IMG/VR virus record: IMGVR_UViG_3300042691_019380 | Span: 28,856-92,855 of that record | Length of the DNA: 64,000 nucleotides | Strand: one strand, 5' to 3' | DNA from: a virus | Shown here: in pieces, positions 1-64,000 of the stretch | How positions within the stretch are numbered: the first letter of the stretch is position 1 | How the letters are laid out: the number at the start of each line of letters is the position of its first letter | The notes under the pieces: model-generated | What the model was told of the DNA's origin: nothing | The model's input: only the letters and a program-made list of their open reading frames with translations | Databases searched by the model: none | Made by a program: the position numbers and the translations under genes

Positions 1-2
1 GG

Positions 3-401
3 AAGTCCGGGCGAGTACTGGAAAATCCGGTGTTCGCCTCTCCCGCTCGTGTAGGTCGGCGTGTCGATCGCGTGCAGGCCGTACTCTTTGAGGACGATCT
101 CGGCCTCTGGAGAGTCGAACTCGACGTCGATCACGCCCGACGATGCCCCGAGACGGACTCCGAAGTTCGATCGAGTGTGTTCCTCGACGTCTTCGAGCCA
201 TGTCCAGATTTGAGACTCGTCGTCTGTGGCTCGCTCCGGCCACCCAGCACCACCGTGCGGGTGCTTCCCAGGCGTCGGGCAGTCGTGCCTGCCGCACGTG
301 CAGGCTAGGTTGTCCTTGACTCCCCAGAGCCTGACGATCTTCCAACCCTTGGAAGCCAAGGCGGCGACTTCCTGAAACATACGATCGGCGTTGTAGTCCA
401 C
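3..401 (-). CDS. Bifunctional DNA primase/polymerase (Prim-Pol) N-terminus, partial (runs off the window)
   Basis: Not in the ORF track. My translation from GTG at 401 (GGAGG RBS upstream) gives ...GWKIVRLWG...CTCGRHDCPTPGKHPHGGAGWPERATDD, the CxC...C..PGKHP...W...AT.D signature. Lies next to SSB-like, exonuclease and helicase genes. Confidence 0.8.
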   Translation of the reverse strand, partial: MDYNADRMFQEVAALASKGWKIVRLWGVKDNLACTCGRHDCPTPGKHPHGGAGWPERATDDESQIWTWLEDVEEHTRSNFGVRLGASSGVIDVEFDSPEAEIVLKEYGLHAIDTPTYTSGRGEHRIFQYSPGL

Positions 402-453
402 GATGCGATCCTCCGTGAATGAAGTGGGTGAGATGAAGAGACGAAAAAGCGGC

Positions 454-494
454 GCCCCTCGCCGTGTCGCAGCAGACGAAGCACGGCGAGGGGC
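454..494 (-). terminator. GC-rich hairpin, likely terminator or RNA-processing stem
   Basis: GCCCCTCGCCGTG...CACGGCGAGGGGC inverted repeat, with a T-run shortly downstream on the minus strand. Confidence 0.5.
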
Positions 495-530
495 TTGCAG
501 GGGAAAGGAGAAAAACCCTGCTGCCGCAGA

Positions 531-1337
531 TCAGAACGGCACGGAGTCAGCGTCGACCGTCGACTCGCTGCTCGACCGAGACCGAGACACGCGATCTTCG
601 ATCGGCGGGCACACGATGTTGGTCATCGTGTCCGTGAACCGAGACTTCGCGAGCAGTCCGGTCTGCTCGTCGACCGACCCGACGGTCTTCGTGACGAGAA
701 CCGCGTAGTCGGCCCGCTGGCCCTTCCGCTTCTCAAGAGTCAGTTCCACGATCGAACGGAAGTGAAACAAACCCTCTGCCGTGATGCCTCGCAGGAGATC
801 GTCGACGGCACGCAGGCTCGTCGACGGCACTCGCACGAACACCGGCTGGTTGTCCTCCTCGCGGAGAACACCAAGGACGCGGCTCGACTTCGCGCGAGGC
901 GGCTTCGAGCCAGGACCGCTACCTTCCCACTGGAAGTAGCGAATCTTCCGGCAGTCATACGTGCCGTCGTCACGCTTCGCCGCCTCGATGTGGTTGGCAT
1001 CGAGGTCGCCGTAGTCGCTGCCCACCTTGTAGGCAGTGACTCCGTCCGCCGAGAGCATCAGCGGCCTGCTTCCTGGGGTCGAGTCCTTGTGCGGCCACAG
1101 GATATGCTCCGGACGGGTCACGACCACGAGCAAGCCCGCGATCGCCTTCTCGCTGAACTCGGCACCAGCCTTGTTCGACCACGACCATCGAGTCGCGCCG
1201 CCGGTTGGGATTTTCACCCAGGTCAGGTCGCTGCTGCGAAGAGCCGCGCCGCCCAGGTTGGCTTCGAGAAGAGCCGCCGCAGAGTTGCCCTCTTCGAGGG
1301 CACGGAAAGAACCAACAACCGCCAAATCGTTGCTCAT
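531..1337 (-). CDS. Putative single-stranded DNA-binding/annealing protein
   Basis: Acidic C-terminal tail ending DADSVPF (SSB-like); lies between exonuclease and primase; AAGGAGG RBS. Confidence 0.55.
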   Translation of the reverse strand: MSNDLAVVGSFRALEEGNSAAALLEANLGGAALRSSDLTWVKIPTGGATRWSWSNKAGAEFSEKAIAGLLVVVTRPEHILWPHKDSTPGSRPLMLSADGVTAYKVGSDYGDLDANHIEAAKRDDGTYDCRKIRYFQWEGSGPGSKPPRAKSSRVLGVLREEDNQPVFVRVPSTSLRAVDDLLRGITAEGLFHFRSIVELTLEKRKGQRADYAVLVTKTVGSVDEQTGLLAKSRFTDTMTNIVCPPIEDRVSRSRSSSESTVDADSVPF

Positions 1338-1373
1338 GTTTGAGCCTCCTTGTGGGAATCGTATCCAGACAAA

Positions 1374-2225
1374 CTAAAACACCAACTCTTGCACGGAGTG
1401 ATAAGAAGCGGGCACGTACAGGCCCGTCTCTCGTCGAGTGCGAACCGCGTCCAGGGTTCGCTTGATCTCGTCAGCGGCGCGTGCCAGGACGTCGCCTGGG
1501 AGAGTCACGACCCTGACGTTGAACGGCGCGAACGTCTGCACGACGATGAACTTGAAGTCGAACGGCTCGAAGCCAGCCATGCGGCTAGCGTCGGCGTACC
1601 AGACTGCCTGCCAGTCGTAGCCAAACCGACGGAACGAGTACTTCAAGTCTCGCCACTCGCTGCTCGTAGTCTTGAGGTCGAACCACTCCCGCTTCGTGAC
1701 TCCGTCAGCGCGGGCCTTGCGTGCGTGACCGTCTTCGTCGGTCCAGAACACGCTGTACTGCGAGTGCGTCGCCGCCTCGACGAGAGACCGAGCCGCGTCA
1801 TGCTCGCGGATCGAGGCGATGATGTCCCTGACTTTCGCGAAGTCCACTGCGTTGCATTCGCAGAACCCGTAGGGCAGGGTGGCTTTCCACTCTTGATACG
1901 CCTTGCCGCGACGGGAGCCGTCTGACGCCAGGACTCCTTCCGGCGGAACGGCGATCTGCGACCGCCAGTCCACGCCGCGAATCTCCGCACCGCACGCGAC
2001 GTCGACGAGAGTGCCGAATCCCGTGGCTGCGTTGCCGCCGAAGAGAGTTCCGCCCTGCTCGGCGTATTGCTGGGCTCGACCACCCTCGTTCTCGTCGGCG
2101 TACCTGTGGGCCGTCGAACGACTGATGTGGTTCTTCTCGCCGTGGTAGACCTCGTTCGGCATGTCCATGTCGATGAACGGGCCGTTTTTCGTGTCGATAG
2201 AAAGCGTGTCCGTACTAATAGTCAT
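1374..2225 (-). CDS. PD-(D/E)XK exonuclease, RecE/exonuclease VIII-like (DUF3799-like)
   Basis: YH...ISRS, KARADG, DLKTT and Y..QA.WY motifs. Confidence 0.85.
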   Translation of the reverse strand: MTISTDTLSIDTKNGPFIDMDMPNEVYHGEKNHISRSTAHRYADENEGGRAQQYAEQGGTLFGGNAATGFGTLVDVACGAEIRGVDWRSQIAVPPEGVLASDGSRRGKAYQEWKATLPYGFCECNAVDFAKVRDIIASIREHDAARSLVEAATHSQYSVFWTDEDGHARKARADGVTKREWFDLKTTSSEWRDLKYSFRRFGYDWQAVWYADASRMAGFEPFDFKFIVVQTFAPFNVRVVTLPGDVLARAADEIKRTLDAVRTRRETGLYVPASYHSVQELVF

Positions 2226-3583
2226 GCAAGCACCCTCCTTGTGAGCCGAGAGTAAACCGCCTCGGCGACGTCCTTCTTCTCCTGCAATGCCCGGTAGATC
2301 GACTCGTCAACCGTACCTTCGGCGACGAGGTGATAAAACCGGCATGGCCTCGTTTGTCCTGGCCGTCGAATCCTCGCCAGCGACTGCTCGAAGTCTCCGA
2401 GCGAGTGCGAGAGCGAGTAGTACAGGCAATAGCACGCCCTCGTCATGTCGACGCCGACGCCGCCAGCCTGCTGCTGCACGACCAGTGCAGTTGTATCGCC
2501 ACGCTGCCATTGGTCAAGCGATTTTTCTCGGCCCGAAAGTTCCGACGATGTTCTGCCAAGTTCGCGGAGAACATCGCGGCACGTGTCGAGGTCCGAGATA
2601 AACTTGCAGAAGATCACGACGGGCTCGTTCGCGGGCAGGCACTCCAGCCACTCGCGCAGCGCGTCTCGCTTGGGGTTCTTTGCAGAGACTGGCACGAGCA
2701 GTCCTTCGCTTGTCATGGCGAAGCCCGACGTCGCCTGCTGGAGTTTGCCGACGACGACAAGTTTGTTTGCCGCCGTGACCGTCTCGCCCGTTTCGAGGGT
2801 GGCGACCATGTCGTCCTCGATAGACTCGTAGTATTTTTTCGCATCAGGGGGCAGCGTGACGGTGATGTCCGTGTGAATCGAGTCTGGCAAGGTCAAGACT
2901 TGATCGGCCGTAACTCTGTAGACATGCGGGTCAAGTCTCTTGCTCAGGGCCTGGATAGCCTCGGGCTTGAAGTCAATCACCCAGGCCGGGTGCCTGGGGT
3001 GCGTGTTCGCGATTCGCGAACGAAAAGCCGTGTACGAGCCGCCGAGAACCTCGGGGTCCAAGAATCGAAACTGAGCCCACCAGTCCAGGGGCGAGTTGGG
3101 GCACGGTGTTCCGGACATGCAGATTCGCTTGGCAGACTTGTGCTTGGCCGCAAGTTTCGCCAGCCACCGGGACCGCTTCCCAGACGGGCTCTTCACGAGG
3201 TGGGATTCGTCTAGAACGATGGCGTCCCACTGGACTTTCTCGATCTGCTTGCCGAGTTCGCCACGCCAGACTCCGTCGTAGTTGGCGATCACGACGAACC
3301 GATTGTCGCGGCTCGCCGTCTTTGCGACGGCCGCAGCCCGCGACTTCGACGAGCCGCTAACAACGAGGCACGTCTCGCGATTCGAGTCCCACAGGCCGAC
3401 TTGCTTAATCCAGGCTGGCCCGACGGCGATCGGGCAGCACACCAGCACTCGCTGGCATGCACGCAGTGCCATTAGGCACGCGCCGGTCTTGCCGGTGCCC
3501 ATATCGCCGTTGAGAAACGCCGCGCTCCGTCTTGCGATCCAGTCAGCCTCGTCGACCTGATGCGGCCATGCTTCAGGGGGCAT
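2222..3583 (-). CDS. SNF2-family (SF2) helicase
   Basis: MGTGKT, LDESH, SGTP and Q..ARIRRPGQ motifs. Confidence 0.92.
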   Translation of the reverse strand: MPPEAWPHQVDEADWIARRSAAFLNGDMGTGKTGACLMALRACQRVLVCCPIAVGPAWIKQVGLWDSNRETCLVVSGSSKSRAAAVAKTASRDNRFVVIANYDGVWRGELGKQIEKVQWDAIVLDESHLVKSPSGKRSRWLAKLAAKHKSAKRICMSGTPCPNSPLDWWAQFRFLDPEVLGGSYTAFRSRIANTHPRHPAWVIDFKPEAIQALSKRLDPHVYRVTADQVLTLPDSIHTDITVTLPPDAKKYYESIEDDMVATLETGETVTAANKLVVVGKLQQATSGFAMTSEGLLVPVSAKNPKRDALREWLECLPANEPVVIFCKFISDLDTCRDVLRELGRTSSELSGREKSLDQWQRGDTTALVVQQQAGGVGVDMTRACYCLYYSLSHSLGDFEQSLARIRRPGQTRPCRFYHLVAEGTVDESIYRALQEKKDVAEAVYSRLTRRVLA

Positions 3584-3908
3584 CGTCTTCTTCCTCCCAG
3601 TAGGTTTCGATGCTCAGTTCCTCATGCTCGCATCGAATGAAGTCCTTGTCGGCCCCAATCGCGGCGTAGCACTCAGCCGCGTCTTGCCACGAGGCTACAG
3701 CCATCACGCCGAGACCGGCCCTGCGGTAGTGTTTGGCAGACCGCTCGTACTTCAGAGCCGCTCGTCGATACTGACGGCAGTGCTGTGGCGTGAGGGGCTC
3801 GCCGAGACCCTCGATCTCGTCGGCGGCAGCCGCGATGCAGCGGTCTGCCGTCTCGATCCACATTTGCCGATTCTTGGCGAACGGCCAGGAGAACTTGCCC
3901 TTTTCCAT
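3573..3908 (-). CDS. Hypothetical alpha-helical protein
   Basis: Operon-packed ORF with RBS. Confidence 0.65.
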   Translation of the reverse strand: MEKGKFSWPFAKNRQMWIETADRCIAAAADEIEGLGEPLTPQHCRQYRRAALKYERSAKHYRRAGLGVMAVASWQDAAECYAAIGADKDFIRCEHEELSIETYWEEEDDAP

Positions 3909-3909
3909 G

Positions 3910-4191
3910 CTAGTTCGCCTCCGGTTCTACGAGGTACAGATGCCGAGCAGCGGCTCGCCAGTCGATGCCGTCGAAAGCCTTCACGATTATTTCGTGAGCG
4001 AAGTTTGGAGCCCTGACCTTCATCATCGAGAGCAAGCACGACGCCTCGATAGACTTGGCGAGGAACTCCTCGCGGTCCTTCGCTGTCATGCCCTCTTCTT
4101 TGGCCCGTTCGAGGAACTTCTCCGCTTGCTTGGTGAACTCTTCTTGCTTGCGGAACTCGTCGACGATGATCTGAGTGTTCTGGTTGAGCAT
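3910..4191 (-). CDS. Hypothetical protein
   Basis: Start moved to MLNQNTQ; abuts the next gene. Confidence 0.6.
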   Translation of the reverse strand: MLNQNTQIIVDEFRKQEEFTKQAEKFLERAKEEGMTAKDREEFLAKSIEASCLLSMMKVRAPNFAHEIIVKAFDGIDWRAAARHLYLVEPEAN

Positions 4192-4502
4192 TCTGAGCGT
4201 CCTTTCTTCTTCCGTTTCTTTCCGAGAATCTTGTAGGGCCTCGGAACCAACCCTGCGAGGCTCTTCCGTCGCCCCGCGATATGGAGAACTGCGTACTGAC
4301 CGTCTCGATCCAGAGCGTTGATCCATTCGCACGCCCCCCGCTTCGTATGCGAGTGAAACGTGTACGGGCCCTTAGCCTTCATCGCGACTTTCTCGCCGTT
4401 TGGGCCTTTCCAGTACGGCCCGCCCGACGCCCGAAACGTATCGCCGCGAGCCAGTTCCACTCGCTCGCTGACGCGATACGTTTCGGAGACGACAACATTC
4501 AT
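4086..4502 (-). CDS. Hypothetical basic protein
   Basis: Start MNVVVSE with ATGA overlap on the upstream stop. Confidence 0.55.
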   Translation of the reverse strand: MNVVVSETYRVSERVELARGDTFRASGGPYWKGPNGEKVAMKAKGPYTFHSHTKRGACEWINALDRDGQYAVLHIAGRRKSLAGLVPRPYKILGKKRKKKGRSECSTRTLRSSSTSSASKKSSPSKRRSSSNGPKKRA

Positions 4503-4852
4503 GCGGCCTGCTCCTTGATCTGGATGTAGAGATATTCCGGCGCTTTCGCGAAGTACTTGAAGAGCGCCGGGCAGAGCCATCCATGGACTCCACCCAGGTC
4601 ATCGCACGCATACCAGTTGCCGCCGTACTCCGGCCCGACGAGCCGGAACGACGTCTGATGTCCTGGGAACTTCTCGTCCGAGAACACCAGCGTGAACTTC
4701 TCCGAGCAGCCTGGAATCTGCGACGCCAGAGTGCCCAGCACCGAATCAGCACCGGCGACGAACGGTTCCTTGACGAGCCCCACGGCGGGGTCGTCGAACA
4801 CGAGCGAGCCGTTGTCCCAGTACGGGTGAATCACGCGAATCGAGTTCTTCAT
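4499..4852 (-). CDS. Conserved hypothetical protein (DUF6717-like)
   Basis: I.PYW....VFDD...GL..EPFV.GAD and GWLCPALF.YF...P..LY motifs. Confidence 0.75.
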   Translation of the reverse strand: MKNSIRVIHPYWDNGSLVFDDPAVGLVKEPFVAGADSVLGTLASQIPGCSEKFTLVFSDEKFPGHQTSFRLVGPEYGGNWYACDDLGGVHGWLCPALFKYFAKAPEYLYIQIKEQAA

Positions 4853-5250
4853 TCGTCTTCTCCTTGTGCTTGAAGAGCCTCCTCGAACACTTGCTCCGCC
4901 TTGTCGGCGTACCACTCGGCCACCTTCTGCTCGATGTAGCAGTAAATGGCCGTCATGCCATGGTTCTCGCGAGGATTCGTCCCGATGCCGACGTTCTCGT
5001 ACGCCTCCTCCAAGTCTCGTCCATGCAGATACCACGTGGCGTCGATCTCAGCCGTGTGTATTGGCACGGCCGAGTCGATGATCGCGTGGACGTCCCCTGA
5101 ATAGTCGAGGTCGTTGTGCAAGCACGGCAGATCGTCGGGCGAGTTGCGACGAACGTAAGACTTGAGCAAGTCTTGAACTTCGCTGATCGCCGCGTCGACT
5201 CGTTCTTGCAGGCTGTCTTCGATTTCGATGGTGATCTTGGTCATGGTCAT
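4849..5250 (-). CDS. Ocr-like (T7 gp0.3-like) acidic DNA-mimic anti-restriction protein
   Basis: DVHAIIDSAVPIHTAEI aligns with T7 Ocr AIHMAADNAVPHYYADI; similar size; acidic C-terminus. Confidence 0.65.
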   Translation of the reverse strand: MTMTKITIEIEDSLQERVDAAISEVQDLLKSYVRRNSPDDLPCLHNDLDYSGDVHAIIDSAVPIHTAEIDATWYLHGRDLEEAYENVGIGTNPRENHGMTAIYCYIEQKVAEWYADKAEQVFEEALQAQGEDE

Positions 5251-5261
5251 GCCTCCTTTTC

Positions 5262-5567
5262 TTAGTTAGATGAAACTCTTTCGCGAATCGCTCTGTCTGC
5301 GATATCAACGCCCGCTGTTGCGAAAATCGCGAGCGACAGAGCGGCAAAGTCTTGCGGTGTTCCGCCGTTTGCTCTTGCGATTGTCAGCGTTTTAATGCAC
5401 TCGGATTGGATTTCCTTCTTGGTTGACTCGAACAGGGCATGGACAGAATCCACGAAGCGGGCTGCACTCTCTCCTTGGTAGCCCCTCGCCTTGAGTCGAT
5501 GCACCGCTGACGTCATCAGAAGGCGAAGCAACTGATCTCCGTCGATGTTGTAGGCGTAGTAATCCAT
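5262..5567 (-). CDS. Hypothetical protein
   Basis: ORF with AAAGGA RBS in the operon. Confidence 0.6.
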   Translation of the reverse strand: MDYYAYNIDGDQLLRLLMTSAVHRLKARGYQGESAARFVDSVHALFESTKKEIQSECIKTLTIARANGGTPQDFAALSLAIFATAGVDIADRAIRERVSSN

Positions 5568-5585
5568 AGATTCCTTTCTTGGGAT

Positions 5586-6053
5586 TCAAGCAGGCCACAC
5601 GTACGGAAGATCAGACGGCTCGGACCATCCGAACCGCGAGTAATGCTCCGGCAGTTTCCGGAGAAGGTTGCTGCGATGGCTGGCGTGGAAGTCGGGCCTG
5701 CCCAGCCAGTCAGGAAGACCAGAGACGCTGCTCGGTGCGATGTCGCTATACGTGAGCCGAATCCACTCGCTGGCGTCGATGAACTGCTGCGTTAGCGTGT
5801 CCGTAAAACCACGGGCGCACCACTCGTCGCACACAGCGATCGCGTAGTGAGCCAGGGCTCGCTCGAAGCCGTACCACGCCTTGACGGCGGGGTGGTTCTT
5901 CCAGCGGCTGGCCGGATTGCCCTCGTGCTGCCCGACGGGAACACCGAGAGCGATCAGAATCTGCTTGGCTTCGACTCGCTGCTTCCCCAGGCGACGATTG
6001 TCGAGGACGCGAGCCGATTCGCGGAACGATGGTAAAGGTAAAAACGTCTGCAT
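5586..6053 (-). CDS. Pyrimidine-dimer DNA glycosylase / endonuclease V-like (MSMEG_6728 family)
   Basis: MQTFLP...LD..RLGKQRVE..QI...W.NHPAV.AW.G...HASHRSNLLRK...Y.WP. Confidence 0.85.
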   Translation of the reverse strand: MQTFLPLPSFRESARVLDNRRLGKQRVEAKQILIALGVPVGQHEGNPASRWKNHPAVKAWYGFERALAHYAIAVCDEWCARGFTDTLTQQFIDASEWIRLTYSDIAPSSVSGLPDWLGRPDFHASHRSNLLRKLPEHYSRFGWSEPSDLPYVWPA

Positions 6054-6084
6054 CTGCTTCTCCTTGCGTGCGTATCCAGACAAC

Positions 6085-6369
6085 TCAATCGTGCGAACTA
6101 TTGCAGTCGCCAGCAGTTCCGTCAATGGGATATTTGGCGTATGACAGAATCTTCCAAGCCTCGCTGGCAAGTCTCTCGTTTCGTTCGTGCATCTTCTGCC
6201 GTGTGTACGCGAAGCCGCTGTACTTGCCGCACTCGTCGCATCGCTCGACGCTCGCCTTTGCGTTGGCCGCAAGTTTGCGAGTCTTGAGTACGTACTGCCC
6301 AAGAGCCGTGCCGATGATTTCTGCATGCTCTGGCGTGAGCGAGAGCGTGATGGTTTCTGGCGTGTTCAT
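6085..6369 (-). CDS. Hypothetical protein
   Basis: ORF starting MNTPET; single CxxC. Confidence 0.55.
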   Translation of the reverse strand: MNTPETITLSLTPEHAEIIGTALGQYVLKTRKLAANAKASVERCDECGKYSGFAYTRQKMHERNERLASEAWKILSYAKYPIDGTAGDCNSSHD

Positions 6370-6383
6370 GTCTCTTGCTTTCT

Positions 6384-6911
6384 TCACAGGGTCGCGATCG
6401 TGCGAGTCTTGATGTCTCTGACTTGCTGCACGAGTTTCTCTGCGTGCAGACGAATCCGACTCTCGATCGCCGCCACTGCTTCTTCTTGCGTCCGGTGCGC
6501 CGACTCAGCCGAACACAGTTCGCGAGTTGGACCGTACGAGAACCGAACGACGTTCTCTTCTGGGAGTAGGACCGTTGCCCTGCTCAGGTACGGCTGCGAG
6601 CCGGAAAAGTCGAAATACACTCCAGCGACGATGACCTCGTCGCCTGCCTGAAATCCGTTCATGGGCTTCTCTCCTGCTGTGGTTGGGTGCGAGTGATAGC
6701 GTGTCCGTACAAAATCTGTCAAGGGCTCGGTGCCGCTACGTCCGCTCTCCCGCTTGGAGTAGTGCTGCACCCGTTCGCGGGCTGCGGCGAGCGTGAGCGT
6801 TTCAGCATGCAGACGTTCCGTGCCTTCAGTGGCACTCCTCCTCCAGATTTCGTAGGCCACGACTCCGTCGTGGCCGCGAGCCTCGCGGATGGTGAATGTC
6901 ACGTTGCTCAT
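6384..6911 (-). CDS. Hypothetical protein; probable second in-frame start at 6662 (MNGFQ)
   Basis: ATGA-coupled start MSNVTF; internal CAGGAG RBS before ATG 6662. Confidence 0.5.
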   Translation of the reverse strand: MSNVTFTIREARGHDGVVAYEIWRRSATEGTERLHAETLTLAAARERVQHYSKRESGRSGTEPLTDFVRTRYHSHPTTAGEKPMNGFQAGDEVIVAGVYFDFSGSQPYLSRATVLLPEENVVRFSYGPTRELCSAESAHRTQEEAVAAIESRIRLHAEKLVQQVRDIKTRTIATL

Positions 6912-7222
6912 TCTTGGTCTCCACCGTTGATGTTCCGCCCGTTGCGGTCGATGACGTACCACTCTTGGCCCTGGTAGTGCTTCTCGGCGTATGCGTTCGC
7001 CGCATCGTCGTCGTCGGCTGCGAAAAACTCCAGCACGTCCCACTCGCCGTTGCTGTCTGCCAGGGCAACTCGATACTGCCGCTCTCCCTCGCTGCCGCAG
7101 CACGAACACCGAACGGCCATCCCACGCTGAACATGCGGATCGCTTGCGTCAATCGCAGGCGTGTCGCACTCGACGCAGTCGGGGCAATACGCAGAGCCGT
7201 CAAGCCAGTAATAGTCGCTCAC
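6908..7222 (-). CDS. Hypothetical Zn-ribbon acidic protein
   Basis: CPDC...CSCC; AAAGGAG RBS. Confidence 0.6.
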   Translation of the reverse strand: MSDYYWLDGSAYCPDCVECDTPAIDASDPHVQRGMAVRCSCCGSEGERQYRVALADSNGEWDVLEFFAADDDDAANAYAEKHYQGQEWYVIDRNGRNINGGDQE

Positions 7223-7250
7223 GGGTGGTCTCCTTTCTTTCAAGTCTAGG

Positions 7251-7901
7251 TCAAGTCTGTGACGTCAGATGCTCGATGTCGCGGGCTTGTCGACGCAGTC
7301 GAGACTGCGTCGACGCCGAGAGTGCGTGGCATGTCGTGTACTGCTTAGAAACCGCGTCCCACACTCGCACGGTTCCGTCGCTGGAGATGGCGATCCGGTT
7401 CCACCGAATGCCATCTGCGTAGAACGCCCGGCACCGTGCCAAGATCACGCGATCGGCGTGCGACTCGCGAGCCTCTCCGCTCGCGAGCAGTCTATCGACG
7501 GTGCCGTACTCGCTGCGAGCCCAGTGCGTGTTTCGGGAGCCTCCGCACTTGTACGGCTCGCGAATCTCGCACCACAGTCCGCCGAGAGTGTCGCCAGTGC
7601 CGAAGTCGATCCACCGCACGACGGCAGTCTTCTCTAATTTGCCCGACGGGGTATAGCACGGCAGGCTGTCGATGAACGCCAGTTCGTCGGCGAGAGACTT
7701 GGTAGTCTCCTCGAACTCGACGATCGTCTCTGACTCAACTCGACGAATCGGCTGCTGACTCTCCGTGAGCCGAATCTTCCAGAGCCAGCGTCCGCCGTCC
7801 TTGCGGCGAGACACAACTTCGGCATTCACGTAGCGATCTCGCCAGAAGTGCGGGAACGTCGTGCCGATCTCGATCTTGGGTCGCTTGGTCTTCACTGGCA
7901 T
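7251..7901 (-). CDS. Hypothetical protein
   Basis: AAGGAG RBS before MPVKTK. Confidence 0.6.
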   Translation of the reverse strand: MPVKTKRPKIEIGTTFPHFWRDRYVNAEVVSRRKDGGRWLWKIRLTESQQPIRRVESETIVEFEETTKSLADELAFIDSLPCYTPSGKLEKTAVVRWIDFGTGDTLGGLWCEIREPYKCGGSRNTHWARSEYGTVDRLLASGEARESHADRVILARCRAFYADGIRWNRIAISSDGTVRVWDAVSKQYTTCHALSASTQSRLRRQARDIEHLTSQT

Positions 7902-7943
7902 GTCTCCTTGAGGGTGATGGTGTCCGAACAAGTCTTGCAAGTC

Positions 7944-8201
7944 TCAGCGGCACTGCGAGATTGCCCGAGCGGCTTGCCCGACCCAGCCGAGCCCGTGCGA
8001 ACCAACTCGAACCAGCGACGTGTCGCCGTCCCTTCCGACCGTCTCGACGTACCCGAGTTCGTAGCACTTGTACCACGTTCTGGAGGCGATCCCTTCCGGC
8101 CGCTTGCAGCAGTTGGTGCCGAGCCGCCTGCACTCCGCGTCGATCTTGCCGATCGCCGACAACTGAGCGTTGCTTGGCCTGCGGGTCTTTCTGTGTCGCA
8201 T
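7944..8201 (-). CDS. Hypothetical small basic protein
   Basis: GGAG RBS; flanked by repeat elements. Confidence 0.5.
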   Translation of the reverse strand: MRHRKTRRPSNAQLSAIGKIDAECRRLGTNCCKRPEGIASRTWYKCYELGYVETVGRDGDTSLVRVGSHGLGWVGQAARAISQCR

Positions 8202-8241
8202 CGTCGTGTCTCCGGTGAGGTGTGGGATCGTGTCCGAACAG

Positions 8242-8487
8242 TCAGCGTGCCAGGAACTTCTCTGCAATGGCCTTCGCGGCGGCGAGGCTGCTCGCGGTGT
8301 CGATTTGCTTTGCGACTCCAGCCTCGTTTGCGATGACGCGGTAGAACCGCCCCTTGCTCCATCCACGGAGGTTGTCGCCGGTTGTTCCGTAATCGCCGCA
8401 CACAGAGACGCGACCGGAGGCGTGCCGGTACGAAGGGGCGACGCCCCACCGCTGCACCCACTCTCCGATCTTGATCCAAGTTGTCAT
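8242..8487 (-). CDS. Hypothetical protein
   Basis: First gene after the promoter at 8529-8557. Confidence 0.6.
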   Translation of the reverse strand: MTTWIKIGEWVQRWGVAPSYRHASGRVSVCGDYGTTGDNLRGWSKGRFYRVIANEAGVAKQIDTASSLAAAKAIAEKFLAR

Positions 8488-8528
8488 CGTCGTCCCTTTC
8501 GTTTCCAGTCGTTCACTCTTCTACGACA

Positions 8529-8582
8529 AGTATCGGGGATGCCAGAAGTAAAGTCAAGGGAAATCTTTTGGCTATGACACAA
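8529..8582 (-). promoter_or_regulatory. Sigma70-type promoter with upstream TTGTGTCATA box
   Basis: TTGACT-N17-GATACT; box at 8573-8582. Confidence 0.75.
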
Positions 8583-8593
8583 GCGGGGAATGC

Positions 8594-9019
8594 CTACGAC
8601 GCATCGTATGCGTCGACGACGTCCTGCACGGTCAACTTGCCCTTGGCGAGCAGATGCTTGACCGCGTACTCACAGATACAGCCGACCGAGACTCCGCACT
8701 CCTCGGCGGCTTCGGCGAGGGTCTGGGGTCCGCAACTATCGCGAGGGTCGAGTCTTGCGAAGACTTTATTCAAGTCTGCCGGGACGAATACAGCACTGCA
8801 TCCGCTGCGGTACTCCGTGGTTTTCCGCACCTCTTCGACTCCGTCGATCACGCACTTCTGCTCGTAGTCGACGGCGTGAATCACGACGCCAGCCGCGAAC
8901 TTTTTGATGCCACGCAGCCCGTACTTGCACCGCTTGTCGTGGTGCGGATTGGGAACGTCCTCTGTCAGAGTGAAGAACCGGCTCACGACGGCTTCGCGGG
9001 GCCCGATGGTGATGCTCAT
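8594..9019 (-). CDS. Hypothetical protein
   Basis: AAAGGA RBS before MSITIG. Confidence 0.6.
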   Translation of the reverse strand: MSITIGPREAVVSRFFTLTEDVPNPHHDKRCKYGLRGIKKFAAGVVIHAVDYEQKCVIDGVEEVRKTTEYRSGCSAVFVPADLNKVFARLDPRDSCGPQTLAEAAEECGVSVGCICEYAVKHLLAKGKLTVQDVVDAYDAS

Positions 9020-9069
9020 GGGTTTGGTGTCCTTTGGTCTTGATGGTGTCCGAACAAGTCTTGCAAGTC

Positions 9070-9330
9070 TCAGTTCCGCCACGTTCCGAACTTCTTGGCT
9101 GCCTGCTTCGCGCCCGACACGGTCTGGAACGAGCCAGAGAACTGGCGGACGCCGTCGCTGCTGATGAACGTGAGCCCGTAGGGCTTGCCGATTGTGTTCA
9201 CGAACTCGATCACGAAGGCGCCGTCGCCAGCCCATTCAAACGGGCCGCAAGACGAGTAGACCGTCTCGCCGACCTTTCGGTGGCCCTTGCTGACTTCGTG
9301 CCGAGTCCACTTGATCGTGTTGGTCTTCAC
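9070..9330 (-). CDS. Hypothetical protein
   Basis: AAGGAG RBS, GTG start. Confidence 0.55.
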   Translation of the reverse strand: MKTNTIKWTRHEVSKGHRKVGETVYSSCGPFEWAGDGAFVIEFVNTIGKPYGLTFISSDGVRQFSGSFQTVSGAKQAAKKFGTWRN

Positions 9331-9378
9331 GGGATGTCTCCTTGGGTCTTGAGGGTGATGGCGTCCGAACAAGTCTCT

Positions 9379-9816
9379 TCAAGTCTCGTCGACGATCTCG
9401 ATCGCGGCAGCGTACGCCGCCGGTCTGGCGTCCGAGTTGTCGCACCTGTGCCCCCAGCGGTCGCGGCGGCTCAGGCCGGTGTTGGGGTGCAGGAGACGGT
9501 AGGCTTCGCGGCGAGCCGCCTCGGCGTCGGCGCGGAGCCCGACGGCATGGAGAGCGTGATAGCCGTAGTCGGGCCTCTCGCCTCCCCAGCCGATCGCCTT
9601 GGCCCGTATCGGGTCATCGGCGGCGTAGGCCGCACGCTCGCAGACCACGACGGCCTTGGCCCGCTCCGCTCGCTTGCCTCCCAGCAGCACGACGCCGTCG
9701 CGGCTGGCTCCCAGGCCGCGAACCTCGACGAACGTCTTCGAGCCCTTCTTGATCTTCCGGGCCGTGACCGCCGGACTGAACTCGCCGATCAGCGGCTTGC
9801 CGTGTCCAAGAATCAT
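9379..9816 (-). CDS. Hypothetical protein
   Basis: AAAGGAG RBS inside the promoter cassette. Confidence 0.6.
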   Translation of the reverse strand: MILGHGKPLIGEFSPAVTARKIKKGSKTFVEVRGLGASRDGVVLLGGKRAERAKAVVVCERAAYAADDPIRAKAIGWGGERPDYGYHALHAVGLRADAEAARREAYRLLHPNTGLSRRDRWGHRCDNSDARPAAYAAAIEIVDET

Positions 9817-9860
9817 GTCTCGCTCCTTTGGTCTCAGGTGTCATTCATTCGTCTACGACA

Positions 9861-9914
9861 AGTATCGGGGATGCCAGGAGTGGTGTCAAGCGAAATCTTC
9901 GGTTTATGACACAA
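9861..9914 (-). promoter_or_regulatory. Sigma70-type promoter with TTGTGTCATA box
   Basis: TTGACA-N17-GATACT; box at 9905-9914. Confidence 0.82.
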
Positions 9915-9930
9915 CTCAAAAAACCACGAA

Positions 9931-10134
9931 CTACCGGCTCCGGCTTCTCCAGGCGGCCCGCTTGGCGCCCTCCAGCGTGGCGTAGATTCCGACAACCTCT
10001 ACGTGCCAGTCTGCGGTGCGGCAGCCGACTGAAAACCTGCGGTCTCCGATCTTGACGATCGAGTAGACGTCACCGCGAGGCGTGGTCGCGTCCAGGCGGC
10101 GATCGCTGACTTCCGTCCACTTGATCTTGGTCAT
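9931..10134 (-). CDS. Hypothetical protein
   Basis: Lies between the direct repeats; ends TLEGAKRAA, similar to the 9070 and 8242 genes. Confidence 0.6.
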   Translation of the reverse strand: MTKIKWTEVSDRRLDATTPRGDVYSIVKIGDRRFSVGCRTADWHVEVVGIYATLEGAKRAAWRSRSR

Positions 10135-10178
10135 GTCTCGCTCCTTTGGTCTCAGGTGTCATTCACTCGTCTGCGACA

Positions 10179-10232
10179 AGTATAGGGGATGCCAGGAGTG
10201 GTGTCAAGCGAAATCTTCGGTTTATGACACAA
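10179..10232 (-). promoter_or_regulatory. Sigma70-type promoter with TTGTGTCATA box
   Basis: TTGACA-N17-TATACT; box at 10223-10232. Confidence 0.85.
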
Positions 10233-10235
10233 CTC

Positions 10236-10271
10236 AAAAACCCCTGTTTTTCGGCCAAAAACAGGGGTTTT
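10236..10271. terminator. Bidirectional terminator-like hairpin
   Basis: AAAACCCCTGTTTTT-CGGCC-AAAAACAGGGGTTTT; near-identical copy at ~18138-18172. Confidence 0.7.
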
Positions 10272-10563
10272 AGGACCGGCTTTTCCCGGCCTTGTCGGGC
10301 TTGAACCCCTGCGGCAGTTGCCCCATGCCTCGACGGCCCTCCTTCGCCGCCTGGGCTCTCGCTACTGCCTGGGCCTTTTTGTAGGCCTTGACCTCCTCCA
10401 GATCGAACGCCGTCGACCGTGGTCCGAGTCGCCACGTAGTCAGCCGTCCCGTATTCGCAAGCCACCTCATGTTGCTCATCGAGCAGCCGAGGACCTTCGC
10501 CGCTTCGCGAGTCATTACGAGCGTCCGATTGCCCGGTGGCGTTGCCAGTACTTTTTCAGCCAT
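10270..10563 (-). CDS. Helix-turn-helix (excisionase/MerR-like) DNA-binding protein
   Basis: MTREAAKVLGCS...RWLANTGRL...FDLEEV. Confidence 0.8.
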   Translation of the reverse strand: MAEKVLATPPGNRTLVMTREAAKVLGCSMSNMRWLANTGRLTTWRLGPRSTAFDLEEVKAYKKAQAVARAQAAKEGRRGMGQLPQGFKPDKAGKSRS

Positions 10564-10798
10564 GGTGCTGTTCTCCTCGTAATGAAAGAGACCTCTCGAT
10601 CGTCCCAATTGAGCGGTCGACCTCCAGATCGCCCGCGTGTTCTTTCAGCAGAGCCAGGACTTTCCTGGCGAATGCGATGTCTCGCATGTAGCAGACTTGC
10701 GAGTCGATGACGTCTGGCGGAGGGAGACTCTCTCGCAGGCCAGCCTTCTCCCACGCCCCGCGCAGCACAATGGTCTTGTAGAACCTTTCGTCGCTCAC
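10556..10798 (-). CDS. Hypothetical protein
   Basis: GTGA-coupled start, AAGGAG RBS. Confidence 0.5.
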   Translation of the reverse strand: MSDERFYKTIVLRGAWEKAGLRESLPPPDVIDSQVCYMRDIAFARKVLALLKEHAGDLEVDRSIGTIERSLSLRGEQHHG

Positions 10799-10995
10799 GT
10801 TGCTCTCTCCTTCTCGAACTGCTTCGCCATGTCTTCTGCCGTCGCTGGCTTGAGAAGCCTGACGAGATGATGCTGGCCGCAGCCGCAGTAAGCCTTGTCG
10901 TCCCCCTTGGTGGAGAACACGACGCGGCCTGTGGTCGGGCAGTAGCCGAACGCTTCGCACACAGCGCGGAAGTACTCGCTCAGTTCAAGGGCCAT
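10795..10995 (-). CDS. Small Cys/His protein
   Basis: CP.TG...DDK..CGCG..H. Confidence 0.55.
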   Translation of the reverse strand: MALELSEYFRAVCEAFGYCPTTGRVVFSTKGDDKAYCGCGQHHLVRLLKPATAEDMAKQFEKERAT

Positions 10996-11384
10996 GGCCG
11001 AATGCTCCAGTAGAATCGGGCTCGCTCCTCGGTCTCGAAAGACTCTCTCGCGATCGAGCCGTTCACGCAGATGCCCCAGCCGTCGCCTACGTTGACGAAG
11101 ACCGGCTCGTCTTTTTGTATGCCAATGAGTTTCTCGTACGCCGACGCGAACACGACTTGCACTTCGGGCGGCAGAGTCTCGATGGGGACGGACTTGAGGT
11201 ACTTGTGCGTCGCAGCGCAGAGCGCTGCCGCGTGCGATGCAGTGAGTTGCGGGTCGTCTAGGTCGAGCCTTGCTCTCGCGTCTTTGACTTGAGACTTGAA
11301 AGTCTGTGGGACAGCGCCGTGCTTCTCCAAGACGTCAACGATGCACCGCAGGCTCACGGCCTCTTTCTCTGTGAAGGTCTTCAT
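10980..11384 (-). CDS. Hypothetical protein
   Basis: Start MKTFTE, GGAG RBS. Confidence 0.55.
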   Translation of the reverse strand: MKTFTEKEAVSLRCIVDVLEKHGAVPQTFKSQVKDARARLDLDDPQLTASHAAALCAATHKYLKSVPIETLPPEVQVVFASAYEKLIGIQKDEPVFVNVGDGWGICVNGSIARESFETEERARFYWSIRPWPLN

Positions 11385-11389
11385 GTCAG

Positions 11390-11800
11390 TCACTCCGTGA
11401 TGGGCTCGTGCGTGCCGCCGAAGAAACTCGACGGCGGTCGCGGCAGTTGCCGCAGGAACTCCCACAGTCCAGCCAGGGTCGTCGTGTAGATGTCCTCGAT
11501 CTCGATTCGTCCGTCGTCGGGCTGCTCGACCATGGTCCGGATCACCACAGACTTGGCAGTCACGTGGGCCTCGATCGTGCATCGCTCGTAGACAGGGTCT
11601 TGGACAACGATCGCGAAGTACGGCTCCTCGTCCGGGTCGTAGTCTCCGGAGTCGGGTTGCGGTCCAGCACGCTCCTCCATGATCGTGTCGTTGAACGGCA
11701 GGAGACTCGCGCGGGCCACCACAAGCCCTGGGGCGAACTCCCGCACGTACCGTAGGCTCTCGTTGATCGAGTCGGCGACTGACTTTTTCTTCTTGGTCAC
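11390..11800 (-). CDS. Hypothetical protein
   Basis: GTGA-coupled start. Confidence 0.55.
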   Translation of the reverse strand: MTKKKKSVADSINESLRYVREFAPGLVVARASLLPFNDTIMEERAGPQPDSGDYDPDEEPYFAIVVQDPVYERCTIEAHVTAKSVVIRTMVEQPDDGRIEIEDIYTTTLAGLWEFLRQLPRPPSSFFGGTHEPITE

Positions 11801-12156
11801 GACGGTTGTCCTTTCACTGCGAGTTGCGATGCCAGCGAGACGCACTCGTTGCGGACGTAGTCCTCGTCTCGGAAAACTCCAGACTGACCGATGCCAAGCC
11901 TTTCAAGCCCCGGAACGGCGTCACCGGCGTGAGCCGTGTCGAAGCCCAGCCACCAGCGGTCGCCGTCCTGCTCCTCCCACGGAAGCCTCCAGTCGGACCA
12001 CGTCACGCCACCGTGGACGTCCAGTTCGTGGTCAACGAACTTGACGCCCTCCGGTGCCTGCACGTAGCCGTTGTAATTTTTGAGCAGCGGCCCGCCCCAG
12101 GCGATCACGCACTTCAGACCGTGCGACTCAAACTCAGCGACGATGCGATCGTTCAC
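11797..12156 (-). CDS. Conserved phage protein
   Basis: GYV...VHGGVTW...WWLGFDTAHAGD motif, common in phage early regions. Confidence 0.75.
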   Translation of the reverse strand: MNDRIVAEFESHGLKCVIAWGGPLLKNYNGYVQAPEGVKFVDHELDVHGGVTWSDWRLPWEEQDGDRWWLGFDTAHAGDAVPGLERLGIGQSGVFRDEDYVRNECVSLASQLAVKGQPS

Positions 12157-12587
12157 GATTTGATCTCCTTTGCAAGTTGCAGCAAACGCGAATGGTCAGA
12201 CAGGATCAGGACGACGTCGGCCAGATTCCCTTGGTGCCGTGGATGCAGGCACATCTCGGGAAACTTCCAGCCGAACTTCTCTCCCTTGAGAATCAGACGC
12301 AGCGAGAGGTCGAGCAGGCCAGCGACATGCTGGCACCCGACTTCGCACTCGTCGAGGTTCTCCTTCGTGACCGGCCTGTCGAAGTCGTGAAACACGACAC
12401 CGAACAGGCGAGCCACGAACGGATCAATCGTGTCGAGGGCACGAAAGTGCGAGAGCGAGTCCTCGGGCGTGATCATCTTCCTCTCGGGATAGGCCGACTG
12501 GCCGAAAGTCCGATTGAAGACCAACGTCACGCGGCTGGTGCCGATCTCGTGCTTCGTGTTGTCGAACGCTGCGGGTTCCGTGTCCAT
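12153..12587 (-). CDS. Hypothetical protein
   Basis: Operon-packed ORF. Confidence 0.55.
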   Translation of the reverse strand: MDTEPAAFDNTKHEIGTSRVTLVFNRTFGQSAYPERKMITPEDSLSHFRALDTIDPFVARLFGVVFHDFDRPVTKENLDECEVGCQHVAGLLDLSLRLILKGEKFGWKFPEMCLHPRHQGNLADVVLILSDHSRLLQLAKEIKS

Positions 12588-12618
12588 ATAAGTAACCTAC
12601 GCATGTCGTGAGTATTGG

Positions 12619-13311
12619 TCAACCGACTTCTATCCCATCCCGATTCGCAAACACGCGACTGACTTGCTCCGTATACCCAGGTTGCAGCCTCTCGATCATC
12701 GGCAAGTACTGCTCGTTGGGAACTCCGTGGCCGACCTCGAAGTCTGGCCGGTCTCCGAAAATCCACGCGATGATCGAGCGATACTTGCTGCCGCAGATTT
12801 TGTAGTTAATGCACGAGATAGACGGGTCCATGCAGGCCCAGGCCAAGTCTCGCTGCTTCGCCAAGTCTATGGTCGCATGACGAGTGATCGCCTCGGGCTG
12901 CACGGTGCCACGATGGGCGACGTTGCCGAGATGGTCGATGCTCGCTTGAGCCAAGTCTCCGTAGTACAGGATCGTGTCGCGGACCTTCGGGTGAACTTCG
13001 CTCAGGGGCCGCTTCTCGGTCTGCGAGATCGCCTGGGCGACGAAGTCCTCGTCGGGGAACAGTTTGGTCTCGTCGAGTAGGCTCGCGTCGACCTCGACGA
13101 TCAGGGCCTTCTCGCCGTTCTTTGTGTCGGCTGCGTTCCAAGCGAAGTACGGCGCGTACGCCGTTGTCAGGTACGCGAAGTCCGGACGGCTCGGGTACGC
13201 CTCCCAGTTCCCTTTTCGTCGCGTGCCTCGCGGCTTGATGCCGTAGGACATGATGCGAGTCAGGTGCCTGCTCGTCGTGCCGTGATAGAGCCGATTTACG
13301 TTGATGGTCAC
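12619..13311 (-). CDS. ADP-ribosyltransferase-fold protein (Tpt1/KptA- or PARP-like)
   Basis: LYHGT...I...GI.P...YLTT..A.YFA...I.EVD. Confidence 0.6.
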   Translation of the reverse strand: MTINVNRLYHGTTSRHLTRIMSYGIKPRGTRRKGNWEAYPSRPDFAYLTTAYAPYFAWNAADTKNGEKALIVEVDASLLDETKLFPDEDFVAQAISQTEKRPLSEVHPKVRDTILYYGDLAQASIDHLGNVAHRGTVQPEAITRHATIDLAKQRDLAWACMDPSISCINYKICGSKYRSIIAWIFGDRPDFEVGHGVPNEQYLPMIERLQPGYTEQVSRVFANRDGIEVG

Positions 13312-13453
13312 TGTCTTACCCTCCCAGCGTGCTGACCAGCGTGTCGATCAAGTCTCGCACGAGTCTTGCAAGTCTTGAGTCCGTTCCGAGTTCCTGCCCT
13401 GCTCGCACGAGCAGGAGAGAGTACAGGAGTTTGTCCAGGGACTGCTTCATGGC

Positions 13454-13738
13454 TCAATACTCGCTCGGAAACAGGACCGTCGTGACGCTGCGATCCCACT
13501 CGGTGATGACCCACACCTTCTCGCCGTCGACTGTGTACGCCGACAAGAGGCGAGCCTCGCCGCTGGCAGCGGCATCGTCGTTGAGTTTCTTGTCCTCGTC
13601 GCAGACGTCTCCCCAGTCCCCAGCGGCATGCCGCTGGAGGCTCCGTGCGATTCCGACGATCCTCGTCTCGGGGTTGTCCTTGGCCCACGAGTCAATGCCA
13701 GCCGTGGCGACAACCTGACCCAGTTCGATGTTCTTCAT
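13454..13738 (-). CDS. Conserved plasmid/phage protein
   Basis: G.VVAT.G...RH..GDWGDV..ED...N...RLLSAY...VWVITE.DRSVTT.L.P.EY. Confidence 0.8.
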   Translation of the reverse strand: MKNIELGQVVATAGIDSWAKDNPETRIVGIARSLQRHAAGDWGDVCDEDKKLNDDAAASGEARLLSAYTVDGEKVWVITEWDRSVTTVLFPSEY

Positions 13739-14070
13739 TTTGCCACCCCTTCCGCCGCCCTACGGCGGCACTCTTCGATGCACGTCTCGTACTCGCCTCC
13801 CGGCCCGTCGAGGCTCGACGTGCTGAACAGGTGGGCGAGTTGATGGACGATCAGACGCAGGGCTGCGTCGCTGCGGATCGACGTATGACCTACGCCGTCG
13901 CGAAACAAAGCCTGGACATGATCGTGAAGTCTCTTCGTGACCGCCACGGGGTTGCATGCCCCTTGCTGGATCGCGAGTGCGTCTGAATGTCTGCTCACTG
14001 GTTTGGTCTCCTTCTTCTGGAAGTACTCGATCGCTGCTCGCTGCTCGTCTTGGAGTCTCTTGTTTCTCAT
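13735..14070 (-). CDS. Hypothetical protein
   Basis: ATGA-coupled; QQGACNP...D.A.RLIVHQLA.L. Confidence 0.55.
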   Translation of the reverse strand: MRNKRLQDEQRAAIEYFQKKETKPVSRHSDALAIQQGACNPVAVTKRLHDHVQALFRDGVGHTSIRSDAALRLIVHQLAHLFSTSSLDGPGGEYETCIEECRRRAAEGVAK

Positions 14071-14888
14071 GGGGTCACCGTGTCCGTACAAGGGATCACG
14101 ACTCCACACTGCTCACAGAGTTTGGCGACCTCGGCTGCAAGTTCTTCCGGAGTGTGCGAGCCGCAGCGTCGTGCTTCGCTCGTCGCGACGCAGCCCTCGT
14201 CGACTGCCAGGGCAGCCGGGAAGCAGTTGCCCGGAAGGAACCCAAACCGCTCTTGATGCGACCAGAACAGCCGACGCAGGCTGGCGTTGTGGCAGAAAAC
14301 GAACGCCAGACGGTCAACGTCGACCGGCTGGTTCGCAGCCTTGACCAGCACCTCGACCTGATGCTGCACAGCCGCCCCCGACTGCCGCGACGTTCCCTTG
14401 CAGGCCCACAGTTCCACCCGCAGCCCCAGGCTCTCCAGAACGTCGACCGCCGCGAGGACAACGGCACCACGAGCGAAGATCGCCTCGGCCTTCACGCCTG
14501 CACTCACGGCGAGATTCACGAACAGCCGCACGACACGCTGCGATCCGAACCTGCCGACTTCGTACTCGCTGTACGATCCGCAAGCCTCGGGCTCGCCCGA
14601 CAAGACTCGGCCGACGTCAACGAAGTCTCCGGTGACGTCCCAGGCAAACTGCTGGCATGCTGCGGTCTTCGATGCCTCGACGCACCGATCGAGGCTCGCC
14701 CGAATCTCGGCGACGCGAGCGGCCCCCTCGGCCCAGCCGGTCTGAGCCAGATACACAGCCTCGCCGAACGTGCTGGTCCCAGAGAAGCCCACACGTCCGA
14801 CCGTGCGGCTGCTCGTGCCCTTGCCCTGCGGCACCTTGCGGACGTCTTCGAGGAAGGATTCGTAATCGTGAAATGCGTGGCGAGCCAT
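14067..14888 (-). CDS. vWA-like partner of AAA+ ATPase, paralogue 3
   Basis: WDVTGDFVDVGRVLSGEPE motif shared with two neighbours; start MARHAF after its own promoter. Confidence 0.7.
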   Translation of the reverse strand: MARHAFHDYESFLEDVRKVPQGKGTSSRTVGRVGFSGTSTFGEAVYLAQTGWAEGAARVAEIRASLDRCVEASKTAACQQFAWDVTGDFVDVGRVLSGEPEACGSYSEYEVGRFGSQRVVRLFVNLAVSAGVKAEAIFARGAVVLAAVDVLESLGLRVELWACKGTSRQSGAAVQHQVEVLVKAANQPVDVDRLAFVFCHNASLRRLFWSHQERFGFLPGNCFPAALAVDEGCVATSEARRCGSHTPEELAAEVAKLCEQCGVVIPCTDTVTP

Positions 14889-14921
14889 GTCTTGTTTCTC
14901 CTGTCGATCGGGCGATGCCCA

Positions 14922-14976
14922 AGTATTGCAGACGTCCGGAGTGGTGTCAAGCGGCCGGTCCAGGCCTATGACACAA
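14922..14976 (-). promoter_or_regulatory. Sigma70-type promoter with TTGTGTCATA box
   Basis: TTGACA-N17-AATACT; box at 14967-14976. Confidence 0.75.
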
Positions 14977-15778
14977 TCGCTTCCCGTTCTTCTTTCGTGA
15001 ACGACACGCCGCAAGACTCGCAGACTTGCAAGACTCGTGCGGCCCTGGCTGCTGCCGTCGCGTCCTCCTGCCTGACCTCGGGCGTCGCGATCGCGCCCTC
15101 CTCGACGAGCAGGGGGCACGTTCCCGTGCCGTTGGGCGAGAAGCCCAGGTCTTCCTCCACCGAGAAGAACAGCCTGCGCAGGCTGGCGTTGTGCGCCAGA
15201 AAGAACGCGACGCGATCGGGCTCGAACGGCTGGGCGGCGTCTTTGACCTTGACCAGCACGGTGAGTTTCTCGCCGTCCTGGCGACGATGCGATCCGCTGC
15301 CGAGCCAGAGTTCGACTCGGTGGCCGAGAGTCTCCAGAACGTCCACGGCAGCGAACACAGCGGCGCCTGCGGAGAAGATGCTCTTCTGCTTGACGCCACC
15401 AATCGCTGACACGTTCGCGACCAACTTGATCACGCGAGTCGAGGGCTGCGAGTCTTGGCCTTCGCGAAACGAGCCGCAGCACTCGGGCTCTCCCGACAAG
15501 ACTCGGCCGACGTCGAGAAAGTCTCCCGTGACGTCCCACTCCAGTTTGCACGACTTGGCTGCGATCGCCTTGTCGACGACAGACTCCAACTCGGCGCGGA
15601 GTTTCGCGAGACTCTCGGCGCCCTCGGGCCAGCCCTTCACGGCGAGCGAGACAGCCTCCGGAAAAGTAGCCGTTCCGTGGAAGGACTCGTCGAGCCCAGT
15701 GTGGGAGACTTTTTCGCCGTTGGTGTCGGCAGCGGCGATGAACTCGCCGACGGTTTCGTAAGTCACGACTGTGTGCAT
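14966..15778 (-). CDS. vWA-like partner of AAA+ ATPase, paralogue 2
   Basis: WDVTGDFLDVGRVLSGEPECCG; AFFLAHNASLRRLFF. Confidence 0.7.
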   Translation of the reverse strand: MHTVVTYETVGEFIAAADTNGEKVSHTGLDESFHGTATFPEAVSLAVKGWPEGAESLAKLRAELESVVDKAIAAKSCKLEWDVTGDFLDVGRVLSGEPECCGSFREGQDSQPSTRVIKLVANVSAIGGVKQKSIFSAGAAVFAAVDVLETLGHRVELWLGSGSHRRQDGEKLTVLVKVKDAAQPFEPDRVAFFLAHNASLRRLFFSVEEDLGFSPNGTGTCPLLVEEGAIATPEVRQEDATAAARAARVLQVCESCGVSFTKEEREAIVS

Positions 15779-15797
15779 GTGAGTGTCTTTCTGTGTT

Positions 15798-16631
15798 TCA
15801 GGACTTGACCAGTTCCGCGATCTGCTCGTCATCGAACGACAGTCCGCACTTCTCGGCGATCTTGATCACGTTGGACTTGAGGCTCTCGGCCGAGAGGTTG
15901 ACCGCAGAGAGAATCTCATCGATCTCGACCGTGCCTTCGCGAGTGCCGTAATCGTCCACCGCCGCAGGGTGGCAGTTCGACGGCGAGTGGCCGTACAGTT
16001 CCATCCAGCGGAAGCCGAACCGGCGGAAGAACGACGGGTGCGCCACGGTGAACGCGAGACGGTCGGGGTCGACGATCTCATTGGCTCGCTTGGCGGTGAC
16101 GTTCGCCGTGAGGTGCAGGCCGTGGCCCTTGGTCGCGGTCGAGCAGATCACTTCGCAGCGGATGCCGCACGACTCCAGAAGATCGACCGCGACCAGCACG
16201 GCGACGCCACGGGCAGCGATCGCGTCGGCGCTCACGGCGCCGCTGACGCACTGGTTCAGCCGGATCGACACAACCTTCCTGGCGACCGTGTCGCCGTTGT
16301 CGAACTCCTGGCCGCAGCACTCGGGCTCGCCCGACAAGACTCGACCGACGTCGATGAAGTCGCCGACGACGTCCCAGCCGAACGTCTTAGACTTGCAAGT
16401 CTTGGCTGCGTCCAGAAACGCCGCGAGCCCCTCGCGGTGCTTGTTCACGCGAGCGACGCCGTCGGCCCAGCCGCTGGTGAACAACTTCCCAGCGTCGGCG
16501 TATGTGTCGGTCCAGAAGAAGTCCCGGCGGCCGGTGTCCTGGCTGTTCTGGCTCACGCCCTTTTCGGGACGGGCAAGGTCCGCGAGATACTCGCCGACGG
16601 TCTCGTAGTTCTTGGTGACGATCTTGGTCAT
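15798..16631 (-). CDS. vWA-like partner of AAA+ ATPase, paralogue 1
   Basis: WDVVGDFIDVGRVLSGEPECCG; LAFTVAHPSFFRRF. Confidence 0.7.
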   Translation of the reverse strand: MTKIVTKNYETVGEYLADLARPEKGVSQNSQDTGRRDFFWTDTYADAGKLFTSGWADGVARVNKHREGLAAFLDAAKTCKSKTFGWDVVGDFIDVGRVLSGEPECCGQEFDNGDTVARKVVSIRLNQCVSGAVSADAIAARGVAVLVAVDLLESCGIRCEVICSTATKGHGLHLTANVTAKRANEIVDPDRLAFTVAHPSFFRRFGFRWMELYGHSPSNCHPAAVDDYGTREGTVEIDEILSAVNLSAESLKSNVIKIAEKCGLSFDDEQIAELVKS

Positions 16632-16667
16632 GGTGGTGTCTTGCTCCTGGGCCTGTTCCGTTTCCCC

Positions 16668-16704
16668 GCTCCCCGGCTGGCAAGCCCATAGCCAGCCGGG
16701 GAGC
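16668..16704. other. Perfect 14-bp-stem intergenic hairpin
   Basis: GCTCCCCGGCTGGC-N9-GCCAGCCGGGGAGC; no U-tract, so possibly an RNA stability or processing stem. Confidence 0.7.
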
Positions 16705-16726
16705 GTGTCCATACAACGCGGTGAGA

Positions 16727-18016
16727 CTAGAGGTTCGCCTCGACCTTGCTCCGGGTGTCCTTATCGAGTCCCTTCCAGACGCAGGCGTCGAGGACGGCAT
16801 CGACCGGCCAGCCTGCCCGCAGGAGAGCGACGCCGTTGATGTTCGCACGGGGCGAGACGATCACACGGACTCCCTTGCCCAACTTGGCGACGGCGTTGCG
16901 GATGGCGACGACCTTCCGCACGTACTCCGCCGCACGATCCTCGGCGACGGCCTTCTCGCCGTCGGTCTTGACCGGGTGGAGTTTGATGCCCTTGGGGGCC
17001 GGAGCCTCCGCGAACAACTCGACCGACAGGCCGCACGCCGCCGCCTCGATCCGGGGATCGTACGGCCAGTCGAGCAGGACGAACCGATCGAGCGTGGCTG
17101 CGTCGATCTGCTGCCGCCCCACGTACTGCCGATCAGCACCCTGGCCGATCGTATTCGCTCCCGCGATCAGCACGAAATCGGCGTGCTTGGCGACCACTGC
17201 GTCGGGGAACGAAGCGTGCCCGTTCGCGAGCAGTTGATTGATCACCACCAGCACGGCCGGATTGGCCGCGTCGACCTCGTCGAGCAAGAACACGCCGCCG
17301 TGTTCGTAGGCGTCTCGGAGTTGCGTCCGGACGACCTTGCCGTTGGCATCGTGGTAGCCGAGTAGGCTCGACTCCGACGTCTGCGGCCCCACGCTCTTGG
17401 CGTAGAACGGCAGGCCGAGCGAGTCCGCGACGGCATGGGCCGACGAGGTCTTGCCCGAACCGGCGGGGCCGACCAGCCAGAGGTTCCGGCGAGCCGCGAC
17501 GGCGGCGAGCAGGGCCTCAAACTGGACATGCTGGACGCCGACGTCGTGGGTCACGCCCTCGACGGTCACGACCTCGATCCGCTGCGGCACCAGGGCCGCG
17601 ATCCGCTCGTCGACGATCTTGGCGACCTCGTCGCGGTCGACCCCGGCGTCGGCCGAGCCGCCCTGGACGATGCCCGTGTCGCGGATCGCCTCGGCGATGA
17701 TGGTCGCCAAGTCCCGTCCGCCGCCGGTGTAGTGGTCGCGAACGGCGTCGGCGATCTCCGAGTCGCTGTTGACGTGGGTCGCCGAATCGTTACCGTGCCC
17801 AGACTTCTCGGCACCGGAAGCCCACAGGCTCAGGCCGCGAGAAGTCTTGACGACCCGCTCGCCGTTGGGGCCGACGAGGTGGAAGAGGCGGGTCTGGCGA
17901 CCCTTCTCGGTCTCGCGGGTCTCGACCGACTCGATCGTGAACTCGCGACCGTCGGCGACGGTGATCACGGCTCCGACCTTGTACGACTGCCACGAATTGT
18001 TGGTGACGTTGTTCAC
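16727..18016 (-). CDS. MoxR/CbbQ/CobS-type AAA+ ATPase
   Basis: GPAGSGKT, LLDEVD, AGANT, Y.GR..IDAATLDRF, SPRA. Confidence 0.9.
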   Translation of the reverse strand: MNNVTNNSWQSYKVGAVITVADGREFTIESVETRETEKGRQTRLFHLVGPNGERVVKTSRGLSLWASGAEKSGHGNDSATHVNSDSEIADAVRDHYTGGGRDLATIIAEAIRDTGIVQGGSADAGVDRDEVAKIVDERIAALVPQRIEVVTVEGVTHDVGVQHVQFEALLAAVAARRNLWLVGPAGSGKTSSAHAVADSLGLPFYAKSVGPQTSESSLLGYHDANGKVVRTQLRDAYEHGGVFLLDEVDAANPAVLVVINQLLANGHASFPDAVVAKHADFVLIAGANTIGQGADRQYVGRQQIDAATLDRFVLLDWPYDPRIEAAACGLSVELFAEAPAPKGIKLHPVKTDGEKAVAEDRAAEYVRKVVAIRNAVAKLGKGVRVIVSPRANINGVALLRAGWPVDAVLDACVWKGLDKDTRSKVEANL

Positions 18017-18078
18017 TGGGCTTCTCCTTGAAAATCGACTGGGCTTTACGACGGGTGACGTCCACTCGTCATGCCAGG

Positions 18079-18132
18079 AGTATAGGGGACGCCAGGGGTA
18101 GTGTCAAACGGATTTTCCCGTTTATGACACAA
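18079..18132 (-). promoter_or_regulatory. Sigma70-type promoter with TTGTGTCATA box
   Basis: TTGACA-N17-TATACT; box at 18123-18132; terminator hairpin immediately upstream. Confidence 0.85.
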
Positions 18133-18149
18133 CTCAAAAAACCCCTGTT

Positions 18150-19472
18150 TTAGGCCGAAAAACAGGGGTTTTGGGCCTCGGACTCGACGATGTACCGGAT
18201 CACGTTTTCGGAAAATCCGTCCACGTGGACCCATCCGTCCCGGTAGCCGACGCCGTTCTTGTACGGCGCGACGTTGACCATATATGCACGCTCGGCCTTC
18301 GGACGCACGACACGATCGTGCGACTGCTCGTCGGTGATCACGATCAGGCGATCGTGATCGAATCGCTCGACGTATCGAATCGCTTCGCCGAGACGAGTGC
18401 CGCCGTGGTGTTGCGATGTCTCGATCGCTTCAACGCCAGACAGTCCTCGACGAGGCGGCACTTCCACTACTTCGTCTGAGAACGTGAAGGCACGAAGGTC
18501 ATCGCAGTTCACGATCGCAGCGAGAGACGCAGCAGCGTCGATTCTTGTCAAGTCTGATCGACCAGAGAGTGGCGTGTGCATCGAGCCAGAGACGTCGACC
18601 AGCACGATTGTCTTGCCAGCGAGAGTCGGCAACTCGTGAATCGACGCGAGCATCGCGATGTTGAGCGTCGGCTCAAGAGACGGCGCGGCTTTGGCGGCAG
18701 CAACGTAACGAAACGGCAGCACGCGATCCGCGCCGAGCCTGCCCAGGATCGCGTTCTTGATCAGCGACGTCTCGACGCCAGCCTCGATCATGTTTCGCAG
18801 ATTGCGAAGCAAGGCGAGATAGCCGATCCGTTGCTCGCGAATCAGTCTCTCGAACGTGGCCTTCTTGTCGGCTCCCGCAGAGAGAGCGACCTCCCACGTA
18901 TCGGGAGACGCGAGCGTACCCTCGACGAGAGCCCGCCACGTTGCCGCTTGCTCGGGTGTGTCGGGCTTGGCGTGACACAGGAACAGGACGTCGCGAAGTT
19001 TCACGGCGTCAGGCTTGTTGTATTTGGCGAGTTGGTGCGCATTGAACTTCTTGAATGCCTGGGCCAAGCCCTTCTTCATCGGGTTCGAGAGCGGCTTCTT
19101 TCCGTCGGCCCAGTAGATCGCGACAAGTTCCGCGAGTTCGTCGGCACGCTGAATCGTGTCGGCGATCGCCTGCGAGACAAGTTTGCCCGTGCCGTGCTTG
19201 ATAAGAGCCTTGAGCAGAAGCAGCGGCACGTGACGAAGATGGAACTTCGATCGAGCCTCGACGGCGAGGGCAGCGATCTCGGACGGCTCGACCTTTTCGC
19301 ACAGGGCGAGGATTCGATCCGCGACGTCGACGCCGTCTTCGTAGTGCGTCGACTCCCAGAGCAAGCATGTCAGGACGCTGCGTCGCAGTTCCTGGCTGGG
19401 GGTGATGCGAACAGCAGGGCCACCCTCGTGGGTGACCACGGCGGGCGAGACTTGGGCAGTGTTGATTCGCAC
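18150..19472 (-). CDS. rsr: Ro60/Rsr TROVE-domain RNA-binding protein
   Basis: THEGG, LRRSVL.CLLWE..YE, QLAKY...V.LRDVL.L.H.KP, TWE..LS, ALLRNLRN, vWA DVSGSM, ITDEQ, GFSE. Confidence 0.92.
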   Translation of the reverse strand: MRINTAQVSPAVVTHEGGPAVRITPSQELRRSVLTCLLWESTHYEDGVDVADRILALCEKVEPSEIAALAVEARSKFHLRHVPLLLLKALIKHGTGKLVSQAIADTIQRADELAELVAIYWADGKKPLSNPMKKGLAQAFKKFNAHQLAKYNKPDAVKLRDVLFLCHAKPDTPEQAATWRALVEGTLASPDTWEVALSAGADKKATFERLIREQRIGYLALLRNLRNMIEAGVETSLIKNAILGRLGADRVLPFRYVAAAKAAPSLEPTLNIAMLASIHELPTLAGKTIVLVDVSGSMHTPLSGRSDLTRIDAAASLAAIVNCDDLRAFTFSDEVVEVPPRRGLSGVEAIETSQHHGGTRLGEAIRYVERFDHDRLIVITDEQSHDRVVRPKAERAYMVNVAPYKNGVGYRDGWVHVDGFSENVIRYIVESEAQNPCFSA

Positions 19473-19502
19473 GACCGTGGCTCCTGACTGAAGAAAAAAG
19501 GA

Positions 19503-19576
19503 TGCTGGCGAGAACAGCGAGACCGGGGAATCAAACGCCTTAGTGTGAAGTATCCGGCCTCTGCACTACGCCAGCA
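19503..19576 (-). ncRNA. Y RNA-like (Yrl) RNA 2
   Basis: Terminal stem UGCUGGCG/CGCCAGCA, bulged UAGUGCAG/CUGUUCU helix, UACUUC loop start; directly upstream of TROVE. Confidence 0.7.
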
Positions 19577-19587
19577 GTACGAAAAGA

Positions 19588-19656
19588 GTCGCGAGAACAA
19601 ACGGACACGGCACGGGTTCTTTTCAAGAGAAGTAGCCGTGGCCTTCGCTACGCGAC
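19588..19656 (-). ncRNA. Y RNA-like (Yrl) RNA 1
   Basis: Terminal stem GUCGCG/CGCGAC, UAGCGAAGG/UUUGUUCU bulged helix, UACUUC; same architecture as RNA 2. Confidence 0.7.
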
Positions 19657-19663
19657 GAGAGTC

Positions 19664-19691
19664 AGTGTACGGATACACCAACGGCGAGCAA
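19664..19691 (-). promoter_or_regulatory. Putative promoter for the Y RNA-rsr unit
   Basis: TTGCTC-N16-TACACT; similar TTGACC-N16-TACACT at 21347-21374. Confidence 0.5.
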
Positions 19692-19700
19692 GGAGTTTTT

Positions 19701-20087
19701 TCAGGCCACTCCAGCCGGAAGCGGCTGCCAGTGCGTTGGCTGCGGCTTGAACGTCGCAAGCGAGTCTGGCTTGACGAACGTGCCGTCTTCGTCGCACGCG
19801 CCGACCGAGACAGCGTCTCCACGGCAGACCAGCACGGTCTCGTCGACGTCTGGAAGCCGAGACTTGATCGACACCCACGGAGACTTGGGCTTGGGCTTGG
19901 GCTTGGGCTTGGGCTTACCCGTGCTGGCGAGTTTCACCCTGACGTCGAGAGTCGCGAGCCCGTCGATCTCCTGCGTCACCGACACGTCTGTCACGTACGC
20001 CCGGACGATGTCGGAGAACATTCCTCCGTAACCGTACTGGGACGAGACGTACTCGACGATCGCGTCGGCTAGGGCTTCGTGCGTCAT
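19701..20087 (-). CDS. DUF551-like domain protein with (PK)n linker
   Basis: WVSIK.RLP...PTHWQPLP. Confidence 0.7.
   Translation of the reverse strand: MTHEALADAIVEYVSSQYGYGGMFSDIVRAYVTDVSVTQEIDGLATLDVRVKLASTGKPKPKPKPKPKSPWVSIKSRLPDVDETVLVCRGDAVSVGACDEDGTFVKPDSLATFKPQPTHWQPLPAGVA
19884..19916. repeat. (CTTGGG)5 hexanucleotide tandem repeat
   Basis: Seen directly; encodes KPKPKPKPKPK. Confidence 0.95.
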
Positions 20088-20476
20088 GCGATCTCAGCCT
20101 CGAACCTCGCCGCTGCGTTCATCACATCAGTGACCCTCTGCGACCGCAGGCTCGACTCTCGCCACGCTCGCCGAGCCGCCAGCGAGAGGGCCGCGCCGAG
20201 GGCCACCGTCCGGCGGAGTCGAGTCATCTCTGACAGGACAACCGCCAGGAAGTGTGGGTCCGCCGAGACGCAGTCCTCACGGCCGCACGGGTCGCAGTCC
20301 GCGACCGCAGCAGCCAGGGACCGCATCACATCGTCAGACGAGTGCGAGCCGAGAGCCTCCTGCCCAGCCATGCACTCACGCAGTCGCTCGATCTCCTGGG
20401 CCGCGTCCTCGGCGATGCTGTTGCAGAACAGGCAGATCGCATCTTTACGAAGACGGTCAACGATATCGACGCTCAT
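20084..20476 (-). CDS. Hypothetical protein
   Basis: DIVDRLR...AA.EIERLR motif, common in phage proteins. Confidence 0.6.
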   Translation of the reverse strand: MSVDIVDRLRKDAICLFCNSIAEDAAQEIERLRECMAGQEALGSHSSDDVMRSLAAAVADCDPCGREDCVSADPHFLAVVLSEMTRLRRTVALGAALSLAARRAWRESSLRSQRVTDVMNAAARFEAEIA

Positions 20477-20667
20477 TCGTTGTCCTCCAGCCACTTCGCG
20501 GCCTTCACGAGCCACGCTGCGTAACGACGCAGTTCACCGGCCGAAGTCCTGCCGTCGTAGAGATCGAAAGACGTGTCAACAATCTTCTCGCCGTCGACGA
20601 TCGCGCATTCGGCACGGCTCGTCGCAGTTAAAGTCTTCCGTGGCTTCGCAGTCTTCATCTTCGCCAT
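20473..20667 (-). CDS. Hypothetical protein
   Basis: ORF coupled to the next gene. Confidence 0.5.
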   Translation of the reverse strand: MAKMKTAKPRKTLTATSRAECAIVDGEKIVDTSFDLYDGRTSAGELRRYAAWLVKAAKWLEDNE

Positions 20668-20860
20668 ACTCCGAAGGAAGGTAGAACGACCAGTGGACGT
20701 TGTCAGCGTATGCAGACAAGTCGCACTCTTGATTCAGGATCGAGAACGGGAGTCGACGCGAGCCTTCGTCGATACGCTCTGGCTCGTTATTGTCGTATTC
20801 ACGCTCCGTCTCCATGTAGACGAAGACTTCGCCATCAAGTTTCTCAACGATCAGCCTCAT
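20576..20860 (-). CDS. Hypothetical acidic protein
   Basis: GGAGG RBS, ATGA overlap. Confidence 0.45.
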   Translation of the reverse strand: MRLIVEKLDGEVFVYMETEREYDNNEPERIDEGSRRLPFSILNQECDLSAYADNVHWSFYLPSEYGEDEDCEATEDFNCDEPCRMRDRRRREDC

Positions 20861-21090
20861 CCTCGCACCTCCAGAGTGACCTTCGGCAGGACGATTCGCG
20901 ACAGAATCCAAACGCAAACGAGAATGCAGAGCGACTCCATCGAGCCGAGCCGCGTCAGGCCGAAGACAGGCGAGACGCCGTAGTTCCACGACACAGTAAA
21001 TAAGATCGACGCCGCCATGAGAACGATTGCCCAAAGCCAGATGGCGATGGCTGCGTGAGTGACAGTCTCAACGGCCGATTTGCTGTCCAC
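20857..21090 (-). CDS. Small two-TM membrane protein
   Basis: Two hydrophobic segments; WN...P.FGL. Confidence 0.6.
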   Translation of the reverse strand: MDSKSAVETVTHAAIAIWLWAIVLMAASILFTVSWNYGVSPVFGLTRLGSMESLCILVCVWILSRIVLPKVTLEVRG

Positions 21091-21340
21091 GGCGAACTTC
21101 CTCCTTGAGTCTCTCTACGTAAACCGCCGCGTCGAGCAACTCCTCTTGAAGATGCTGAAGCCAACCGGCGAGGTCGATGTCTGTACGGTCTGTCGTGGTG
21201 CCGTACTTTCTGTATCCAGACTCAGAGCGAGCCAGAAGAGCCGCGCGAACCCGCATCACGTTCGTGTCGGGAAGATCGCACTCGTCGCGAGGCTGCGGAG
21301 CAGGCTCGGGCGGCGAGAAGAGTTTTTTCAGCAGCGACAT
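21068..21340 (-). CDS. Conserved phage protein, all-alpha NTP pyrophosphatase-like
   Basis: RS..G..KYGTT.DR.D....WLQHLQEELLDA..Y. Confidence 0.7.
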   Translation of the reverse strand: MSLLKKLFSPPEPAPQPRDECDLPDTNVMRVRAALLARSESGYRKYGTTTDRTDIDLAGWLQHLQEELLDAAVYVERLKEEVRRGQQIGR

Positions 21341-21370
21341 GCCCGGAGTGTACGGACACGCAAACCGTGG

Positions 21371-21811
21371 TCAAGGAGTTTTTTTGCGAGACCGTCCGCT
21401 TGGTCGCTTTGCAGGAGACCGTCGCTCGCCGACTCGGCGAGGTCTGCCGCCAGTCGGCGGATTGGCGAGATACTCGCGGATGTTTTGTTCGCAAGACTTG
21501 CGATCGACAGCCCACGCCTTGTCGTTTAGCCGGAATCCCCTGAGCCGACCGTCGAGAAGCATGCGGCCGACCATGGCGTCGGTCACGCAGACGATGTCGC
21601 AGGCTTCGGGGACACTGATCCATCGCCTGCACAACTTCTTGAACTCTTCAAGATTGCAATCCTGTCCCTCGACGGACTCGCGGCAGACCAGCAGCCCCTT
21701 GCCGCTGAGAGGGACCGCCAGAATCTGTCCCTTGGAGATTCGTTTCAGCACGCCGACCTGGGACATATTGAGGATTTTGGCCGCTTCAGCCACGGAAATT
21801 GGCTGTTTCAT
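21371..21811 (-). CDS. Tandem HTH (excisionase-like) regulator
   Basis: Two ISV.EA..I...G.L repeats; divergent from the integrase. Confidence 0.8.
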   Translation of the reverse strand: MKQPISVAEAAKILNMSQVGVLKRISKGQILAVPLSGKGLLVCRESVEGQDCNLEEFKKLCRRWISVPEACDIVCVTDAMVGRMLLDGRLRGFRLNDKAWAVDRKSCEQNIREYLANPPTGGRPRRVGERRSPAKRPSGRSRKKTP

Positions 21812-21838
21812 GGTTGCCGTCTCCGTACATCAGGTCCA

Positions 21839-21864
21839 TAAAACTGACCCCCGAAGGGGTCAGT
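21839..21864 (-). terminator. Hairpin ACUGACCCC-UUCG-GGGGUCAGU followed by U-run
   Basis: 9-bp stem, UUCG loop, UUU tail on the minus strand. Confidence 0.6.
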
Positions 21865-21865
21865 C

Positions 21866-21895
21866 TTGACATTGCAATGGCGGGGGCGCCATTAT
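21866..21895 (+). promoter_or_regulatory. Putative rightward promoter for the integrase unit
   Basis: TTGACA-N18-CATTAT. Confidence 0.4.
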
Positions 21896-21952
21896 TCGAT
21901 CGAAGGCAGCGGCAACGGATTCGCTGCGATCGTCTCGCACGGAGGATTGGAA

Positions 21953-22102
21953 ATGATCGTCAAGATTTCGCACTACGACCAGCAGTACGCATTGCTCGAA
22001 GCACTCGAAGACTTCATCAAGAAGCACAAAAAGCGGTGGCGAGCGGTCAAGGCAGCGAAGAGCCTGCATGAACAAGTAGCACAGTCCGCAAAGGCCAAAT
22101 AA
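21953..22102 (+). CDS. Small hypothetical protein
   Basis: GGAGG RBS before MIVKISH. Confidence 0.5.
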   Translation: MIVKISHYDQQYALLEALEDFIKKHKKRWRAVKAAKSLHEQVAQSAKAK

Positions 22103-22201
22103 AGAATCGGCACCGTTGGTCCCCCTAACTCAAGCCCCTCCCCATGACGGGTAGGAATCCGCGAAAGGACTCGCTTCTCTTGGCACCAAGGAGACGCGAC
22201 C

Positions 22202-23068
22202 ATGACTCTCAACAAGTTTTTTGAAGACTTCTACCAGCCTCTCAAGTTGCGGGGCCGCAGCGAAAATACGACGCGGCTGTACGCCAACACTCTCAAGCAG
22301 TACGCCAAGTATCTCGGCAGACCGGCGACGATCGAGGAAGACCTGAACGACCTCGCCGTCTCGCGATACCTCTCGCATCGAGCGAGAGAACGGAGCGTCT
22401 ACACGGCCGAGAAAGAGCGGACGCAGTTGCTGGCTCTCTGGAGGTGCGCGGCTGACCGCAGGCTGACCGAGATGCGGCCCTGCGTTCCGCCGACTCCCAT
22501 CCCGTTTCGAGTGCCGACGGCATGGAGCGTCGACCAACTGAAGGCCCTGCTCGCGGCGGCCAAAGTCGTGAAAGGGAAAGTCGGAGACGTTCCGGCTCAC
22601 ATCTTCTGGACCGCACTTATTCAAGTCCTCTGGCAGAGCGCCGAACGCATCGGCGCGATCATGTCCGTGCTAAAAGAGGACTACACGAGGCCGATCATCC
22701 TCGTCCGCGCCGAGTACCGAAAGGGCGGGAAGCGAGACAAACTCTACACGTTCACAGACCCAGTCTGCGATCTGCTTGACGTGCTGAAGCAGTCCAGCAA
22801 CGGCCCGCAACTCTTCGCGTGGCCGAGAGGGTACGAGTACCTGTGGAACCGATTCGGCAAGATCGTGAAGGCGGCTGGTCTTGAAGGCGGACGCCGCAGC
22901 AAGTTTCACCAACTGAGAAGATCAGCCGCCACGCACTTCGCGGCGAGAGGCGGCGATCCGACGGCGTTGCTGGATCACAGTTCACCGCGAATCACGAAGG
23001 CTTACCTCGACCCGAGGTTCATCGACACTGGTCCCAAGCCTTGCGAAGTCTTGCCTGGGCTAGACTGA
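22202..23068 (+). CDS. int: Tyrosine recombinase/integrase
   Basis: R(IGA), K(GG), HQLRR, LLDHS, TKAY catalytic R-K-H-R-H-Y. Confidence 0.93.
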   Translation: MTLNKFFEDFYQPLKLRGRSENTTRLYANTLKQYAKYLGRPATIEEDLNDLAVSRYLSHRARERSVYTAEKERTQLLALWRCAADRRLTEMRPCVPPTPIPFRVPTAWSVDQLKALLAAAKVVKGKVGDVPAHIFWTALIQVLWQSAERIGAIMSVLKEDYTRPIILVRAEYRKGGKRDKLYTFTDPVCDLLDVLKQSSNGPQLFAWPRGYEYLWNRFGKIVKAAGLEGGRRSKFHQLRRSAATHFAARGGDPTALLDHSSPRITKAYLDPRFIDTGPKPCEVLPGLD

Positions 23069-23769
23069 GATGGCCTCCAGTTCCACACAGCAGCGGCTCC
23101 GCTTACCTCTGGAAGGTATTTCCCGTCGATCTTATCTGGCCTGACCCACTTCGCCAGGAAATCAACTGCCCCGTTTCGCTCAACTCGATAGACGACGCCT
23201 TCTGGTTCGTCGCATCTGCGATTGCGAACAGCGTGCAGTTGCATCGCACGGTCGACGGTCATCGGTGAGCCGACATGCAGCAGTGTCGGCTGGTCAAACT
23301 TGCCTTCAATGCGAACCGCAAACTGCTCGAACGGCAGGCGAGACTCTCCAATCATAATGTCAAACGCAGCGAATGGTTCGACTCCTTCGGCAAAGTCATA
23401 TCGCGTTCCATGAGCCTGGGCCATCCATTCGCCGACGATGCGCTCTCCGTCTCGAAGCACGGACAAAAATCGCTCTCGGTTTTCGTGGACCCACTGATCG
23501 AACAGCCTGTGCTGCTCGTATCGCGAAGAAGCGGCCGCCCATCCCGCGCGGCTAAGGGAGTGAAGGACTCCATCCAGCATCGCAACGGCTACGCACGAGC
23601 CGTCCAGTTTCTCCTGAACGATCACGGTGTCGTGCCTGTCTCGCGACCTCGTCGTGCAAATCCGAGCCTGCCCTGCCGTGATAGACCGATCCGACGGGCC
23701 AAGTCTGCTGTTCGGCAGGTGGCCAATCGACCCGTACGACTTCCGGCCGAGAGGCTTGAGGTGCGTCAT
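23002..23769 (-). CDS. ATP-dependent RNA ligase-family nucleotidyltransferase
   Basis: QEKLDGS, GEW, FDI, EGVV, AKWV motifs I-V. Confidence 0.85.
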   Translation of the reverse strand: MTHLKPLGRKSYGSIGHLPNSRLGPSDRSITAGQARICTTRSRDRHDTVIVQEKLDGSCVAVAMLDGVLHSLSRAGWAAASSRYEQHRLFDQWVHENRERFLSVLRDGERIVGEWMAQAHGTRYDFAEGVEPFAAFDIMIGESRLPFEQFAVRIEGKFDQPTLLHVGSPMTVDRAMQLHAVRNRRCDEPEGVVYRVERNGAVDFLAKWVRPDKIDGKYLPEVSGAAAVWNWRPSQSSPGKTSQGLGPVSMNLGSR

Positions 23770-23960
23770 CGCGGCGGAGGCTCCGGCATCGGCTGCCAGT
23801 GCGTGACTCGCGGCACCATTCCAGGCGAGTCAAAGCCAAGTCTCAATTGCTTGGCAACAGCCCTGGCGATGCCAACGTCGTAGCGGTCTCCAGCGCGGCA
23901 CGCCACGAGAACCCACTCGTGGTCTTCTGGCATCGAGTCTTCGACGGGAATCCAGTCCAT
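23766..23960 (-). CDS. DUF551-like protein
   Basis: WIPV...P...VTHWQPMPEPP. Confidence 0.75.
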   Translation of the reverse strand: MDWIPVEDSMPEDHEWVLVACRAGDRYDVGIARAVAKQLRLGFDSPGMVPRVTHWQPMPEPPPR

Positions 23961-24205
23961 CAGTATGTCCTCTCGGCCTGCTTGCCTTGGCACGGGCAGT
24001 CTGGGTGATGGACGAAGTGAGATCGCCAACTCAGCACCCACAGGTGCCCGTCGTGTCGGACGGTATGCAGCAGCGAAGTTTCAGGCGGCTTGGACGAGTG
24101 GCTCTTGCTAGAGATCGCCGGAACAAGCAGTGCCGCAAGTGTGGCGATGATAGCCACAACGACAAGCAGTTCAATCAGCGTGTAGCCACGATACGGTCGC
24201 ATCAC
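23960..24205 (-). CDS. Small protein with prepilin N-terminal cleavage/methylation motif
   Basis: RGYTLIELLVVVAIIATLAALLVPA; C-terminal HHPDCPC. Confidence 0.8.
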   Translation of the reverse strand: MMRPYRGYTLIELLVVVAIIATLAALLVPAISSKSHSSKPPETSLLHTVRHDGHLWVLSWRSHFVHHPDCPCQGKQAERTY

Positions 24206-24402
24206 TTCCTCTTCGTTGGAGGCTCCGGAAGCGGAAGCCAGTGAGTCGGAGAGATCAGTTCAATGACGTCGTCGTCTGACTCCCAGTACTGCTCGCCTTC
24301 GTGCAGCACGAGCCTTGCAACGGTGATGACGTTTCCGTTCCACACCAAGACATCTTGTTCGTAGTTCGGCAGTCTTTGTTGGCATGAAATCCACTCAGGC
24401 AT
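24202..24402 (-). CDS. DUF551-like protein
   Basis: WIS...RLP...PTHWLPLPEPP. Confidence 0.75.
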   Translation of the reverse strand: MPEWISCQQRLPNYEQDVLVWNGNVITVARLVLHEGEQYWESDDDVIELISPTHWLPLPEPPTKRK

Positions 24403-24410
24403 TGGCGACC

Positions 24411-24779
24411 CTACTGATTGGCTACAGGAGAAGCCAATGTCTTACCGCAAACCTCACCAAAAGGCGATAAATAAACCACCGCCAGCCCCAGGTGCGTGGC
24501 GAGAGTCCATTCCACCCTGGCCCCGCCAGACTGCTCCCATCCGGGGAGCATGGCGATCGCGTCGGCATCGCACAGGGCCGACAAGTCTCGCCGCAGGGCG
24601 TCTCGGAGGAAATCTTTCGAGACGGTTGTCGACGTTGGGTCGAATCCGACGTCTCTGTCGAGTTGCGCCGGGTTGATCACGTCGTAGCCGAGAGCCCGCA
24701 GTTTTGCCTCGGCCTCGTCGAAGGCAGGAAAGTTAAAGAGCGGCAGGCCAGTCATCGGCCCAGCGAGATATACCTTCAT
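24411..24779 (-). CDS. DUF4406 / nucleoside deoxyribosyltransferase-like protein
   Basis: KVYLAGPMTG...NFPAF...NPA...LPGWE.S.GA..E. Confidence 0.85.
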   Translation of the reverse strand: MKVYLAGPMTGLPLFNFPAFDEAEAKLRALGYDVINPAQLDRDVGFDPTSTTVSKDFLRDALRRDLSALCDADAIAMLPGWEQSGGARVEWTLATHLGLAVVYLSPFGEVCGKTLASPVANQ

Positions 24780-25387
24780 TCGTTGTCTCCGATCGTGTAG
24801 TGCTTCGGAGACTTGCCAGCATGCAGGGCGCGGAGTCGCTCCACATGTGGCGTGAGCCGCTTGACGATCTCGTCGTGGCCGCCGCTGACCTGACGGTCGT
24901 CCTTGAGTTTGCCAGCAGCCTCGGCATCGACGAGGATCGCAAGGCACGCCAAGGCGGACGCCAAGTGAGGCACGCCTTCCTCGTCGCAGTCGCGGCCCTC
25001 GAACCACGCCGCGATATGCCGCTGACAAGCGTCGGCGTAGATTGAGGCACGAACGCCAACGCGACGCCAGTTAGCGCGTCCGTACTTCAAGGCTCCGTTG
25101 AGCAGGGCAACGCACCCCATGGCCGTCGCAGTCGCGGGCCAGAGGTGCAGGGGCAGTTTGTTCGTTCCGACGAGGTCTTTCGGATTTTCGACGTCGAACG
25201 CACCCGGCAGCGGCGTCGCGCCGTCCATCGTGGCCGCACTCTTGACGTCGGCCTCCAGTTCGCCGTCATCGTCGCCAAGAGCCGCTCGCGATGCGTTGCG
25301 AGCCTCGACGATCTCGCGAATGATTCGATTCGAGTCCGCGATGTTCTCGATGTATCCGCCGTCCAGTGCCGTGACCGTCGCTGCCAT
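24776..25387 (-). CDS. dATP/dGTP diphosphohydrolase-like (DUF5664-like)
   Basis: NPKD..G..K.PL.L.P...GA.KYG..NWR...Y.DA..RH...W..G.D.D...PHL. Confidence 0.82.
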   Translation of the reverse strand: MAATVTALDGGYIENIADSNRIIREIVEARNASRAALGDDDGELEADVKSAATMDGATPLPGAFDVENPKDLVGTNKLPLHLWPATATAMGCVALLNGALKYGRANWRRVGVRASIYADACQRHIAAWFEGRDCDEEGVPHLASALACLAILVDAEAAGKLKDDRQVSGGHDEIVKRLTPHVERLRALHAGKSPKHYTIGDNE

Positions 25388-25426
25388 ACGTGACCTCCTG
25401 TCGTTGGGCACGTAAGCGTATCCAGA

Positions 25427-25711
25427 CTAACGCCGTCGGCAAGAGGTTTTTTCGAGCCTGTAGCCCAGCGAGTACAGGATCATGGCAAGGTCGCTCGCGG
25501 CCTGGGTGACGGCTGCCTCTGAGATCGCCGGGCCGAGACTTGCATGAAGCCCCTCGTGGAGTTCGCACTCAAGTCTCGCGCGATTCTTGAGCCCCGAATG
25601 AATCAAGACTTTACGCTTGTCGTACTCGGTCCAGCCGTCGGCGTCGCCCTTTAGCGGCGAGTACCGCCAAAGCCAGCGGACGCCGTCAATTTGGAAACGA
25701 TGGTCTTCCAT
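25427..25711 (-). CDS. Small zincin-like metallopeptidase
   Basis: HEGLHA...E. Confidence 0.65.
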   Translation of the reverse strand: MEDHRFQIDGVRWLWRYSPLKGDADGWTEYDKRKVLIHSGLKNRARLECELHEGLHASLGPAISEAAVTQAASDLAMILYSLGYRLEKTSCRRR

Positions 25712-25941
25712 AACCTTCTCCGGACAAACCGGCACCGAGATCGCCAAGTCATTCTCGCGGGGCCGCCGCAGTACATGATTATCTTGTATTGGACTCGGTA
25801 TCCCCAAGCGTCCAGGGACTCGCTTCTGGAGTCGCATCCGCAGTCTGGTGTGTTTAGAATCTTCGAGACCCTGCCGCTCGTGATTCCTAGACTTGACAGG
25901 AACTTGGAGACTAGACTGCCCACCGAGACTGGCCGAATCAT
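25651..25941 (-). CDS. Hypothetical protein
   Basis: G..V...L...GIT...CGC..R...LD..G. Confidence 0.55.
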   Translation of the reverse strand: MIRPVSVGSLVSKFLSSLGITSGRVSKILNTPDCGCDSRSESLDAWGYRVQYKIIMYCGGPARMTWRSRCRFVRRRLWKTIVSKLTASAGFGGTRR

Positions 25942-28900
25942 GGCGTTTCGTCCCTGACGGCAAACGTGACCCCCCCGTAGCCGTCCAGTTCGTTCGACCA
26001 CTTCGGACGAATGACGCTGATCGCGGCCGTCGTGTCGCAGTTGCCACGGACCACGACGGTGGCATCGTCTGGCAGTTTCTTTAGGTTGGCTGGATGTCGA
26101 TCCATGTCCGGCCAAGACTCATCGACGGTCGCAGACACTATACGCCCGTCCGCGTAAAAGCACGTCAAGTCTTCGGCCTCTTCGGTATCGCCTGAGTTGT
26201 AAACCCAAGTCGGGCTGGGCGTCATCTCGCTAATCTCTTCCCACGTGTCTCGATCGCCTCCGAGCAATTCGGAGTACTCGGGCGTCGCGTTCTCGACACC
26301 GACGAGCCTCGCCTTCCAGCCGCTTGGTTCGCTGTGGCCGTACACCCCAGCCCAAGAGAAGTGCGGAAGAGCAAAGTCGGCGTAGTCTTTGTCTGTCTCG
26401 ACAAAAGACACAGTCGGCGGCGACGTGTAGCCGCTACCGCCCGACGTTACCGTGACTCCGACGACCCTTTTCCGGAATGAATAGAACGGGTCATCGCTGC
26501 TCATCACAGCCTCGGCCGTCGCGCCAGTGCCGCCGCCGCCGTGCAAGATCACGAGAGGCGGACTCGTGTAGCCTTCTCCAGACGAAGTGACCGAGACAGC
26601 CGTCACCGCTCCGTTGACGAGAGTGGCTGTAGCCGCCGCTGGCGTGATCTTCGGTCGACCGCCAGAGACGACGGTCCTGGCGAGCGAGCCGTATCCGGAG
26701 CCGCCAGAGCCGACGTTGACAGTCCCGGTCCCGCTGCCGTCGACGCTGACCGTCACGGACGCGCCGGTTCCGACGTCGCACTCGACTTGAACCGTCGGAG
26801 GAGATGCGAACTTGTATTGCATGCCGGAGTAGTACGGCTGCATGATGATTGCAGTCCTGTCTCCGTCTGTGATGTACGTGCCATAGTCCGGAAGCGGGCT
26901 GCTCAAGACTCCGTCGAGATAGGCAGATACAACTGAACCGCCCGACCAGAACTCGGCCACGGCGGGCCAGTTTCCGAAGAGCGGCCTGCGCAGACAGCCG
27001 AGAAGGCTTTGCGACTCATAGCCGGGAGACTCAAGCGTCTCGGCGTCGCTCATCGCCAAGACGCTCTCAAGATGCGACAGCGAGTGCGGCCACGTGTAAA
27101 TAGACTTCGCCTGCGGTGCGGCGTCACTTCTCCGAGCAATGGCGCATCGACGCAGTCTAGTCACCGCTCGCAACGCGCGAGTGTTCCAGAACGACACGAG
27201 CGGCTCTTGCGTCCAGTTGGTCGAAGTCAACACAGACGAAGGGGGCGATCCTTCTGGGTCGCTCATCGAAGAAATGGCCCCGCCCGGTCGCTCGGTGGTT
27301 GACGGCGTGGCTCGGCTGTGGGCTGTGGGGCTCGGATTCCACGACGGATGTTCGGAGACAAAAATCCACTGCCCGGCCAGAGTGGTGCCCACAGATTCCG
27401 GCCTTGGCGTGCCTCCGGAGGAGTGGACCCAGAAAGCGGTCGACATCATGTCGCCGTCTCGCCAGTACGGCAGGCCGCTGCGCCAGCCCCACCCTGTTGT
27501 GTATGATCCGTCTTGGCCGCCCAGCCACCGCGTCACAAAGGACGAAAGATTCAAATCTGTTGACACCTTGTATCCGTACTTCTCGCCGCCGTTTTCAACC
27601 GACAAAGTCACGCCGCCTTTGATTCTGGCCTGGGCGGACGCCTTGAACTGCGAGACAGAATCGTCGAACTCCGCTTGCGTGATCTCTGCGGCGGCGAGTT
27701 TCGCCTCAAGAGATGCGATGCGATCGTTGTCGCCGCCGGTGAACGTGACTTTTGGCGAAGAGCGATACCCCGAGCCTCCGTTGACTACCTTGCAGTAGAT
27801 CACAGAGCCGTTGATCTTGGACGTCGCCGTCGCGCCGCCGCCAGGGGCCGCCGTTGTTGCCGTTGCTGCTGCGCCAGTTCCGCCGCTGCCTTGGAAGAAA
27901 ACCTGCGGCGGCCTGTAGTAGCCAGAGCCGCGAGACGTCACAGTCACATCTCGAACCGGGCCAGCAATCGCAGCCACGGCTGCCGCTCCTCCCGCGTTGC
28001 CGCCACCTCCAGTGAAGACAACAGTCGGCGGCGACTGATACCCGCTGCCTGGACTGAGGACAGTGACTCCCGAGACTTGCCCCGTCGTTTCGTCGATGCC
28101 AGCGATCGCAGACGCACCGGAGCCGCCGCCGCCGGAGAACGAGACCGTCGGCGGAGACGTGTACCCGGAGCCGCCGCTGGCGATCGTTATGCCAGTGACC
28201 TTCCCGTCGATGCTGCACTTCGCAGAGCATCCCGATCCACTGCCGCCGACCACAAGCACGCGAGGCGGAGACGTGTACCCAGAGCCGCCAGCCGTAACAG
28301 CGATCGACTCGACGTCTGGGACTGGCTCGAAAGAGACAGTGGGCGAAGCGCGATACCGGCCGCCTTCTGAGACTCGCACAGACTGGACAGCGCCGTCTTT
28401 GATCGTAGACGTCGCCGTCGCCGAGATGCCCGGCTGCGAGAAGACGACCTTCGGCGGCACGCGATACCCAGACCCGCCGTTTGTGACTTGCACAGACTCG
28501 ACCGGACCGGCAATGACAGCCTCGATCTGGGCATCGCCTGGAACGCTTACGGTCGGCGGAGTTCTGTACCCGGAACCCTTCTGGACTACTCCGGCACTGA
28601 TTATCGAGCCGTTAAGGGTGGCCGTTGCTGTAGCGACGCCTTGCGCTTGGCTGCTGAACGATAAGACGGCTGGCTCTGTGTAGCCTTCTCCAGGGTTGTC
28701 GATCTTGAGTTCGACGTCGCCCTTGACGACCGGCGGGCCGGACTCCAAGTCTCCAAGCAGCCACAGGGACTGATCAGACTCCTTGACTCCCGAGTGTCCG
28801 CCGATTCCGAGTTGCGGAGACTGAAATGCGGCAGGGTATGGGTTTGCGGTTAGGCCCTTGCCTTCAGCGACCCCAACGGTTTGAAACAAACTGTCGCTCT

Positions 28901-31900
28901 CTCCAGAGACGTCAAAGAACAACCTCCCGTCCGTTGTTTCGCCAATGCGGTCTCTAGTGACCTTGCTCCACGCATCGTATTCGGAGACTTTTGCCGGGCC
29001 GAAACCGCCATGGAGGAGTTTCGGCGGCAACTTTTCGTAAGTCGCGTGAGACTTTCCAGAGAACTGCGGCCACGAGTCGACGAATCTATACCAAGAAAAG
29101 TACTCTCTCGCCTGGAGCGGGCCTTGCGCAATCGTCGCCGTAGCGGTCGCACCGCTTCCGCCTCCGCCGGAAATGGTGACGGTGGGCGCGCCGTCGAACC
29201 AGCCGCCCGCGTTCATCACCTGAATGCCAATAACTTGCCCGTTCTTGATTCGAGCGTAGGCAGTAGCCCCTCCAGGCGAGAACGAAACAGTCGGCGGAGA
29301 GGTGTACCCAGAGCCTCCGTTTGTGACTTGCACTCCAGTGACTTGCCCAGGGACTTGCACATGCGGAGGAATGACAGGCCAAGCAAGCGGGTCTACTGCG
29401 CCAGGGTAGCCGCCCACGGGGTAGATGAAGTAACGCGCGTCATACGCCGGGGCTAATTGGTTGACCTCAGCAGGGGCAACGACAGACCCGGCCCAAACGT
29501 CAAGACCAGGACTGTAGGAAGAGTAATAATCATCAGTGACAGTGCCCTGCGAGTGTATCGTGTCCTGATTTGCGACGCGATTCTCGCCGTTGACCAACGT
29601 CGTTGTTTCTGTTCTTTTAACTATGTACCACTTATAAACAAACGGGGACCATTCACCCTTGGCGTCGTGTGGGTTCCCGCTCTTGCCGTCTTCAAGGCGA
29701 TAGCGAATGGGCGACATATTATCACCATAAATATGTGGCGACCCGTTCCATCCATCATGCTCCGCCGCTTGCTGCACAGACTGAGCAGGCGGGTGCGTGC
29801 TGGACTCGTAAAGAAACAGCCTGTCTTTCGGCTGGAATCCGTCGCCGTGAAAAGCAGCCTGCGAGTTGAGTCTCCACAAAACACCAGACGTGTCGATTGC
29901 GAGAGCGATTGACCCTGCCGCCACAACTGACTGGCACGCATCAGGGCCGTCGAGGTGTGCGGTGAGCGTGTATCCGGCGCCGCCTGCGGGGAAGAGTTCT
30001 GGAACTTCGGTGTAGCCGTGCCCTGCCGACATGGTGATGTAAATAGGGCCTTCGTACTTGGCAGGGGTGGGAGGGAGTACCACACCTCCTGACGGGCCGC
30101 TTTCGTCAGAAGACGCCCAGCCGGACAGGTACGGAGTCTTCTCTTGCCTGAACGAGTTTCCGACAGACGCAGGAATGCCGCCCTCGTTCGACGGTGGCTC
30201 GACCCAGACACCAAACACAGGGCCAACCTCATCTGACGTCGCCTCTGCCGTGACATATGCTCTCTTGCCAACTCTCGTTGGTCTCTTGATGACTTCTTGA
30301 TACTTATCGAAAGGCCACTGAAAAGACCTGGGCCATTCAAACAGCCCCGGTATCACGCCCCACCAGTACGGCAGATCACTGCTGTCGGTCGCGAGAGAGT
30401 AGTTCAATCCAGCAGACACAGTCTTCCAAGTGCGGCCAAGGCCAACTTGAATCGGCCTGCGGAACACGTTTCTGTGGTCATAAGAACTACCAACGCCGTC
30501 GATCTCGACGATCGGCTCAGTTGCGTAGAAGTCTCCGCTGTTTGTCAGCGTCGCGGAGTCGATCCACCCAGACGCTGTCGAGACTGTTCCAGACGCGCCG
30601 CTTCCTGTTTCGGACAAGAACTCAAGGTTCCAGACTGGCGGCGGAGAAGGTGGGCCGTCAAACGGGGCTCGCCCCGCTATAAGCCCGCCGGGCATGTTGC
30701 CTCTTATGACAAACGGAGCCGACTCCCAGCCGAGCGAGTCTTGCGTCAGCGGGAGAGGCTCTTGCCTGTCGCCGAGAACGATGTAGGTGGGATTGTAGTC
30801 GATCATCCACTGGCCCATCGGCACGCGGCCAGTGCCCTGCGGGGCAAACGGCGCGGGCTCGGGCGGCGGCTTAGGTTTCCAGTCGTCGCTGACCACAAGC
30901 GACTGAACTGGCCCTGGAGAGATGCTGCAAATGAAACTTGCGTCTGGTCCCTGAAACTCATCTTCAGGATCGCGAGTGAATTGCACGAACGGGGCTCGCC
31001 TGAGAAAGCCAGCCTCGCTGCGGGTGTATCCGTCTCCGGGCACCGTAATCGTAACCGCCTCGACGACTCCTTCGGCCTTCGCGGTTGCTGCGGCTCCTGT
31101 TCCGCCTCCGCCTGAAAAAACGACCACAGGACGCTCTCGGTAGCCGTTTCCCTGCTGGTTCCAGGGAGCATTAGCGCCGATCGCCACGACCGATCCGTCT
31201 CCGTACTTTGCAACGGCAGTTGCGCCAGAGCCTGGGCCGGAAAACGAAACAGGAAAGTCCACCCCAGAGCCACCCTGCACGTACGAGCCTGTTGGCTGGA
31301 CTGATACTCTGAGAACATGATTGAGCCGCAGCACGGCCTGAGCCGTCGCACCAGAGCCGCCGCCGCCAGAGAAGCCAATTGCGACCGCTTCGGCGTCGAC
31401 CTTCAAGTCCGGAGCAACGTCTACTCGCACGACAGCACCGTTTTGGACGACTGCCGACAGGCTGGCCGATGGCTGGCCGTCGATGGTCACCGTCGGCGGA
31501 GACGAGTATCCGCTGCCAGGGGCCGTGACGTTAATGCTCTCGACTATGCAGCCCATCTTGGACACGGTCGCCGTGGCTGTTGGGCCTACAGAAGTCACGG
31601 ACGGGCGGGACGTGTACCCAGAGCCGCCGTTGGTGACTCTAATCTCAACGACCCTGAATCTGGCGACGGGAGTCAGAGTGACTTTGCCAGCCCCAATCGA
31701 CTCGACGGAAACCATCCTGGCGTCCGCGTAAGCACCAAGGCCGCCGCTGTTTGGCGCAAAGGACACCGCCGGAGGCTCCTTGTAGCCTGCCCCTCCAGAA
31801 GTGACTGTAATCTCCTGAATGCCGTCGCCTTCGATCGTGACTGTCGCCGATGCTCCGGTCCCGACTACAGAGTTAAACGTCACAGGATACCGACCAGGGA

Positions 31901-32954
31901 GCAGATCGCCGAGAAGAGATGAACTGAGCGCCGCCCCGGTAACGACGCCGTTGGTTACGGTTGCAGTTCCGATAACTTTTGTTCTACCGGCAAGTGTGAC
32001 GATCTCGATGGACGGCGGCACAACGTAATTTCCGCCGCCACTTGCGACCTGAATGGACTTGGCCTTGCACCACATCTTTGACACGGAAGCGGACGCCGGT
32101 GAGTCAGACTGCCCCGCGAACGAAACGACAGGTGGAGTTTTGTATCCAGACCCTTGGCTCGCAATCTGCACTCGCGATACAGAAAGGTTCCTCTCGGATA
32201 GTGGCAGCGAACTGCCGTCCTGCTCCAGCGTGGCCGTCGGAACAGACGTGTACCCACTTCCTCCGTTAGTTAACTCCACCGAAGTGACTGTGTAGTCCAT
32301 CGCGGCCACTTCAGCCTGGGCCGGAGTGACCGAGGCACTGGAGTCCACAACCCAATCGCTGCCGATCGAGTCTTTTTTCATCTGCACGACTTGTGCGGTC
32401 GGCCTTTTGGAATACTTGCCGGACTGCTGGAGGGCTGCCGACGCGATCGGCCTCGAAAGAACCGCCCGGACAACCTCGTCGGCGTGGCTCGGTGCCTGAT
32501 TGCGAAGATACGAAAGATGAGTGCCGATCGCGTAGCCGTTCGGCCACCACACAGTGCGATCCCCGTTCGACCCCCACGCCCAAAGTGTGCCGTCCTCGCG
32601 AACCGCCAGCGTGTGCGATCCAGATGCAGAAACGTCTATCCATTTGTGGCCGACGCCGATCTGGACTGGGTGGGAATAGTTCTCGGCGACGCCGTCGCCC
32701 GGAGGGGCATGCGTTCCCCACCCCCACAGAGTCCCGTCAGAGCGTATCCCGTACCCACGCCCCCCTCCAGAGCAGACCTTGATCCAGTCCGACTGCTTGT
32801 CGATGGTCGGCGGCTCTGTGCCCGGCAGTGGCATGTCGGACTTGTAGCCCGAGGCCTCGCCAAGACCCAACTGGCCGGTGTGACCATAACCCCAGCCGTA
32901 TATCTTCGGAATGCAGCAGATGAGTTTCCGAAAGCACTCGAAACCAAAGTTCAT
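25938..32954 (-). CDS. Large tail/receptor-binding protein with RCC1-like repeats and many G(G)SGYxxxPxV repeats
   Basis: WG.G..GQLG, DGTLWGWG and DGTLWAWG RCC1 motifs; ~20 Gly-rich repeats; downstream of the tape measure. Confidence 0.8.
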   Translation of the reverse strand: MNFGFECFRKLICCIPKIYGWGYGHTGQLGLGEASGYKSDMPLPGTEPPTIDKQSDWIKVCSGGGRGYGIRSDGTLWGWGTHAPPGDGVAENYSHPVQIGVGHKWIDVSASGSHTLAVREDGTLWAWGSNGDRTVWWPNGYAIGTHLSYLRNQAPSHADEVVRAVLSRPIASAALQQSGKYSKRPTAQVVQMKKDSIGSDWVVDSSASVTPAQAEVAAMDYTVTSVELTNGGSGYTSVPTATLEQDGSSLPLSERNLSVSRVQIASQGSGYKTPPVVSFAGQSDSPASASVSKMWCKAKSIQVASGGGNYVVPPSIEIVTLAGRTKVIGTATVTNGVVTGAALSSSLLGDLLPGRYPVTFNSVVGTGASATVTIEGDGIQEITVTSGGAGYKEPPAVSFAPNSGGLGAYADARMVSVESIGAGKVTLTPVARFRVVEIRVTNGGSGYTSRPSVTSVGPTATATVSKMGCIVESINVTAPGSGYSSPPTVTIDGQPSASLSAVVQNGAVVRVDVAPDLKVDAEAVAIGFSGGGGSGATAQAVLRLNHVLRVSVQPTGSYVQGGSGVDFPVSFSGPGSGATAVAKYGDGSVVAIGANAPWNQQGNGYRERPVVVFSGGGGTGAAATAKAEGVVEAVTITVPGDGYTRSEAGFLRRAPFVQFTRDPEDEFQGPDASFICSISPGPVQSLVVSDDWKPKPPPEPAPFAPQGTGRVPMGQWMIDYNPTYIVLGDRQEPLPLTQDSLGWESAPFVIRGNMPGGLIAGRAPFDGPPSPPPVWNLEFLSETGSGASGTVSTASGWIDSATLTNSGDFYATEPIVEIDGVGSSYDHRNVFRRPIQVGLGRTWKTVSAGLNYSLATDSSDLPYWWGVIPGLFEWPRSFQWPFDKYQEVIKRPTRVGKRAYVTAEATSDEVGPVFGVWVEPPSNEGGIPASVGNSFRQEKTPYLSGWASSDESGPSGGVVLPPTPAKYEGPIYITMSAGHGYTEVPELFPAGGAGYTLTAHLDGPDACQSVVAAGSIALAIDTSGVLWRLNSQAAFHGDGFQPKDRLFLYESSTHPPAQSVQQAAEHDGWNGSPHIYGDNMSPIRYRLEDGKSGNPHDAKGEWSPFVYKWYIVKRTETTTLVNGENRVANQDTIHSQGTVTDDYYSSYSPGLDVWAGSVVAPAEVNQLAPAYDARYFIYPVGGYPGAVDPLAWPVIPPHVQVPGQVTGVQVTNGGSGYTSPPTVSFSPGGATAYARIKNGQVIGIQVMNAGGWFDGAPTVTISGGGGSGATATATIAQGPLQAREYFSWYRFVDSWPQFSGKSHATYEKLPPKLLHGGFGPAKVSEYDAWSKVTRDRIGETTDGRLFFDVSGESDSLFQTVGVAEGKGLTANPYPAAFQSPQLGIGGHSGVKESDQSLWLLGDLESGPPVVKGDVELKIDNPGEGYTEPAVLSFSSQAQGVATATATLNGSIISAGVVQKGSGYRTPPTVSVPGDAQIEAVIAGPVESVQVTNGGSGYRVPPKVVFSQPGISATATSTIKDGAVQSVRVSEGGRYRASPTVSFEPVPDVESIAVTAGGSGYTSPPRVLVVGGSGSGCSAKCSIDGKVTGITIASGGSGYTSPPTVSFSGGGGSGASAIAGIDETTGQVSGVTVLSPGSGYQSPPTVVFTGGGGNAGGAAAVAAIAGPVRDVTVTSRGSGYYRPPQVFFQGSGGTGAAATATTAAPGGGATATSKINGSVIYCKVVNGGSGYRSSPKVTFTGGDNDRIASLEAKLAAAEITQAEFDDSVSQFKASAQARIKGGVTLSVENGGEKYGYKVSTDLNLSSFVTRWLGGQDGSYTTGWGWRSGLPYWRDGDMMSTAFWVHSSGGTPRPESVGTTLAGQWIFVSEHPSWNPSPTAHSRATPSTTERPGGAISSMSDPEGSPPSSVLTSTNWTQEPLVSFWNTRALRAVTRLRRCAIARRSDAAPQAKSIYTWPHSLSHLESVLAMSDAETLESPGYESQSLLGCLRRPLFGNWPAVAEFWSGGSVVSAYLDGVLSSPLPDYGTYITDGDRTAIIMQPYYSGMQYKFASPPTVQVECDVGTGASVTVSVDGSGTGTVNVGSGGSGYGSLARTVVSGGRPKITPAAATATLVNGAVTAVSVTSSGEGYTSPPLVILHGGGGTGATAEAVMSSDDPFYSFRKRVVGVTVTSGGSGYTSPPTVSFVETDKDYADFALPHFSWAGVYGHSEPSGWKARLVGVENATPEYSELLGGDRDTWEEISEMTPSPTWVYNSGDTEEAEDLTCFYADGRIVSATVDESWPDMDRHPANLKKLPDDATVVVRGNCDTTAAISVIRPKWSNELDGYGGVTFAVRDETP

Positions 32955-32956
32955 TA

Positions 32957-33334
32957 CTAGCACTCAGCGGCAATGAGAATCCAAGTCGTGCCCTCCATCG
33001 CAAGCCCACAGCGACGAGAGCCGCCCCCCGGCGGCGCGGCGATGTTCGAGAAGATGTTGCTGGCGACCGCCGTGGCGGCCGTGTCCGCGATGAACGTGAC
33101 GGTCTTTAGGGTGTCTTTGCTCCAAGCGCCAGTGAAGCGAGCCGTCGCGAACGCGCCGCCGCCGCCGCCGCCGCCGACAGCCCGTGGCAAGACGCTCGGA
33201 TTGCTTCCGCGACGTGCCGTCTCGTGAGCATGAACAGCGCTCGCGATTCGCTGCGCGTCTTTGTGGCGAAACTGAACGACTTGCTCGGTCTTGTTCGCCG
33301 GGGGCTTTTTCTTGAACTGGCTAATATTGAGCAT
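32957..33334 (-). CDS. Putative tail protein
   Basis: Position; DA.RIA.AV...E; ends WILIAAEC. Confidence 0.6.
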   Translation of the reverse strand: MLNISQFKKKPPANKTEQVVQFRHKDAQRIASAVHAHETARRGSNPSVLPRAVGGGGGGGAFATARFTGAWSKDTLKTVTFIADTAATAVASNIFSNIAAPPGGGSRRCGLAMEGTTWILIAAEC

Positions 33335-33335
33335 G

Positions 33336-34316
33336 TCAGGTCACTGCAATCGCCGGTGTGTTGTACGGCCAACCCGCGAAGAGGTCGCTTGGTATTTGGT
33401 GAAAAGTCCCCACAAACGGCAGCGTCCTGTAGATGCGAAACGTCAGCATGTCAGGGGGGAGGCCGGGAGTCTTCGCTGTGCCGTTAGAGTTGAGGGCGGC
33501 TGGCTCGCTGACTGGCTCACTGCCAGCGAGAATCTTCACTCGCTTACCGCCCTTGATTTCGTTAAACCCGACATTCCAAGTCTGCAAGTCCCAACCCGTG
33601 TTCCTGTAGGCAATCGAGACAGAAGTCTCGTAGTACACGACTCTGACTGGCGGGTCGGTGCTAGGGTTCACGCCAGGGATGGTCTCGATCTTGCGGTTCG
33701 CCGCGATGCTCTGACACTTCCAAGTCTTGGGCAGGCCTCCGCTCCACGTGTCTGAATTAATAGCCCCGACGTACAATTGCGCTTTGGCATAACCAAACGG
33801 CGGCTTTTGATTATACGAGATCGTGACGTTGAACTCGCCCTCGTCGCGGTCAAGTCCAGACAGCGGGTCTTTGGCAGTGTTGACGATGATCTGCTTGGTC
33901 TCGTTGTCTCCTGCGTTGGGGTAGTGCCAGAAGCATGGAGCCGAAGCCAGCGAGCCAGAGAACGAGAACTGAGGCGGACGTTGCCACGGAATCTTCTCGG
34001 ACTCGTCGAGATACCTGTACTGGTATGTGACCTTGTAATGAAACGCCGAGTCGCCTTCTTGCTGCGTGTTGGACTCGACGAGGTACGCATTGGCGTCGTC
34101 CGGGTAGACGTCCCGCCAGTTGATGCCAGGGGCAGATGCGACCTGCGCCAGGTCTGGATTAACCGTCTTGACGCGGACGAGAAAGATTCGCGTGTATGTC
34201 GGATTCCCATCGATGCTCGCCTGTCGAGACTTGCCGCGAAAGAGTTCGCGGCAGTCTGTCACGTCAGTGAGCAGCGGGTTTGACCACGGCGGGCCGAGTG
34301 AGTTTGGCTCTGGCAT
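33336..34316 (-). CDS. Putative tail-tip/hub protein
   Basis: Directly after the tape measure. Confidence 0.6.
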   Translation of the reverse strand: MPEPNSLGPPWSNPLLTDVTDCRELFRGKSRQASIDGNPTYTRIFLVRVKTVNPDLAQVASAPGINWRDVYPDDANAYLVESNTQQEGDSAFHYKVTYQYRYLDESEKIPWQRPPQFSFSGSLASAPCFWHYPNAGDNETKQIIVNTAKDPLSGLDRDEGEFNVTISYNQKPPFGYAKAQLYVGAINSDTWSGGLPKTWKCQSIAANRKIETIPGVNPSTDPPVRVVYYETSVSIAYRNTGWDLQTWNVGFNEIKGGKRVKILAGSEPVSEPAALNSNGTAKTPGLPPDMLTFRIYRTLPFVGTFHQIPSDLFAGWPYNTPAIAVT

Positions 34317-34331
34317 GAAAGCGTATCCGTA

Positions 34332-37300
34332 CTACCGTGCTGAAAGTTGAGCAATGACTTCGGCGGCCTCCGGCTGGGCGGCGGCCTGAGCGAGGAACTT
34401 CGTGGCCTGGGCCGTTTCGAGTTGGGCCTTGAGGCCAGGATTGTCCTGGCCTCGCAAGATGCGGAAGAACGTGTCCACGCCAGCCTTGCTGCGAGTGTCG
34501 GCCGACTCAATCGCCCGGCGGTCGGGGGCGACGCGGTCGAGGGCGGGCTTGAGGTCTTCTTGGAGTTGGGCTTGGAGGCTGAACTTTCGGTCGGCGAACT
34601 CCTTGTCGTCGATGGCCCCCGACCCCCGCATGTATTCCAGTTCCTTTAAGCCCTCCTTGAAGGCCTGGACGGGGCTTTCCGGCTCGGCGCCGGGCCCTTG
34701 TTTGCGGAGATTCTTCATCGCCGAGTCGAACGCCTCTTGGTTCTTCTCGCCGGTTTTTCCGAACGCCTCCTCGATCTCCCGCCTTCTCTCAGCAAACCGC
34801 CCGGCCCGAGTGTTCGCCGTGTCGGCCCCAAGGGCCTCCTCTCTCTTGCGGGCAGCAGCGACTCGGGCTTGCGTGGCCTCTTCCGCAGTGATCCTCTTGC
34901 TCGGGTCGGTCGCGTTCTCTGCCTCATCGATCTTCTTGATCTGCTCCTCGTAGGCCTGCTGCGCCGTCTTCTCGATTCCGAGAGACTGAAGAAGATTGTC
35001 GCGAGACTGCTTGACGGCACGGTCGAAGAGTTCGAGGTCTTGCTTGTTCCCCTGAAGTGCTGCGCGAACCTCGTCGATCGACTTGCCGGACATGCCGAAC
35101 TTGGCGGCAACGTTGTCGAGTTCGCCAGAGAACTGCTCGAAGGGAGTCTTCGTCACGCCGATTGCCGACATGAAAGAATCCGAAATTGCCCGATTGGCCT
35201 CTGCGGCTTCTTCAGCAGACAGATTGAGTCCTTCGAGTTTGCGCATAGCCTCTTCGCGGACTTGCGTGGCGCTTTTCTCGACGCCTACAGACTGAAGCAC
35301 GGCGTCGCGACTCTTCTTGATCGCCTCTTGGTATTCGGCGAACTTCTCTGGCCCGAGTTTCTTCTGAATCTCGGCGAGAGACAAACCAGCGACGTCGAAC
35401 ACGTCATTGATGTTGTCGACTCCGGCCTTGAGTTGCTGGACAGGAGTCGCATCGAGGCCTGCGGCCTTGCGACGCTCGATGTCGAGTTTTGTTCTTTCGG
35501 CAGAGGCTCTGGCGTCCCCGGCAGCGAAAGACCCCTCGGACGACGTGAATGCTGTTCGCCCGTACTGATCGGCGGCTGTAGACTTCGCAAACATCGCTTC
35601 CTTTTCGCGAAGCGACTGACCAGCGGACTTGCCGAAAGTCCCCTCCACCATCTGTTTCTGTTCCGCAATAGTGGCGAGGGATTTTTCTTGAGCCGTCAGA
35701 GACTTGTTCTTCTGAATGTCCTCCAGTCGCTTCTCGTATTTCTGCAATGGAGTCAGGAATGCGTCTTCCAGTGCCTTGCGGATGTCGCTTGCGAACGAGA
35801 CATCGGCATTAACCTTGCCCATGTTGCGATCAAACTTGGCTTTCGCTTCTTCCCTCGCCTGCTGCGCTGCCCGCATAGCGGACTGCCCGTTGCCAAAGCC
35901 GCCGCTCTGGAGTTTTTCCTCGATGGCTATAAGTTCGTCCTGATACGACATTGCGAAGTCGCTTGCGGCCTTCTTGATCTCGGACGAGGCCGGGAAGAAC
36001 TTGTCTGAGTCCAGGTCGCTCCCAAGATCAACGCCTCGCATCACGCCGCGAACTTGCGAGAACGCTTCCTGCACGGTCTTCCGCATGTCTTCGGCGGACT
36101 GCTGGAACTGTTCACTGGAAATCGTGTCGGCAAGGTTCAGGTTCTCGCGAAGCCTGCCTTTGATCTCTTTGGACCTTCTCTCGAACGCCTCAAGAGCGGT
36201 CTCTTGCCTCTTGACGCCCTTCTCGTCAGTGATGATCTTCAGTTCAAGCGTCTTGTCGGCGAGTTGCTGCTGCAACTTGTCGAAGTCAGCCCTGGCGGCG
36301 GCGAACGCCTTGCGGCCCGCTTCTCCGAAGTTGGCTGCATTCAGCGAGAGGCCGATCATTTCACCGCGAGCGCGAGACACTGACGCAGAGAGCGCCTTGT
36401 AGTCTTCTGTGGGCAGTTCGGGCTTCTTGCCCGTAAAGCCAGAGACCGACGCTTCCGCCTGAAACTGCGCCATGTCTTGCCGCTGGCGAGACGCCACGAC
36501 GTCGCCAACCGATGCGCGGGCTGCGTCGATTTTCTCGGGCGTCTTTATGCCGTTAATCGCCCTAATGATGCCGCCGATAATGCCGCCGAAGAAGCCTCCG
36601 ACCCATCCGGCGACAGACAAGAATGCGTTCCTGATCGCGGTCGCAACGGCGTCCGCTGCTTCGGCGAGGCCCTCAAGGGTAAAGAGCCTGCCGATATTGT
36701 TTCCGAAGTCTGCAAAAAAGTCATAGAGCGAATCAAAGTTCTGTATCACCGCCACGATCGCAACAGCGACGGCCGCAAGGCCAAGAGTGCCAATGACCCA
36801 CGCAGCCGCCATGGCATATCCTGCCGCCGTCGAGGCGACAGCGATGGCAGAGTTTCCGCTCACGATTGCAGCCACGGACGTCATAAACGGCGTTAGCAGC
36901 CCCGCGAGCGTCGAAGTCCCCATAAGGATTACGCTCGCCACCCACTTAGACGACGCAGCGACGATGTCCACGGTCAGCATGCGAACCAACTTTAATATGC
37001 CGCCAAAAATCGTGGCGAAGTTAACCTTCAGTAGTCCGGCGGCAAACTTGGCAAACGCGGCACTTGCGCTTATTCCAAACGACTGCATGACGGCGGACCC
37101 GACTCCGGCCGACAAAATCACTGCCGCGAATGTCTTGGCTGCAAACGTCAGCCGCTCCAACACGCTCGCTGACTCGTCGACTGCCGGATTAAGTTGAGCA
37201 GAAAACGCGGCGGCTGCGTTCTGCGCGAAATCGACGGCCTGCTCGACGTATGCGAGCGCATCCTTGATGACGCTCCCCAGGGCAGACCACGCCGGTGCGA

Positions 37301-39149
37301 TTGCTGTCACCTCAAGCATTGCTGCAACAAAAGTGCCAACAATGCCAATAATGCGCAGGAAGATATTCACAATGCGACCGGCGACTTCAAGAAACACCTG
37401 AATCGGAACGGTCGCCGCCGCCATTGCCGTTCTGATTGGCCCCATCGCTGCGACGAGCCCGCCCTGAAGGTCGGCGAGAAAGTTGTTGATGCCAGTTTGA
37501 AGCGGCGCGAACGCTACCAGCATGGTCGACGACAGGTTTCCGCTTGCTTGCTTCAGGCGATCGAACGACGCATCGACCCCCTCAAACATCTTGAAGTCGA
37601 TGTCTTTCGTGACAGTCCCGAGCCTAGCAGCGTCGGATGCGGCCTCTTTGAGGCCTCTCAATGCTGGCAGCACATTGACTGCCTGCTTCCCAAAAAGATC
37701 AAACGCGATCGCGGCCCTGTCGGCCGGGTCTTTCACGGCCAAGAGTTCTTCCGAAACAAGACTAAACACATCCTGGGGGCTCTTGTTTCTCAATTCGCTG
37801 ATTGAAACACCAAGCCTGTCAAACGCGAACTTTGCCTCCTGCACCGAGTCGACGTTCAGTTGGCCGATCTTGACCTTGCTGACGTTCGTGTAGAAGGCCT
37901 GAGAGGCTTTGGCGAGTTGGCTCATGCTTACGCCAGCCGCTTCGGCGGCAAACGTGAGAACCTCCATTTCGCCAGTCGTTGCGCCGAAGCGCTCGGCCAT
38001 GTTGCGAATCGACTCCGCCTTGGCGCCGATTCCGTCAAGCGCGCGCGAAAACTCACCAGACGCCACTCTCGCGAGATTAAATATCGACAAAACGCGAGAA
38101 AGGTTCGCCACCATGGAAGACGAAGCGTCTGCCGCAGCCTTCCCGACGCCAGAGAACACCTTCGTCAAGGCCTCGCCAGCAGACGAGGAACTCCAAATAG
38201 CATTGGAGATGACCGAAAACGAGACCGCCCCGGCCTGCGCCGCAGCGGCGGCAGACACGAGAGAGGCCCCCATCGCAACGAACGCCTTGACATACTCGCG
38301 AGCCTCTTCGCTCATGCCTGACGTCAGCACGCTGGTTGTTGCCATGATGGCGGCAAACACACCGACGCCGGTGGCGGCGGAGACAAGCGATGCCCCGAGC
38401 GACCCGACAACCTTGGCGGCTGCGGCTGCGCTCCCGCCAAGAGCAGCAGTGACTGCGGCCGTTCCGCCGATGGTCTCGATAATCACCTTGCCGGTCGCGA
38501 TGGTCGTCGAAAACGCGGCGTAGGCGGCGTTTGCTCGTCCTGCTGCGACGACCACTCCTTCGATAGAGTCGCCAGCGCCGCTCAGGACACCCTCGACAGA
38601 CTTGATGGCATTGCCGGTCGTCGTGAATGCGCTGGCTGTAGTATTCAGGACGCCTCGCGTGTTTGCCAAAAGGCTCGCCGTAGCGGACCCGCGAGCGAGA
38701 AAAACTTCGTTCTTCTTGACAGCGCTGTCGAGCGACTTGCCCCACTCGCCGAGCCCGCCAGCCGCTTTTGCCGAGGCCTTGCTGAGTGACTCGCCCCAGT
38801 CGCTCAGTGATCCAGAAGCCTCCTTGGCGGCCTCGCCGAAAGTTTTCAAGACATCCTTGATGCCAGTGAGTTTTTTCTCCGTCTCCTCGCCGTCTGTCTC
38901 GATCTTGATCTTATTCTTTTTGGCAGTGTCGGAGAGGTTTTCGACGTCCTTGGCGGCCTTTGCTACCTCGCTGGTGTCCGCAGTGGCGGTGACCTTGATC
39001 TTTCTCTCAGCAACTCCATCGAGTTTTTCGGACAGTTCACTGGCGGACTCCGCCAGATCATCAAAAAGGTCAACGACCTCTTCGATGCCGTCCTCAAGGC
39101 CCTTGAGATTCGCCGTGAAGGCGACTGCGAGACTGCCAATCGTCGCCAT
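34332..39149 (-). CDS. Tail tape measure protein
   Basis: MATIGSLAV, Ala-rich helical, 1605 aa, follows the chaperone pair. Confidence 0.92.
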   Translation of the reverse strand: MATIGSLAVAFTANLKGLEDGIEEVVDLFDDLAESASELSEKLDGVAERKIKVTATADTSEVAKAAKDVENLSDTAKKNKIKIETDGEETEKKLTGIKDVLKTFGEAAKEASGSLSDWGESLSKASAKAAGGLGEWGKSLDSAVKKNEVFLARGSATASLLANTRGVLNTTASAFTTTGNAIKSVEGVLSGAGDSIEGVVVAAGRANAAYAAFSTTIATGKVIIETIGGTAAVTAALGGSAAAAAKVVGSLGASLVSAATGVGVFAAIMATTSVLTSGMSEEAREYVKAFVAMGASLVSAAAAAQAGAVSFSVISNAIWSSSSAGEALTKVFSGVGKAAADASSSMVANLSRVLSIFNLARVASGEFSRALDGIGAKAESIRNMAERFGATTGEMEVLTFAAEAAGVSMSQLAKASQAFYTNVSKVKIGQLNVDSVQEAKFAFDRLGVSISELRNKSPQDVFSLVSEELLAVKDPADRAAIAFDLFGKQAVNVLPALRGLKEAASDAARLGTVTKDIDFKMFEGVDASFDRLKQASGNLSSTMLVAFAPLQTGINNFLADLQGGLVAAMGPIRTAMAAATVPIQVFLEVAGRIVNIFLRIIGIVGTFVAAMLEVTAIAPAWSALGSVIKDALAYVEQAVDFAQNAAAAFSAQLNPAVDESASVLERLTFAAKTFAAVILSAGVGSAVMQSFGISASAAFAKFAAGLLKVNFATIFGGILKLVRMLTVDIVAASSKWVASVILMGTSTLAGLLTPFMTSVAAIVSGNSAIAVASTAAGYAMAAAWVIGTLGLAAVAVAIVAVIQNFDSLYDFFADFGNNIGRLFTLEGLAEAADAVATAIRNAFLSVAGWVGGFFGGIIGGIIRAINGIKTPEKIDAARASVGDVVASRQRQDMAQFQAEASVSGFTGKKPELPTEDYKALSASVSRARGEMIGLSLNAANFGEAGRKAFAAARADFDKLQQQLADKTLELKIITDEKGVKRQETALEAFERRSKEIKGRLRENLNLADTISSEQFQQSAEDMRKTVQEAFSQVRGVMRGVDLGSDLDSDKFFPASSEIKKAASDFAMSYQDELIAIEEKLQSGGFGNGQSAMRAAQQAREEAKAKFDRNMGKVNADVSFASDIRKALEDAFLTPLQKYEKRLEDIQKNKSLTAQEKSLATIAEQKQMVEGTFGKSAGQSLREKEAMFAKSTAADQYGRTAFTSSEGSFAAGDARASAERTKLDIERRKAAGLDATPVQQLKAGVDNINDVFDVAGLSLAEIQKKLGPEKFAEYQEAIKKSRDAVLQSVGVEKSATQVREEAMRKLEGLNLSAEEAAEANRAISDSFMSAIGVTKTPFEQFSGELDNVAAKFGMSGKSIDEVRAALQGNKQDLELFDRAVKQSRDNLLQSLGIEKTAQQAYEEQIKKIDEAENATDPSKRITAEEATQARVAAARKREEALGADTANTRAGRFAERRREIEEAFGKTGEKNQEAFDSAMKNLRKQGPGAEPESPVQAFKEGLKELEYMRGSGAIDDKEFADRKFSLQAQLQEDLKPALDRVAPDRRAIESADTRSKAGVDTFFRILRGQDNPGLKAQLETAQATKFLAQAAAQPEAAEVIAQLSAR

Positions 39150-39151
39150 GG

Positions 39152-39466
39152 TCAGCCCCTCGCTCCGTTAGCGGCGGCCAACTTCCACAACTCGCCCAGC
39201 ATCTCTTCTTTGGTCTGCTGTCGCTTGCGGTGGCTGGGCATGAGCATCTCCTCCTCCAGACGCTTACAGCCCCAGGCAGTGCATAGAGCCGTGGCGAGAC
39301 GAGCGGTCCTTCGCCACTCGTCTCCCCATGGTTCTATTGTCCAAAATGCCTCCCATTCTGCGAGTTCGGCCGCATCGACCGACGCGAGAAGTTCGGCATG
39401 GGACCGTCCAAGCGCAAGCGCGAGCCGGAACTCGAACAGCCTGCGGGGACGGTCTAGGAGTTTTTT
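39152..39466 (-). CDS. Tail assembly chaperone GT, -1 frameshift extension
   Basis: F.LALALG....EL......EL.EW.AF...EPWG; entered via A AAA AAC. Confidence 0.75.
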   Translation of the reverse strand, partial: KKLLDRPRRLFEFRLALALGRSHAELLASVDAAELAEWEAFWTIEPWGDEWRRTARLATALCTAWGCKRLEEEMLMPSHRKRQQTKEEMLGELWKLAAANGARG

Positions 39467-39798
39467 GCGAGGTCGTCCACGTCCTCTTTCGAGAACCTGT
39501 TCAACTTCATGCACTCAGCGAAGAGACGATCGAGGACCGCAGCAGACTTCTCGCCCAACTGGGGAATCTCGGTCTCGGTGAAGAGCCGCTCGCCCTTCTC
39601 GTCGCACAGGCACTTGGCGACCAACTTCGCCCGCACCATGTCGACGCTCTTGTTGCCATTGACAAACTCGGACTCGAAGCGATCCCGCTCGGTGCCCGTC
39701 ATCACCCGGAGTTTGACCGCGCCACCCCACTCGGGAACGTCATGGTCGACCATCTTCTTATCGTCCGCAGCGAGAATCGCAGCCTTACTGAGAGCCAT
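39454..39798 (-). CDS. Tail assembly chaperone G
   Basis: LSK.AIL...VPEWGG.V...G.ERD..E; ends AKNS. Confidence 0.85.
   Translation of the reverse strand: MALSKAAILAADDKKMVDHDVPEWGGAVKLRVMTGTERDRFESEFVNGNKSVDMVRAKLVAKCLCDEKGERLFTETEIPQLGEKSAAVLDRLFAECMKLNRFSKEDVDDLAKNS
39460..39466 (-). other. Programmed -1 frameshift slippery site AAAAAAC
   Basis: GCA AAA AAC TCC TAG at the end of the chaperone gene, with an open -1 frame. Confidence 0.8.
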
Positions 39799-39805
39799 GT
39801 GGAAA

Positions 39806-40237
39806 TTACCTTCCTGTTACACGAAACGAAGCCGAACCCTTCACATACTCCCCGGTGGCCGCTCCGAGACTCATCTGAGTCAGGATCGCCGTTTTGTTTA
39901 TCGAGAACGTCCCTGACGCCGCTGTGCCCTCGCCAGGAGGCAGGGTCAGAGTGAATGTTCTCTTTGAGCCCACGACGTCGAAATAGTTCGCTGCCGTAAT
40001 ATCTCTGCTGGCAAAGAAATCAATCGACATCTCGCTGCCGTACCTCGCCGACACGGCCGTGTCGTAGTCAGGCACGACCATCTTTCGATCAGTGTTCGCT
40101 GGGTCGCTGACAACTTCGGAAGACATCGACGTAATGTCGATGTCGCTTCCGGCGTTAGCAGAGACTTGCAGCGACGTGATCTGAAAGGTGAACGTGCCCC
40201 ACGTGAACGTGGCGCCGTGCGACGAGATATACGGCAT
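39806..40237 (-). CDS. Tail tube-like protein B
   Basis: Position; paralogous to 40241-40612. Confidence 0.6.
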   Translation of the reverse strand: MPYISSHGATFTWGTFTFQITSLQVSANAGSDIDITSMSSEVVSDPANTDRKMVVPDYDTAVSARYGSEMSIDFFASRDITAANYFDVVGSKRTFTLTLPPGEGTAASGTFSINKTAILTQMSLGAATGEYVKGSASFRVTGR

Positions 40238-40240
40238 TCA

Positions 40241-40612
40241 TCAAGTCAAAGTGATTCGCAGCGTGGCCGAGCCCTTGATCAGTTCGCCAGCCGCAGCCTG
40301 CAACTGAGACGACGTGCAGAGAGCCACGGTCGGCAGAGACGAGATCAGGGCCGAGTTGCTGCCCGAACCGTCCATCGACCACGACAGAACGCCCGTTGCG
40401 GTCATCTGCGGGAAGTCCATGCCGTAGAACTCGATCGACAGTTCGTCGCCGTCCCGAACCGGGGCAGCGCGATAGGAGCGATACGAGCCGTGCGGAGCCT
40501 TCAGGTCGGTGACGTCAATTTCAGCGACCTTCTTATTGAACGAGATGCTCGTGAGAAGGAACGTCTTGCCGCTGAACATGAACGACAAGCCCTGTGCGGA
40601 TTCGTAGGCCAT
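40241..40612 (-). CDS. Tail tube-like protein A
   Basis: EIDVT.L; GELIKGSATLRIT. Confidence 0.65.
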   Translation of the reverse strand: MAYESAQGLSFMFSGKTFLLTSISFNKKVAEIDVTDLKAPHGSYRSYRAAPVRDGDELSIEFYGMDFPQMTATGVLSWSMDGSGSNSALISSLPTVALCTSSQLQAAAGELIKGSATLRITLT

Positions 40613-40614
40613 TT

Positions 40615-41022
40615 TTACGCCCCTCCTTGGACGTTTTCGTGATACCGAACTTCGTAAACGTGATCGACGCGATACAGCGGCTTCGCTTGTCCTTCGTTTG
40701 GACGTTCCATGTTGTCCGCCTCGGACACGAGCGAGGTAAATACAATTGTCAGGCCAGAGTAGTCGCCCGTAAAGTTGTCAACTTTCAGGCGAACAGCCTC
40801 GGCAATGTCTTTTGCTTCGCTGTAACTCTCGGCCACGATCGAGACCGAAAACGTGGCAATTGGCCTGCCGACGTTGCCTCCCATGTTCCGCTCTCGGCGA
40901 GTGCCGGTCCTGCGGTACACGACCAAAGGAAGGGGAGCGTTCTGCGGGGCAAGAATGGGGTGGATTCCGGCTGTCGTGGCCTCGTCCAACTTGGCCCGGA
41001 GCCACTTTTCAGGATAGGCCAC
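40615..41022 (-). CDS. Tail completion/terminator protein
   Basis: I.P..APQ...LP.VVY; Y..AK.IA..VR. Confidence 0.75.
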   Translation of the reverse strand: MAYPEKWLRAKLDEATTAGIHPILAPQNAPLPLVVYRRTGTRRERNMGGNVGRPIATFSVSIVAESYSEAKDIAEAVRLKVDNFTGDYSGLTIVFTSLVSEADNMERPNEGQAKPLYRVDHVYEVRYHENVQGGA

Positions 41023-41422
41023 GAGTTAACTCCTCTGCGAAACGAGTCTCCATGAAGACAGACCCCTCTGAGGCGTATGCGTCGAACGTCTCCTGAAGGA
41101 CAGCCTCAAGTTCGTCTGGCTTAACCCAGTTGCGAGCCAGGACAGACTTGCCTCGCCTCCTGGGGCGAATGACGCTGTCCAGACTTGAGTCTCCGGCAGT
41201 CTCGACGCCCTGCTCGTACCCGACTTCCCCCTGCTCGTCGTCGGCAGAGTAGACAACCGAGTCTCGAAGTTTGCCGCTGTAGCCTTTCGGGGTCGCCGCC
41301 CTGAGCCTCGCCGAGAACTGCTGGGCAACGTCCTCGAAGACAGTCTTGCGGTCGATCGACGTGGGAATCTTCCTGACTGCCTCGATGAGTTCGTCCAGCC
41401 CCTGGAGTTCGACCGTAATCAC
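41009..41422 (-). CDS. HK97 gp10-like neck protein
   Basis: GLDEL...TP...SG.LRDS; position. Confidence 0.6.
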   Translation of the reverse strand: MITVELQGLDELIEAVRKIPTSIDRKTVFEDVAQQFSARLRAATPKGYSGKLRDSVVYSADDEQGEVGYEQGVETAGDSSLDSVIRPRRRGKSVLARNWVKPDELEAVLQETFDAYASEGSVFMETRFAEELTRGLS

Positions 41423-41754
41423 GAGACTTGCTCCTTGCAGACAAGTCTGTGCGACTCACGGTTTACGCCTTCGGTGACCTGAATCACGTCCAGAGTCCTG
41501 GCGGGGGTGCGGCTATTCCAGATAAGCCTCATGCCAGCCGTGAGCCCAGGCACGTACCGAAACTCGACGTCGTGCGTCGCGACCGTGTACGGCCCCTGGG
41601 CGCTCATCATTTCGTCGACTCGCAGGCCCCGAATGGAAGCCCGACGGGAGGCGAAGTCCGACCAAGTCAGGGTCGCCTCGCCGTAGTCGTTGGTCTGCTC
41701 AGTTGCGACCTGAATCGTGACGGACTCGCGAAGATCGCCAGCACGAAGAGCCAT
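41419..41754 (-). CDS. Head closure/stopper (SPP1 gp16-like)
   Basis: AG.LR..VTIQ...YGE...W...RY.PGLT..MR. Confidence 0.85.
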   Translation of the reverse strand: MALRAGDLRESVTIQVATEQTNDYGEATLTWSDFASRRASIRGLRVDEMMSAQGPYTVATHDVEFRYVPGLTAGMRLIWNSRTPARTLDVIQVTEGVNRESHRLVCKEQVS

Positions 41755-41755
41755 A

Positions 41756-42382
41756 TCAGCGGTACTGCCCCCAGTTGATCGCGCCGAGCAGCACCTCGAC
41801 GGCCATGGGGACTGGGTTCATGCCGCCCTGGACGACCGCCTCGCGGTTTGCATACCACGACGCCACGAGCATCAGGATGCAGTGCCTCGCGGGAGTGGGC
41901 ACATTCGCGGGCGACGGGCCGTACCCTGCCCAGTACGTGATCACGACGTCGTTCTCAGCGCCTCGCGCCGACGGCCAGGAGCCGTTCCACTGCGGACGAA
42001 TGACTGCCGGAGTCGAGTCTCGGTCGACGCGGAAGTTTGTGTACGGCACCGGGAGATACACGGCGTCGGACGGGATGTACGAGACCGTCACGTCCCCGAC
42101 TGCGATCGGAGGCTTGGGGAGTTCAATGTCCCAGGACGGAAACACGTCCATCTTCATCTGCCACTGGGACAGAATCAGAGTCCGGTCGCTCACGGTCTCG
42201 ACATGGATGCGAGCGGCCGAGATGAGAGACTGCAAGTAGAGATCGTCGTCCGTGAAGCCAGCGTCGATGCGAAGGTGTGCTTTCGCATCGGAGACCGAGA
42301 CTGGCTCGACCACAGGCTCCGTAATTCGCCTGAGAGAGCGATACCGGACGTTGCCACGCTGAACGAACTCGTAAGACTTCAT
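41756..42382 (-). CDS. Head-tail connector (gp6/gp15-like, phiE125 gp8 type)
   Basis: EPVS...AK.HLRID...AAR..VE...WY.NRE. Confidence 0.88.
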   Translation of the reverse strand: MKSYEFVQRGNVRYRSLRRITEPVVEPVSVSDAKAHLRIDAGFTDDDLYLQSLISAARIHVETVSDRTLILSQWQMKMDVFPSWDIELPKPPIAVGDVTVSYIPSDAVYLPVPYTNFRVDRDSTPAVIRPQWNGSWPSARGAENDVVITYWAGYGPSPANVPTPARHCILMLVASWYANREAVVQGGMNPVPMAVEVLLGAINWGQYR

Positions 42383-42582
42383 TTCTTCTGCTTGCGATCC
42401 AAGACGGCCCGCTCGACTGCCTGGACGGGCTTCTCGGCAGCGTCCTCGATGTCCAGAGAGCGGCTCTCATGGAAGACTTCGGCGATGCCGTTGATGAGCC
42501 AGTTCCGAGCCGTCGGCTCGAAGACTTCGGCGACTTCGCCTTGCTTGTGATACGACCAGTCTTTCAGGAGTCGAACTTTCAT
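42379..42582 (-). CDS. Small protein resembling ribosomal L9 N-domain
   Basis: MKVRLLKD....GEV.EV....ARNWL..GIA. Confidence 0.55.
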   Translation of the reverse strand: MKVRLLKDWSYHKQGEVAEVFEPTARNWLINGIAEVFHESRSLDIEDAAEKPVQAVERAVLDRKQKK

Positions 42583-42586
42583 GCGA

Positions 42587-43372
42587 TCAACGAGCCTCAC
42601 ACTTTGCTGCATGCTCTGGAGAACCCCACGCCTCCGGTGGTCGCCGCCCGCCTGCCTGCCAGTAGTGATTTGGATACTGATGCACTGCCTTAAGTTGCTG
42701 GTCCGGCCACGTAATCACGAGTTCCGCGTGGCCGATCGAGACTTGCGGACAAATTGCGAGCGTGTTTCCGCACTCTCGCCACTTCCGCCACATGTAGATG
42801 TCCGGGTCAACACGGGCTGTCTTGCCGTCTCCTGGCTCGACGTCCGCCCAGTCGCCGTCTGAGTTGGGGACGCCCAGGAACCACGGCTTCGGCATGCGGC
42901 GAAGAGCCGCCGTCCGCAGCACGGTCAGGCCAAAGTGAGCGCTGTCCACGGGCTGAGTGGGCTTTTCCCACCACTCCAATGGCAGCGTGATCTTGCTGTC
43001 GTGATCGCCGGACAGCCCCTTGGGCGTGAACATCAACTTCTGGTCGTCTCGCTTCGTCTGAAGCGGCGCCACGGCGTCGTATCCAGACAAGAGAGCAGCA
43101 GACACGAGCCGCGAGATGCACTCGGGCTCGTACACGCTGTCGTAATCCATCGTGATGATGAAGTCGTATCCCGCCTCCTCACGGCTCAAGTCCGTGAGAA
43201 TGCGAGACATGACCTGATCCCAGAAGGCCCCGGTGCCTTTTGTGAGAGGGATGCCGAACTGCGAGAAGGCTTGAATGGAACAATAATAATTGTCCATAAA
43301 GCCTAATCGCGGAACGCTGATCGCGCCCGCGATTCGGACATCATGCTCGACGTTGCCGACGATGACTCGCAT
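42587..43372 (-). CDS. Glycosyltransferase-like (GT-A fold) protein
   Basis: DYD (DxD), HFGLTVL......PWF, DPDIY.W, IGH. Confidence 0.65.
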   Translation of the reverse strand: MRVIVGNVEHDVRIAGAISVPRLGFMDNYYCSIQAFSQFGIPLTKGTGAFWDQVMSRILTDLSREEAGYDFIITMDYDSVYEPECISRLVSAALLSGYDAVAPLQTKRDDQKLMFTPKGLSGDHDSKITLPLEWWEKPTQPVDSAHFGLTVLRTAALRRMPKPWFLGVPNSDGDWADVEPGDGKTARVDPDIYMWRKWRECGNTLAICPQVSIGHAELVITWPDQQLKAVHQYPNHYWQAGGRRPPEAWGSPEHAAKCEAR

Positions 43373-43401
43373 CCAAGCCTCTTGTTGGAGTTACCGAAAG
43401 A

Positions 43402-43451
43402 GGCGGCTTGGGCATCCGTGCCCAGTCAAAACCATCCGTGGTTGAGCCGCC
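43402..43451 (-). promoter_or_regulatory. Structured 5' leader with two CA-CGGA-UG hairpins (CsrA/RsmA-type sites)
   Basis: AACCA-CGGA-UGGUU and GGGCA-CGGA-UGCCC enclosed by GGCGGCU/AGCCGCC. Confidence 0.65.
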
Positions 43452-43480
43452 CGTTGTTTGGCTCCCCCCCGAAACTTGTT

Positions 43481-43915
43481 TCAACCGCTCACGAAAGCGT
43501 CGACACCGGCAGCAGTCTTCTCGGTCGGCATCTCTTCCAACTTCGAGAGGCGAGCGACCGTCGCAACGGCAGCAGGCTGGCCCGGAGTGGTGACGACCGT
43601 GAGGTAACGCTTCTTGCCGCGACAATCGACGTTGAACCGAGCCACAGCACCGTTCACGCCGACGCCGGTCGTCCGACCAGCACCAGCCACAACGGAGAGG
43701 CCAGGGACGTCGACTTGGCCGCTGCCAGCCGTGTCGCTCTGCTGCACCTTCAACACCGTGGCATACGAGGCCGCCGCAGCGGTGAAGTGGCTGTACACCA
43801 CGTCAACCGACACGTAATCGGCACCGTAGGTGTCGATCTCGTGGCTGTGGGTCGCACCAACGGCCACGCTCGCCGAAATCCTCGCAGCAGTCTTCGTTCC
43901 TTCGAGATGATTCAC
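43481..43915 (-). CDS. Capsid decoration/cement-like protein
   Basis: IDT.G...V...LKVQ.SD...KRYL.V; immediately after the major capsid gene. Confidence 0.65.
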   Translation of the reverse strand: MNHLEGTKTAARISASVAVGATHSHEIDTYGADYVSVDVVYSHFTAAAASYATVLKVQQSDTAGSGQVDVPGLSVVAGAGRTTGVGVNGAVARFNVDCRGKKRYLTVVTTPGQPAAVATVARLSKLEEMPTEKTAAGVDAFVSG

Positions 43916-43964
43916 TTTTCAGAGTCTCCAGTCAGGGGTTTCAGGGTGAGTGTGTCCGTACTTA

Positions 43965-45458
43965 TCACGAAGCAGCAGTCTTGAGAGCCACGACCGGACC
44001 AGCCTTCGTGTTGTCGCCGCAGTCAGCGGTGACACAGTCGAAGCGGCTCGTCGCAACGATCAGAGTCTGATCGAGTTCCGCGTAGCGGTCGGTCGAGGTC
44101 TTCAGCGTCATGCCCCGGCGAGTCGCGTAGTACGAACTCATCGAGAGGTCACCGAAGAGGAACTTCACAACACCGGGGTCGGCGCCCACAGCGCTCGAAA
44201 GGGTGTGGACGAAAACCACCGGATATCCCAGCAGCCGCATCTCGGCACCAGCCGCAAGGTTCGCGGCAGTGTTGCCGCCCGAGAGGCCCACGTTGTTGAC
44301 CAGACCGAGACGCTGCACGCTGGCGGCGAACACGGCCGGATTCACGAACCACTTGGCATTGGCACGGGCATACAGCGGGAGTCGGCCAGCCGTGGCGATC
44401 AGATCGTCCACGTCCAGAGTCAGGGCCCCGGTGTTGCCGGTCGCAGCCGTCACGACGCCAGCCGTGTGGGTGCCGTCGTTGATCTTGGTGGCTACGCCGA
44501 TCATGCCGCCGTGGTCCCCGCTGCCGTTGCCGACAAAGCCAACGGTGTCGATGAGTTCGGCCAGCGACCGGGCGATCTCGCCCGTGATGTAGTCTCCAAG
44601 ATTCAGCACGGAGTCTTCCAAAATCTCCGAACTCATCCGGTTCGAGACCGCGACCTTCTTGCAGACGAGTTGCACCCGATCCCAACTCGCGTCGGAATCC
44701 GGCACTTGGCTGGATTCCCCAATGAAATACGCCTTCAGTCCGCCAGTCCGACGAGGAATAACGAGCGTGTCCGACTTCATCTGGAGGTTGCGAGCGTGGG
44801 CAGGATATGCCCCATACGTCTCCACCAGAACGATCACCTCATTCAGCACCTCTTCGGCCGTGAAGATTCCGCCAGCCGAGTTGATGCCCTCGCTCAGGGC
44901 GCGGCTGTCGACGACGCCGTGGTCAGCACACCACCGAGCGGCGTTCTGATCCTTGAGCAGCGTGGCCCGATAGAACTGACCGGCCCGATAAGCACGCTCC
45001 TCGGCGTTCTGGCCCTTGAAGTTCTTCAGACGACCGGCACCCGGCAGATTGTGGTAGATCGACACAGACCGGCCCTCCTTGGCCTTGGGGTAAGAAGCGA
45101 CCGCCGAGTCCGTGGCGGGCGTAGACTTGTCGAGGACCGCCCGGAGTTCCAACTCCTTGGCAGCGACGCCCTCGTAGAACTTGATCTTCTCGCGGAGTTT
45201 CTCCGCACGCTCGCAGAGGCAGCGGAGTTTCTTCTCCTTCTCCTCGTCCTCGGGCATCGCACCCTCGGCGTCCTCGACTTCCTCGGGCTTGTAGCCCTTC
45301 TCCTCGACCTCGTCCTCTTCCATCTCCTCGTCCTCGCCCTCAACGGGCGGAACATTCGCGGCACGCTCGTCGGACACCTCGTCCTGAAGGGCGCCCATCT
45401 CGGCCAGCACGGCGGCGAGTTCGTCGAGGAGAGACTTGATCTTGGCGGACGATTCCAT
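43965..45458 (-). CDS. Major capsid protein (HK97 fold, with delta domain)
   Basis: Acidic coiled-coil N-terminus; AGG..., IP..TGG..A.F.GE, S.E.LEDS, G.G.., LLGYPV, FGD. Confidence 0.93.
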   Translation of the reverse strand: MESSAKIKSLLDELAAVLAEMGALQDEVSDERAANVPPVEGEDEEMEEDEVEEKGYKPEEVEDAEGAMPEDEEKEKKLRCLCERAEKLREKIKFYEGVAAKELELRAVLDKSTPATDSAVASYPKAKEGRSVSIYHNLPGAGRLKNFKGQNAEERAYRAGQFYRATLLKDQNAARWCADHGVVDSRALSEGINSAGGIFTAEEVLNEVIVLVETYGAYPAHARNLQMKSDTLVIPRRTGGLKAYFIGESSQVPDSDASWDRVQLVCKKVAVSNRMSSEILEDSVLNLGDYITGEIARSLAELIDTVGFVGNGSGDHGGMIGVATKINDGTHTAGVVTAATGNTGALTLDVDDLIATAGRLPLYARANAKWFVNPAVFAASVQRLGLVNNVGLSGGNTAANLAAGAEMRLLGYPVVFVHTLSSAVGADPGVVKFLFGDLSMSSYYATRRGMTLKTSTDRYAELDQTLIVATSRFDCVTADCGDNTKAGPVVALKTAAS

Positions 45459-45553
45459 TCGTTCTGTTCCTTGGTCTCGTGGTGAGTTGTTCCTGCCGCG
45501 TGTAACGACAAGGTTCAACTTACGAGAGAAAGAACAGAGACCCGAAGAGACTT

Positions 45554-45574
45554 AAAGTTGTGTCACACAACTTT
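45554..45574. promoter_or_regulatory. Perfect 10-bp inverted repeat AAAGTTGTGT-C-ACACAACTTT upstream of the capsid gene
   Basis: Seen directly; contains the TTGTGTCA box of the early promoters. Confidence 0.65.
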
Positions 45575-45736
45575 TTCGCGTCGCCAAGAACGGCTGGCGG
45601 AGACGACCGAACGAGCCTGAGCGCCGCATGCGCTGCACTTCAGATAGCGAACTTGATATTCGCCGCATGGCTTGCTCGTGCGAGTGGTCATACGACCGCG
45701 ACCGCACATCCGACATTTATCGCCGCTTTGTGTCAT
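45563..45736 (-). CDS. 57-aa C4 zinc-finger protein, Ogr/Delta- or NrdR-N-like
   Basis: Not in the ORF track; MTQSGDKCRMCGRGRMTTRTSKPCGEYQVRYLKCSACGAQARS; ATGA-coupled. Confidence 0.7.
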   Translation of the reverse strand: MTQSGDKCRMCGRGRMTTRTSKPCGEYQVRYLKCSACGAQARSVVSASRSWRREKVV

Positions 45737-47637
45737 CGCATCTTTTTCTTGAGGGAATCCACAACACCTTCTCCCATTGCGACTGCAACCGATGCAGACG
45801 TCGGAAGAACAACCGTAGCAACGAGTGTCCCCGCAGCGTTGGCTGTGACCTGGAACCCCTTCCGGACAAGTTTCGCCACGTACGATGGCGACTTGGACTT
45901 CACAACGACGCTAACTTCCTTGGGGGAGTTCTCGTCTGCGATTTTCTTGACCTGAGCGATCTCGCTGCTGGACAGCGTGCCCGACTTGCGGGCTGGCGTG
46001 ATCGTGTACTTCGACTTCCCCATCTCGACGTCGAAGACTTTCTCGCCCTTGCTGTTATTGACCCGAAGCGTGAGTTTGCCGTCTTTGACCCTCGCCACAG
46101 ACGTCGGCGATCCGCCAAGTCGCTGCACGAGAGCGGCCACTTGCTCTTCGTTCGTGCCGATCTCGTTGATCTTCTCCATGACTCGCGTGGGCTGCATGCT
46201 GTTGTCGTAGAGGCCCTTCACGGCACCGACGGCGGCACCGACGGCGGCACCCTTGGCGATGTAGGGCGGGAACGGCCCGACGGCCCCGGCCGCAACCGCC
46301 GCGCCCTTGATTGCGCCTTTTGCAGCACCGACGGCAGCATCGGCGATCTTGCCGCCAGCGCAGGTGTTGCCTTTCTGGAATCCGCCCTCGCCGGTGCCGC
46401 AGTTTCGCGACTGCGCGAACGCGAGCAGGCTGGCGTACCGACATTCCAGAGACTCGTCGGCGAATCCTCGCCACTCGGCGAGGTCTCGATCTGTCGTCAG
46501 CGCGTACTCGCAGAAGTCTTCGTATGATCTGTGCCCGCGATCCTTGGCCTGCTTGGTTCGCTCCAGCATTCTCTTGTACCGCTGGTAGCCAGCGCTATTC
46601 TTGTCGCTGAAATCAAGCGTGAGCGAGAGGCCGCTGCCGTTCTTCGACCACCACTTCTCTCCAGCCTTCGTGCTGATAACGTCTTGGAGCGTGAGCGGCT
46701 CTCCTCGCCTTGCCTTTGCCTCGTGTTCCGGGGACAGGATCGGAGACGGAAGGGAATTGCTGTCGATCTCTGAGAGTATTCGCGACACTCTCGCTGGAGA
46801 GAGTTCGGCGTCGAAGCCGAATCGACCCCAGAGCCTGTAGCCCTGGTAGGTAGGATGATTGGCGTCGCCAGCCGCGAACGTCTTCGCTTTTGAGACTCCT
46901 GCTTTTTCGGCCTCCTCCAGCGACGCGATCATCTTGCTAATGACCATCGCGCCGAGTTGCCGCTCGATTGGCGACTCGCCGTGCTGGGACGAAGACTTCT
47001 CTCTCTCAATCGCCGACGCTACTCCGTTATCGAAGTCGAAGTGGCCGTAGAGGGCGATCGGCGGCTCGTCGCCGTACTTTCTGATGGCGACATCGAGGCT
47101 AACGTATCCGACTGGCCGCTGCCCTGGCCCTTGCCTTCCGCCAGCATAGACGGGAGCCTGGGACTCGACGGTGATCGTCTTGGCGTCGACAACGACCGAC
47201 GGAGAGTACGCCGTCGGGCCCGAGCGACGCACCCTCTCGCTCTCAGTGGAGATATCCACTTCTGAGTTTTTCCCGTCGGCCGCGCCGAAACGCACGACCG
47301 AGGCCACGCTCTCGAATCCAGACTCCTTAGCGATCGTCGAGAATGTCTTGGCGTTGTCTACCTTGATTGCTTTGATATCCGGAAGCCCCGGAATGCCGCC
47401 GCGATGCGAGACGGCTCGGTCGCTGCTCCACCGTCCAGGGAATCCGTTTGCTGTGTTCGGTCTTTGGCGAGGGGCTTCGGCCGACGAAGACTGCCCGCCG
47501 CCGTCAGCGGCACACGTGTTGCCTGGAGCGAACTGCCCGGACTCACGTCCGCAGTCCTCGCCCATTGGGAGAGTCAACTGCCGATCTCGGGCCTCGATGA
47601 ACGCAACGAGGCTCGCGTACCTCGCCTGCAAACTCAT
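45733..47637 (-). CDS. Multidomain head-module protein: Cys-tag, GNAT-like domain, Cys-tag, glycine-zipper domain
   Basis: DCGRESGQFAPGNTC; AAG...GYRLWGRFGFD...GEKWWSKNG; RNCGTGEGGFQKGNTC; GAAVGAAVG. Confidence 0.75.
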   Translation of the reverse strand: MSLQARYASLVAFIEARDRQLTLPMGEDCGRESGQFAPGNTCAADGGGQSSSAEAPRQRPNTANGFPGRWSSDRAVSHRGGIPGLPDIKAIKVDNAKTFSTIAKESGFESVASVVRFGAADGKNSEVDISTESERVRRSGPTAYSPSVVVDAKTITVESQAPVYAGGRQGPGQRPVGYVSLDVAIRKYGDEPPIALYGHFDFDNGVASAIEREKSSSQHGESPIERQLGAMVISKMIASLEEAEKAGVSKAKTFAAGDANHPTYQGYRLWGRFGFDAELSPARVSRILSEIDSNSLPSPILSPEHEAKARRGEPLTLQDVISTKAGEKWWSKNGSGLSLTLDFSDKNSAGYQRYKRMLERTKQAKDRGHRSYEDFCEYALTTDRDLAEWRGFADESLECRYASLLAFAQSRNCGTGEGGFQKGNTCAGGKIADAAVGAAKGAIKGAAVAAGAVGPFPPYIAKGAAVGAAVGAVKGLYDNSMQPTRVMEKINEIGTNEEQVAALVQRLGGSPTSVARVKDGKLTLRVNNSKGEKVFDVEMGKSKYTITPARKSGTLSSSEIAQVKKIADENSPKEVSVVVKSKSPSYVAKLVRKGFQVTANAAGTLVATVVLPTSASVAVAMGEGVVDSLKKKMR

Positions 47638-50489
47638 CTCGCTCGTTCCCTGAGAAACGCCATGGTCTCGCGGACCACGTCGTGCGACCGCTTGCCCTTC
47701 TTCTTGGCAATCTCTTCGCTGGCTTTCTTGTAGGCATCGGTCGCGTCGCCGTCGAACGGATACTGTTCAGTCTTGCTCCCATCGGGGTGCTGGCCCTGCA
47801 CGTACCCCTTGTCGGTGCCGACTTGCTTCGTAGTCCACGGGAAGTCGTCGCCTTTACTCCATGTCTGGACTCCGCCGCCGTCGTCGGACTTGCCGCCAGA
47901 CTTGCCGCCGCGAGCCAACTGGCCTTCGCGGGCTTTGTCGATGAACTCTTGGGCTTCTTTGTCCTTGCCCTTCTTCCACTCCATGTAGCCGCCGGATTCT
48001 TTCTTCTCTTTCGGGGGCTTAACTTTCGGCGTGCCGCTTTGGGGAGACTTCGGCTTGCCTCCGCCGCCTCCAGGTCGCGGCTTATCTTGCTTTCCGCCGC
48101 CGCCCTGCGGCTTGCTTCCATCAGTCGCAGTGCATGAGTTGTCGATGCCTCCGCCTTCTCCAGTGGGGCAGAACCCGCGACGCTCTTGCAGGAACTCTCG
48201 CAAGTCGTCGAGGCTTCGCTTGGATTTCTTTGACAAAACCTTCACAAACTGAGCGACACCGTCCGGACGCTTGGCGTCAATCGCAGAAGTTGACGGAACA
48301 AACCCATTTGCCGTGAGAATCTTGATCGAGCCGCCGTCTGACTGCTTCACGGCAGTCGTTACCGCAGAAGCGCCTGCGGTCCTTGCCATCTTTTCAGCCC
48401 TCGCCAGACCGGCTTTCGACACGCCTGATGGGTGAATCGAGTTCTTCTCGCCAACGAGAACAGGGCCTTCCGCGTATCCCATCTGAAGCCCGTCAGCCTC
48501 GTTGATCCACTTGTTCGAGTGGAAAGAAAACGACTCATCCCCCTTAATGACAACAAATCCTCCGCCTGGAATTGATTTGAAGTCAGACCCCTTTCCGGAC
48601 TGGCGGACAACATCGTTGAAGTTCTTGGACTTCATTCCAACGTCTTTCGCGACAGCAGATGCCTTCATCATTCCAGCGAGTTTCTGCTCGTCTTTCGTGC
48701 CACCAGAAGAAGGAACTTGTGCCGGGGAAAGGTCGTCGTCCGGCTCGGTTCCGTCTGACGTAAACAAGCGAACAAGCAGCCCGGCGGCGCCGCCGAGGAG
48801 AGCGCCTGCGAGGGCTCCTGGCAGTCCTCCGGCAACAAGCCCAACCGCGCCGCCGATTCCTGCTCCGATTTTCGTCGATTCGTCAGAGGCAACTGCTTCG
48901 TCGTACTTATCCTTGGCCTTCTTGGCGGCTTCGATGTTGCTATCGCCGCCGCCCTTTCCGCTAGCCCCGCACGAGTTATCAATGCCGCCGCCTTCGCCAG
49001 TCGGGCAGAACCCGCGACGCTCTTGCAAGAACTGCTTGGTCTTCGCCAACTCCTCGGCGACCTTGGCCTTCACCTTGTTGCGAGACTCAGCGTGTCCAGA
49101 CTTCTGGAACTGCTGATAACTTCTCTTGGCTACGGCAACAGTTGCGTCGCCATACGCCGGGTAGGTCACTGGGCCGCAATCCAGAAGTGACTTGATTTTC
49201 GTTACAAGTCTCGTCGAGCGGCCGCCTTCGTAACTCCATTTTTCGCCGCCTTCGGCGACGACGAAACTGAAACTTGATCCGCGCAAGTCTCCGCGAGCGA
49301 TGCTCTCGGCGATGTCCTGGCGAGACTCGGGCAGCAGGCACTCGTACCGGAGACCCTTCTCGTCGACGGTCATCTTCATCGTCGTCGGGAATCGGCCGAG
49401 CAGATGATTGGGGTCGTGGTTAAACAGGCAGCGAGTTTCCAGCGGTCTCCCCTCGCCATCTTCGCGGCTCTCGACAAGCGAGAACGCACTGGGGTCAATT
49501 CTCTCCACAAAGTCCCCGAGTAGCAACGAGTCTTTTCCAAAGCGGGCCGCATACCCGACAAGGTAAGTCTGCTGCTTCCCAGTGCTTGGGTCAGCCCGCT
49601 TTTCGACTCGAAGCAGATCGGGGTCGGCCTTCTCGACGTTGCTGAAATTGCCAAGAAACCGACGCTCGACGTTGGGAAGCACTGGGGCACTCCTTTGCTC
49701 GGGTGAAAAATACCGCTCGACAACCTCTCGCAACTCGTCGGCGACTGGCTGTCGTTCCGGGTCTTCCTCGATTCGCTTCAGGCACTCCTCTTTCGGAGTG
49801 TCAATGTGGATGTACTCGACCGGAATGTCCGACAACTGGCCCTTCATGTCGTCGCCGACTTGGGTCGTAATGATCCAAGTCTTGTCGACCGACGGCTGCC
49901 GAAGGGCCTTTTCGATAATAAGGCTTCGTATGTCCGTACAATAAGTGATCAGGTTCTTGTTTTTCTGGTGCGGAGGCAGGCCAGACAGGGCGCTCATCAC
50001 CTTGTTGAAGTCAAAGACAACGTCGTTGTCGCCCTTGTTCTGCATCACGTAGGACGTCTTGCCGCTGGCTGGGGCGCCGTGAACGACGAAGACTTTGGGT
50101 TTGATCCCCTGAGTCGAGCCGAAGGGCCGAAGGGAGCGGCTCTCCTCCTCGTCGGCTGCGTTCATCTGCTCGACGACCTTGCGGGCGTACGCCCATCCGG
50201 CGTCGGAACCCCAAAGAGCCCAGGCGATGCGGCCGTTCGAGGGGAATCCGTCGTCTCCGGGGTTCCAGCCATTGCCCTTCTTGTCGATCTCGTGCCGATC
50301 GAAGTAGGCCTTCATGCGACGCACTGTGGAGGGCGAGAGTTTGACTCCGTTTGCCAAGTCTCTCGCCCTGGTGATGCCAACAGCAGTGCCGCCTCGGCCA
50401 TGCTCGCGACGCCATGCGAGGCCTTTTTCGGCTTCCTTGCGGACGCCCTCGGGAGGCGTGAAGTCGATGTGGGAGTATTTTTCAGGCAT
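47634..50489 (-). CDS. HK97-type prohead protease fused to an N-terminal head-associated domain, a P-loop domain and C-terminal tagged domains
   Basis: GYAA.F, F.E.I...AF, LFNHD...LLGR, SFSF, PVTYPAY; GAPASGKT; two RGFCPTGEGGGIDNSC. Confidence 0.88.
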   Translation of the reverse strand: MPEKYSHIDFTPPEGVRKEAEKGLAWRREHGRGGTAVGITRARDLANGVKLSPSTVRRMKAYFDRHEIDKKGNGWNPGDDGFPSNGRIAWALWGSDAGWAYARKVVEQMNAADEEESRSLRPFGSTQGIKPKVFVVHGAPASGKTSYVMQNKGDNDVVFDFNKVMSALSGLPPHQKNKNLITYCTDIRSLIIEKALRQPSVDKTWIITTQVGDDMKGQLSDIPVEYIHIDTPKEECLKRIEEDPERQPVADELREVVERYFSPEQRSAPVLPNVERRFLGNFSNVEKADPDLLRVEKRADPSTGKQQTYLVGYAARFGKDSLLLGDFVERIDPSAFSLVESREDGEGRPLETRCLFNHDPNHLLGRFPTTMKMTVDEKGLRYECLLPESRQDIAESIARGDLRGSSFSFVVAEGGEKWSYEGGRSTRLVTKIKSLLDCGPVTYPAYGDATVAVAKRSYQQFQKSGHAESRNKVKAKVAEELAKTKQFLQERRGFCPTGEGGGIDNSCGASGKGGGDSNIEAAKKAKDKYDEAVASDESTKIGAGIGGAVGLVAGGLPGALAGALLGGAAGLLVRLFTSDGTEPDDDLSPAQVPSSGGTKDEQKLAGMMKASAVAKDVGMKSKNFNDVVRQSGKGSDFKSIPGGGFVVIKGDESFSFHSNKWINEADGLQMGYAEGPVLVGEKNSIHPSGVSKAGLARAEKMARTAGASAVTTAVKQSDGGSIKILTANGFVPSTSAIDAKRPDGVAQFVKVLSKKSKRSLDDLREFLQERRGFCPTGEGGGIDNSCTATDGSKPQGGGGKQDKPRPGGGGGKPKSPQSGTPKVKPPKEKKESGGYMEWKKGKDKEAQEFIDKAREGQLARGGKSGGKSDDGGGVQTWSKGDDFPWTTKQVGTDKGYVQGQHPDGSKTEQYPFDGDATDAYKKASEEIAKKKGKRSHDVVRETMAFLRERAR

Positions 50490-51630
50490 TGTCATTCCAC
50501 TCGTAGTCGTCCAGTTCCCCGTCGTCCCAAATCTCCTGCCACATTTCGTCCAGGCGAACGAGGTCTTCAGGCGACATCCAGTCGTCTCCGGAGCCCAGAG
50601 GCATCTCACGGCGGCTCTCTCCGAACTTCTTGATGAACCTGTCCATGATCTTGGCCTGCGGGCTCGACCTGTCCTTGAGATCGAACGTCACGTCGAGGTC
50701 TTCGCCGTTGTCTCGCCACCACTTTGTGCCCTCTGGGGTGGCGTGCAGATCAAGCAGAGACTTGGCGTGCGACAAGTCTGGCGGAAGTTTCGCCTTGATG
50801 CTGGCCGGAAGCGGCGCATCAAAGCCCATGCGGGGCCAGATCGTGTAGCCCCGCCAGGGCGTAGACGTCACGCTGCCCTTTGTGGCCGAAGAGTTCCCGG
50901 CCGCATTGAGGACGATCCGCGAGACTCCAGCCTTGCGGGCTGCTTCTACTGAGGAAGTCATGGCCCGATAGAACTCGCGAGCAGCGGCATGCCGCTTCGA
51001 GTCGTCAGACTTGATCTGGTCGGACACGTTGATCGTGCTGTGGTAGACGACAGCCTCGCCGGACGCAGTCACGCCGATCACAGACGAGCCGTGCAGTCCG
51101 CTCTCGACTCCGGCGAAGTCACGCTCGAAGGCGAACATCACTGGCGTGACCTTCGAGCCAGGGAACTCCATCGAGAAGTCCGGAGCAGGGCGGACGAAGA
51201 CGTCTGATCCTTCGCTTCCACCAGCGACCATCGGGGCCAACTTCGGGTCGATTCCAGCCGCGTCAAGCGACGCCTTCACGGCCTTCGGGGCCGAGACGTT
51301 GATCGAGCCGTAGCGGCCGTCGCCAACTGGCGGCGGCGACGTGTCTCGCGACGTCTCAGGCCACGAGAAAGTCTCATTGGACGACCAGCGGTCGCCAGAC
51401 GGAGCAGCGGTGGCGGTTCCGCCGTTGCCTTCGTCCGCCGCGCAGTCGTTGCCGCTTCCGAACTTGCCGCTCTCGTCCCGCCCGCAGTCGGCAGAGCGAA
51501 AACTCTTCTTACCGGCAGGGCGCTTTCGCTTTCGCTCTGCGATTGCGTCCAGCAAATGCTGCGGCTTCTTCCAGTCAGGGCCAGCGAGGGACTTCGAGTT
51601 GCCAACGAGTCTTTCGAGCAAAGTCGCCAT
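50482..51630 (-). CDS. Head-module protein: Cys-tag and GNAT-like domain
   Basis: DCGRDESGKFGSGNDC; AAG...GYTIWPRMGFD...EGTKWWRDNG; TGATG-coupled. Confidence 0.75.
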   Translation of the reverse strand: MATLLERLVGNSKSLAGPDWKKPQHLLDAIAERKRKRPAGKKSFRSADCGRDESGKFGSGNDCAADEGNGGTATAAPSGDRWSSNETFSWPETSRDTSPPPVGDGRYGSINVSAPKAVKASLDAAGIDPKLAPMVAGGSEGSDVFVRPAPDFSMEFPGSKVTPVMFAFERDFAGVESGLHGSSVIGVTASGEAVVYHSTINVSDQIKSDDSKRHAAAREFYRAMTSSVEAARKAGVSRIVLNAAGNSSATKGSVTSTPWRGYTIWPRMGFDAPLPASIKAKLPPDLSHAKSLLDLHATPEGTKWWRDNGEDLDVTFDLKDRSSPQAKIMDRFIKKFGESRREMPLGSGDDWMSPEDLVRLDEMWQEIWDDGELDDYEWNDNA

Positions 51631-54600
51631 CAGTAATCCTTGTCCTCGTCGACATAGAACACCATTCCTGTTTTCGTGCGGACGGCTCCTGTGATTCGCA
51701 TCTTCGACGGAGGGCGAATCACCTCGGCTTCCTCTCTTGTGTTTTGCGAATACACATATCCAACGCGAGGTTTTCGGGCGACTAACAGAAGCCGATTCGC
51801 TCCGAACGATCTCGCGGTTCCGCGTGACGTTGTCCAACTATTAACAGAATCGTGAAACACATACCCCCACTTAAGCATTTGCTCTGCTTCGTGGGCGTCG
51901 ACGCTCAGGCCTCTGTACAACTGCAAGCAGCATTCGATAGTCTCGCGAGCGACGGCTTTTTGGAAGTCCTTGCTCATCTGCTCGGCAGCGACGCTTCTCG
52001 CCTCCTCTCGCAACTGATCAATCTCTTCGTCTATCAATTCATTCTCTTTCCAAAGCCAGTCCTCTTGCTCCTTTTGCCTTTCCTCGTCGGTCATGCTGTC
52101 CCATCGCTCTCCGAACTCTTCCTTCTTGTCGAGAGACTTCCACCTCTCTTCGTTTTCTATCTTCTTTTCTCGCTTTAGGTCATCTGCCGCATAGTCGTCG
52201 ATTGCTCCGTACTCGGCGCCGTAAGTGTCAATTTCGTCGCTGCCGTCGCTGCTGAAGCCTGTGAAGTATCCGTACGCCTTGCCTGTGTATGCCTCAAGCG
52301 GCCCCCATCCAGTCTCGATGTCACTGTCAGGCTGGAGTTGCCTTGCTGCCTCGAATGTCACGCCAAGACCAAGATCGCGGCCGTGGCCCTCGATCTCGTC
52401 GAGATAGTCTGGCGTTGACGTATCCCGGCGATCGACAACGAGGATGTCTCCTGCATCGCTTTTGAATGTTTCGGCAGTCTCTCGCTTGTCCGCTTCTGTG
52501 CGAAAGTCTCCGGAAGTTTCATCCGACGTGCCGTCGCCTTCCTCTTGGCACTTATTGTCCTGCCCGAACCGGCCGCTCTCGTCCCGCCCGCAGTCGGCGG
52601 AGCGATAGTCAGTCTTAGCATTGCGAGGCGGCGATGACGGGTCTCGACCGTTGCCGTACTTCGGGATTCGCACGAAAACGGAATTGCCAACGCTGATCGA
52701 GTCAACGCCGCCGACAATCTCTTTTCCGTTACGCTTGTCGTAGTAGTACGTTGCCGTCTTCGGGTTGTATCCAACGGGAGTCCAGTCATCGATGTCTTCA
52801 GGGATTTCTCGGCTCGGGTCGAACTTGCCCTTCACTGTCGAGTGAGTGTTCTTGTTCGTCTTCCCGCGAGCGATCTTTGTCGCGGCTGTTTCCCCGACTC
52901 GGAAGTCCACGTCGCCCTTCAGGCGAATGATCGAGTCGTATCCGATCGCGGCCCCAACTCCAGCGCCGTTTACATGCTCGTGCGCAGTGACAACATAAGT
53001 GCCGTGTTTCTCAAATGCCGGGATGTCGATTCGGAGGTCGAGCAGATACCCGGCCGGAAGAGTTCTGTGAGCCCCGTATTTTTCTCTCTGCGGCTCTTTT
53101 AGCGATGAGATAGCGTCTTCGTCGGATGGCAGGATCGCGAAGTCTGAGTTGCGAGACGACTCGGCTGGCGTGAACGGCTCATAAGACTTGAGAGACTTGT
53201 CGCCAGCAGGGATCGGCTCCTTCCCCTTGTCGGACGCACTGCACGAGTTGTCGATCCCGCCGCCGTCGCCTGTCGGACAGTACGCGCGAGACTCCGCCGC
53301 CCCCTTCATCAACCAAGGCCGCACCTTTCGGTGCTGATACCCAAGTGGCTCGTCGCTCTCGTATTCAGCATCAATGGCACGGCGGACCTTGCGGTTCCGT
53401 TTCGCCAACTCAGCCTTGATGATTTCTGGGCCGACCTTCGAGGCGTAGGCATTCTGCGGCGCGTAGTTGCCAGTCTTCTCGTAGACGGCGTTCTGGCCGA
53501 ACGTCTCGGCGAACAACGCAGGCCATGCACTCTCGGGGAGAGTCGAGGCGTGAGTCAGCATGCCGTTGTATTCGCCGTTGGCCGAGAACGAGTAGCCGCC
53601 GCGAACGTGAGCGACCATGTCATGCACGACACGGAACAAGTCGTTGGCGATCATCGGCTCGCCGTCGGCAGTCTTGTACTTCGTCTCGCGAAGCATCGGG
53701 TGGTCTGGCGTTGCTGCACCAGTGCCGAAGCCCTTGTCGGTCATAAAGAACGAGAACTCGCCAGTCTTGGCGACCTCTTCTCGCATCTTGTCTGAGTTTG
53801 GCTTCGTGCTGCCCGGCGGGTCTCCGTATGGCTCGCCCTCGCCTTTCCAGGCTTTCGCCTTGAGGCCAGCAGCGGTCAGTGCCTCATACTGCCGCCCGAT
53901 CTCGTCGATGAGGTCTTTGTAGGACGCCTCGGCTTCGGGAGTGAGCGAAGCGCCCGATGAACCCTGCTCGTCGGCGGCGGCGGTGATGACTTTCTCGGGC
54001 GGAGTGTCCGCGCGGCCGCGAGACCTGTCCCAGATCGACTTCGGGCTTGGGGAGACAGAGTCGATGGCATCGCGGAACTTCGCCGAGCCGCGAGGAAATG
54101 ACCTGGGCATGGACTCGGGGCTGCGGCTCGAAGATGACGTGCCAGCAGAAGAGCCGTCGTCAGAGCCGCACGAGTTGTCGACGCCGCCGCCTTCGCCGGT
54201 GGGGCAGAAGGCGCGGGATTCTTTCTTGGCGTTACGTCGCAAGAACTCGACCGCGAGATCGGCGAACTCGTCGTCGCTAATCTCGGACATGAATCCGTCG
54301 TACGCAGCCTGCTCGAATCCGCCTTTCTGGTCTCCGTAGAACGGCAGCGGCATAGGCTCTTCGACGTCGCCGAGAGATCGCTTGCTTTCTCGCCTCCTGT
54401 CATGCAGGTTCTGGGGCTCATTGACAATCTTGCGAATCACGTCCGAGTAGAGAGATGGAACCCCAGGGACAGTCGTCGTTCGCGACCCAAGCATTCCCCA
54501 CGTGTCCTGCTCGTCTTGCCAGAGAATGTCCTGCATGTAAGCGACTGAAACTCCAGTTCGCTTCGCCGCCTCTCGCATCACGCGAATCATGTTCGATCGC

Positions 54601-57600
54601 ATGACTGTCGTCTCTGGCTGAGACATGAGACTTGCTTGATTGCTCAGTATGTTGACGGCAAGCCTGTCGAGTTTGTATCGCTTCTCTGTTCCAGTCCCCT
54701 TCTTTGGGCTCGGGAATCCGTCCTTCTTGTATTGCTTATCTCTGGCCTCTGCCCAATCGACAATCTGCTGCGCGATCTCGCCCTTTTGCTTCATTCGCGA
54801 GACCAGCGTCCTGAAACTTCTTCCATCCAGGCCGAGATTCGCGAGTTCCTTGCGGCCAATTGCCCCTGTGGCTGACATCAACTCTGTGCCGTGCTTCTTG
54901 GCTCTGTCCGCTGACGTCTGCGAAACCAACTCTCCGGAGAGACGACCCCACGTTCGCGTGAACCAGATGTCGGCCGTTAAAGCCTCGGTGTCTCCGGTGT
55001 TGTTCGCGAAGAACGGCCCAACCTTCGGGCCAAAGATGCTGAACGGCGGAACTACTTCGGCGACTGCATAACTGTTGGCCTCGTACCGCTCCCCATCGCT
55101 TCCTGGCACCTTCGATAGAAAAAACTTCTCGAAGTCTTTCACTGCGATAGATGGGCCAGAAAACAGACGGCGAGTCTCTTCAAGCCCGACGCGGTCGATG
55201 ATCTTCTGAAGCCTGGAGAAGTTCGTGAGAGTGTTCTGAGCGCCAGCACCAGCCATCGCTACGCCCGCCCCGAGTTTTGCCTTCGACGGGTCTGGCTCTT
55301 CAAAGAACGCTGTCAGCACTGAGTCCGCTCGCAGCATGTTCTCGTATGGGTTCGCTTCTGGAGACGTAAGCGCCTGCGCGGCGCGAAACAGAAACTCGGC
55401 CTGCGGAGAAATGCCGTCCGAAGGCTCACACTCTCCATTGGGCCCCACGACTCCGATGCAAAAACCGGAGGCCGTTTTGCCTCCACGCATGAGCGGCTGA
55501 ACCTCGGCGTACGCCTCGACCTGAGCCTTGCGGTCCTCTGGGCTGTAAAAGTTTGGAGCCACGCCGCGACTCACGGCGGACTCAACCTGGGAGACGATTC
55601 CAGACACCATATACTCGAAGTCTTCGCCGCTTAGCGACTTCGTGGTGTCTATAATCCGGCCGCGATGCTCTGCCTGTCTCGCAAGGAGATGTCTGCCAAC
55701 GTCAAGCGGCTCGATCTCGTCCTTGCCAGCCAGACCGCGAACGACCTTCGCCCCAGGGATCGACGTGGAGAGAATCTTCTTTCCGTTTTCGCTTTTCTTT
55801 GTCGGATTGTTCTGCGACGCTTCGCGAAAGATGTCGACATGACTGTCGCCCGGCCGCCACTTGAGCGGCTCGCGAAACGCCCCTGGCTTCTTCGTCGATC
55901 GAGGCTTCTTGTCCTCGACAGCCGTTCCGCCCCCGTCCTCAGACGCGCAGTCGTTCTTTGGGCCGAACTTTCCGCCGTCGACGCGACCGCAGTCGTCTTT
56001 TCGATACTCAACCCCGACAACAAACTCGCTGCGGTTCTTGTTTCGCTCCTTGAGCCGTTCGAGCATCTTCTTCATCCGCGCGAAACGCTTGTAGCCCGCA
56101 GTAGTCTGGTCGGTGAAGTCGAGCGTCAATTCAATCGTCGACCCGTTCTCGTTCCACCAGCGATCGCCTTCCGGAGTGGCGATCAACTGCTGGACGGTCA
56201 TGCTTCCACTATTGGCTCGTCGCTTCTGCTCTGGGGTAAGTTTGACGTCTTCTTTGATTGAGTCGATGTCCGCGCGATCAATCAGTCCATCGAACCCAAA
56301 CTGCGGCCACAGTCGATACCCCTGCAATGCACTGCCTGAGTTTCCGGCAGCAATCGTGTCGGCGCGAATCGCGCCGGATTCTTCTGCGACAGACAGGGAC
56401 TCGGTCATTCGCTCAAGAACCATACTGACGATCCGCCGCCTGTCGGCCGAGTCGCCTTCGGTGTCGCCGTCGATCGAAGACATGGCGCCTGAGTCGAGAG
56501 ACATGCTGTCGTAGTTGACGACGAGATTCCCATCGTCGTCTTTCATTAGCGACACCATGTTCTTGATATGGCCGAGCCTGCCAGAGCCATCTGGGGCGAC
56601 TGGAATCGACGAATTGACGATGATCGACTCTCCGTACGAGTCGATGCTGATCGAGCCGCCCTGGCGAACGCCTCCGGAGATCGCGACCACGTTCTCGACT
56701 GTCTTTACTCTCCCCATATCAGAGAGAATGCCCTTTAAAGAGTGGACGTCGTTGACGCTGAAAGAGTCCAGAACCTCCGCGCCTTTAAATGGCGGCGACG
56801 CGGAGACTGCCTCGGCATCCATTTCGAGACTGCCGTCGTCGTCGTCGGCTGGCAATGAACTCCCGCCACCGTCGTCGCTCGCGCAGTCGTTGCCTGCTCC
56901 AAAGCGACCGCCTTCGGCGCGGCCGCAGTCTGCCCCGGCCCGGAACTCCGCCTCTTCGTCGAGCCACTGAAAGAAAGACCGCTCTTGATTTCTTTCACGA
57001 AGTTTCTTGAGTTGCGAGACTCGCTTCTGAAACTTGGCGTAGCCAAGACTCTTCTTGTCCGACAGGTCAAGAACCATGCCGAGCGTAGAGCCATTGTTGT
57101 CCCACCAGAGGTCTCCCTCGCGGAACGAAACAAGGTGCTGGACGTTGATGCTGCTATGCGGCAACGCGGCAGCGAGAGCCCCAGCCGAGGGCTTGATGCG
57201 AGTCGCAAACAAGTCGGGCCTCGCGACTCGCATGACTTTCTCAATGACATCCGGCGGGGCCTTAGCCAGGGCGTGCTTGTGGCTCGGCTCAAGCGGGGCA
57301 TCGAATCCGAACTGCGGCCAGAGCCTGTATCCCTTGAGGTCATATTCAGGTCCGCCTGCGGCAGACATCTTGACGCGAGCGATGCCAGAGTTGTCTGCGG
57401 CCATGATGGACTCGATGACCGCCTGCTGCATGAGGCTCGTGGCCTTGGCGACTCGCTCGCGAGTGGCCTTGACCTCCTGAGTTGGAAACATCTCATTGAG
57501 GCCCAAGACATGCTCTCGGCCCTCTTTGTGGACAGTGACGCCGACATGGAAGTAGCCCTCTGAGCCGTCGCCGCTGCGCGAGACCGGGATTTTGTTCTCG

Positions 57601-58976
57601 ACCGAGAGGTACGCACCCATTTCTGGGTGACCGGCGCCAGAAAAAACCACTTCACTGCCACGCACCGTGGCTCCGCCCATGGCGGCGAGATCGTCCAGAG
57701 ACTTGACGCCTGCCTGGGACATGCCCTCCAAGAGAGCCTTCGGGTTGGCGATCTCGACACGGCCAGCCTTCTCTGCTCCCGAGAATGGCGGCTTCTCTTT
57801 GAGATCGTTTCCAGACAAAGACACAGAGTCGTTCGACTCTTTCCACGAGTCGTCGGCTTTGCTCGACGAGCCGCCGCCGTCTGATGCGCAGTCGTTGCCA
57901 GGAGCGAATCGGCCGCCTTCGACCTTCTCGCAGCCGCCGTTGCGGTACTCGACCCAGTCGTCGTCGAGCAGGGCCCTGGCCTCGACGTCAAAGAATGCGT
58001 CCGCCAAGTCCAGGCCACGCTTCGAGAACCGGCCGCGAAGAGAAGTGAACCGCTTCCAGCCTGGGTCTTTGTCGTCGCCGACATTCAGCGACATTTCCAT
58101 CTCGCCGCCGTTCTTCTCCCACCACTCCTGGCCTTCCTTGGTCTCGTAGAGAGACTGGATCGTCAGAGCCCCGGCTGCTTTTTCTTTGCGAGCCCGAGGC
58201 GAGAGAATCTTGTCGGGGATGCCGCTGCCGTATGAATTGAAGAACCCTCTCGCCAGGGACCAAGTGGGCGTGATCCGCTGTCGCGGGATGACGCCATTGA
58301 AGCCCAGGCGGGGCCAGATTCGATATCCCTTGAAGTCAGACGAGTCACGGTTGTCTCCGGCCGCCAGCATCTCGACGCTCGTGACGCCGATCTTCTCGGC
58401 CTGCGTGATGCTCGCGATCGTGCCCTTCATCATGTGGCGGGCGACGGCGACGCTGGCTTTTTGTTTTGCCTCGTCGCTGATCATCAGCATCGTGTAGGAC
58501 ATGACGAGTTCGCCGTCCTCGAAGCGAGTCAGCGAAGCGGCTGTCTTGGCCGCGCCTTCGATGCCAGAGACAGGCATCGTGCTTACGAACGTGACAGTGT
58601 CTTCGATGTACCGATCTGGGTCTTCGCTCCCCATGTACTCGATGATTTCCCGCATCCCGCCGTGTGCGATCACGACGTCAGACTGCGGGTCGATGGCAGC
58701 GCATGCTTTGGCTGCCTGATCGAGAGTCACGCCGATTTCGCGAAGCGACTTGCTGACCAACTCTCCGTCCGAGATGGTCACGGACTTCACGCCAGCGAGG
58801 GACTTCGCCGGGGGCGACTTCTTCAGGTCTTTCCCAGAGATCAGAACCTTTTCCTGCTCTCGCTTCCACGAGTTGTCGACCCTTGGCCCGCCTTCATTGG
58901 CCGAGCAGTCGTTCTTAATGCCGCCGCCTTCGCCCGTCGGGCAGAAGGCCCGGAACTCTTCTTCCAGAAAAATCAC
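51630..58976 (-). CDS. Giant polyvalent protein (2448 aa): 7 Cys-tags, 3 GNAT-like domains, glycosylase-like, HDxxxH domain, unknown domain, C-terminal ADP-ribosyltransferase
   Basis: Internal repeats visible; LYRG...SWTT...EAEV (R-S-E); GTGA-coupled to the portal stop. Confidence 0.8.
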   Translation of the reverse strand: MIFLEEEFRAFCPTGEGGGIKNDCSANEGGPRVDNSWKREQEKVLISGKDLKKSPPAKSLAGVKSVTISDGELVSKSLREIGVTLDQAAKACAAIDPQSDVVIAHGGMREIIEYMGSEDPDRYIEDTVTFVSTMPVSGIEGAAKTAASLTRFEDGELVMSYTMLMISDEAKQKASVAVARHMMKGTIASITQAEKIGVTSVEMLAAGDNRDSSDFKGYRIWPRLGFNGVIPRQRITPTWSLARGFFNSYGSGIPDKILSPRARKEKAAGALTIQSLYETKEGQEWWEKNGGEMEMSLNVGDDKDPGWKRFTSLRGRFSKRGLDLADAFFDVEARALLDDDWVEYRNGGCEKVEGGRFAPGNDCASDGGGSSSKADDSWKESNDSVSLSGNDLKEKPPFSGAEKAGRVEIANPKALLEGMSQAGVKSLDDLAAMGGATVRGSEVVFSGAGHPEMGAYLSVENKIPVSRSGDGSEGYFHVGVTVHKEGREHVLGLNEMFPTQEVKATRERVAKATSLMQQAVIESIMAADNSGIARVKMSAAGGPEYDLKGYRLWPQFGFDAPLEPSHKHALAKAPPDVIEKVMRVARPDLFATRIKPSAGALAAALPHSSINVQHLVSFREGDLWWDNNGSTLGMVLDLSDKKSLGYAKFQKRVSQLKKLRERNQERSFFQWLDEEAEFRAGADCGRAEGGRFGAGNDCASDDGGGSSLPADDDDGSLEMDAEAVSASPPFKGAEVLDSFSVNDVHSLKGILSDMGRVKTVENVVAISGGVRQGGSISIDSYGESIIVNSSIPVAPDGSGRLGHIKNMVSLMKDDDGNLVVNYDSMSLDSGAMSSIDGDTEGDSADRRRIVSMVLERMTESLSVAEESGAIRADTIAAGNSGSALQGYRLWPQFGFDGLIDRADIDSIKEDVKLTPEQKRRANSGSMTVQQLIATPEGDRWWNENGSTIELTLDFTDQTTAGYKRFARMKKMLERLKERNKNRSEFVVGVEYRKDDCGRVDGGKFGPKNDCASEDGGGTAVEDKKPRSTKKPGAFREPLKWRPGDSHVDIFREASQNNPTKKSENGKKILSTSIPGAKVVRGLAGKDEIEPLDVGRHLLARQAEHRGRIIDTTKSLSGEDFEYMVSGIVSQVESAVSRGVAPNFYSPEDRKAQVEAYAEVQPLMRGGKTASGFCIGVVGPNGECEPSDGISPQAEFLFRAAQALTSPEANPYENMLRADSVLTAFFEEPDPSKAKLGAGVAMAGAGAQNTLTNFSRLQKIIDRVGLEETRRLFSGPSIAVKDFEKFFLSKVPGSDGERYEANSYAVAEVVPPFSIFGPKVGPFFANNTGDTEALTADIWFTRTWGRLSGELVSQTSADRAKKHGTELMSATGAIGRKELANLGLDGRSFRTLVSRMKQKGEIAQQIVDWAEARDKQYKKDGFPSPKKGTGTEKRYKLDRLAVNILSNQASLMSQPETTVMRSNMIRVMREAAKRTGVSVAYMQDILWQDEQDTWGMLGSRTTTVPGVPSLYSDVIRKIVNEPQNLHDRRRESKRSLGDVEEPMPLPFYGDQKGGFEQAAYDGFMSEISDDEFADLAVEFLRRNAKKESRAFCPTGEGGGVDNSCGSDDGSSAGTSSSSRSPESMPRSFPRGSAKFRDAIDSVSPSPKSIWDRSRGRADTPPEKVITAAADEQGSSGASLTPEAEASYKDLIDEIGRQYEALTAAGLKAKAWKGEGEPYGDPPGSTKPNSDKMREEVAKTGEFSFFMTDKGFGTGAATPDHPMLRETKYKTADGEPMIANDLFRVVHDMVAHVRGGYSFSANGEYNGMLTHASTLPESAWPALFAETFGQNAVYEKTGNYAPQNAYASKVGPEIIKAELAKRNRKVRRAIDAEYESDEPLGYQHRKVRPWLMKGAAESRAYCPTGDGGGIDNSCSASDKGKEPIPAGDKSLKSYEPFTPAESSRNSDFAILPSDEDAISSLKEPQREKYGAHRTLPAGYLLDLRIDIPAFEKHGTYVVTAHEHVNGAGVGAAIGYDSIIRLKGDVDFRVGETAATKIARGKTNKNTHSTVKGKFDPSREIPEDIDDWTPVGYNPKTATYYYDKRNGKEIVGGVDSISVGNSVFVRIPKYGNGRDPSSPPRNAKTDYRSADCGRDESGRFGQDNKCQEEGDGTSDETSGDFRTEADKRETAETFKSDAGDILVVDRRDTSTPDYLDEIEGHGRDLGLGVTFEAARQLQPDSDIETGWGPLEAYTGKAYGYFTGFSSDGSDEIDTYGAEYGAIDDYAADDLKREKKIENEERWKSLDKKEEFGERWDSMTDEERQKEQEDWLWKENELIDEEIDQLREEARSVAAEQMSKDFQKAVARETIECCLQLYRGLSVDAHEAEQMLKWGYVFHDSVNSWTTSRGTARSFGANRLLLVARKPRVGYVYSQNTREEAEVIRPPSKMRITGAVRTKTGMVFYVDEDKDY

Positions 58977-61705
58977 AGCGAGAAAGCCCCGTTCGTGATG
59001 CGAGACAAGAGAGACATGACGTCGCTGTCGTACTCCTTGCCAGCCCACGAGCCAGCAATGACTTCAGCGACGAACTCGCGGCTGCCGGTGGCGGCGTAGC
59101 GAGAGACGCGAGTTGCGACGCTTCGCGACTCCTCGTCTTCAAGAGACACAGACGCCTCGTATGAGTCAGCGTCTGCGATCGCGTGGTGGCGATGCGCGAG
59201 TTCGTGCAGAAGCGGATTCGGCTGGGACAGCCATCCGCGAGCAGCGGCCAGACGAAACGACGCTGCGACTTCTTCTGTCAGAGATTCAGACACGTAGATC
59301 GTGTCTGTGTCGCGGTCGTACTCGGCGATCGCGCGGGCCTCGGCCTGGGGCCTGAAGACGACGTCAGGCACATCGACGTCGCCTGTTGATCTCAGTTCTC
59401 GGACGAGGGCTTCGACTGCTGCTGCTGTCTGGCCGCTCGCTCGGCTCGCACCCTCTCTCGGGCCTCGTTCAGCGCCTTCGCGATTTTCTCTGCTGACGCC
59501 CCCGCCGGGAAGTCGAATCGAACGGGCTTGCTTGGGCCTTGTTCGTCGGGCATCGTACTCTTCCTTTCTGATTTCTCTCTTCTCGTTCAAATCCCATATC
59601 GCGAGTTGATCCGTGGATTCAGCGGAGTCAATCGCATCGTCAATGCTATCGAACTGCTCAGAGAGGTCAAGGTAAATCTTGTCGGAGTCACCGTCGATCC
59701 ATCCTCCAACGTGCAGTGCTGGCCTAGCCTCGAACTGAGACTTGTTGTCGTCCATGAACTTGGCGATCAACTCTCCGGTGACTTGCTCCTTGGAGTCGAT
59801 CACAACTTCAGCAGCCTTAACGACGCCGACCATGTAGCCAGTCGTCGGGCTGTCTTCAGTGACGGGATGAATCGAGAAGCCGTTCGTTAGATCAATAGAC
59901 TTTCTCGCTTTTTCTGCGATCCTCTCGGCCTTGTCTTTGTCGACTCCAGACTTCGACTCAGACTCAGACTCAGACTTGGAGCCGCCGCCTGTCTCGGGGC
60001 TGCACGTCGGATCGACGCCGCCGCCTTCGCCAGTGGGGCAGAAGGCGCGAGACTCCGGCATGCTCAGTTTCTCTTCTGGAATGATCCAGAGTTTGCAGAT
60101 CGCATTCGGCGAGATAACGCCCTTCACGATCTCGCACGAGCCGCCTTCTTCGTAGTAGATGCAGTTCCGGCACGAGATGCCGCGAGACGCGAACGGGTTC
60201 TGCTCCATGTAGTGAGCGCCGCTCGCCCCCTGCTGCGGCCAGCGTCCGTTCTCTTTGACGATCGCTTCCTGGGCGTCATAGAGGGCTTGGTTCTGCGGCG
60301 AGAGGGCTCGCTTCTCTTCGATCGCCTCTTCCATCTTTGGCTTGGGCTCAGACTTCTCGCCCTGTTCAGCCTCGTTGGGGGCCTTGCCAGTCTTGACTTC
60401 CGGAAGACTTGGGACGCCTCCCTGGGCTGGCGGCGGAGGGCCGCCAGGAGGTGCCGCCATCGGGTCTGGCTTAGGCTTGACCGCGTCCTCCAGCGTCTGC
60501 ATGTTCATGCCGACGAAGTGCTTGTCGCCATTTTCGAGCGGCGGCATGTTTTCGAGACGACGACAGTCGTTGATCGAAAAAATGCCCAGATTCGTCATCG
60601 TGGAGTAGTACGACGCGCGAGAGTTGGAGTCGCCTCGCATCAGGCCGCGAACGTCGAACTCGGCCACGAAGAGATCGTCGTTGTAGATCAGAGACCGAGA
60701 GATGGCACTCTCGATGCGACGCAGCCACGGCACGAGCGTGTACGTGACGAAGTCTTGGCCTTCGATCTCAGGGTTTCCGCCAGACTGGCCCTGAACGAGC
60801 CTGACCGGCAGCCTGTAGACCCTGGCGATCTCCTCGGACTGGAATCGCCGTGTCGACTCGAACTGGGACTGTTCAGCAGTGAAGCCGACGGGCTCGACTT
60901 TTAGGCCGTTGGTCAAGATCGCAGTCTTGTACGCCCGGTCGACCCCACGATGGAGTCTCTCCCAATTGTCTCGCAGTCGCTCTGCGGCCTCGGGGGAGAG
61001 AGAACCGTCCGTCTGAAGCACGATGCCGGGACGTGCAGAGTTGGCCCAGAACTTCGCGGCGTGAATCTCGCACGCTCTCGCCAGGGCGATCGCCTCGCGG
61101 GCGACCTCGACCGGGACCATGCCCTTGATGCCGTCGGGCTCGGCGGTCCACCGGACGTGCATGATCTGGTCTTGCGTGTACGGCTCAAGTCTCCCGTTCT
61201 CCGGATTCGTGTACATGTACCGGAGTCGGCCGTTTTCAAGCCGCTCGACGTCCATGCGGGACGGGTGGAGGTTGATGAGTTCAGAGACAGCGCCATATCG
61301 GCCAGACTTGATCTGCGTGTAAGAGTTCCCCCACAGGCACAAGTTCATAACCATCTGCTCGAAGAACTCGAACTTGGTCTGCCAAGAGTTTGGAGCAAAA
61401 GCCAAGACTCGGTACAGGGGGATATCCCTGGCGATATCTTTGCTCCCGCCTTCGCCTCGCCTGTAGACATGCAAGGGCAGGGCACTGATCGTCTCGGCGA
61501 GAATGCGGCAGCAGGCCAGGACGACCGTCGACTGGAGAGCAGTCTCGGGCGTGACCCTGACTTCCGACTCAGTCCTCCACCGGCCGCCGTAACTCTCGTC
61601 CGAGAGCAAGAAGTTGTTCCACGAGATGCCGCGAATCTCGGGCTCAGACAGCCCGCGCTCTGGTGTCCAGACAATGTCGGACAGGGCCCTGTTCTCTTCG
61701 CTCAT
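58973..61705 (-). CDS. HK97-family portal protein with ~480-aa C-terminal extension (HiPIP-like, tag, unknown domain, zincin)
   Basis: V.AC..IL.E.IS.LP, PN.WQT.FEF, GNSY, QF.E.R.F...EIAR.Y.LP, L.PWL..IE; CxxC..C..C.LW; HELAH...RYA...E.VAE. Confidence 0.93.
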   Translation of the reverse strand: MSEENRALSDIVWTPERGLSEPEIRGISWNNFLLSDESYGGRWRTESEVRVTPETALQSTVVLACCRILAETISALPLHVYRRGEGGSKDIARDIPLYRVLAFAPNSWQTKFEFFEQMVMNLCLWGNSYTQIKSGRYGAVSELINLHPSRMDVERLENGRLRYMYTNPENGRLEPYTQDQIMHVRWTAEPDGIKGMVPVEVAREAIALARACEIHAAKFWANSARPGIVLQTDGSLSPEAAERLRDNWERLHRGVDRAYKTAILTNGLKVEPVGFTAEQSQFESTRRFQSEEIARVYRLPVRLVQGQSGGNPEIEGQDFVTYTLVPWLRRIESAISRSLIYNDDLFVAEFDVRGLMRGDSNSRASYYSTMTNLGIFSINDCRRLENMPPLENGDKHFVGMNMQTLEDAVKPKPDPMAAPPGGPPPPAQGGVPSLPEVKTGKAPNEAEQGEKSEPKPKMEEAIEEKRALSPQNQALYDAQEAIVKENGRWPQQGASGAHYMEQNPFASRGISCRNCIYYEEGGSCEIVKGVISPNAICKLWIIPEEKLSMPESRAFCPTGEGGGVDPTCSPETGGGSKSESESESKSGVDKDKAERIAEKARKSIDLTNGFSIHPVTEDSPTTGYMVGVVKAAEVVIDSKEQVTGELIAKFMDDNKSQFEARPALHVGGWIDGDSDKIYLDLSEQFDSIDDAIDSAESTDQLAIWDLNEKREIRKEEYDARRTRPKQARSIRLPGGGVSRENREGAERGPREGASRASGQTAAAVEALVRELRSTGDVDVPDVVFRPQAEARAIAEYDRDTDTIYVSESLTEEVAASFRLAAARGWLSQPNPLLHELAHRHHAIADADSYEASVSLEDEESRSVATRVSRYAATGSREFVAEVIAGSWAGKEYDSDVMSLLSRITNGAFSL

Positions 61706-61715
61706 CGCGACCCCT

Positions 61716-63332
61716 TCACAGCAAGATGATCTCCGGATCGGGCGTCTTCGGAGTCGCCTCTGCGTCGCTGGCAAGGGCCAGAGCCATCACAAGGGCGACC
61801 ATCCCGTCCACTCTGGCAGGGCTCATGGCAGCAGGCTTGGCGATCTTGATGTAGCCGTCGGCGTTCGTCTTCGTCGTGCAATTTCCGGCCATCCAGTTCA
61901 AGATCGGGTTGTCGCTCGTCCGCAGGCGTCCCTGCGAGATGAGCCCGTCCAGGGCGCGTGTCGGCGCGTTCATCGCCGAAAAGTTCTGGCTAAACCCTAT
62001 CACGTTCAAGCCTTCGGCCTGAAGTTGCTGGACGAGGTAGTGCGAGTTGTGGGGGTCGGTGGCGATCCGCCTGACAGTTCTCTCTTTGGCGAACTTCAGG
62101 ATGTCTCGCTTGATGAACTCGTAATCACACGTGTCGCCTGGGGTCAGCACCAAGCCTGTCTTGGGGTCTTTCGCCCACTGGATATAGGGAACTTCTTCGC
62201 GTCTGGTGTCGGCGTTGTCGGCCGGAATCCAGAACTTGCAGATCACGTCAAACACTTCGTCGTTGGCTTTCGAGACAGCCACGAAAGCGTTGACGTCCCA
62301 GGTCTGGGCAAGGTCAAGACCGGCGTACCAGACTCGCGAAGAATCAAGCGGCCCCGAGTGGCCCTTACACTGCTCCCAGTGGGTCAGGTTCACGAACTTC
62401 TCGGTCCCCGCGACCCAGACATTAAGTCTGTACCGCAAGAACGAGGACAGCCGGGATGGAGACTGCTCGGCCTCCCGCACGTCAGCCTTGAAACTCTCCT
62501 CGTCCATCGTGACGCCGAAAGACGGGTTCGCGGCACGCCAGACAGCCGGGTCTCGGTAGTCATCGTCAGCCGTGGCTGCGGCGATATAAGCGAAGTACTG
62601 CGGGTCGAGACTTGGGTCTTGCATGACCTTCAAGGCATGCTCGTGCTGCTCGTAGCAGATCGAAGACCTGTCAAATCCAGCCGTCGTGATCGCCAAGACG
62701 AGGCTCTGGCTTCGAGAAATACCGCCGTACCGGATGGCGTCCCAGAGTTTCCGGTCTTTGGCCGAGTGCAACTCGTCGTAGCACAGGGAGTGGATGTTCA
62801 AGCCCTCGGCCCGGTGCGAGTCGCTCGAAATAACCCGCCAGAACGAGTTCGTCGGCACGCAGGCGATCGTCTTCCGAGAGTCGACGATCTCCAGTCGCTT
62901 GGACAAGTAAGGGCTGGACCGGACAAGTTCCGCCATTTGCTTGTAGACGATCCCGGCCTGATCCCGAGACGTAGCCGCGCCGAAGCACTCCGCTGCGGGC
63001 TCGGAGTCGGCCACGGTCATGTAGAGCGAGATGCCTGAGAGCAGGGTGCTTTTGCCGTTCTTTTTAGGAACTTCGATGTACCCGACCCTGAATCTCCGCT
63101 GGTCGTTGTCGACACGCATCCAGCCGAAGAGTTCCTCGATCACCTCGTCCTTCTGCCAGGGCAGGAGAGTGAACGGCTTCCCGGCGAACTGACCCTTGGA
63201 ATGGATCAGAAAGTTCTCGAAGAAGCCGACGGCGTGAGCCGCCTTGGCCTCGTCGAAGTAGTAGTCGTAGCCGAGACTAAGCGCCTCGGCTTTTGATATA
63301 CGCTTCCAGCGGGTCTTCTGGGGCAGCGGCAT
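61716..63332 (-). CDS. terL: Terminase large subunit
   Basis: LLPWQ, PKKNGKS, DELH, ITTAG, GLDLA, DG.VA..MA. Confidence 0.96.
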   Translation of the reverse strand: MPLPQKTRWKRISKAEALSLGYDYYFDEAKAAHAVGFFENFLIHSKGQFAGKPFTLLPWQKDEVIEELFGWMRVDNDQRRFRVGYIEVPKKNGKSTLLSGISLYMTVADSEPAAECFGAATSRDQAGIVYKQMAELVRSSPYLSKRLEIVDSRKTIACVPTNSFWRVISSDSHRAEGLNIHSLCYDELHSAKDRKLWDAIRYGGISRSQSLVLAITTAGFDRSSICYEQHEHALKVMQDPSLDPQYFAYIAAATADDDYRDPAVWRAANPSFGVTMDEESFKADVREAEQSPSRLSSFLRYRLNVWVAGTEKFVNLTHWEQCKGHSGPLDSSRVWYAGLDLAQTWDVNAFVAVSKANDEVFDVICKFWIPADNADTRREEVPYIQWAKDPKTGLVLTPGDTCDYEFIKRDILKFAKERTVRRIATDPHNSHYLVQQLQAEGLNVIGFSQNFSAMNAPTRALDGLISQGRLRTSDNPILNWMAGNCTTKTNADGYIKIAKPAAMSPARVDGMVALVMALALASDAEATPKTPDPEIILL

Positions 63333-63741
63333 TCGAGACCTTCATGGTCGACCTCGCGGCGGCGGTCATTCCGAACTGCTGCTCGATTCGCATCAGTTCC
63401 GCCGGGAGAGTCTTGAACAGCGACCCCTCCGCTGTCAGTTGGGAGTACCCAGTCTGAGTCAACTGGGTCATCCCGTTCTCTTGGACATGTTTCACGACGT
63501 AGAGCCACTGCTCGTGGAGGAGGCAGTATCGCTCGATCACGCCTCGGTCAGCCTGGGTGAACACGCCCATGTTGAAGAGCAGGGGAGCGATCTCGTTCCA
63601 CTTCTCCAGGGCTGGACCGGCGAGCCGGGGAGGAGGCGAGATGTCGGCCGGAGGCGGCTTGGGCTCGTCAGCGTTGATCGTTCGCTGGCCGGGATTGCCC
63701 CGGAGAACCTTGAGGCTCGTCGGTACTGGAGGTCTTCCCAT
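63277..63741 (-). CDS. terS: Terminase small subunit, P27 family
   Basis: GRPP.PT.LK.L.GNPG.R; FGMT.AAR. Confidence 0.93.
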   Translation of the reverse strand: MGRPPVPTSLKVLRGNPGQRTINADEPKPPPADISPPPRLAGPALEKWNEIAPLLFNMGVFTQADRGVIERYCLLHEQWLYVVKHVQENGMTQLTQTGYSQLTAEGSLFKTLPAELMRIEQQFGMTAAARSTMKVSNAAAPEDPLEAYIKSRGA

Positions 63742-63742
63742 G

Positions 63743-63889
63743 TCAGGCTGGATTGATCGAGACGATGTCCTTCATGTCGATTCCGTACTGGGCCTGCACG
63801 AGCAGCCTCGCCCGATACATGGACGTCGCGGGGACGACCGCGAACGTCTGCTCGCCCTTGAACCGGAACCGAACGATGTACTTCTTCAA
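63743..63889 (-). CDS. Small hypothetical protein
   Basis: My translation from TTG: KKYIVRFRFKGEQTFAVVPATSMYRARLLVQAQYG; below the ORF-track cutoff. Confidence 0.4.
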   Translation of the reverse strand: MKKYIVRFRFKGEQTFAVVPATSMYRARLLVQAQYGIDMKDIVSINPA

Positions 63890-64000
63890 GGCCCGACTAC
63901 TTTTTTGGAGGCCGAGCCCACCTGGGTCTCTTCCGGCAAAAACATGCGTTTTTCGCGGAGAAAAGACCCCCTAAAAAGTTTCGCAGCCGCTCACGGAAGC

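What the first reader, a model, noticed from the sequence alone, without database searches (positions are those of the whole stretch)
18150..19691. Phage Ro60/Rsr with two minimal tandem Y-RNA-like genes
Seen: the ~200-bp gap upstream of the TROVE gene folds into two 69-74-nt hairpins. Their stem sequences differ but still pair, and they share GCG-UAG(C/U)G(A/C)AG, UACUUC and UGUUCU-CGC, with a putative promoter just upstream. Established: bacterial Rsr binds Y RNAs (YrlA/YrlB) encoded next to rsr via a bulged helix. These lack a full tRNA-like domain; RNA 2 has only a T-loop-like GUUUGAUUC. They may be a compact, undescribed Y RNA class.
Basis: partly seen in the sequence, partly recalled or inferred. 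Interest (0 to 1): 0.8.

Follow-up and report, generated by a model that had tools for sequence, protein, structure and literature searches.

The report
Compact Y RNAs beside phage Ro60
Two ~70-nt hairpin RNAs in front of a phage's Ro60 gene are stripped-down members of the known bacterial and phage Y RNA family: they keep the conserved protein-docking stem but lack the tRNA-like part, which makes this a solid but incremental addition.

Summary

They are not chance hairpins. A covariance model built only from loci whose TROVE protein is 66% identical or less finds exactly these two sites in the 64-kb window (E 4e-17 and 1e-10). The same scaffold lies on the TROVE strand in 83 of 84 phage loci and about 70 of 80 bacterial loci. 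16 of 18 base pairs show compensatory changes.

The scaffold comes in two forms. The compact form (~70-90 nt) has a short loop at the apex. The long form (~130-150 nt) carries a tRNA-like domain there and matches Rfam YrlA below threshold. The window's RNAs are therefore YrlA-type handles without the tRNA mimic.

This complete 92.8-kb phage genome has no tRNA-like Y RNA and no tRNA.

Hairpin-type Y RNAs are already published: YrlB, Yrn2, and Thermus phage phiLo Yrl1/Yrl2. "Undescribed class" is therefore overstated. The T-loop-like motif is not conserved.

This scan found the same UACUUC scaffold earlier on other DNA.

Verdict: a new variant of a known kind, of moderate interest. No expression or binding data exist.

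The parts
19664..19691 (-). Sigma-70-type promoter candidate: -35 TTGCTC (19691-19686), 16-nt spacer, -10 TACACT (19669-19664). The expected start is a few nt before RNA1.
   Evidence: Read from the sequence. The same TTGCNN-16-TACA(C/A/T)T arrangement sits at the same distance before the first unit in L007, L008, L009, L011 and L036, and TTGACA/TTGCAA-type promoters precede the first unit in many other loci. The strict consensus scan did not flag it.
19588..19656 (-). RNA1, a compact Y RNA of 69 nt. Parts: P1 GUCGCG/CGCGAC; bulged U; A-U and G-C pairs; AGCGAAG box (the GNCGAAN0-1G motif with a G-to-A change at the first position); P2 GGCCACGGC/GCCGUGUCC; apical loop UACUUC...; 3' box CGUUUGUUCUC.
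   Evidence: Fold: z -3.9. R1 70.5 bits. Leave-out R2 66.1 bits, E 4e-17. Covariation on A3.
19503..19576 (-). RNA2, a compact Y RNA of 74 nt. Parts: P1 UGCUGGCG/CGCCAGCA; AGUGCAG box (no CGAA); P2 GAGGCCGG/CCGGUCUC; about 28-nt apical loop that starts with UACUUC; 3' box CGCUGUUCUC.
   Evidence: Fold: z -4.0. R1 49.9 bits. Leave-out R2 44.3 bits, E 1.2e-10.
19491..19500 (-). U-rich tract CUUUUUUCUU directly after RNA2. It may be a partial terminator or 3'-end signal, or only a spacer.
   Evidence: Read from the sequence. It is U-rich in L007, L013 and L021 but not family-wide.
19481..19485 (-). Shine-Dalgarno AGGAG, 8 nt before the GTG start of the TROVE gene.
   Evidence: Read from the sequence.
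18150..19472 (-). Ro60/Rsr orthologue: TROVE HEAT-repeat ring plus vWA domain, 440 aa.
   Evidence: Pfam TROVE 8.8e-14 and VWA_2. phmmer 8.7e-31 over the full length to phiLo Ro60 9KOP/9L5Y. AlphaFold2 model with pLDDT 85.6. Foldseek: 9KOP 6e-19, Rsr 2NVO 1.3e-12, Xenopus Ro 1YVP 7e-12.
18136..18172 (-). Intrinsic terminator of the unit: a 13-14 bp stem (CCCCUGUUUU/AAAACAGGGG core) followed by UUUUUU. It overlaps the TROVE stop codon.
   Evidence: Fold -20.1 kcal/mol, z -3.0. Read from the sequence.

Best explanation
The 1.55-kb stretch is a self-contained phage Ro60 ribonucleoprotein unit: promoter, two compact Y RNAs, Ro60 gene, terminator.

RNA1 and RNA2 are paralogous members of the Y RNA family that accompanies this TROVE clade. 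Each has:
- a variable closing stem (P1);
- a conserved bulged helix and internal loop, G-U-(G/A)-G-Y-G-W-A-G opposite C-G-Y-U-U-G-U-U-C-Y-C;
- a second stem (P2) whose top three pairs are nearly invariant;
- an apical loop that begins with an invariant UACUUC.

In most related loci the same handle also carries a tRNA-like domain at the apex (the YrlA type). Here both copies have only a ~20-28-nt loop (the YrlB type).

Inferred steps, not shown here:
1. The RNAs are transcribed with the Ro60 mRNA and cut out of its leader.
2. They dock on the outer face of the Ro60 ring through the conserved bulged helix.
3. They gate the ring or tether it to a host exoribonuclease such as PNPase through the single-stranded, pyrimidine-rich loop. 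This would redirect host structured-RNA decay or repair during infection.
For: Protein:
- It is a Ro60 orthologue by sequence and by predicted fold.
- Its closest solved relative, phiLo Ro60, binds two hairpin Yrls encoded upstream of its own gene and binds host PNPase (PMC12135203).

RNA family:
- TACTTC occurs 1-6 times upstream of TROVE in 79 of 80 IMG/VR loci. About 0.2 per locus is expected by chance.
- On the MAFFT alignment of 57 compact units, 86.9% of cells are paired. 16 of 18 pairs show changes on both sides. 0 of 500 shuffles reach this, and the slid controls reach 51% at most.
- RNAalifold predicts the same helices independently.
- One pair switches cleanly between G-C (44 units) and A-U (13 units), matching GUGG...UCCC against GUAG...UCUC.
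- Model R1 gives 183 hits in 83 of 84 phage sources and 130 hits in about 70 of 80 bacterial loci. Every hit is on the TROVE strand and matches the model end to end. Hit lengths are bimodal.
- The leave-out model R2 finds only RNA1 and RNA2 in the window.
- R1 finds only those two in the whole 92.8-kb genome.

Link to published Y RNAs:
- The long forms match Rfam YrlA (RF02553) at 31-56 bits, E down to 4e-10. This includes Caulobacter phage CcrColossus, a phage for which Y RNA-like RNAs were reported earlier (stated in PMC12135203).
- The 5' box equals the published GNCGAAN0-1G Rsr motif, for example GGCGAAG. RNA1 has AGCGAAG (PMC4201824).

Operon logic:
- A promoter is conserved just before the first unit, and the last unit ends about 26-50 nt before the start codon in most loci.
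- M. smegmatis YrlA and YrlB are likewise processed from one precursor upstream of rsr.
Against: - There is no expression, processing or binding evidence for this phage.
- Rfam has no hit for either RNA, even at E of 10 or less.
- RNA2 lacks the CGAA core (it reads AGUGCAG) and scores 20 bits below RNA1.
- The U-run after RNA2, 28 nt before the start codon, also fits a leader or attenuator role.
- PNPase tethering is inferred only by analogy. The host is unknown.
Confidence: 0.8

Rival explanations
1. The hairpins act only in cis. In this reading they are leader structures of the Ro60 mRNA that attenuate transcription (hairpin plus U-run) or let Ro60 repress its own translation, and they do not accumulate as free small RNAs.
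For: - RNA2 is followed by CUUUUUUCUU, and only 28 nt separate it from the GTG start, with the SD in between.
- No separate promoter fits between RNA2 and the gene, so the gene must be read through the hairpins.
- The last unit ends 26-50 nt from the start codon in most loci.
Against: - The same units lie downstream of TROVE in L078 (three units) and L066.
- In bacterial loci they lie up to about 1 kb upstream.
- The U-run is not conserved across the family.
- Sibling units carry tRNA-like domains that match YrlA, a trans-acting RNA class.
- The invariant loop and internal-loop sequences are not needed for a terminator.
- The two roles are not mutually exclusive.
Confidence: 0.12
2. The hairpins are decaying remnants of YrlA-type genes that lost their tRNA-like domain and no longer function.
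For: - RNA2 sits where the long form usually lies: the usual order is compact, long, TROVE.
- Its loop holds GUUUGAUUCCC, which matches the T-loop consensus GUUCGAAUCCC at 9 of 11 positions (read from the sequence).
- RNA2 scores lower than RNA1.
Against: - Both RNAs keep every invariant position of the handle and full pairing.
- They are conserved with a compensatory U-A to C-G change in relatives at 96% and 86% protein identity.
- Compact units are the commonest form: about 109 of 183 hits are 90 nt or shorter, and they are usually the 5'-most unit.
Confidence: 0.05
3. The hairpins are chance GC-rich structures or generic repeat elements unrelated to Ro60.
For: The window is GC-rich, and many sequences in it fold.
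Against: - The leave-out covariance model hits only these two sites in 128 kb searched.
- All 313 family hits are on the TROVE strand next to TROVE genes.
- Covariation is strong.
Confidence: 0.01

Closest known systems
YrlA (Rfam RF02553; Chen et al. 2014, PMC4201824), the tRNA-mimicking Y RNA next to bacterial and phage rsr
   Same: - It is encoded next to Ro60 on the same strand.
- The 5' and 3' ends form a long stem with a GNCGAAN0-1G-type box on the 5' strand and a CUUGU-type box on the 3' strand.
- Long-form siblings in related loci match the YrlA model and share the window RNAs' handle end to end.
   Different: - There is no tRNA-like (T/D-arm) domain.
- There is no Rfam hit at E of 10 or less.
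- This clade has an extra invariant UACUUC at the top of P2 where the YrlA consensus has CUA. Even its long forms stay below the Rfam gathering score (56 bits at most, against 69).
YrlB (Salmonella, M. smegmatis) and Yrn2 (D. radiodurans): second, hairpin-type Y RNAs (PMC4201824)
   Same: [quoted passage not shown]
- It is encoded upstream of rsr beside other Y RNAs.
- M. smegmatis YrlA and YrlB are processed from one precursor.
   Different: - No sequence family has been defined for YrlB; BLAST found it only in Salmonella serovars.
- In those species a tRNA-like Y RNA is always present as well. Here none exists in the complete genome.
Yrl1 and Yrl2 of Thermus phage phiLo with phiRo60 (PMC12135203; PDB 9KOP, 9L5Y)
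   Same: - It is a phage.
- Two hairpin Y-like RNAs lie directly upstream of the Ro60 gene.
- It has a CGAA motif, as RNA1 does.
- The protein is the closest solved homologue (E 8.7e-31; Foldseek 6e-19).
- Binding to Ro60 and to host PNPase was shown there.
   Different: - Protein identity is only about 26%.
- I could not compare the RNA sequences, because they are not held as references.
- RNA2 lacks CGAA.
Metazoan Y RNAs (Rfam RF00019)
   Same: It is a stem formed by the 5' and 3' ends, with a conserved bulged helix that binds Ro60 and a pyrimidine-rich loop.
   Different: - There is no significant match to the model.
- The conserved bases differ.
- It is transcribed from a bacterial-type promoter together with the Ro60 mRNA.

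Membership tests
Bacterial/phage Y RNA (Ro60-associated ncRNA, Chen et al. 2014) | Encoded within a few kb of a Ro60/TROVE gene, on the same strand | tested here: met
   RNA2 ends 30 nt and RNA1 ends 115 nt upstream of the TROVE start, on the same strand. The same holds for all 313 family hits.
Bacterial/phage Y RNA (Ro60-associated ncRNA, Chen et al. 2014) | Long stem formed by the 5' and 3' ends, interrupted by a conserved bulge or internal loop | tested here: met
   P1, bulged U, P1b, internal loop and P2 are supported by covariation and by the folds.
Bacterial/phage Y RNA (Ro60-associated ncRNA, Chen et al. 2014) | GNCGAAN0-1G motif near the 5' end | tested here: inconclusive
   The family consensus is GG(U/C)G(A/U)AG, and many units read GGCGAAG exactly. 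RNA1 reads AGCGAAG: the first G is an A, paired with a compensating U. RNA2 reads AGUGCAG, with no CGAA.
Bacterial/phage Y RNA (Ro60-associated ncRNA, Chen et al. 2014) | Binds the Ro60 orthologue and depends on it for stability | not testable with these tools
   This needs RIP, EMSA or Northern blots. No RNA run holding this DNA was listed.
YrlA (Rfam RF02553) | tRNA-like domain (T arm, D arm) at the apex | tested here: not met
   There is no YrlA or tRNA model hit in the window region at E of 10 or less. Neither model hits anywhere in the whole genome. ARAGORN finds nothing. The apical segments are 23-28 nt.
YrlA (Rfam RF02553) | Score at or above the Rfam gathering threshold (69 bits) | tested here: not met
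   The window has no hit. The long-form relatives reach only 31-56 bits.
YrlB/Yrn2-type hairpin Y RNA | [quoted passage not shown] | tested here: met
   The apical loops begin UACUUCUCUU (RNA1) and UACUUCACACU (RNA2), and the two-helix hairpin is confirmed. The class is defined descriptively in PMC4201824.
Ro60/Rsr protein family | TROVE HEAT-repeat ring followed by a vWA domain | tested here: met
   Pfam TROVE plus VWA_2. The full-length fold matches 9KOP, 2NVO and 1YVP with TM 0.63-0.70.

The most novel reading that the evidence does not exclude
The compact units may be a functionally distinct, widespread subclass of Y RNA rather than a trimmed YrlA. In this reading, the phage shows that a Ro60 system can work with no tRNA-like Y RNA at all. 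The invariant UACUUC loop and the CGG/CCG clamp below it, which are more conserved than the GNCGAA box, would be the true docking site for Ro60 or for a host effector such as PNPase. That would make this a natural minimal Y RNA for structural and mechanistic work.
Probability: 0.25. Interest if true: 0.55.

Novelty: new variant of a known kind. Interest (0 to 1): 0.4.

Why it matters
Bacterial Y RNAs are defined in the literature and in Rfam by their tRNA-like domain. Chen et al. [quoted passage not shown]

This locus, together with the roughly 160 related loci gathered here, shows three things:
- The Ro60-docking handle is a portable module.
- The handle most often occurs without the tRNA mimic.
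- A complete phage genome can carry only the compact form.

That gives a ~70-nt natural minimal Y RNA and a 440-aa Ro60 for binding and structure studies. It also gives a covariance model that finds Y RNAs which Rfam misses. Finally, it suggests that 'tRNA' features annotated beside TROVE genes in several GenBank phage records are Y RNA domains.

It does not change the known picture of how Ro60 and Y RNA particles work.

Tried and rejected
- Rfam on 17900-20100 at E of 10 or less gave only three weak, unrelated matches outside the hairpins.
- ARAGORN on the window found no tRNA or tmRNA.
- Rfam YrlA and tRNA models on the whole phage genome gave no hit.
- Sequencing runs: no RNA holder was listed, only DNA metagenomes. 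Read laying was therefore not used, and nothing can be said about expression.
- The strict sigma-70 scan did not flag the promoter before RNA1. It found only the promoter of the downstream AAA gene. The RNA1 promoter call rests on positional conservation.
- T-loop reading of GUUUGAUUC: rejected as a functional T arm. It has no T stem and is not conserved in L007. A relic of a T loop cannot be excluded.
- Linkage of TROVE with the downstream MoxR-like AAA gene: found only in the nearest relatives (L001, L002, L011), so it is not part of the system.
- The supplements of PMC4201824 and two Wolin-lab reviews were not held. I could not compare coordinates with the published CcrColossus YrlA or read what the reviews say about YrlB.
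- A literature search for UACUUC together with Ro60, Y RNA or Rsr returned no paper containing the motif.
- My regex classification of units was rough and was replaced by the covariance-model search.

Full report
**The locus.** The minus-strand ORF 18150-19472 encodes a 440-aa protein with Pfam TROVE (8.8e-14) and vWA matches. It aligns over its full length with the Ro60 of Thermus phage phiLo (PDB 9KOP/9L5Y, E 8.7e-31). An AlphaFold2 model (pLDDT 85.6) matches phiLo Ro60, human and Xenopus Ro60, and Deinococcus Rsr (Foldseek E 6e-19 to 1e-10, TM 0.6-0.7). It is therefore a compact Ro60 orthologue. The window belongs to a complete 92.8-kb virus record with direct terminal repeats.

**The observation.** A DUF551 gene ends at 19701. 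The 228 nt between it and the GTG start at 19472 fold into two hairpins (z -4.0):
- RNA1, 19656-19588 (69 nt, z -3.9).
- RNA2, 19576-19503 (74 nt, z -4.0).

Both carry GCGUAG(C/U)G(A/C)AG, UACUUC and UGUUCUCGC. Their stems differ in sequence but still pair. The two closest relatives in IMG/VR, at 96% and 86% protein identity, keep both hairpins. One of them has a U-A to C-G double change in P1 of RNA1.

**Family context.** I collected 80 IMG/VR loci and 80 bacterial loci that encode relatives of the protein at 53-96% identity, plus three GenBank phages.
- TACTTC occurs 1-6 times upstream of TROVE in 79 of the 80 viral loci.
- Each occurrence sits in the same scaffold: closing stem P1, bulged U, two G-C pairs, G-Y-G-W-A-G, stem P2 ending CGG(Y), UACUUC, a variable apex, the return strand of P2, C-G-Y-U-U-G-U-U-C-Y-C, and the return strand of P1.

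**Covariation.** I tested this structure on a MAFFT alignment of 57 compact units.
- 86.9% of cells are paired, against 63% in column shuffles and 51% at most when the partners are slid.
- 16 of 18 pairs show changes on both sides.
- RNAalifold finds the same helices on its own.
- One pair alternates cleanly between G-C (44 units) and A-U (13 units). The window's GUAG...UCUC is the A-U version.

**Covariance-model searches.** Model R1 gives 183 matches in 83 of 84 phage sources and 130 matches in about 70 of 80 bacterial loci. The bacterial loci come from Caulobacterales, Hyphomicrobiales, Terriglobales and others. Every match is on the TROVE strand and spans the whole model.

**Independent test.** Because the window's RNAs were in the R1 seed, I built R2 without the window and its two close relatives. 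In the 64-kb window, on both strands, R2 finds only RNA1 (66.1 bits, E 4e-17) and RNA2 (44.3 bits, E 1.2e-10). R1 finds only these two in the whole phage genome.

**Two forms of one handle.** Match lengths are bimodal, at about 70-90 nt and about 130-150 nt.
- The long forms fold with the same P1 and P2 but carry a multi-branched apex with a T arm and a D arm.
- The long forms match Rfam YrlA at 31-56 bits, below the 69-bit gathering score but with E down to 4e-10. This includes Caulobacter phage CcrColossus, which the phiLo paper lists among phages with reported Y RNA-like RNAs.
- The common order is compact, long, TROVE.
- The window has compact, compact, TROVE. Its genome has no YrlA match and no tRNA.
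- The compact apex is a 15-32-nt, mostly unstructured loop that starts with UACUUC and is often followed by GAAA (36 of 57 units).

**Relation to the literature.** Chen et al. 2014 (PMC4201824) defined the GNCGAAN0-1G box as the likely Rsr contact. [quoted passage not shown]
- The family's 5' box is that motif, for example GGCGAAG. RNA1 has AGCGAAG and RNA2 has AGUGCAG.
- The phiLo study (PMC12135203) showed that two hairpin Yrls upstream of a phage Ro60 gene bind the protein and host PNPase.
- The window's RNAs are therefore a known kind of thing. Three points are new: they belong to a large, coherent compact subfamily that Rfam does not detect; the handle has an invariant UACUUC that I did not find in the literature; and this phage carries only compact forms.

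**Transcription unit.**
- TTGCTC, a 16-nt spacer and TACACT lie 8 nt before RNA1. This arrangement is conserved in relatives, and many other loci have TTGACA/TTGCAA-type promoters at the same place.
- RNA2 is followed by a U-run, an AGGAG and the GTG start. No room is left for a second promoter.
- A strong hairpin followed by UUUUUU overlaps the stop codon.

I infer a single transcript from which the Y RNAs are cut, as in M. smegmatis.

**Mechanism (inferred, not shown).**
1. The conserved bulged helix docks on the Ro60 ring.
2. The single-stranded UACUUC-led loop contacts Ro60 or an effector such as PNPase.
3. The particle alters structured-RNA decay or repair in the infected cell.

**Rivals.**
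- A purely cis-acting leader or attenuator fits the U-run and the proximity to the start codon. It does not fit the units found downstream of TROVE (L078, L066), the units far upstream in bacteria, or the YrlA-type siblings.
- A decaying relic fits RNA2's lower score and its T-loop-like GUUUGAUUCCC. It does not fit RNA2's intact handle or its conservation.
- Chance is excluded.

**Limits.** No RNA data set holding this DNA was listed. Expression, RNA ends and binding are therefore untested, and the host is unknown.

**Earlier notes of this scan.** The scan reports the same UACUUC scaffold beside Ro60 genes on other DNA, with the same classification. I reached mine from my own loci before reading those notes.

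Noticed in passing
L005:5347-5414, L006:5456-5530, L004:5945-6012: GenBank 'tRNA' features next to the TROVE gene overlap Rfam YrlA matches and R1 handle matches: tRNA-Thr in Xanthomonas phage 10KY502B, tRNA-Ser in Brevundimonas phage Gurke and tRNA-Gln in CcrColossus. They are probably the tRNA-like domains of Y RNAs, not tRNAs.
   Followed up: partly
L014, L018, L021, L033, L043, L052-L054, L061, L073: about 25-45 nt before the first unit: An inverted repeat GTTGCA-N4-TGCAAC overlaps the -35 region of the promoter in front of the Y RNA array in many relatives. It could be an operator for an unknown regulator. It is absent from the window's promoter.
   Followed up: no
window 16727-18016 (-), promoter 18107-18079 (-): A MoxR-like AAA_5 ATPase gene lies directly downstream of the Ro60 terminator. 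It has its own near-consensus promoter, TTGACA-17-TATACT. It is linked to TROVE only in the nearest relatives.
   Followed up: partly
window 14067-16712 (-): Three ORFs with DUF7192 domains follow the AAA gene: 15798-16712, 14966-15832 and 14067-15551, with E 5e-33 to 2e-39. The last two overlap each other.
   Followed up: no
window 23002-23769 (-): An RNA ligase gene (Pfam PF09414, 6.7e-17) lies about 3.5 kb upstream of the Ro60 unit on the same strand. It could be an RNA-repair partner. An HTH_17 gene lies at 21371-21811.
   Followed up: partly
L078:2838-3341, L066:2982-3054: In these loci the Y RNA units lie downstream of the TROVE gene instead of upstream, on the same strand.
   Followed up: no
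L006:1609-1954 (-): Brevundimonas phage Gurke carries a permuted tmRNA (Rfam RF04321, 57.7 bits, above the gathering score) among tRNAs, about 2 kb from its Ro60 gene.
   Followed up: no
A3 columns 34-65 (apical loops of compact units): 36 of 57 compact units have GAAA a few nt after UACUUC. RNA1 has UUGAAAAG and RNA2 has none. The meaning is unknown.
   Followed up: partly

Follow-up and report, generated by a model that had tools for sequence, protein, structure and literature searches.

Thirteen copies of a short two-cysteine tag, each heading a protein module, were found in a train of five genes that runs from the portal to the capsid gene in the viral genome IMGVR_UViG_3300042691_019380. 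The window analysed here is a 64,000-nt stretch of that genome (positions 28,856 to 92,855 of the record). Judging from the sequences, we regard it as on balance probable that the five genes encode capsid-packaged polyvalent cargo, which the prohead protease would cut behind arginine into tag-headed modules. The earlier note had described the arrangement as a candidate new system; it is better seen as a variant of the phage-type polyvalent proteins, a group already published in which portal fusions as well as combinations of ART and GNAT domains occur (PMC5512222).

Tagged modules in the portal-to-capsid genes

Pfam matches around the block comprised TerL, portal (PF04860), Peptidase_S78 and Phage_capsid, and MuF (PF04233) was not found in the window by Pfam. 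Start/stop overlaps bore out the proposed translational coupling of the five minus-strand genes: GTGA between portal stop and giant-gene start, TGATG between the giant gene and the 382-aa gene, about 14 nt between the 382-aa gene and the protease gene, and ATGA between the protease gene and the 634-aa gene. The capsid gene lies about 275 nt past the 634-aa gene and is uncoupled. The genes and the protease domain are as follows (window positions, all on the minus strand).

58973..61705, minus strand: portal gene, 910 aa, ATG at 61705 with start and RBS; PF04860 at 2.9e-94, ORF aa 84-409
51630..58976, minus strand: giant cargo gene, 2448 aa, GTG start, seven tag-headed modules
50482..51630, minus strand: 382-aa gene, with 45-aa leader, tag 9 and GNAT-like domain
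47634..50495, minus strand: prohead protease fusion gene, 953 aa; PF04586 at 4.1e-29
49101..49580, minus strand: Peptidase_S78 (HK97 gp4-type) prohead protease domain, 102.3 bits against a cut-off of 21, ORF aa 344-503
45733..47637, minus strand: 634-aa gene, with tag 12, GNAT-like domain, and tag 13 with glycine-zipper module
43965..45458, minus strand: major capsid protein gene (HK97 fold), PF05065 at 1.1e-33, N-terminal delta-like domain of about 186 aa

The portal protein consists of a core, a Pro-rich linker, a small Cys4 domain, tag 1, an unassigned subdomain and, at its C-terminus, a subdomain with the zincin-like motif HExxH...E (HELAH; Pfam WLM, E = 0.15). The seven modules of the giant protein are of at least five kinds, namely three GNAT-like modules, two unassigned ones of 596 and 309 aa, an L5-gp82-like domain and a C-terminal module. 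The protease fusion begins with a phrog_2859 domain and a kinase-like domain of the P-loop type (AAA_33, a match that fell short of the Pfam cut-off), followed by the S78 protease (also phrog_80 in PHROGs, 2e-35); tag 10 then heads a glycine-zipper module, and tag 11 the C-terminal module. The glycine-zipper matches in the cargo were below cut-off, and searches of Pfam (E up to 1) and PHROGs assigned neither the tag nor most of the modules to a family.

A regular-expression scan of the five ORF translations located 13 Cys-bracketed tags, all in frame, and a six-frame scan of the whole 92,855-bp genome matched the strict patterns at just these 13 places. The positions in the earlier note proved to be the 3′ ends of the tags, at most 1 nt off, and its two flavours plus one hybrid were recovered as six copies of type A, CPTG(E/D)GGG(I/V)xxxC, six of type B, C(G/E)(R/K)x(E/D)xG(R/K/Q)FxxxNxC, and a single A/B hybrid. 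Types A and B are variants of one element and share alignment columns ahead of the GNAT-like domain; the copies are also visible as DNA direct repeats of 62-93% identity. The cassette is ordered as E-x-R, a small residue, the two-cysteine loop of 13-15 aa, and a Gly/Ser/Asp-rich spacer. The Arg reported ahead of the tag is present in 12 of the 13 copies, 2-5 residues before the first Cys, and the copy without an adjacent Arg is the first tag of the 634-aa protein (tag 12, 47553). In the following list, the higher coordinate marks the first-Cys codon and the arrow the predicted cut.

60002..60040, minus strand: tag 1, type A, ESR↓AF-CPTGEGGGVDPTC, portal C-terminal extension
58905..58943, minus strand: tag 2, type A, MIFLEEEFR↓AF-C..., 9 residues from the N-terminus of the giant protein
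57888..57932, minus strand: tag 3, type B, EYR↓NGG-CEKVEGGRFAPGNDC
56883..56927, minus strand: tag 4, type B, EFR↓AGAD-CGR...
55947..55991, minus strand: tag 5, type B, EYR↓KDD-CGR...
54168..54206, minus strand: tag 6, type A, ESR↓AF-C..., inside the pLDDT<50 stretch 47-92 of the 913-aa model described below
53241..53279, minus strand: tag 7, type A, ESR↓AY-C..., inside the pLDDT<50 stretch 328-383 of that model
52548..52592, minus strand: tag 8, type B, DYR↓SAD-CGR..., opening the pLDDT<50 stretch 591-722 directly behind the confident domain 384-590
51442..51486, minus strand: tag 9, type B, SFR↓SAD-CGR...
48969..49007, minus strand: tag 10, type A, ERR↓GF-C..., directly behind the protease domain
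48132..48170, minus strand: tag 11, type A, ERR↓GF-C..., 89% DNA identity to tag 10 over 65 nt
47512..47553, minus strand: tag 12, type B-like, CGRESGQFAPGNTC
46360..46401, minus strand: tag 13, A/B hybrid, QSR↓N-CGTGEGGFQKGNTC

AlphaFold models agreed with the claim that each tag starts a new domain, as the tag appears as a low-confidence linker beside confidently folded domains and the loop itself has no confident structure. In the model of aa 1560-2472 of the giant protein (ORF numbering; 913 aa), three stretches of pLDDT<50 coincide with three tags and their spacers, and the domain between two of these stretches scores 83-98; Foldseek gave no usable match for this model. One GNAT-like domain accounts, in paralogous copies, for five of the 13 tagged modules, so that the cargo is less varied than the "about a dozen effectors" proposed earlier would imply. 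The model of a GNAT-like module (pLDDT 79.9) is confident for the domain and not for the tag. Nearly all of its best 50 VIA matches were GNAT-type acyltransferases, with Z of just 5.1-6.9, and Foldseek reached a probability of 0.97 but with E > 1e-3; no Pfam GNAT match was obtained at E up to 1. Comparison of 60+ related loci supported the idea of a portable tag, which marks the edges of units that have been exchanged between the portal, the giant protein and the protease fusions.

Candidate cut sites and the neighbouring protease

Among 77 distinct type A tags of this clade, P1 is R in all 77, P3 is E in 63, and P1′ is A or G in 75. Type B tags mostly stand behind ExR(S/A)xD, with Arg 2-5 residues before the first Cys in 97 of 106 distinct tags. 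An ExR↓A site directly follows the portal core in nearly all related portals. Even the 9-aa leader of the giant protein still holds EEEFR, and an L-class protein keeps its own pre-tag motif within an 8-aa leader. As had been proposed, the Arg ahead of the tag agrees in form with the maturation site predicted for the capsid, which is located in the capsid gene as follows.

44898..44903 (Arg and Ala codons), minus strand: predicted capsid maturation site, VDSR↓ALSEGINSAGG

The capsid precursor carries an N-terminal delta-like domain predicted to end in a basic residue before an (A/S)-L...SAGG N-arm, and the site (D/E)(S/Q)R↓A is kept in 14/14 homologues. In HK97, maturation by gp4 removes the delta domain of gp5 after Lys103. 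The junction of our capsid has the same layout as HK97 gp5 K103↓S104-LGSDADSAGS (NK↓SLGSDADSAGS), i.e., a basic residue↓small-L-x5-SAG, and DSR↓ALS aligns with the presumed junction EGK↓ALNS of the RcGTA capsid. The proteases belong to the same family by Pfam, and profile and BLAST comparisons of capsid and protease with HK97 gp5 and gp4 gave no significant alignment; the likeness to the HK97 junction is drawn from the local motif and the RcGTA alignment, on which DSR↓ALS is predicted to be the maturation site. HK97 has neither cargo nor portal or protease extensions, whereas in this phage portal and protease are extended and cargo is predicted. The further sites that had been pointed out around capsid and portal (DSR-ALS, ENR-ALS, EKR-ALS) are all present, but the portal N-terminal ENR↓ALS is probably not a cut site, since in relatives P1′ is V or I, or the Arg is missing. 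Taken as a prediction, the specificity of this S78 prohead protease clade would be E-x-R↓A/G/S.

In 108 of 112 proteins, all tags have the same residue at position -3, and this residue follows the family of the neighbouring protease: R occurs with S78 (34 loci), N with DUF2213 (11 loci) and K with S78_2 (4 loci), with no mixed locus. This tally covers 49 loci assigned by core-domain matches alone, and the covariation spans three clades, effectively three independent events. The loop stays constant across lineages while the preceding residue changes with the protease family, and it also occurs at the extreme N-terminus of stand-alone head-module proteins, which argues that the loop is not itself the cleavage determinant.

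The same data bear on the view that packaging takes place without any cleavage of the proteins, the cassette being a small metal- or disulfide-stabilised hinge plus spacer and E-x-R the conserved end of a preceding helix. The loop is indeed conserved far outside this clade with other residues ahead of it, and N4 vRNAP, a virion-carried polyvalent protein that stays uncut, offers a precedent which counts against cleavage (PMC5512222). However, E-x-R is kept whether it follows the portal linker, five different domain types or merely a 9-aa leader; it matches the capsid junction motif; the residue switches with the protease family without exception in the 49 loci; and tags at the extreme N-terminus of stand-alone proteins join nothing. 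We therefore consider intact connectors unlikely, though deserving of more weight than the three other rivals (a targeting peptide, processing by another activity, a DNA-level junction).

Distribution of the tag and its possible role

Beyond this genome, the tag was found in at least 1,370 protein clusters at 50% identity, and a single protein can have up to 10 copies. Nearly all occurrences are on viral contigs, where the tag lies in or beside head genes; cellular genomes are nearly free of it (2 true copies in 185,579 species genomes). The proposed tie to head modules held in other lineages, where the gene directly upstream of the tagged gene was the portal in 10/10 cases. There the tag sits in MuF polyvalent proteins directly behind portals of two other families, and its peptide core does not vary between lineages that together use three portal families. 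Among 173 tagged proteins, none had its last tag <65 aa from the C-terminus, and 20 had the first one ≤30 aa from the N-terminus; a domain always follows the tag, and no protein ends in one. Stand-alone head-module proteins begin with MLKAF-CPTG... and are encoded beside protease, scaffold and capsid genes. In the L-class relative L133, the tagged gene is upstream of TerL, among neighbours without annotation. No cultured relative was found in INPHARED: tblastn gave no match for a GNAT-like module or a two-tag stretch (the low-complexity filter may hide the tag), and the portal matched those of cultured phages over the core alone. The strings CPTGEGGG, CPTGDGGG and PTGEGGG occurred in no paper of the literature searched, and FCPTG in two, both unrelated (parechovirus). 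Carrying enzymes in the capsid is known biology, and the two-cysteine tag is absent from the papers and family libraries searched.

Capsid targeting is one of the roles that the earlier note suggested for the tag. A short element restricted to head-module proteins could act chiefly in targeting or docking, by binding to scaffold, shell or portal in the manner of the T4 CTS or of the peptides that load cargo into encapsulins. Its place at the N-terminus of small stand-alone proteins beside protease, scaffold and capsid genes and the flexible spacer behind it would suit such a role. In T4, the head-internal cargo proteins IPI-III and Alt, an ART among them, share the CTS as a short N-terminal element, gp21 cuts at the capsid-type consensus, and the cargo is injected (PMC9026906). 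The cargo described here is likewise predicted to be head-internal, with a short shared element and a cut motif equal to that of the capsid. The CTS, however, lies ahead of the cut, binds the scaffold core and is removed (PMC9026906), whereas the loop lies behind the predicted cut and would be kept, and the leader before that cut can be just 9 aa. T4 cargo is encoded by single genes and cut with Glu at P1; here the cargo would be polyproteins, with Arg at the predicted P1 and the S78 protease family instead. Moreover, one address per polypeptide would suffice but the giant protein has seven, modules already fused to portal or protease are tagged too, and the lineages have no common scaffold type. 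A CTS-like targeting role thus fits poorly, and we rate targeting as the main function a rather unlikely explanation.

Processing by another activity, be it the portal HELAH domain, a protease of the host that acts once the cargo is injected, or a cassette that cleaves itself, appears improbable. Asn-dependent self-cleavage is known chemistry, which the invariant Asn at -3 in DUF2213 lineages may recall; Arg stands in place of that Asn here, so that no single self-cleavage chemistry would be shared. The zincin-like HExxH...E motif is present at the portal C-terminus, and metallopeptidase domains, not prohead-protease sites, have been proposed to process polyvalent proteins (Iyer et al., PMC5512222). 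As a general processing enzyme the zincin was rejected, for among 12 portal-C-like segments from related loci its subdomain is common to just five close relatives, and HExxH is conserved in no more than 6 close relatives. An S78 protease is present in 34/34 R-class loci with any protease family detected in the stretch examined, and the pre-tag motif equals the capsid site. Finally, modules have been shuffled extensively at tag positions among relatives, but a mere DNA-level recombination junction whose peptide has no role is very improbable and was rejected, because the DNA of the copies has diverged (62-93% identity) while the peptide is conserved, with its core invariant over three portal families, which implies selection on the protein.

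Predicted fate of the cargo and comparison with known systems

Under the favoured reading of protease-processed cargo, the proteins would be built into the prohead, in part through their fusion to portal and protease. The S78 protease would then cut behind Arg, as predicted at the capsid delta-domain junction (DSR↓ALS), and the freed modules, loop first, would remain in the head and reach the host with the DNA. The set so released from the five genes and their 13 tag-headed modules would comprise five GNAT-like modules, the L5-gp82-like and zincin-like ones, two glycine-zipper segments, several unassigned modules and the C-terminal module. The loop would serve as a per-module header acting on the separated module, most likely as a flexible N-terminal handle for cargo handling or exit, or else as a prime-side recognition element.

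Phage-type polyvalent proteins are large and built of many domains; their genes neighbour those of portal and terminase, and they are fused to MuF or portal. Domains of the ART, GNAT, peptidase and kinase types are brought together in them, and the prediction is that they are packaged and then enter the host with the injected DNA (Iyer, Burroughs, Anand, de Souza and Aravind, 2017; PMC5512222). The cargo here resembles them in carrying at least two unrelated domains per polypeptide and in its virion-gene context, with TerL, portal, S78 and capsid genes flanking and the portal itself carrying modules; in other clades, MuF proteins of just this kind carry the tag. The window differs in that portal and prohead protease, and no MuF, are the fusion partners, suggesting that these two proteins, and not MuF alone, act as cargo carriers. 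The words "cysteine", "glycine" and "linker" are absent from the text of that paper, which seems to leave the two-cysteine header undescribed (PMC5512222). In the giant phages phiKZ and SPN3US, one protease motif serves both for families of paralogous head proteins, among them ejection and inner-body proteins, and for a portal whose long extension can be removed (PMC5694885). Paralogous families, a portal extension and one motif, here predicted, recur in our phage, whereas in phiKZ and SPN3US the N-terminal propeptides are long, the motif is (S/A/G)-x-E and the genes are separate, with no Cys-loop header described (PMC5694885). MuF polymorphic toxins, found in temperate phages and prophages with one C-terminal toxin and immunity genes (Jamet et al., 2017; PMC5576092), likewise anchor variable modules on head proteins; by contrast, our window has no MuF, and the tag is nearly absent from cellular genomes. 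"Motif" and "cysteine" do not occur in the text of the MuF-toxin paper, which seems to leave the tag undescribed (PMC5576092).

A wider proposal, possible though in our judgement doubtful, is that the two-cysteine loop is a universal portable N-terminal header of capsid cargo, read by a conserved part of the machinery for the head or for DNA exit in no fewer than three portal families and three protease families, each lineage having adapted only the preceding residue to the maturation protease that it uses. Were this true, the loop could be transplanted as a general address by which phages load and deliver foreign proteins. Phages carry capsid enzymes that disarm the host at entry, and to our knowledge the marking, separation and release of such cargo are understood for T4 and a few giant phages only. 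A short header with a lineage-matched cut site would provide a sequence rule for finding capsid cargo in metagenomic phages, and the cargo so found would be candidate anti-defence effectors. The loop also offers a mutable element for tests of protein loading and ejection, and may be usable in phage-mediated protein delivery.

Gene layout and copies of the tag

The source is a single 92,855-bp contig of an uncultured tailed phage with ~60% G+C, and the window makes up its right-hand 64 kb. The head region contains the following features:

61716-63332, minus strand: TerL
minus strand: portal with a ~500-aa C-terminal extension
minus strand: three large ORFs without Pfam families
minus strand: ORF with a Peptidase_S78 prohead protease
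minus strand: HK97-fold capsid gene, beyond a gap

Inspection of the junctions upheld the gene starts of the earlier note: the GTG start of the giant gene (2448 aa) overlaps the portal stop as GTGA, the start of the 382-aa gene lies in TGATG, this gene and the protease gene share ~14 nt, and ATGA holds the start of the 634-aa gene. The capsid gene, ~275 nt further on, is uncoupled. In the protease ORF, a P-loop kinase-like domain (49620-50120, minus strand) separates the N-terminal domain from the protease; its AAA_33 match, at 20.7 bits, falls short of the cut-off of 27, it also matched phrog_4581/9644, and it was found in only 6 related loci.

All 13 tags that the earlier note had located, Cys-bracketed Gly-rich loops of 13-15 residues, were recovered in frame and in place, and the strict patterns of both flavours, type A and type B, matched nowhere else in a six-frame translation of the complete genome. 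The copies are visible as DNA direct repeats of only 62-93% identity, which shows conservation of the peptide and not of the DNA. The ~25 residues behind each tag form a spacer in which Gly, Ser, Ala and Asp are over-represented: G makes up 17%, S 15% and D 10%, versus 10%, 9% and 7% across the five tagged proteins overall. When 39 copies from the window and from related phages were aligned, type A and type B tags shared columns before a common ~300-aa domain, type B differing by a two-residue (R/K)-F insertion. The two types are one element in two flavours, bridged by the hybrid tag at 46401.

Modules headed by the tag

Comparison with more than 60 related IMG/VR loci revealed that the tag-delimited segments of the window recur as independent units, shuffled among the portal C-terminus, the giant protein, the protease C-terminus and the pre-capsid protein, with many of the junctions tagged. 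When residues 1560-2472 of the giant protein (ORF numbering) were modelled with AlphaFold, the long stretches with pLDDT<50 (47-92, 328-383 and 591-722) proved to be three tags with their spacers, and the domain between two of them (384-590) scored 83-98; no confident structure was obtained for the loop. Both the shuffled segments and the low-confidence stretches flanking a confident domain thus bear out the proposal that tags coincide with module boundaries. Across 173 tagged public proteins, the last tag was at least 65 residues from the C-terminus in all and at least 100 in 171, and the first tag lay within 30 residues of the N-terminus in 20. By this asymmetry, the tag heads what comes after it and is no trailer. 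The richest cargo trains seen were two public proteins, P0126 (2500 aa) and P0127 (2644 aa), with ten copies each.

The ~300-aa domain, which carries the invariant motifs AAG...GY(R/T)(I/L)WP..GFD and EG..WW..NG, occurs as five paralogous modules: the giant protein has three, and the 382-aa and 634-aa proteins have one each. This domain was modelled confidently (pLDDT 79.9; its tag only 55-63), and its nearest solved folds were almost uniformly GNAT-type acyltransferases at modest scores (Z 5.1-6.9); Foldseek probability reached 0.97, yet E-values stayed above 1e-3. Long hydrophobic stretches rich in Gly and Ala open the modules that follow tag 10 (48700-48990, minus strand) and tag 13 (46150-46360, minus strand). 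They gave glycine-zipper matches below the Pfam cut-off and look like membrane-inserting segments, as might be expected of channel-forming ejection proteins.

Predicted maturation sites and protease lineages

An Arg stands 2-5 residues ahead of the first Cys in 12 of the 13 tags. Counting back from that Cys, all 77 distinct type A tags of the window's clade have F or Y at -1 and R at -3; position -2 is A or G in 75 of them, and position -5 is E in 63. Among 106 distinct type B tags, E-x-R-(S/A)-x-D is the usual preceding sequence, and 97 have their nearest Arg 2-5 residues ahead of the first Cys. Similar sites were found in neighbouring head proteins (arrows mark predicted cuts). In the capsid protein, VDSR↓ALSEGINSAGG closes an N-terminal domain of ~186 aa, and (D/E)(S/Q)R↓A is kept in all 14 capsid homologues recovered. 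In a profile alignment, EGK↓ALNSAVAAEGG in the RcGTA capsid falls at this site, which has the same layout as ...FNK↓SLGSDADSAGS of HK97 gp5; in HK97, the S78 protease gp4 reportedly removes the delta domain after Lys103 (Duda et al. 1995). Nearly every related portal has ExR↓A within 150 residues past its core, followed by a tag or in the form ExR↓A(L/M), and the protease ORF has further ExR↓S sites between its N-terminal, kinase-like and protease domains.

Two further observations concern these junctions. Between the portal EEKR↓ALS site and tag 1 (60080-60330, minus strand) lies a four-Cys mini-domain (C-x2-C ... C ... C) of ~87 aa, which would be a separate small product if both flanking sites were cut. 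The protease ORF ends in ...AFLRERAR (47634-47700, minus strand), like the pre-tag helices (FLQERR↓GF) but without a tag, and the opening of the 634-aa gene at the ATGA overlap, RYASLVAFIEAR, nearly repeats the RYASLLAFAQSR ahead of tag 13 (46402-46470, minus strand); by its looks, a former junction has here been divided between two genes.

In other lineages, position -3 holds N, K, L, Y or F instead, and the residue was uniform within the protein in 108 of 112 proteins. It also followed the family of the nearby protease: R occurred with Peptidase_S78 at 34 loci, N with DUF2213 at 11 and K with Peptidase_S78_2 at 4, with no mixed pairing across those loci, although only three clades are involved and the effective count of the covariation is therefore three. 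DUF2213 is taken as a putative prohead protease on a weak PHROG match and on its clan. The putative DUF2213 proteases of the N-class loci are long fusions (L022:7579-8445, L035:11190-13901, L068:3570-6566 and other loci), and at least one carries a tag behind the DUF2213 domain, in parallel to the S78 fusion of the window. The motif specific to a lineage persists ahead of the tag even at the protein N-terminus, as in MIFLEEEFR↓AF-C of the giant protein and MLPAGLEL↓AF-C of an L-class protein. Such persistence is expected if it is important that the phage protease uncovers an (A/G)(F/Y)-Cys N-terminus.

Distribution, novelty and possible role of the loop

In IMG/VR, the degenerate type A DNA pattern matched more than 116 stretches, with at least 163 tag copies among the matches listed, and the type B pattern matched 94. 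The type A pattern hit 596 Gb of prokaryote genomes at 15 places, of which only 2 were true tags; the other 13 were rejected because the flanking signature was absent. When 1.84 billion representatives were searched exhaustively with a profile, 1,370 proteins passed E<=1e-3 and 403 passed E<=1e-10, single proteins having as many as ten copies. By precomputed Pfam labels and direct scans, the domains that predominate among the best matches are Phage_Mu_F, ART-PolyVal, ADPrib_exo_Tox, topoisomerase IB and ParB, together with GNAT, 2'-5' RNA ligase, inteins and portals. In lineages unrelated to the window, each of 10 genes directly preceding a tagged gene encodes a portal, seven of family PF06381 and three of PF06074, and small stand-alone proteins starting MLKAF-CPTG... 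lie among protease, scaffold, capsid and connector genes. With this distribution and these neighbours, tags are not equally common outside head modules, a finding that would, by the earlier note, have refuted its reading. One exception is a divergent Leu-class relative, whose tagged gene (L133:10046-14788; five copies of LPxGLxL↓AF-CPTGKGGG) lies ~1.5 kb upstream of TerL and outside the portal-capsid interval.

The tagged proteins belong to a class already described: packaging and injection have been predicted for polyvalent proteins, among them portal fusions and ART+GNAT combinations (PMC5512222), and prohead-protease processing of internal or ejection proteins is known in T4 (PMC9026906) and giant phages (PMC5694885). 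In the literature and family libraries searched, neither the header tag with its two flavours and lineage-matched cut site nor the portal and protease as cargo carriers were found; the protease-family covariation and the header asymmetry are results of the present analysis.

The best-supported mechanism, which we hold to be somewhat more probable than not, is that the S78 protease would cut the cargo polyproteins after E-x-R, exposing tag-headed modules. The loop itself cannot be the P1 determinant, and one loop appears to be needed per module. Both points argue against a simple one-per-protein loading address in the style of the T4 CTS, which lies ahead of the cut and is discarded (PMC9026906). 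That the zincin-like portal domain serves as a general processing enzyme is unlikely, as it is restricted to close relatives. The same two properties of the loop argue for a role on each separated module, or as a prime-side recognition element at each junction.
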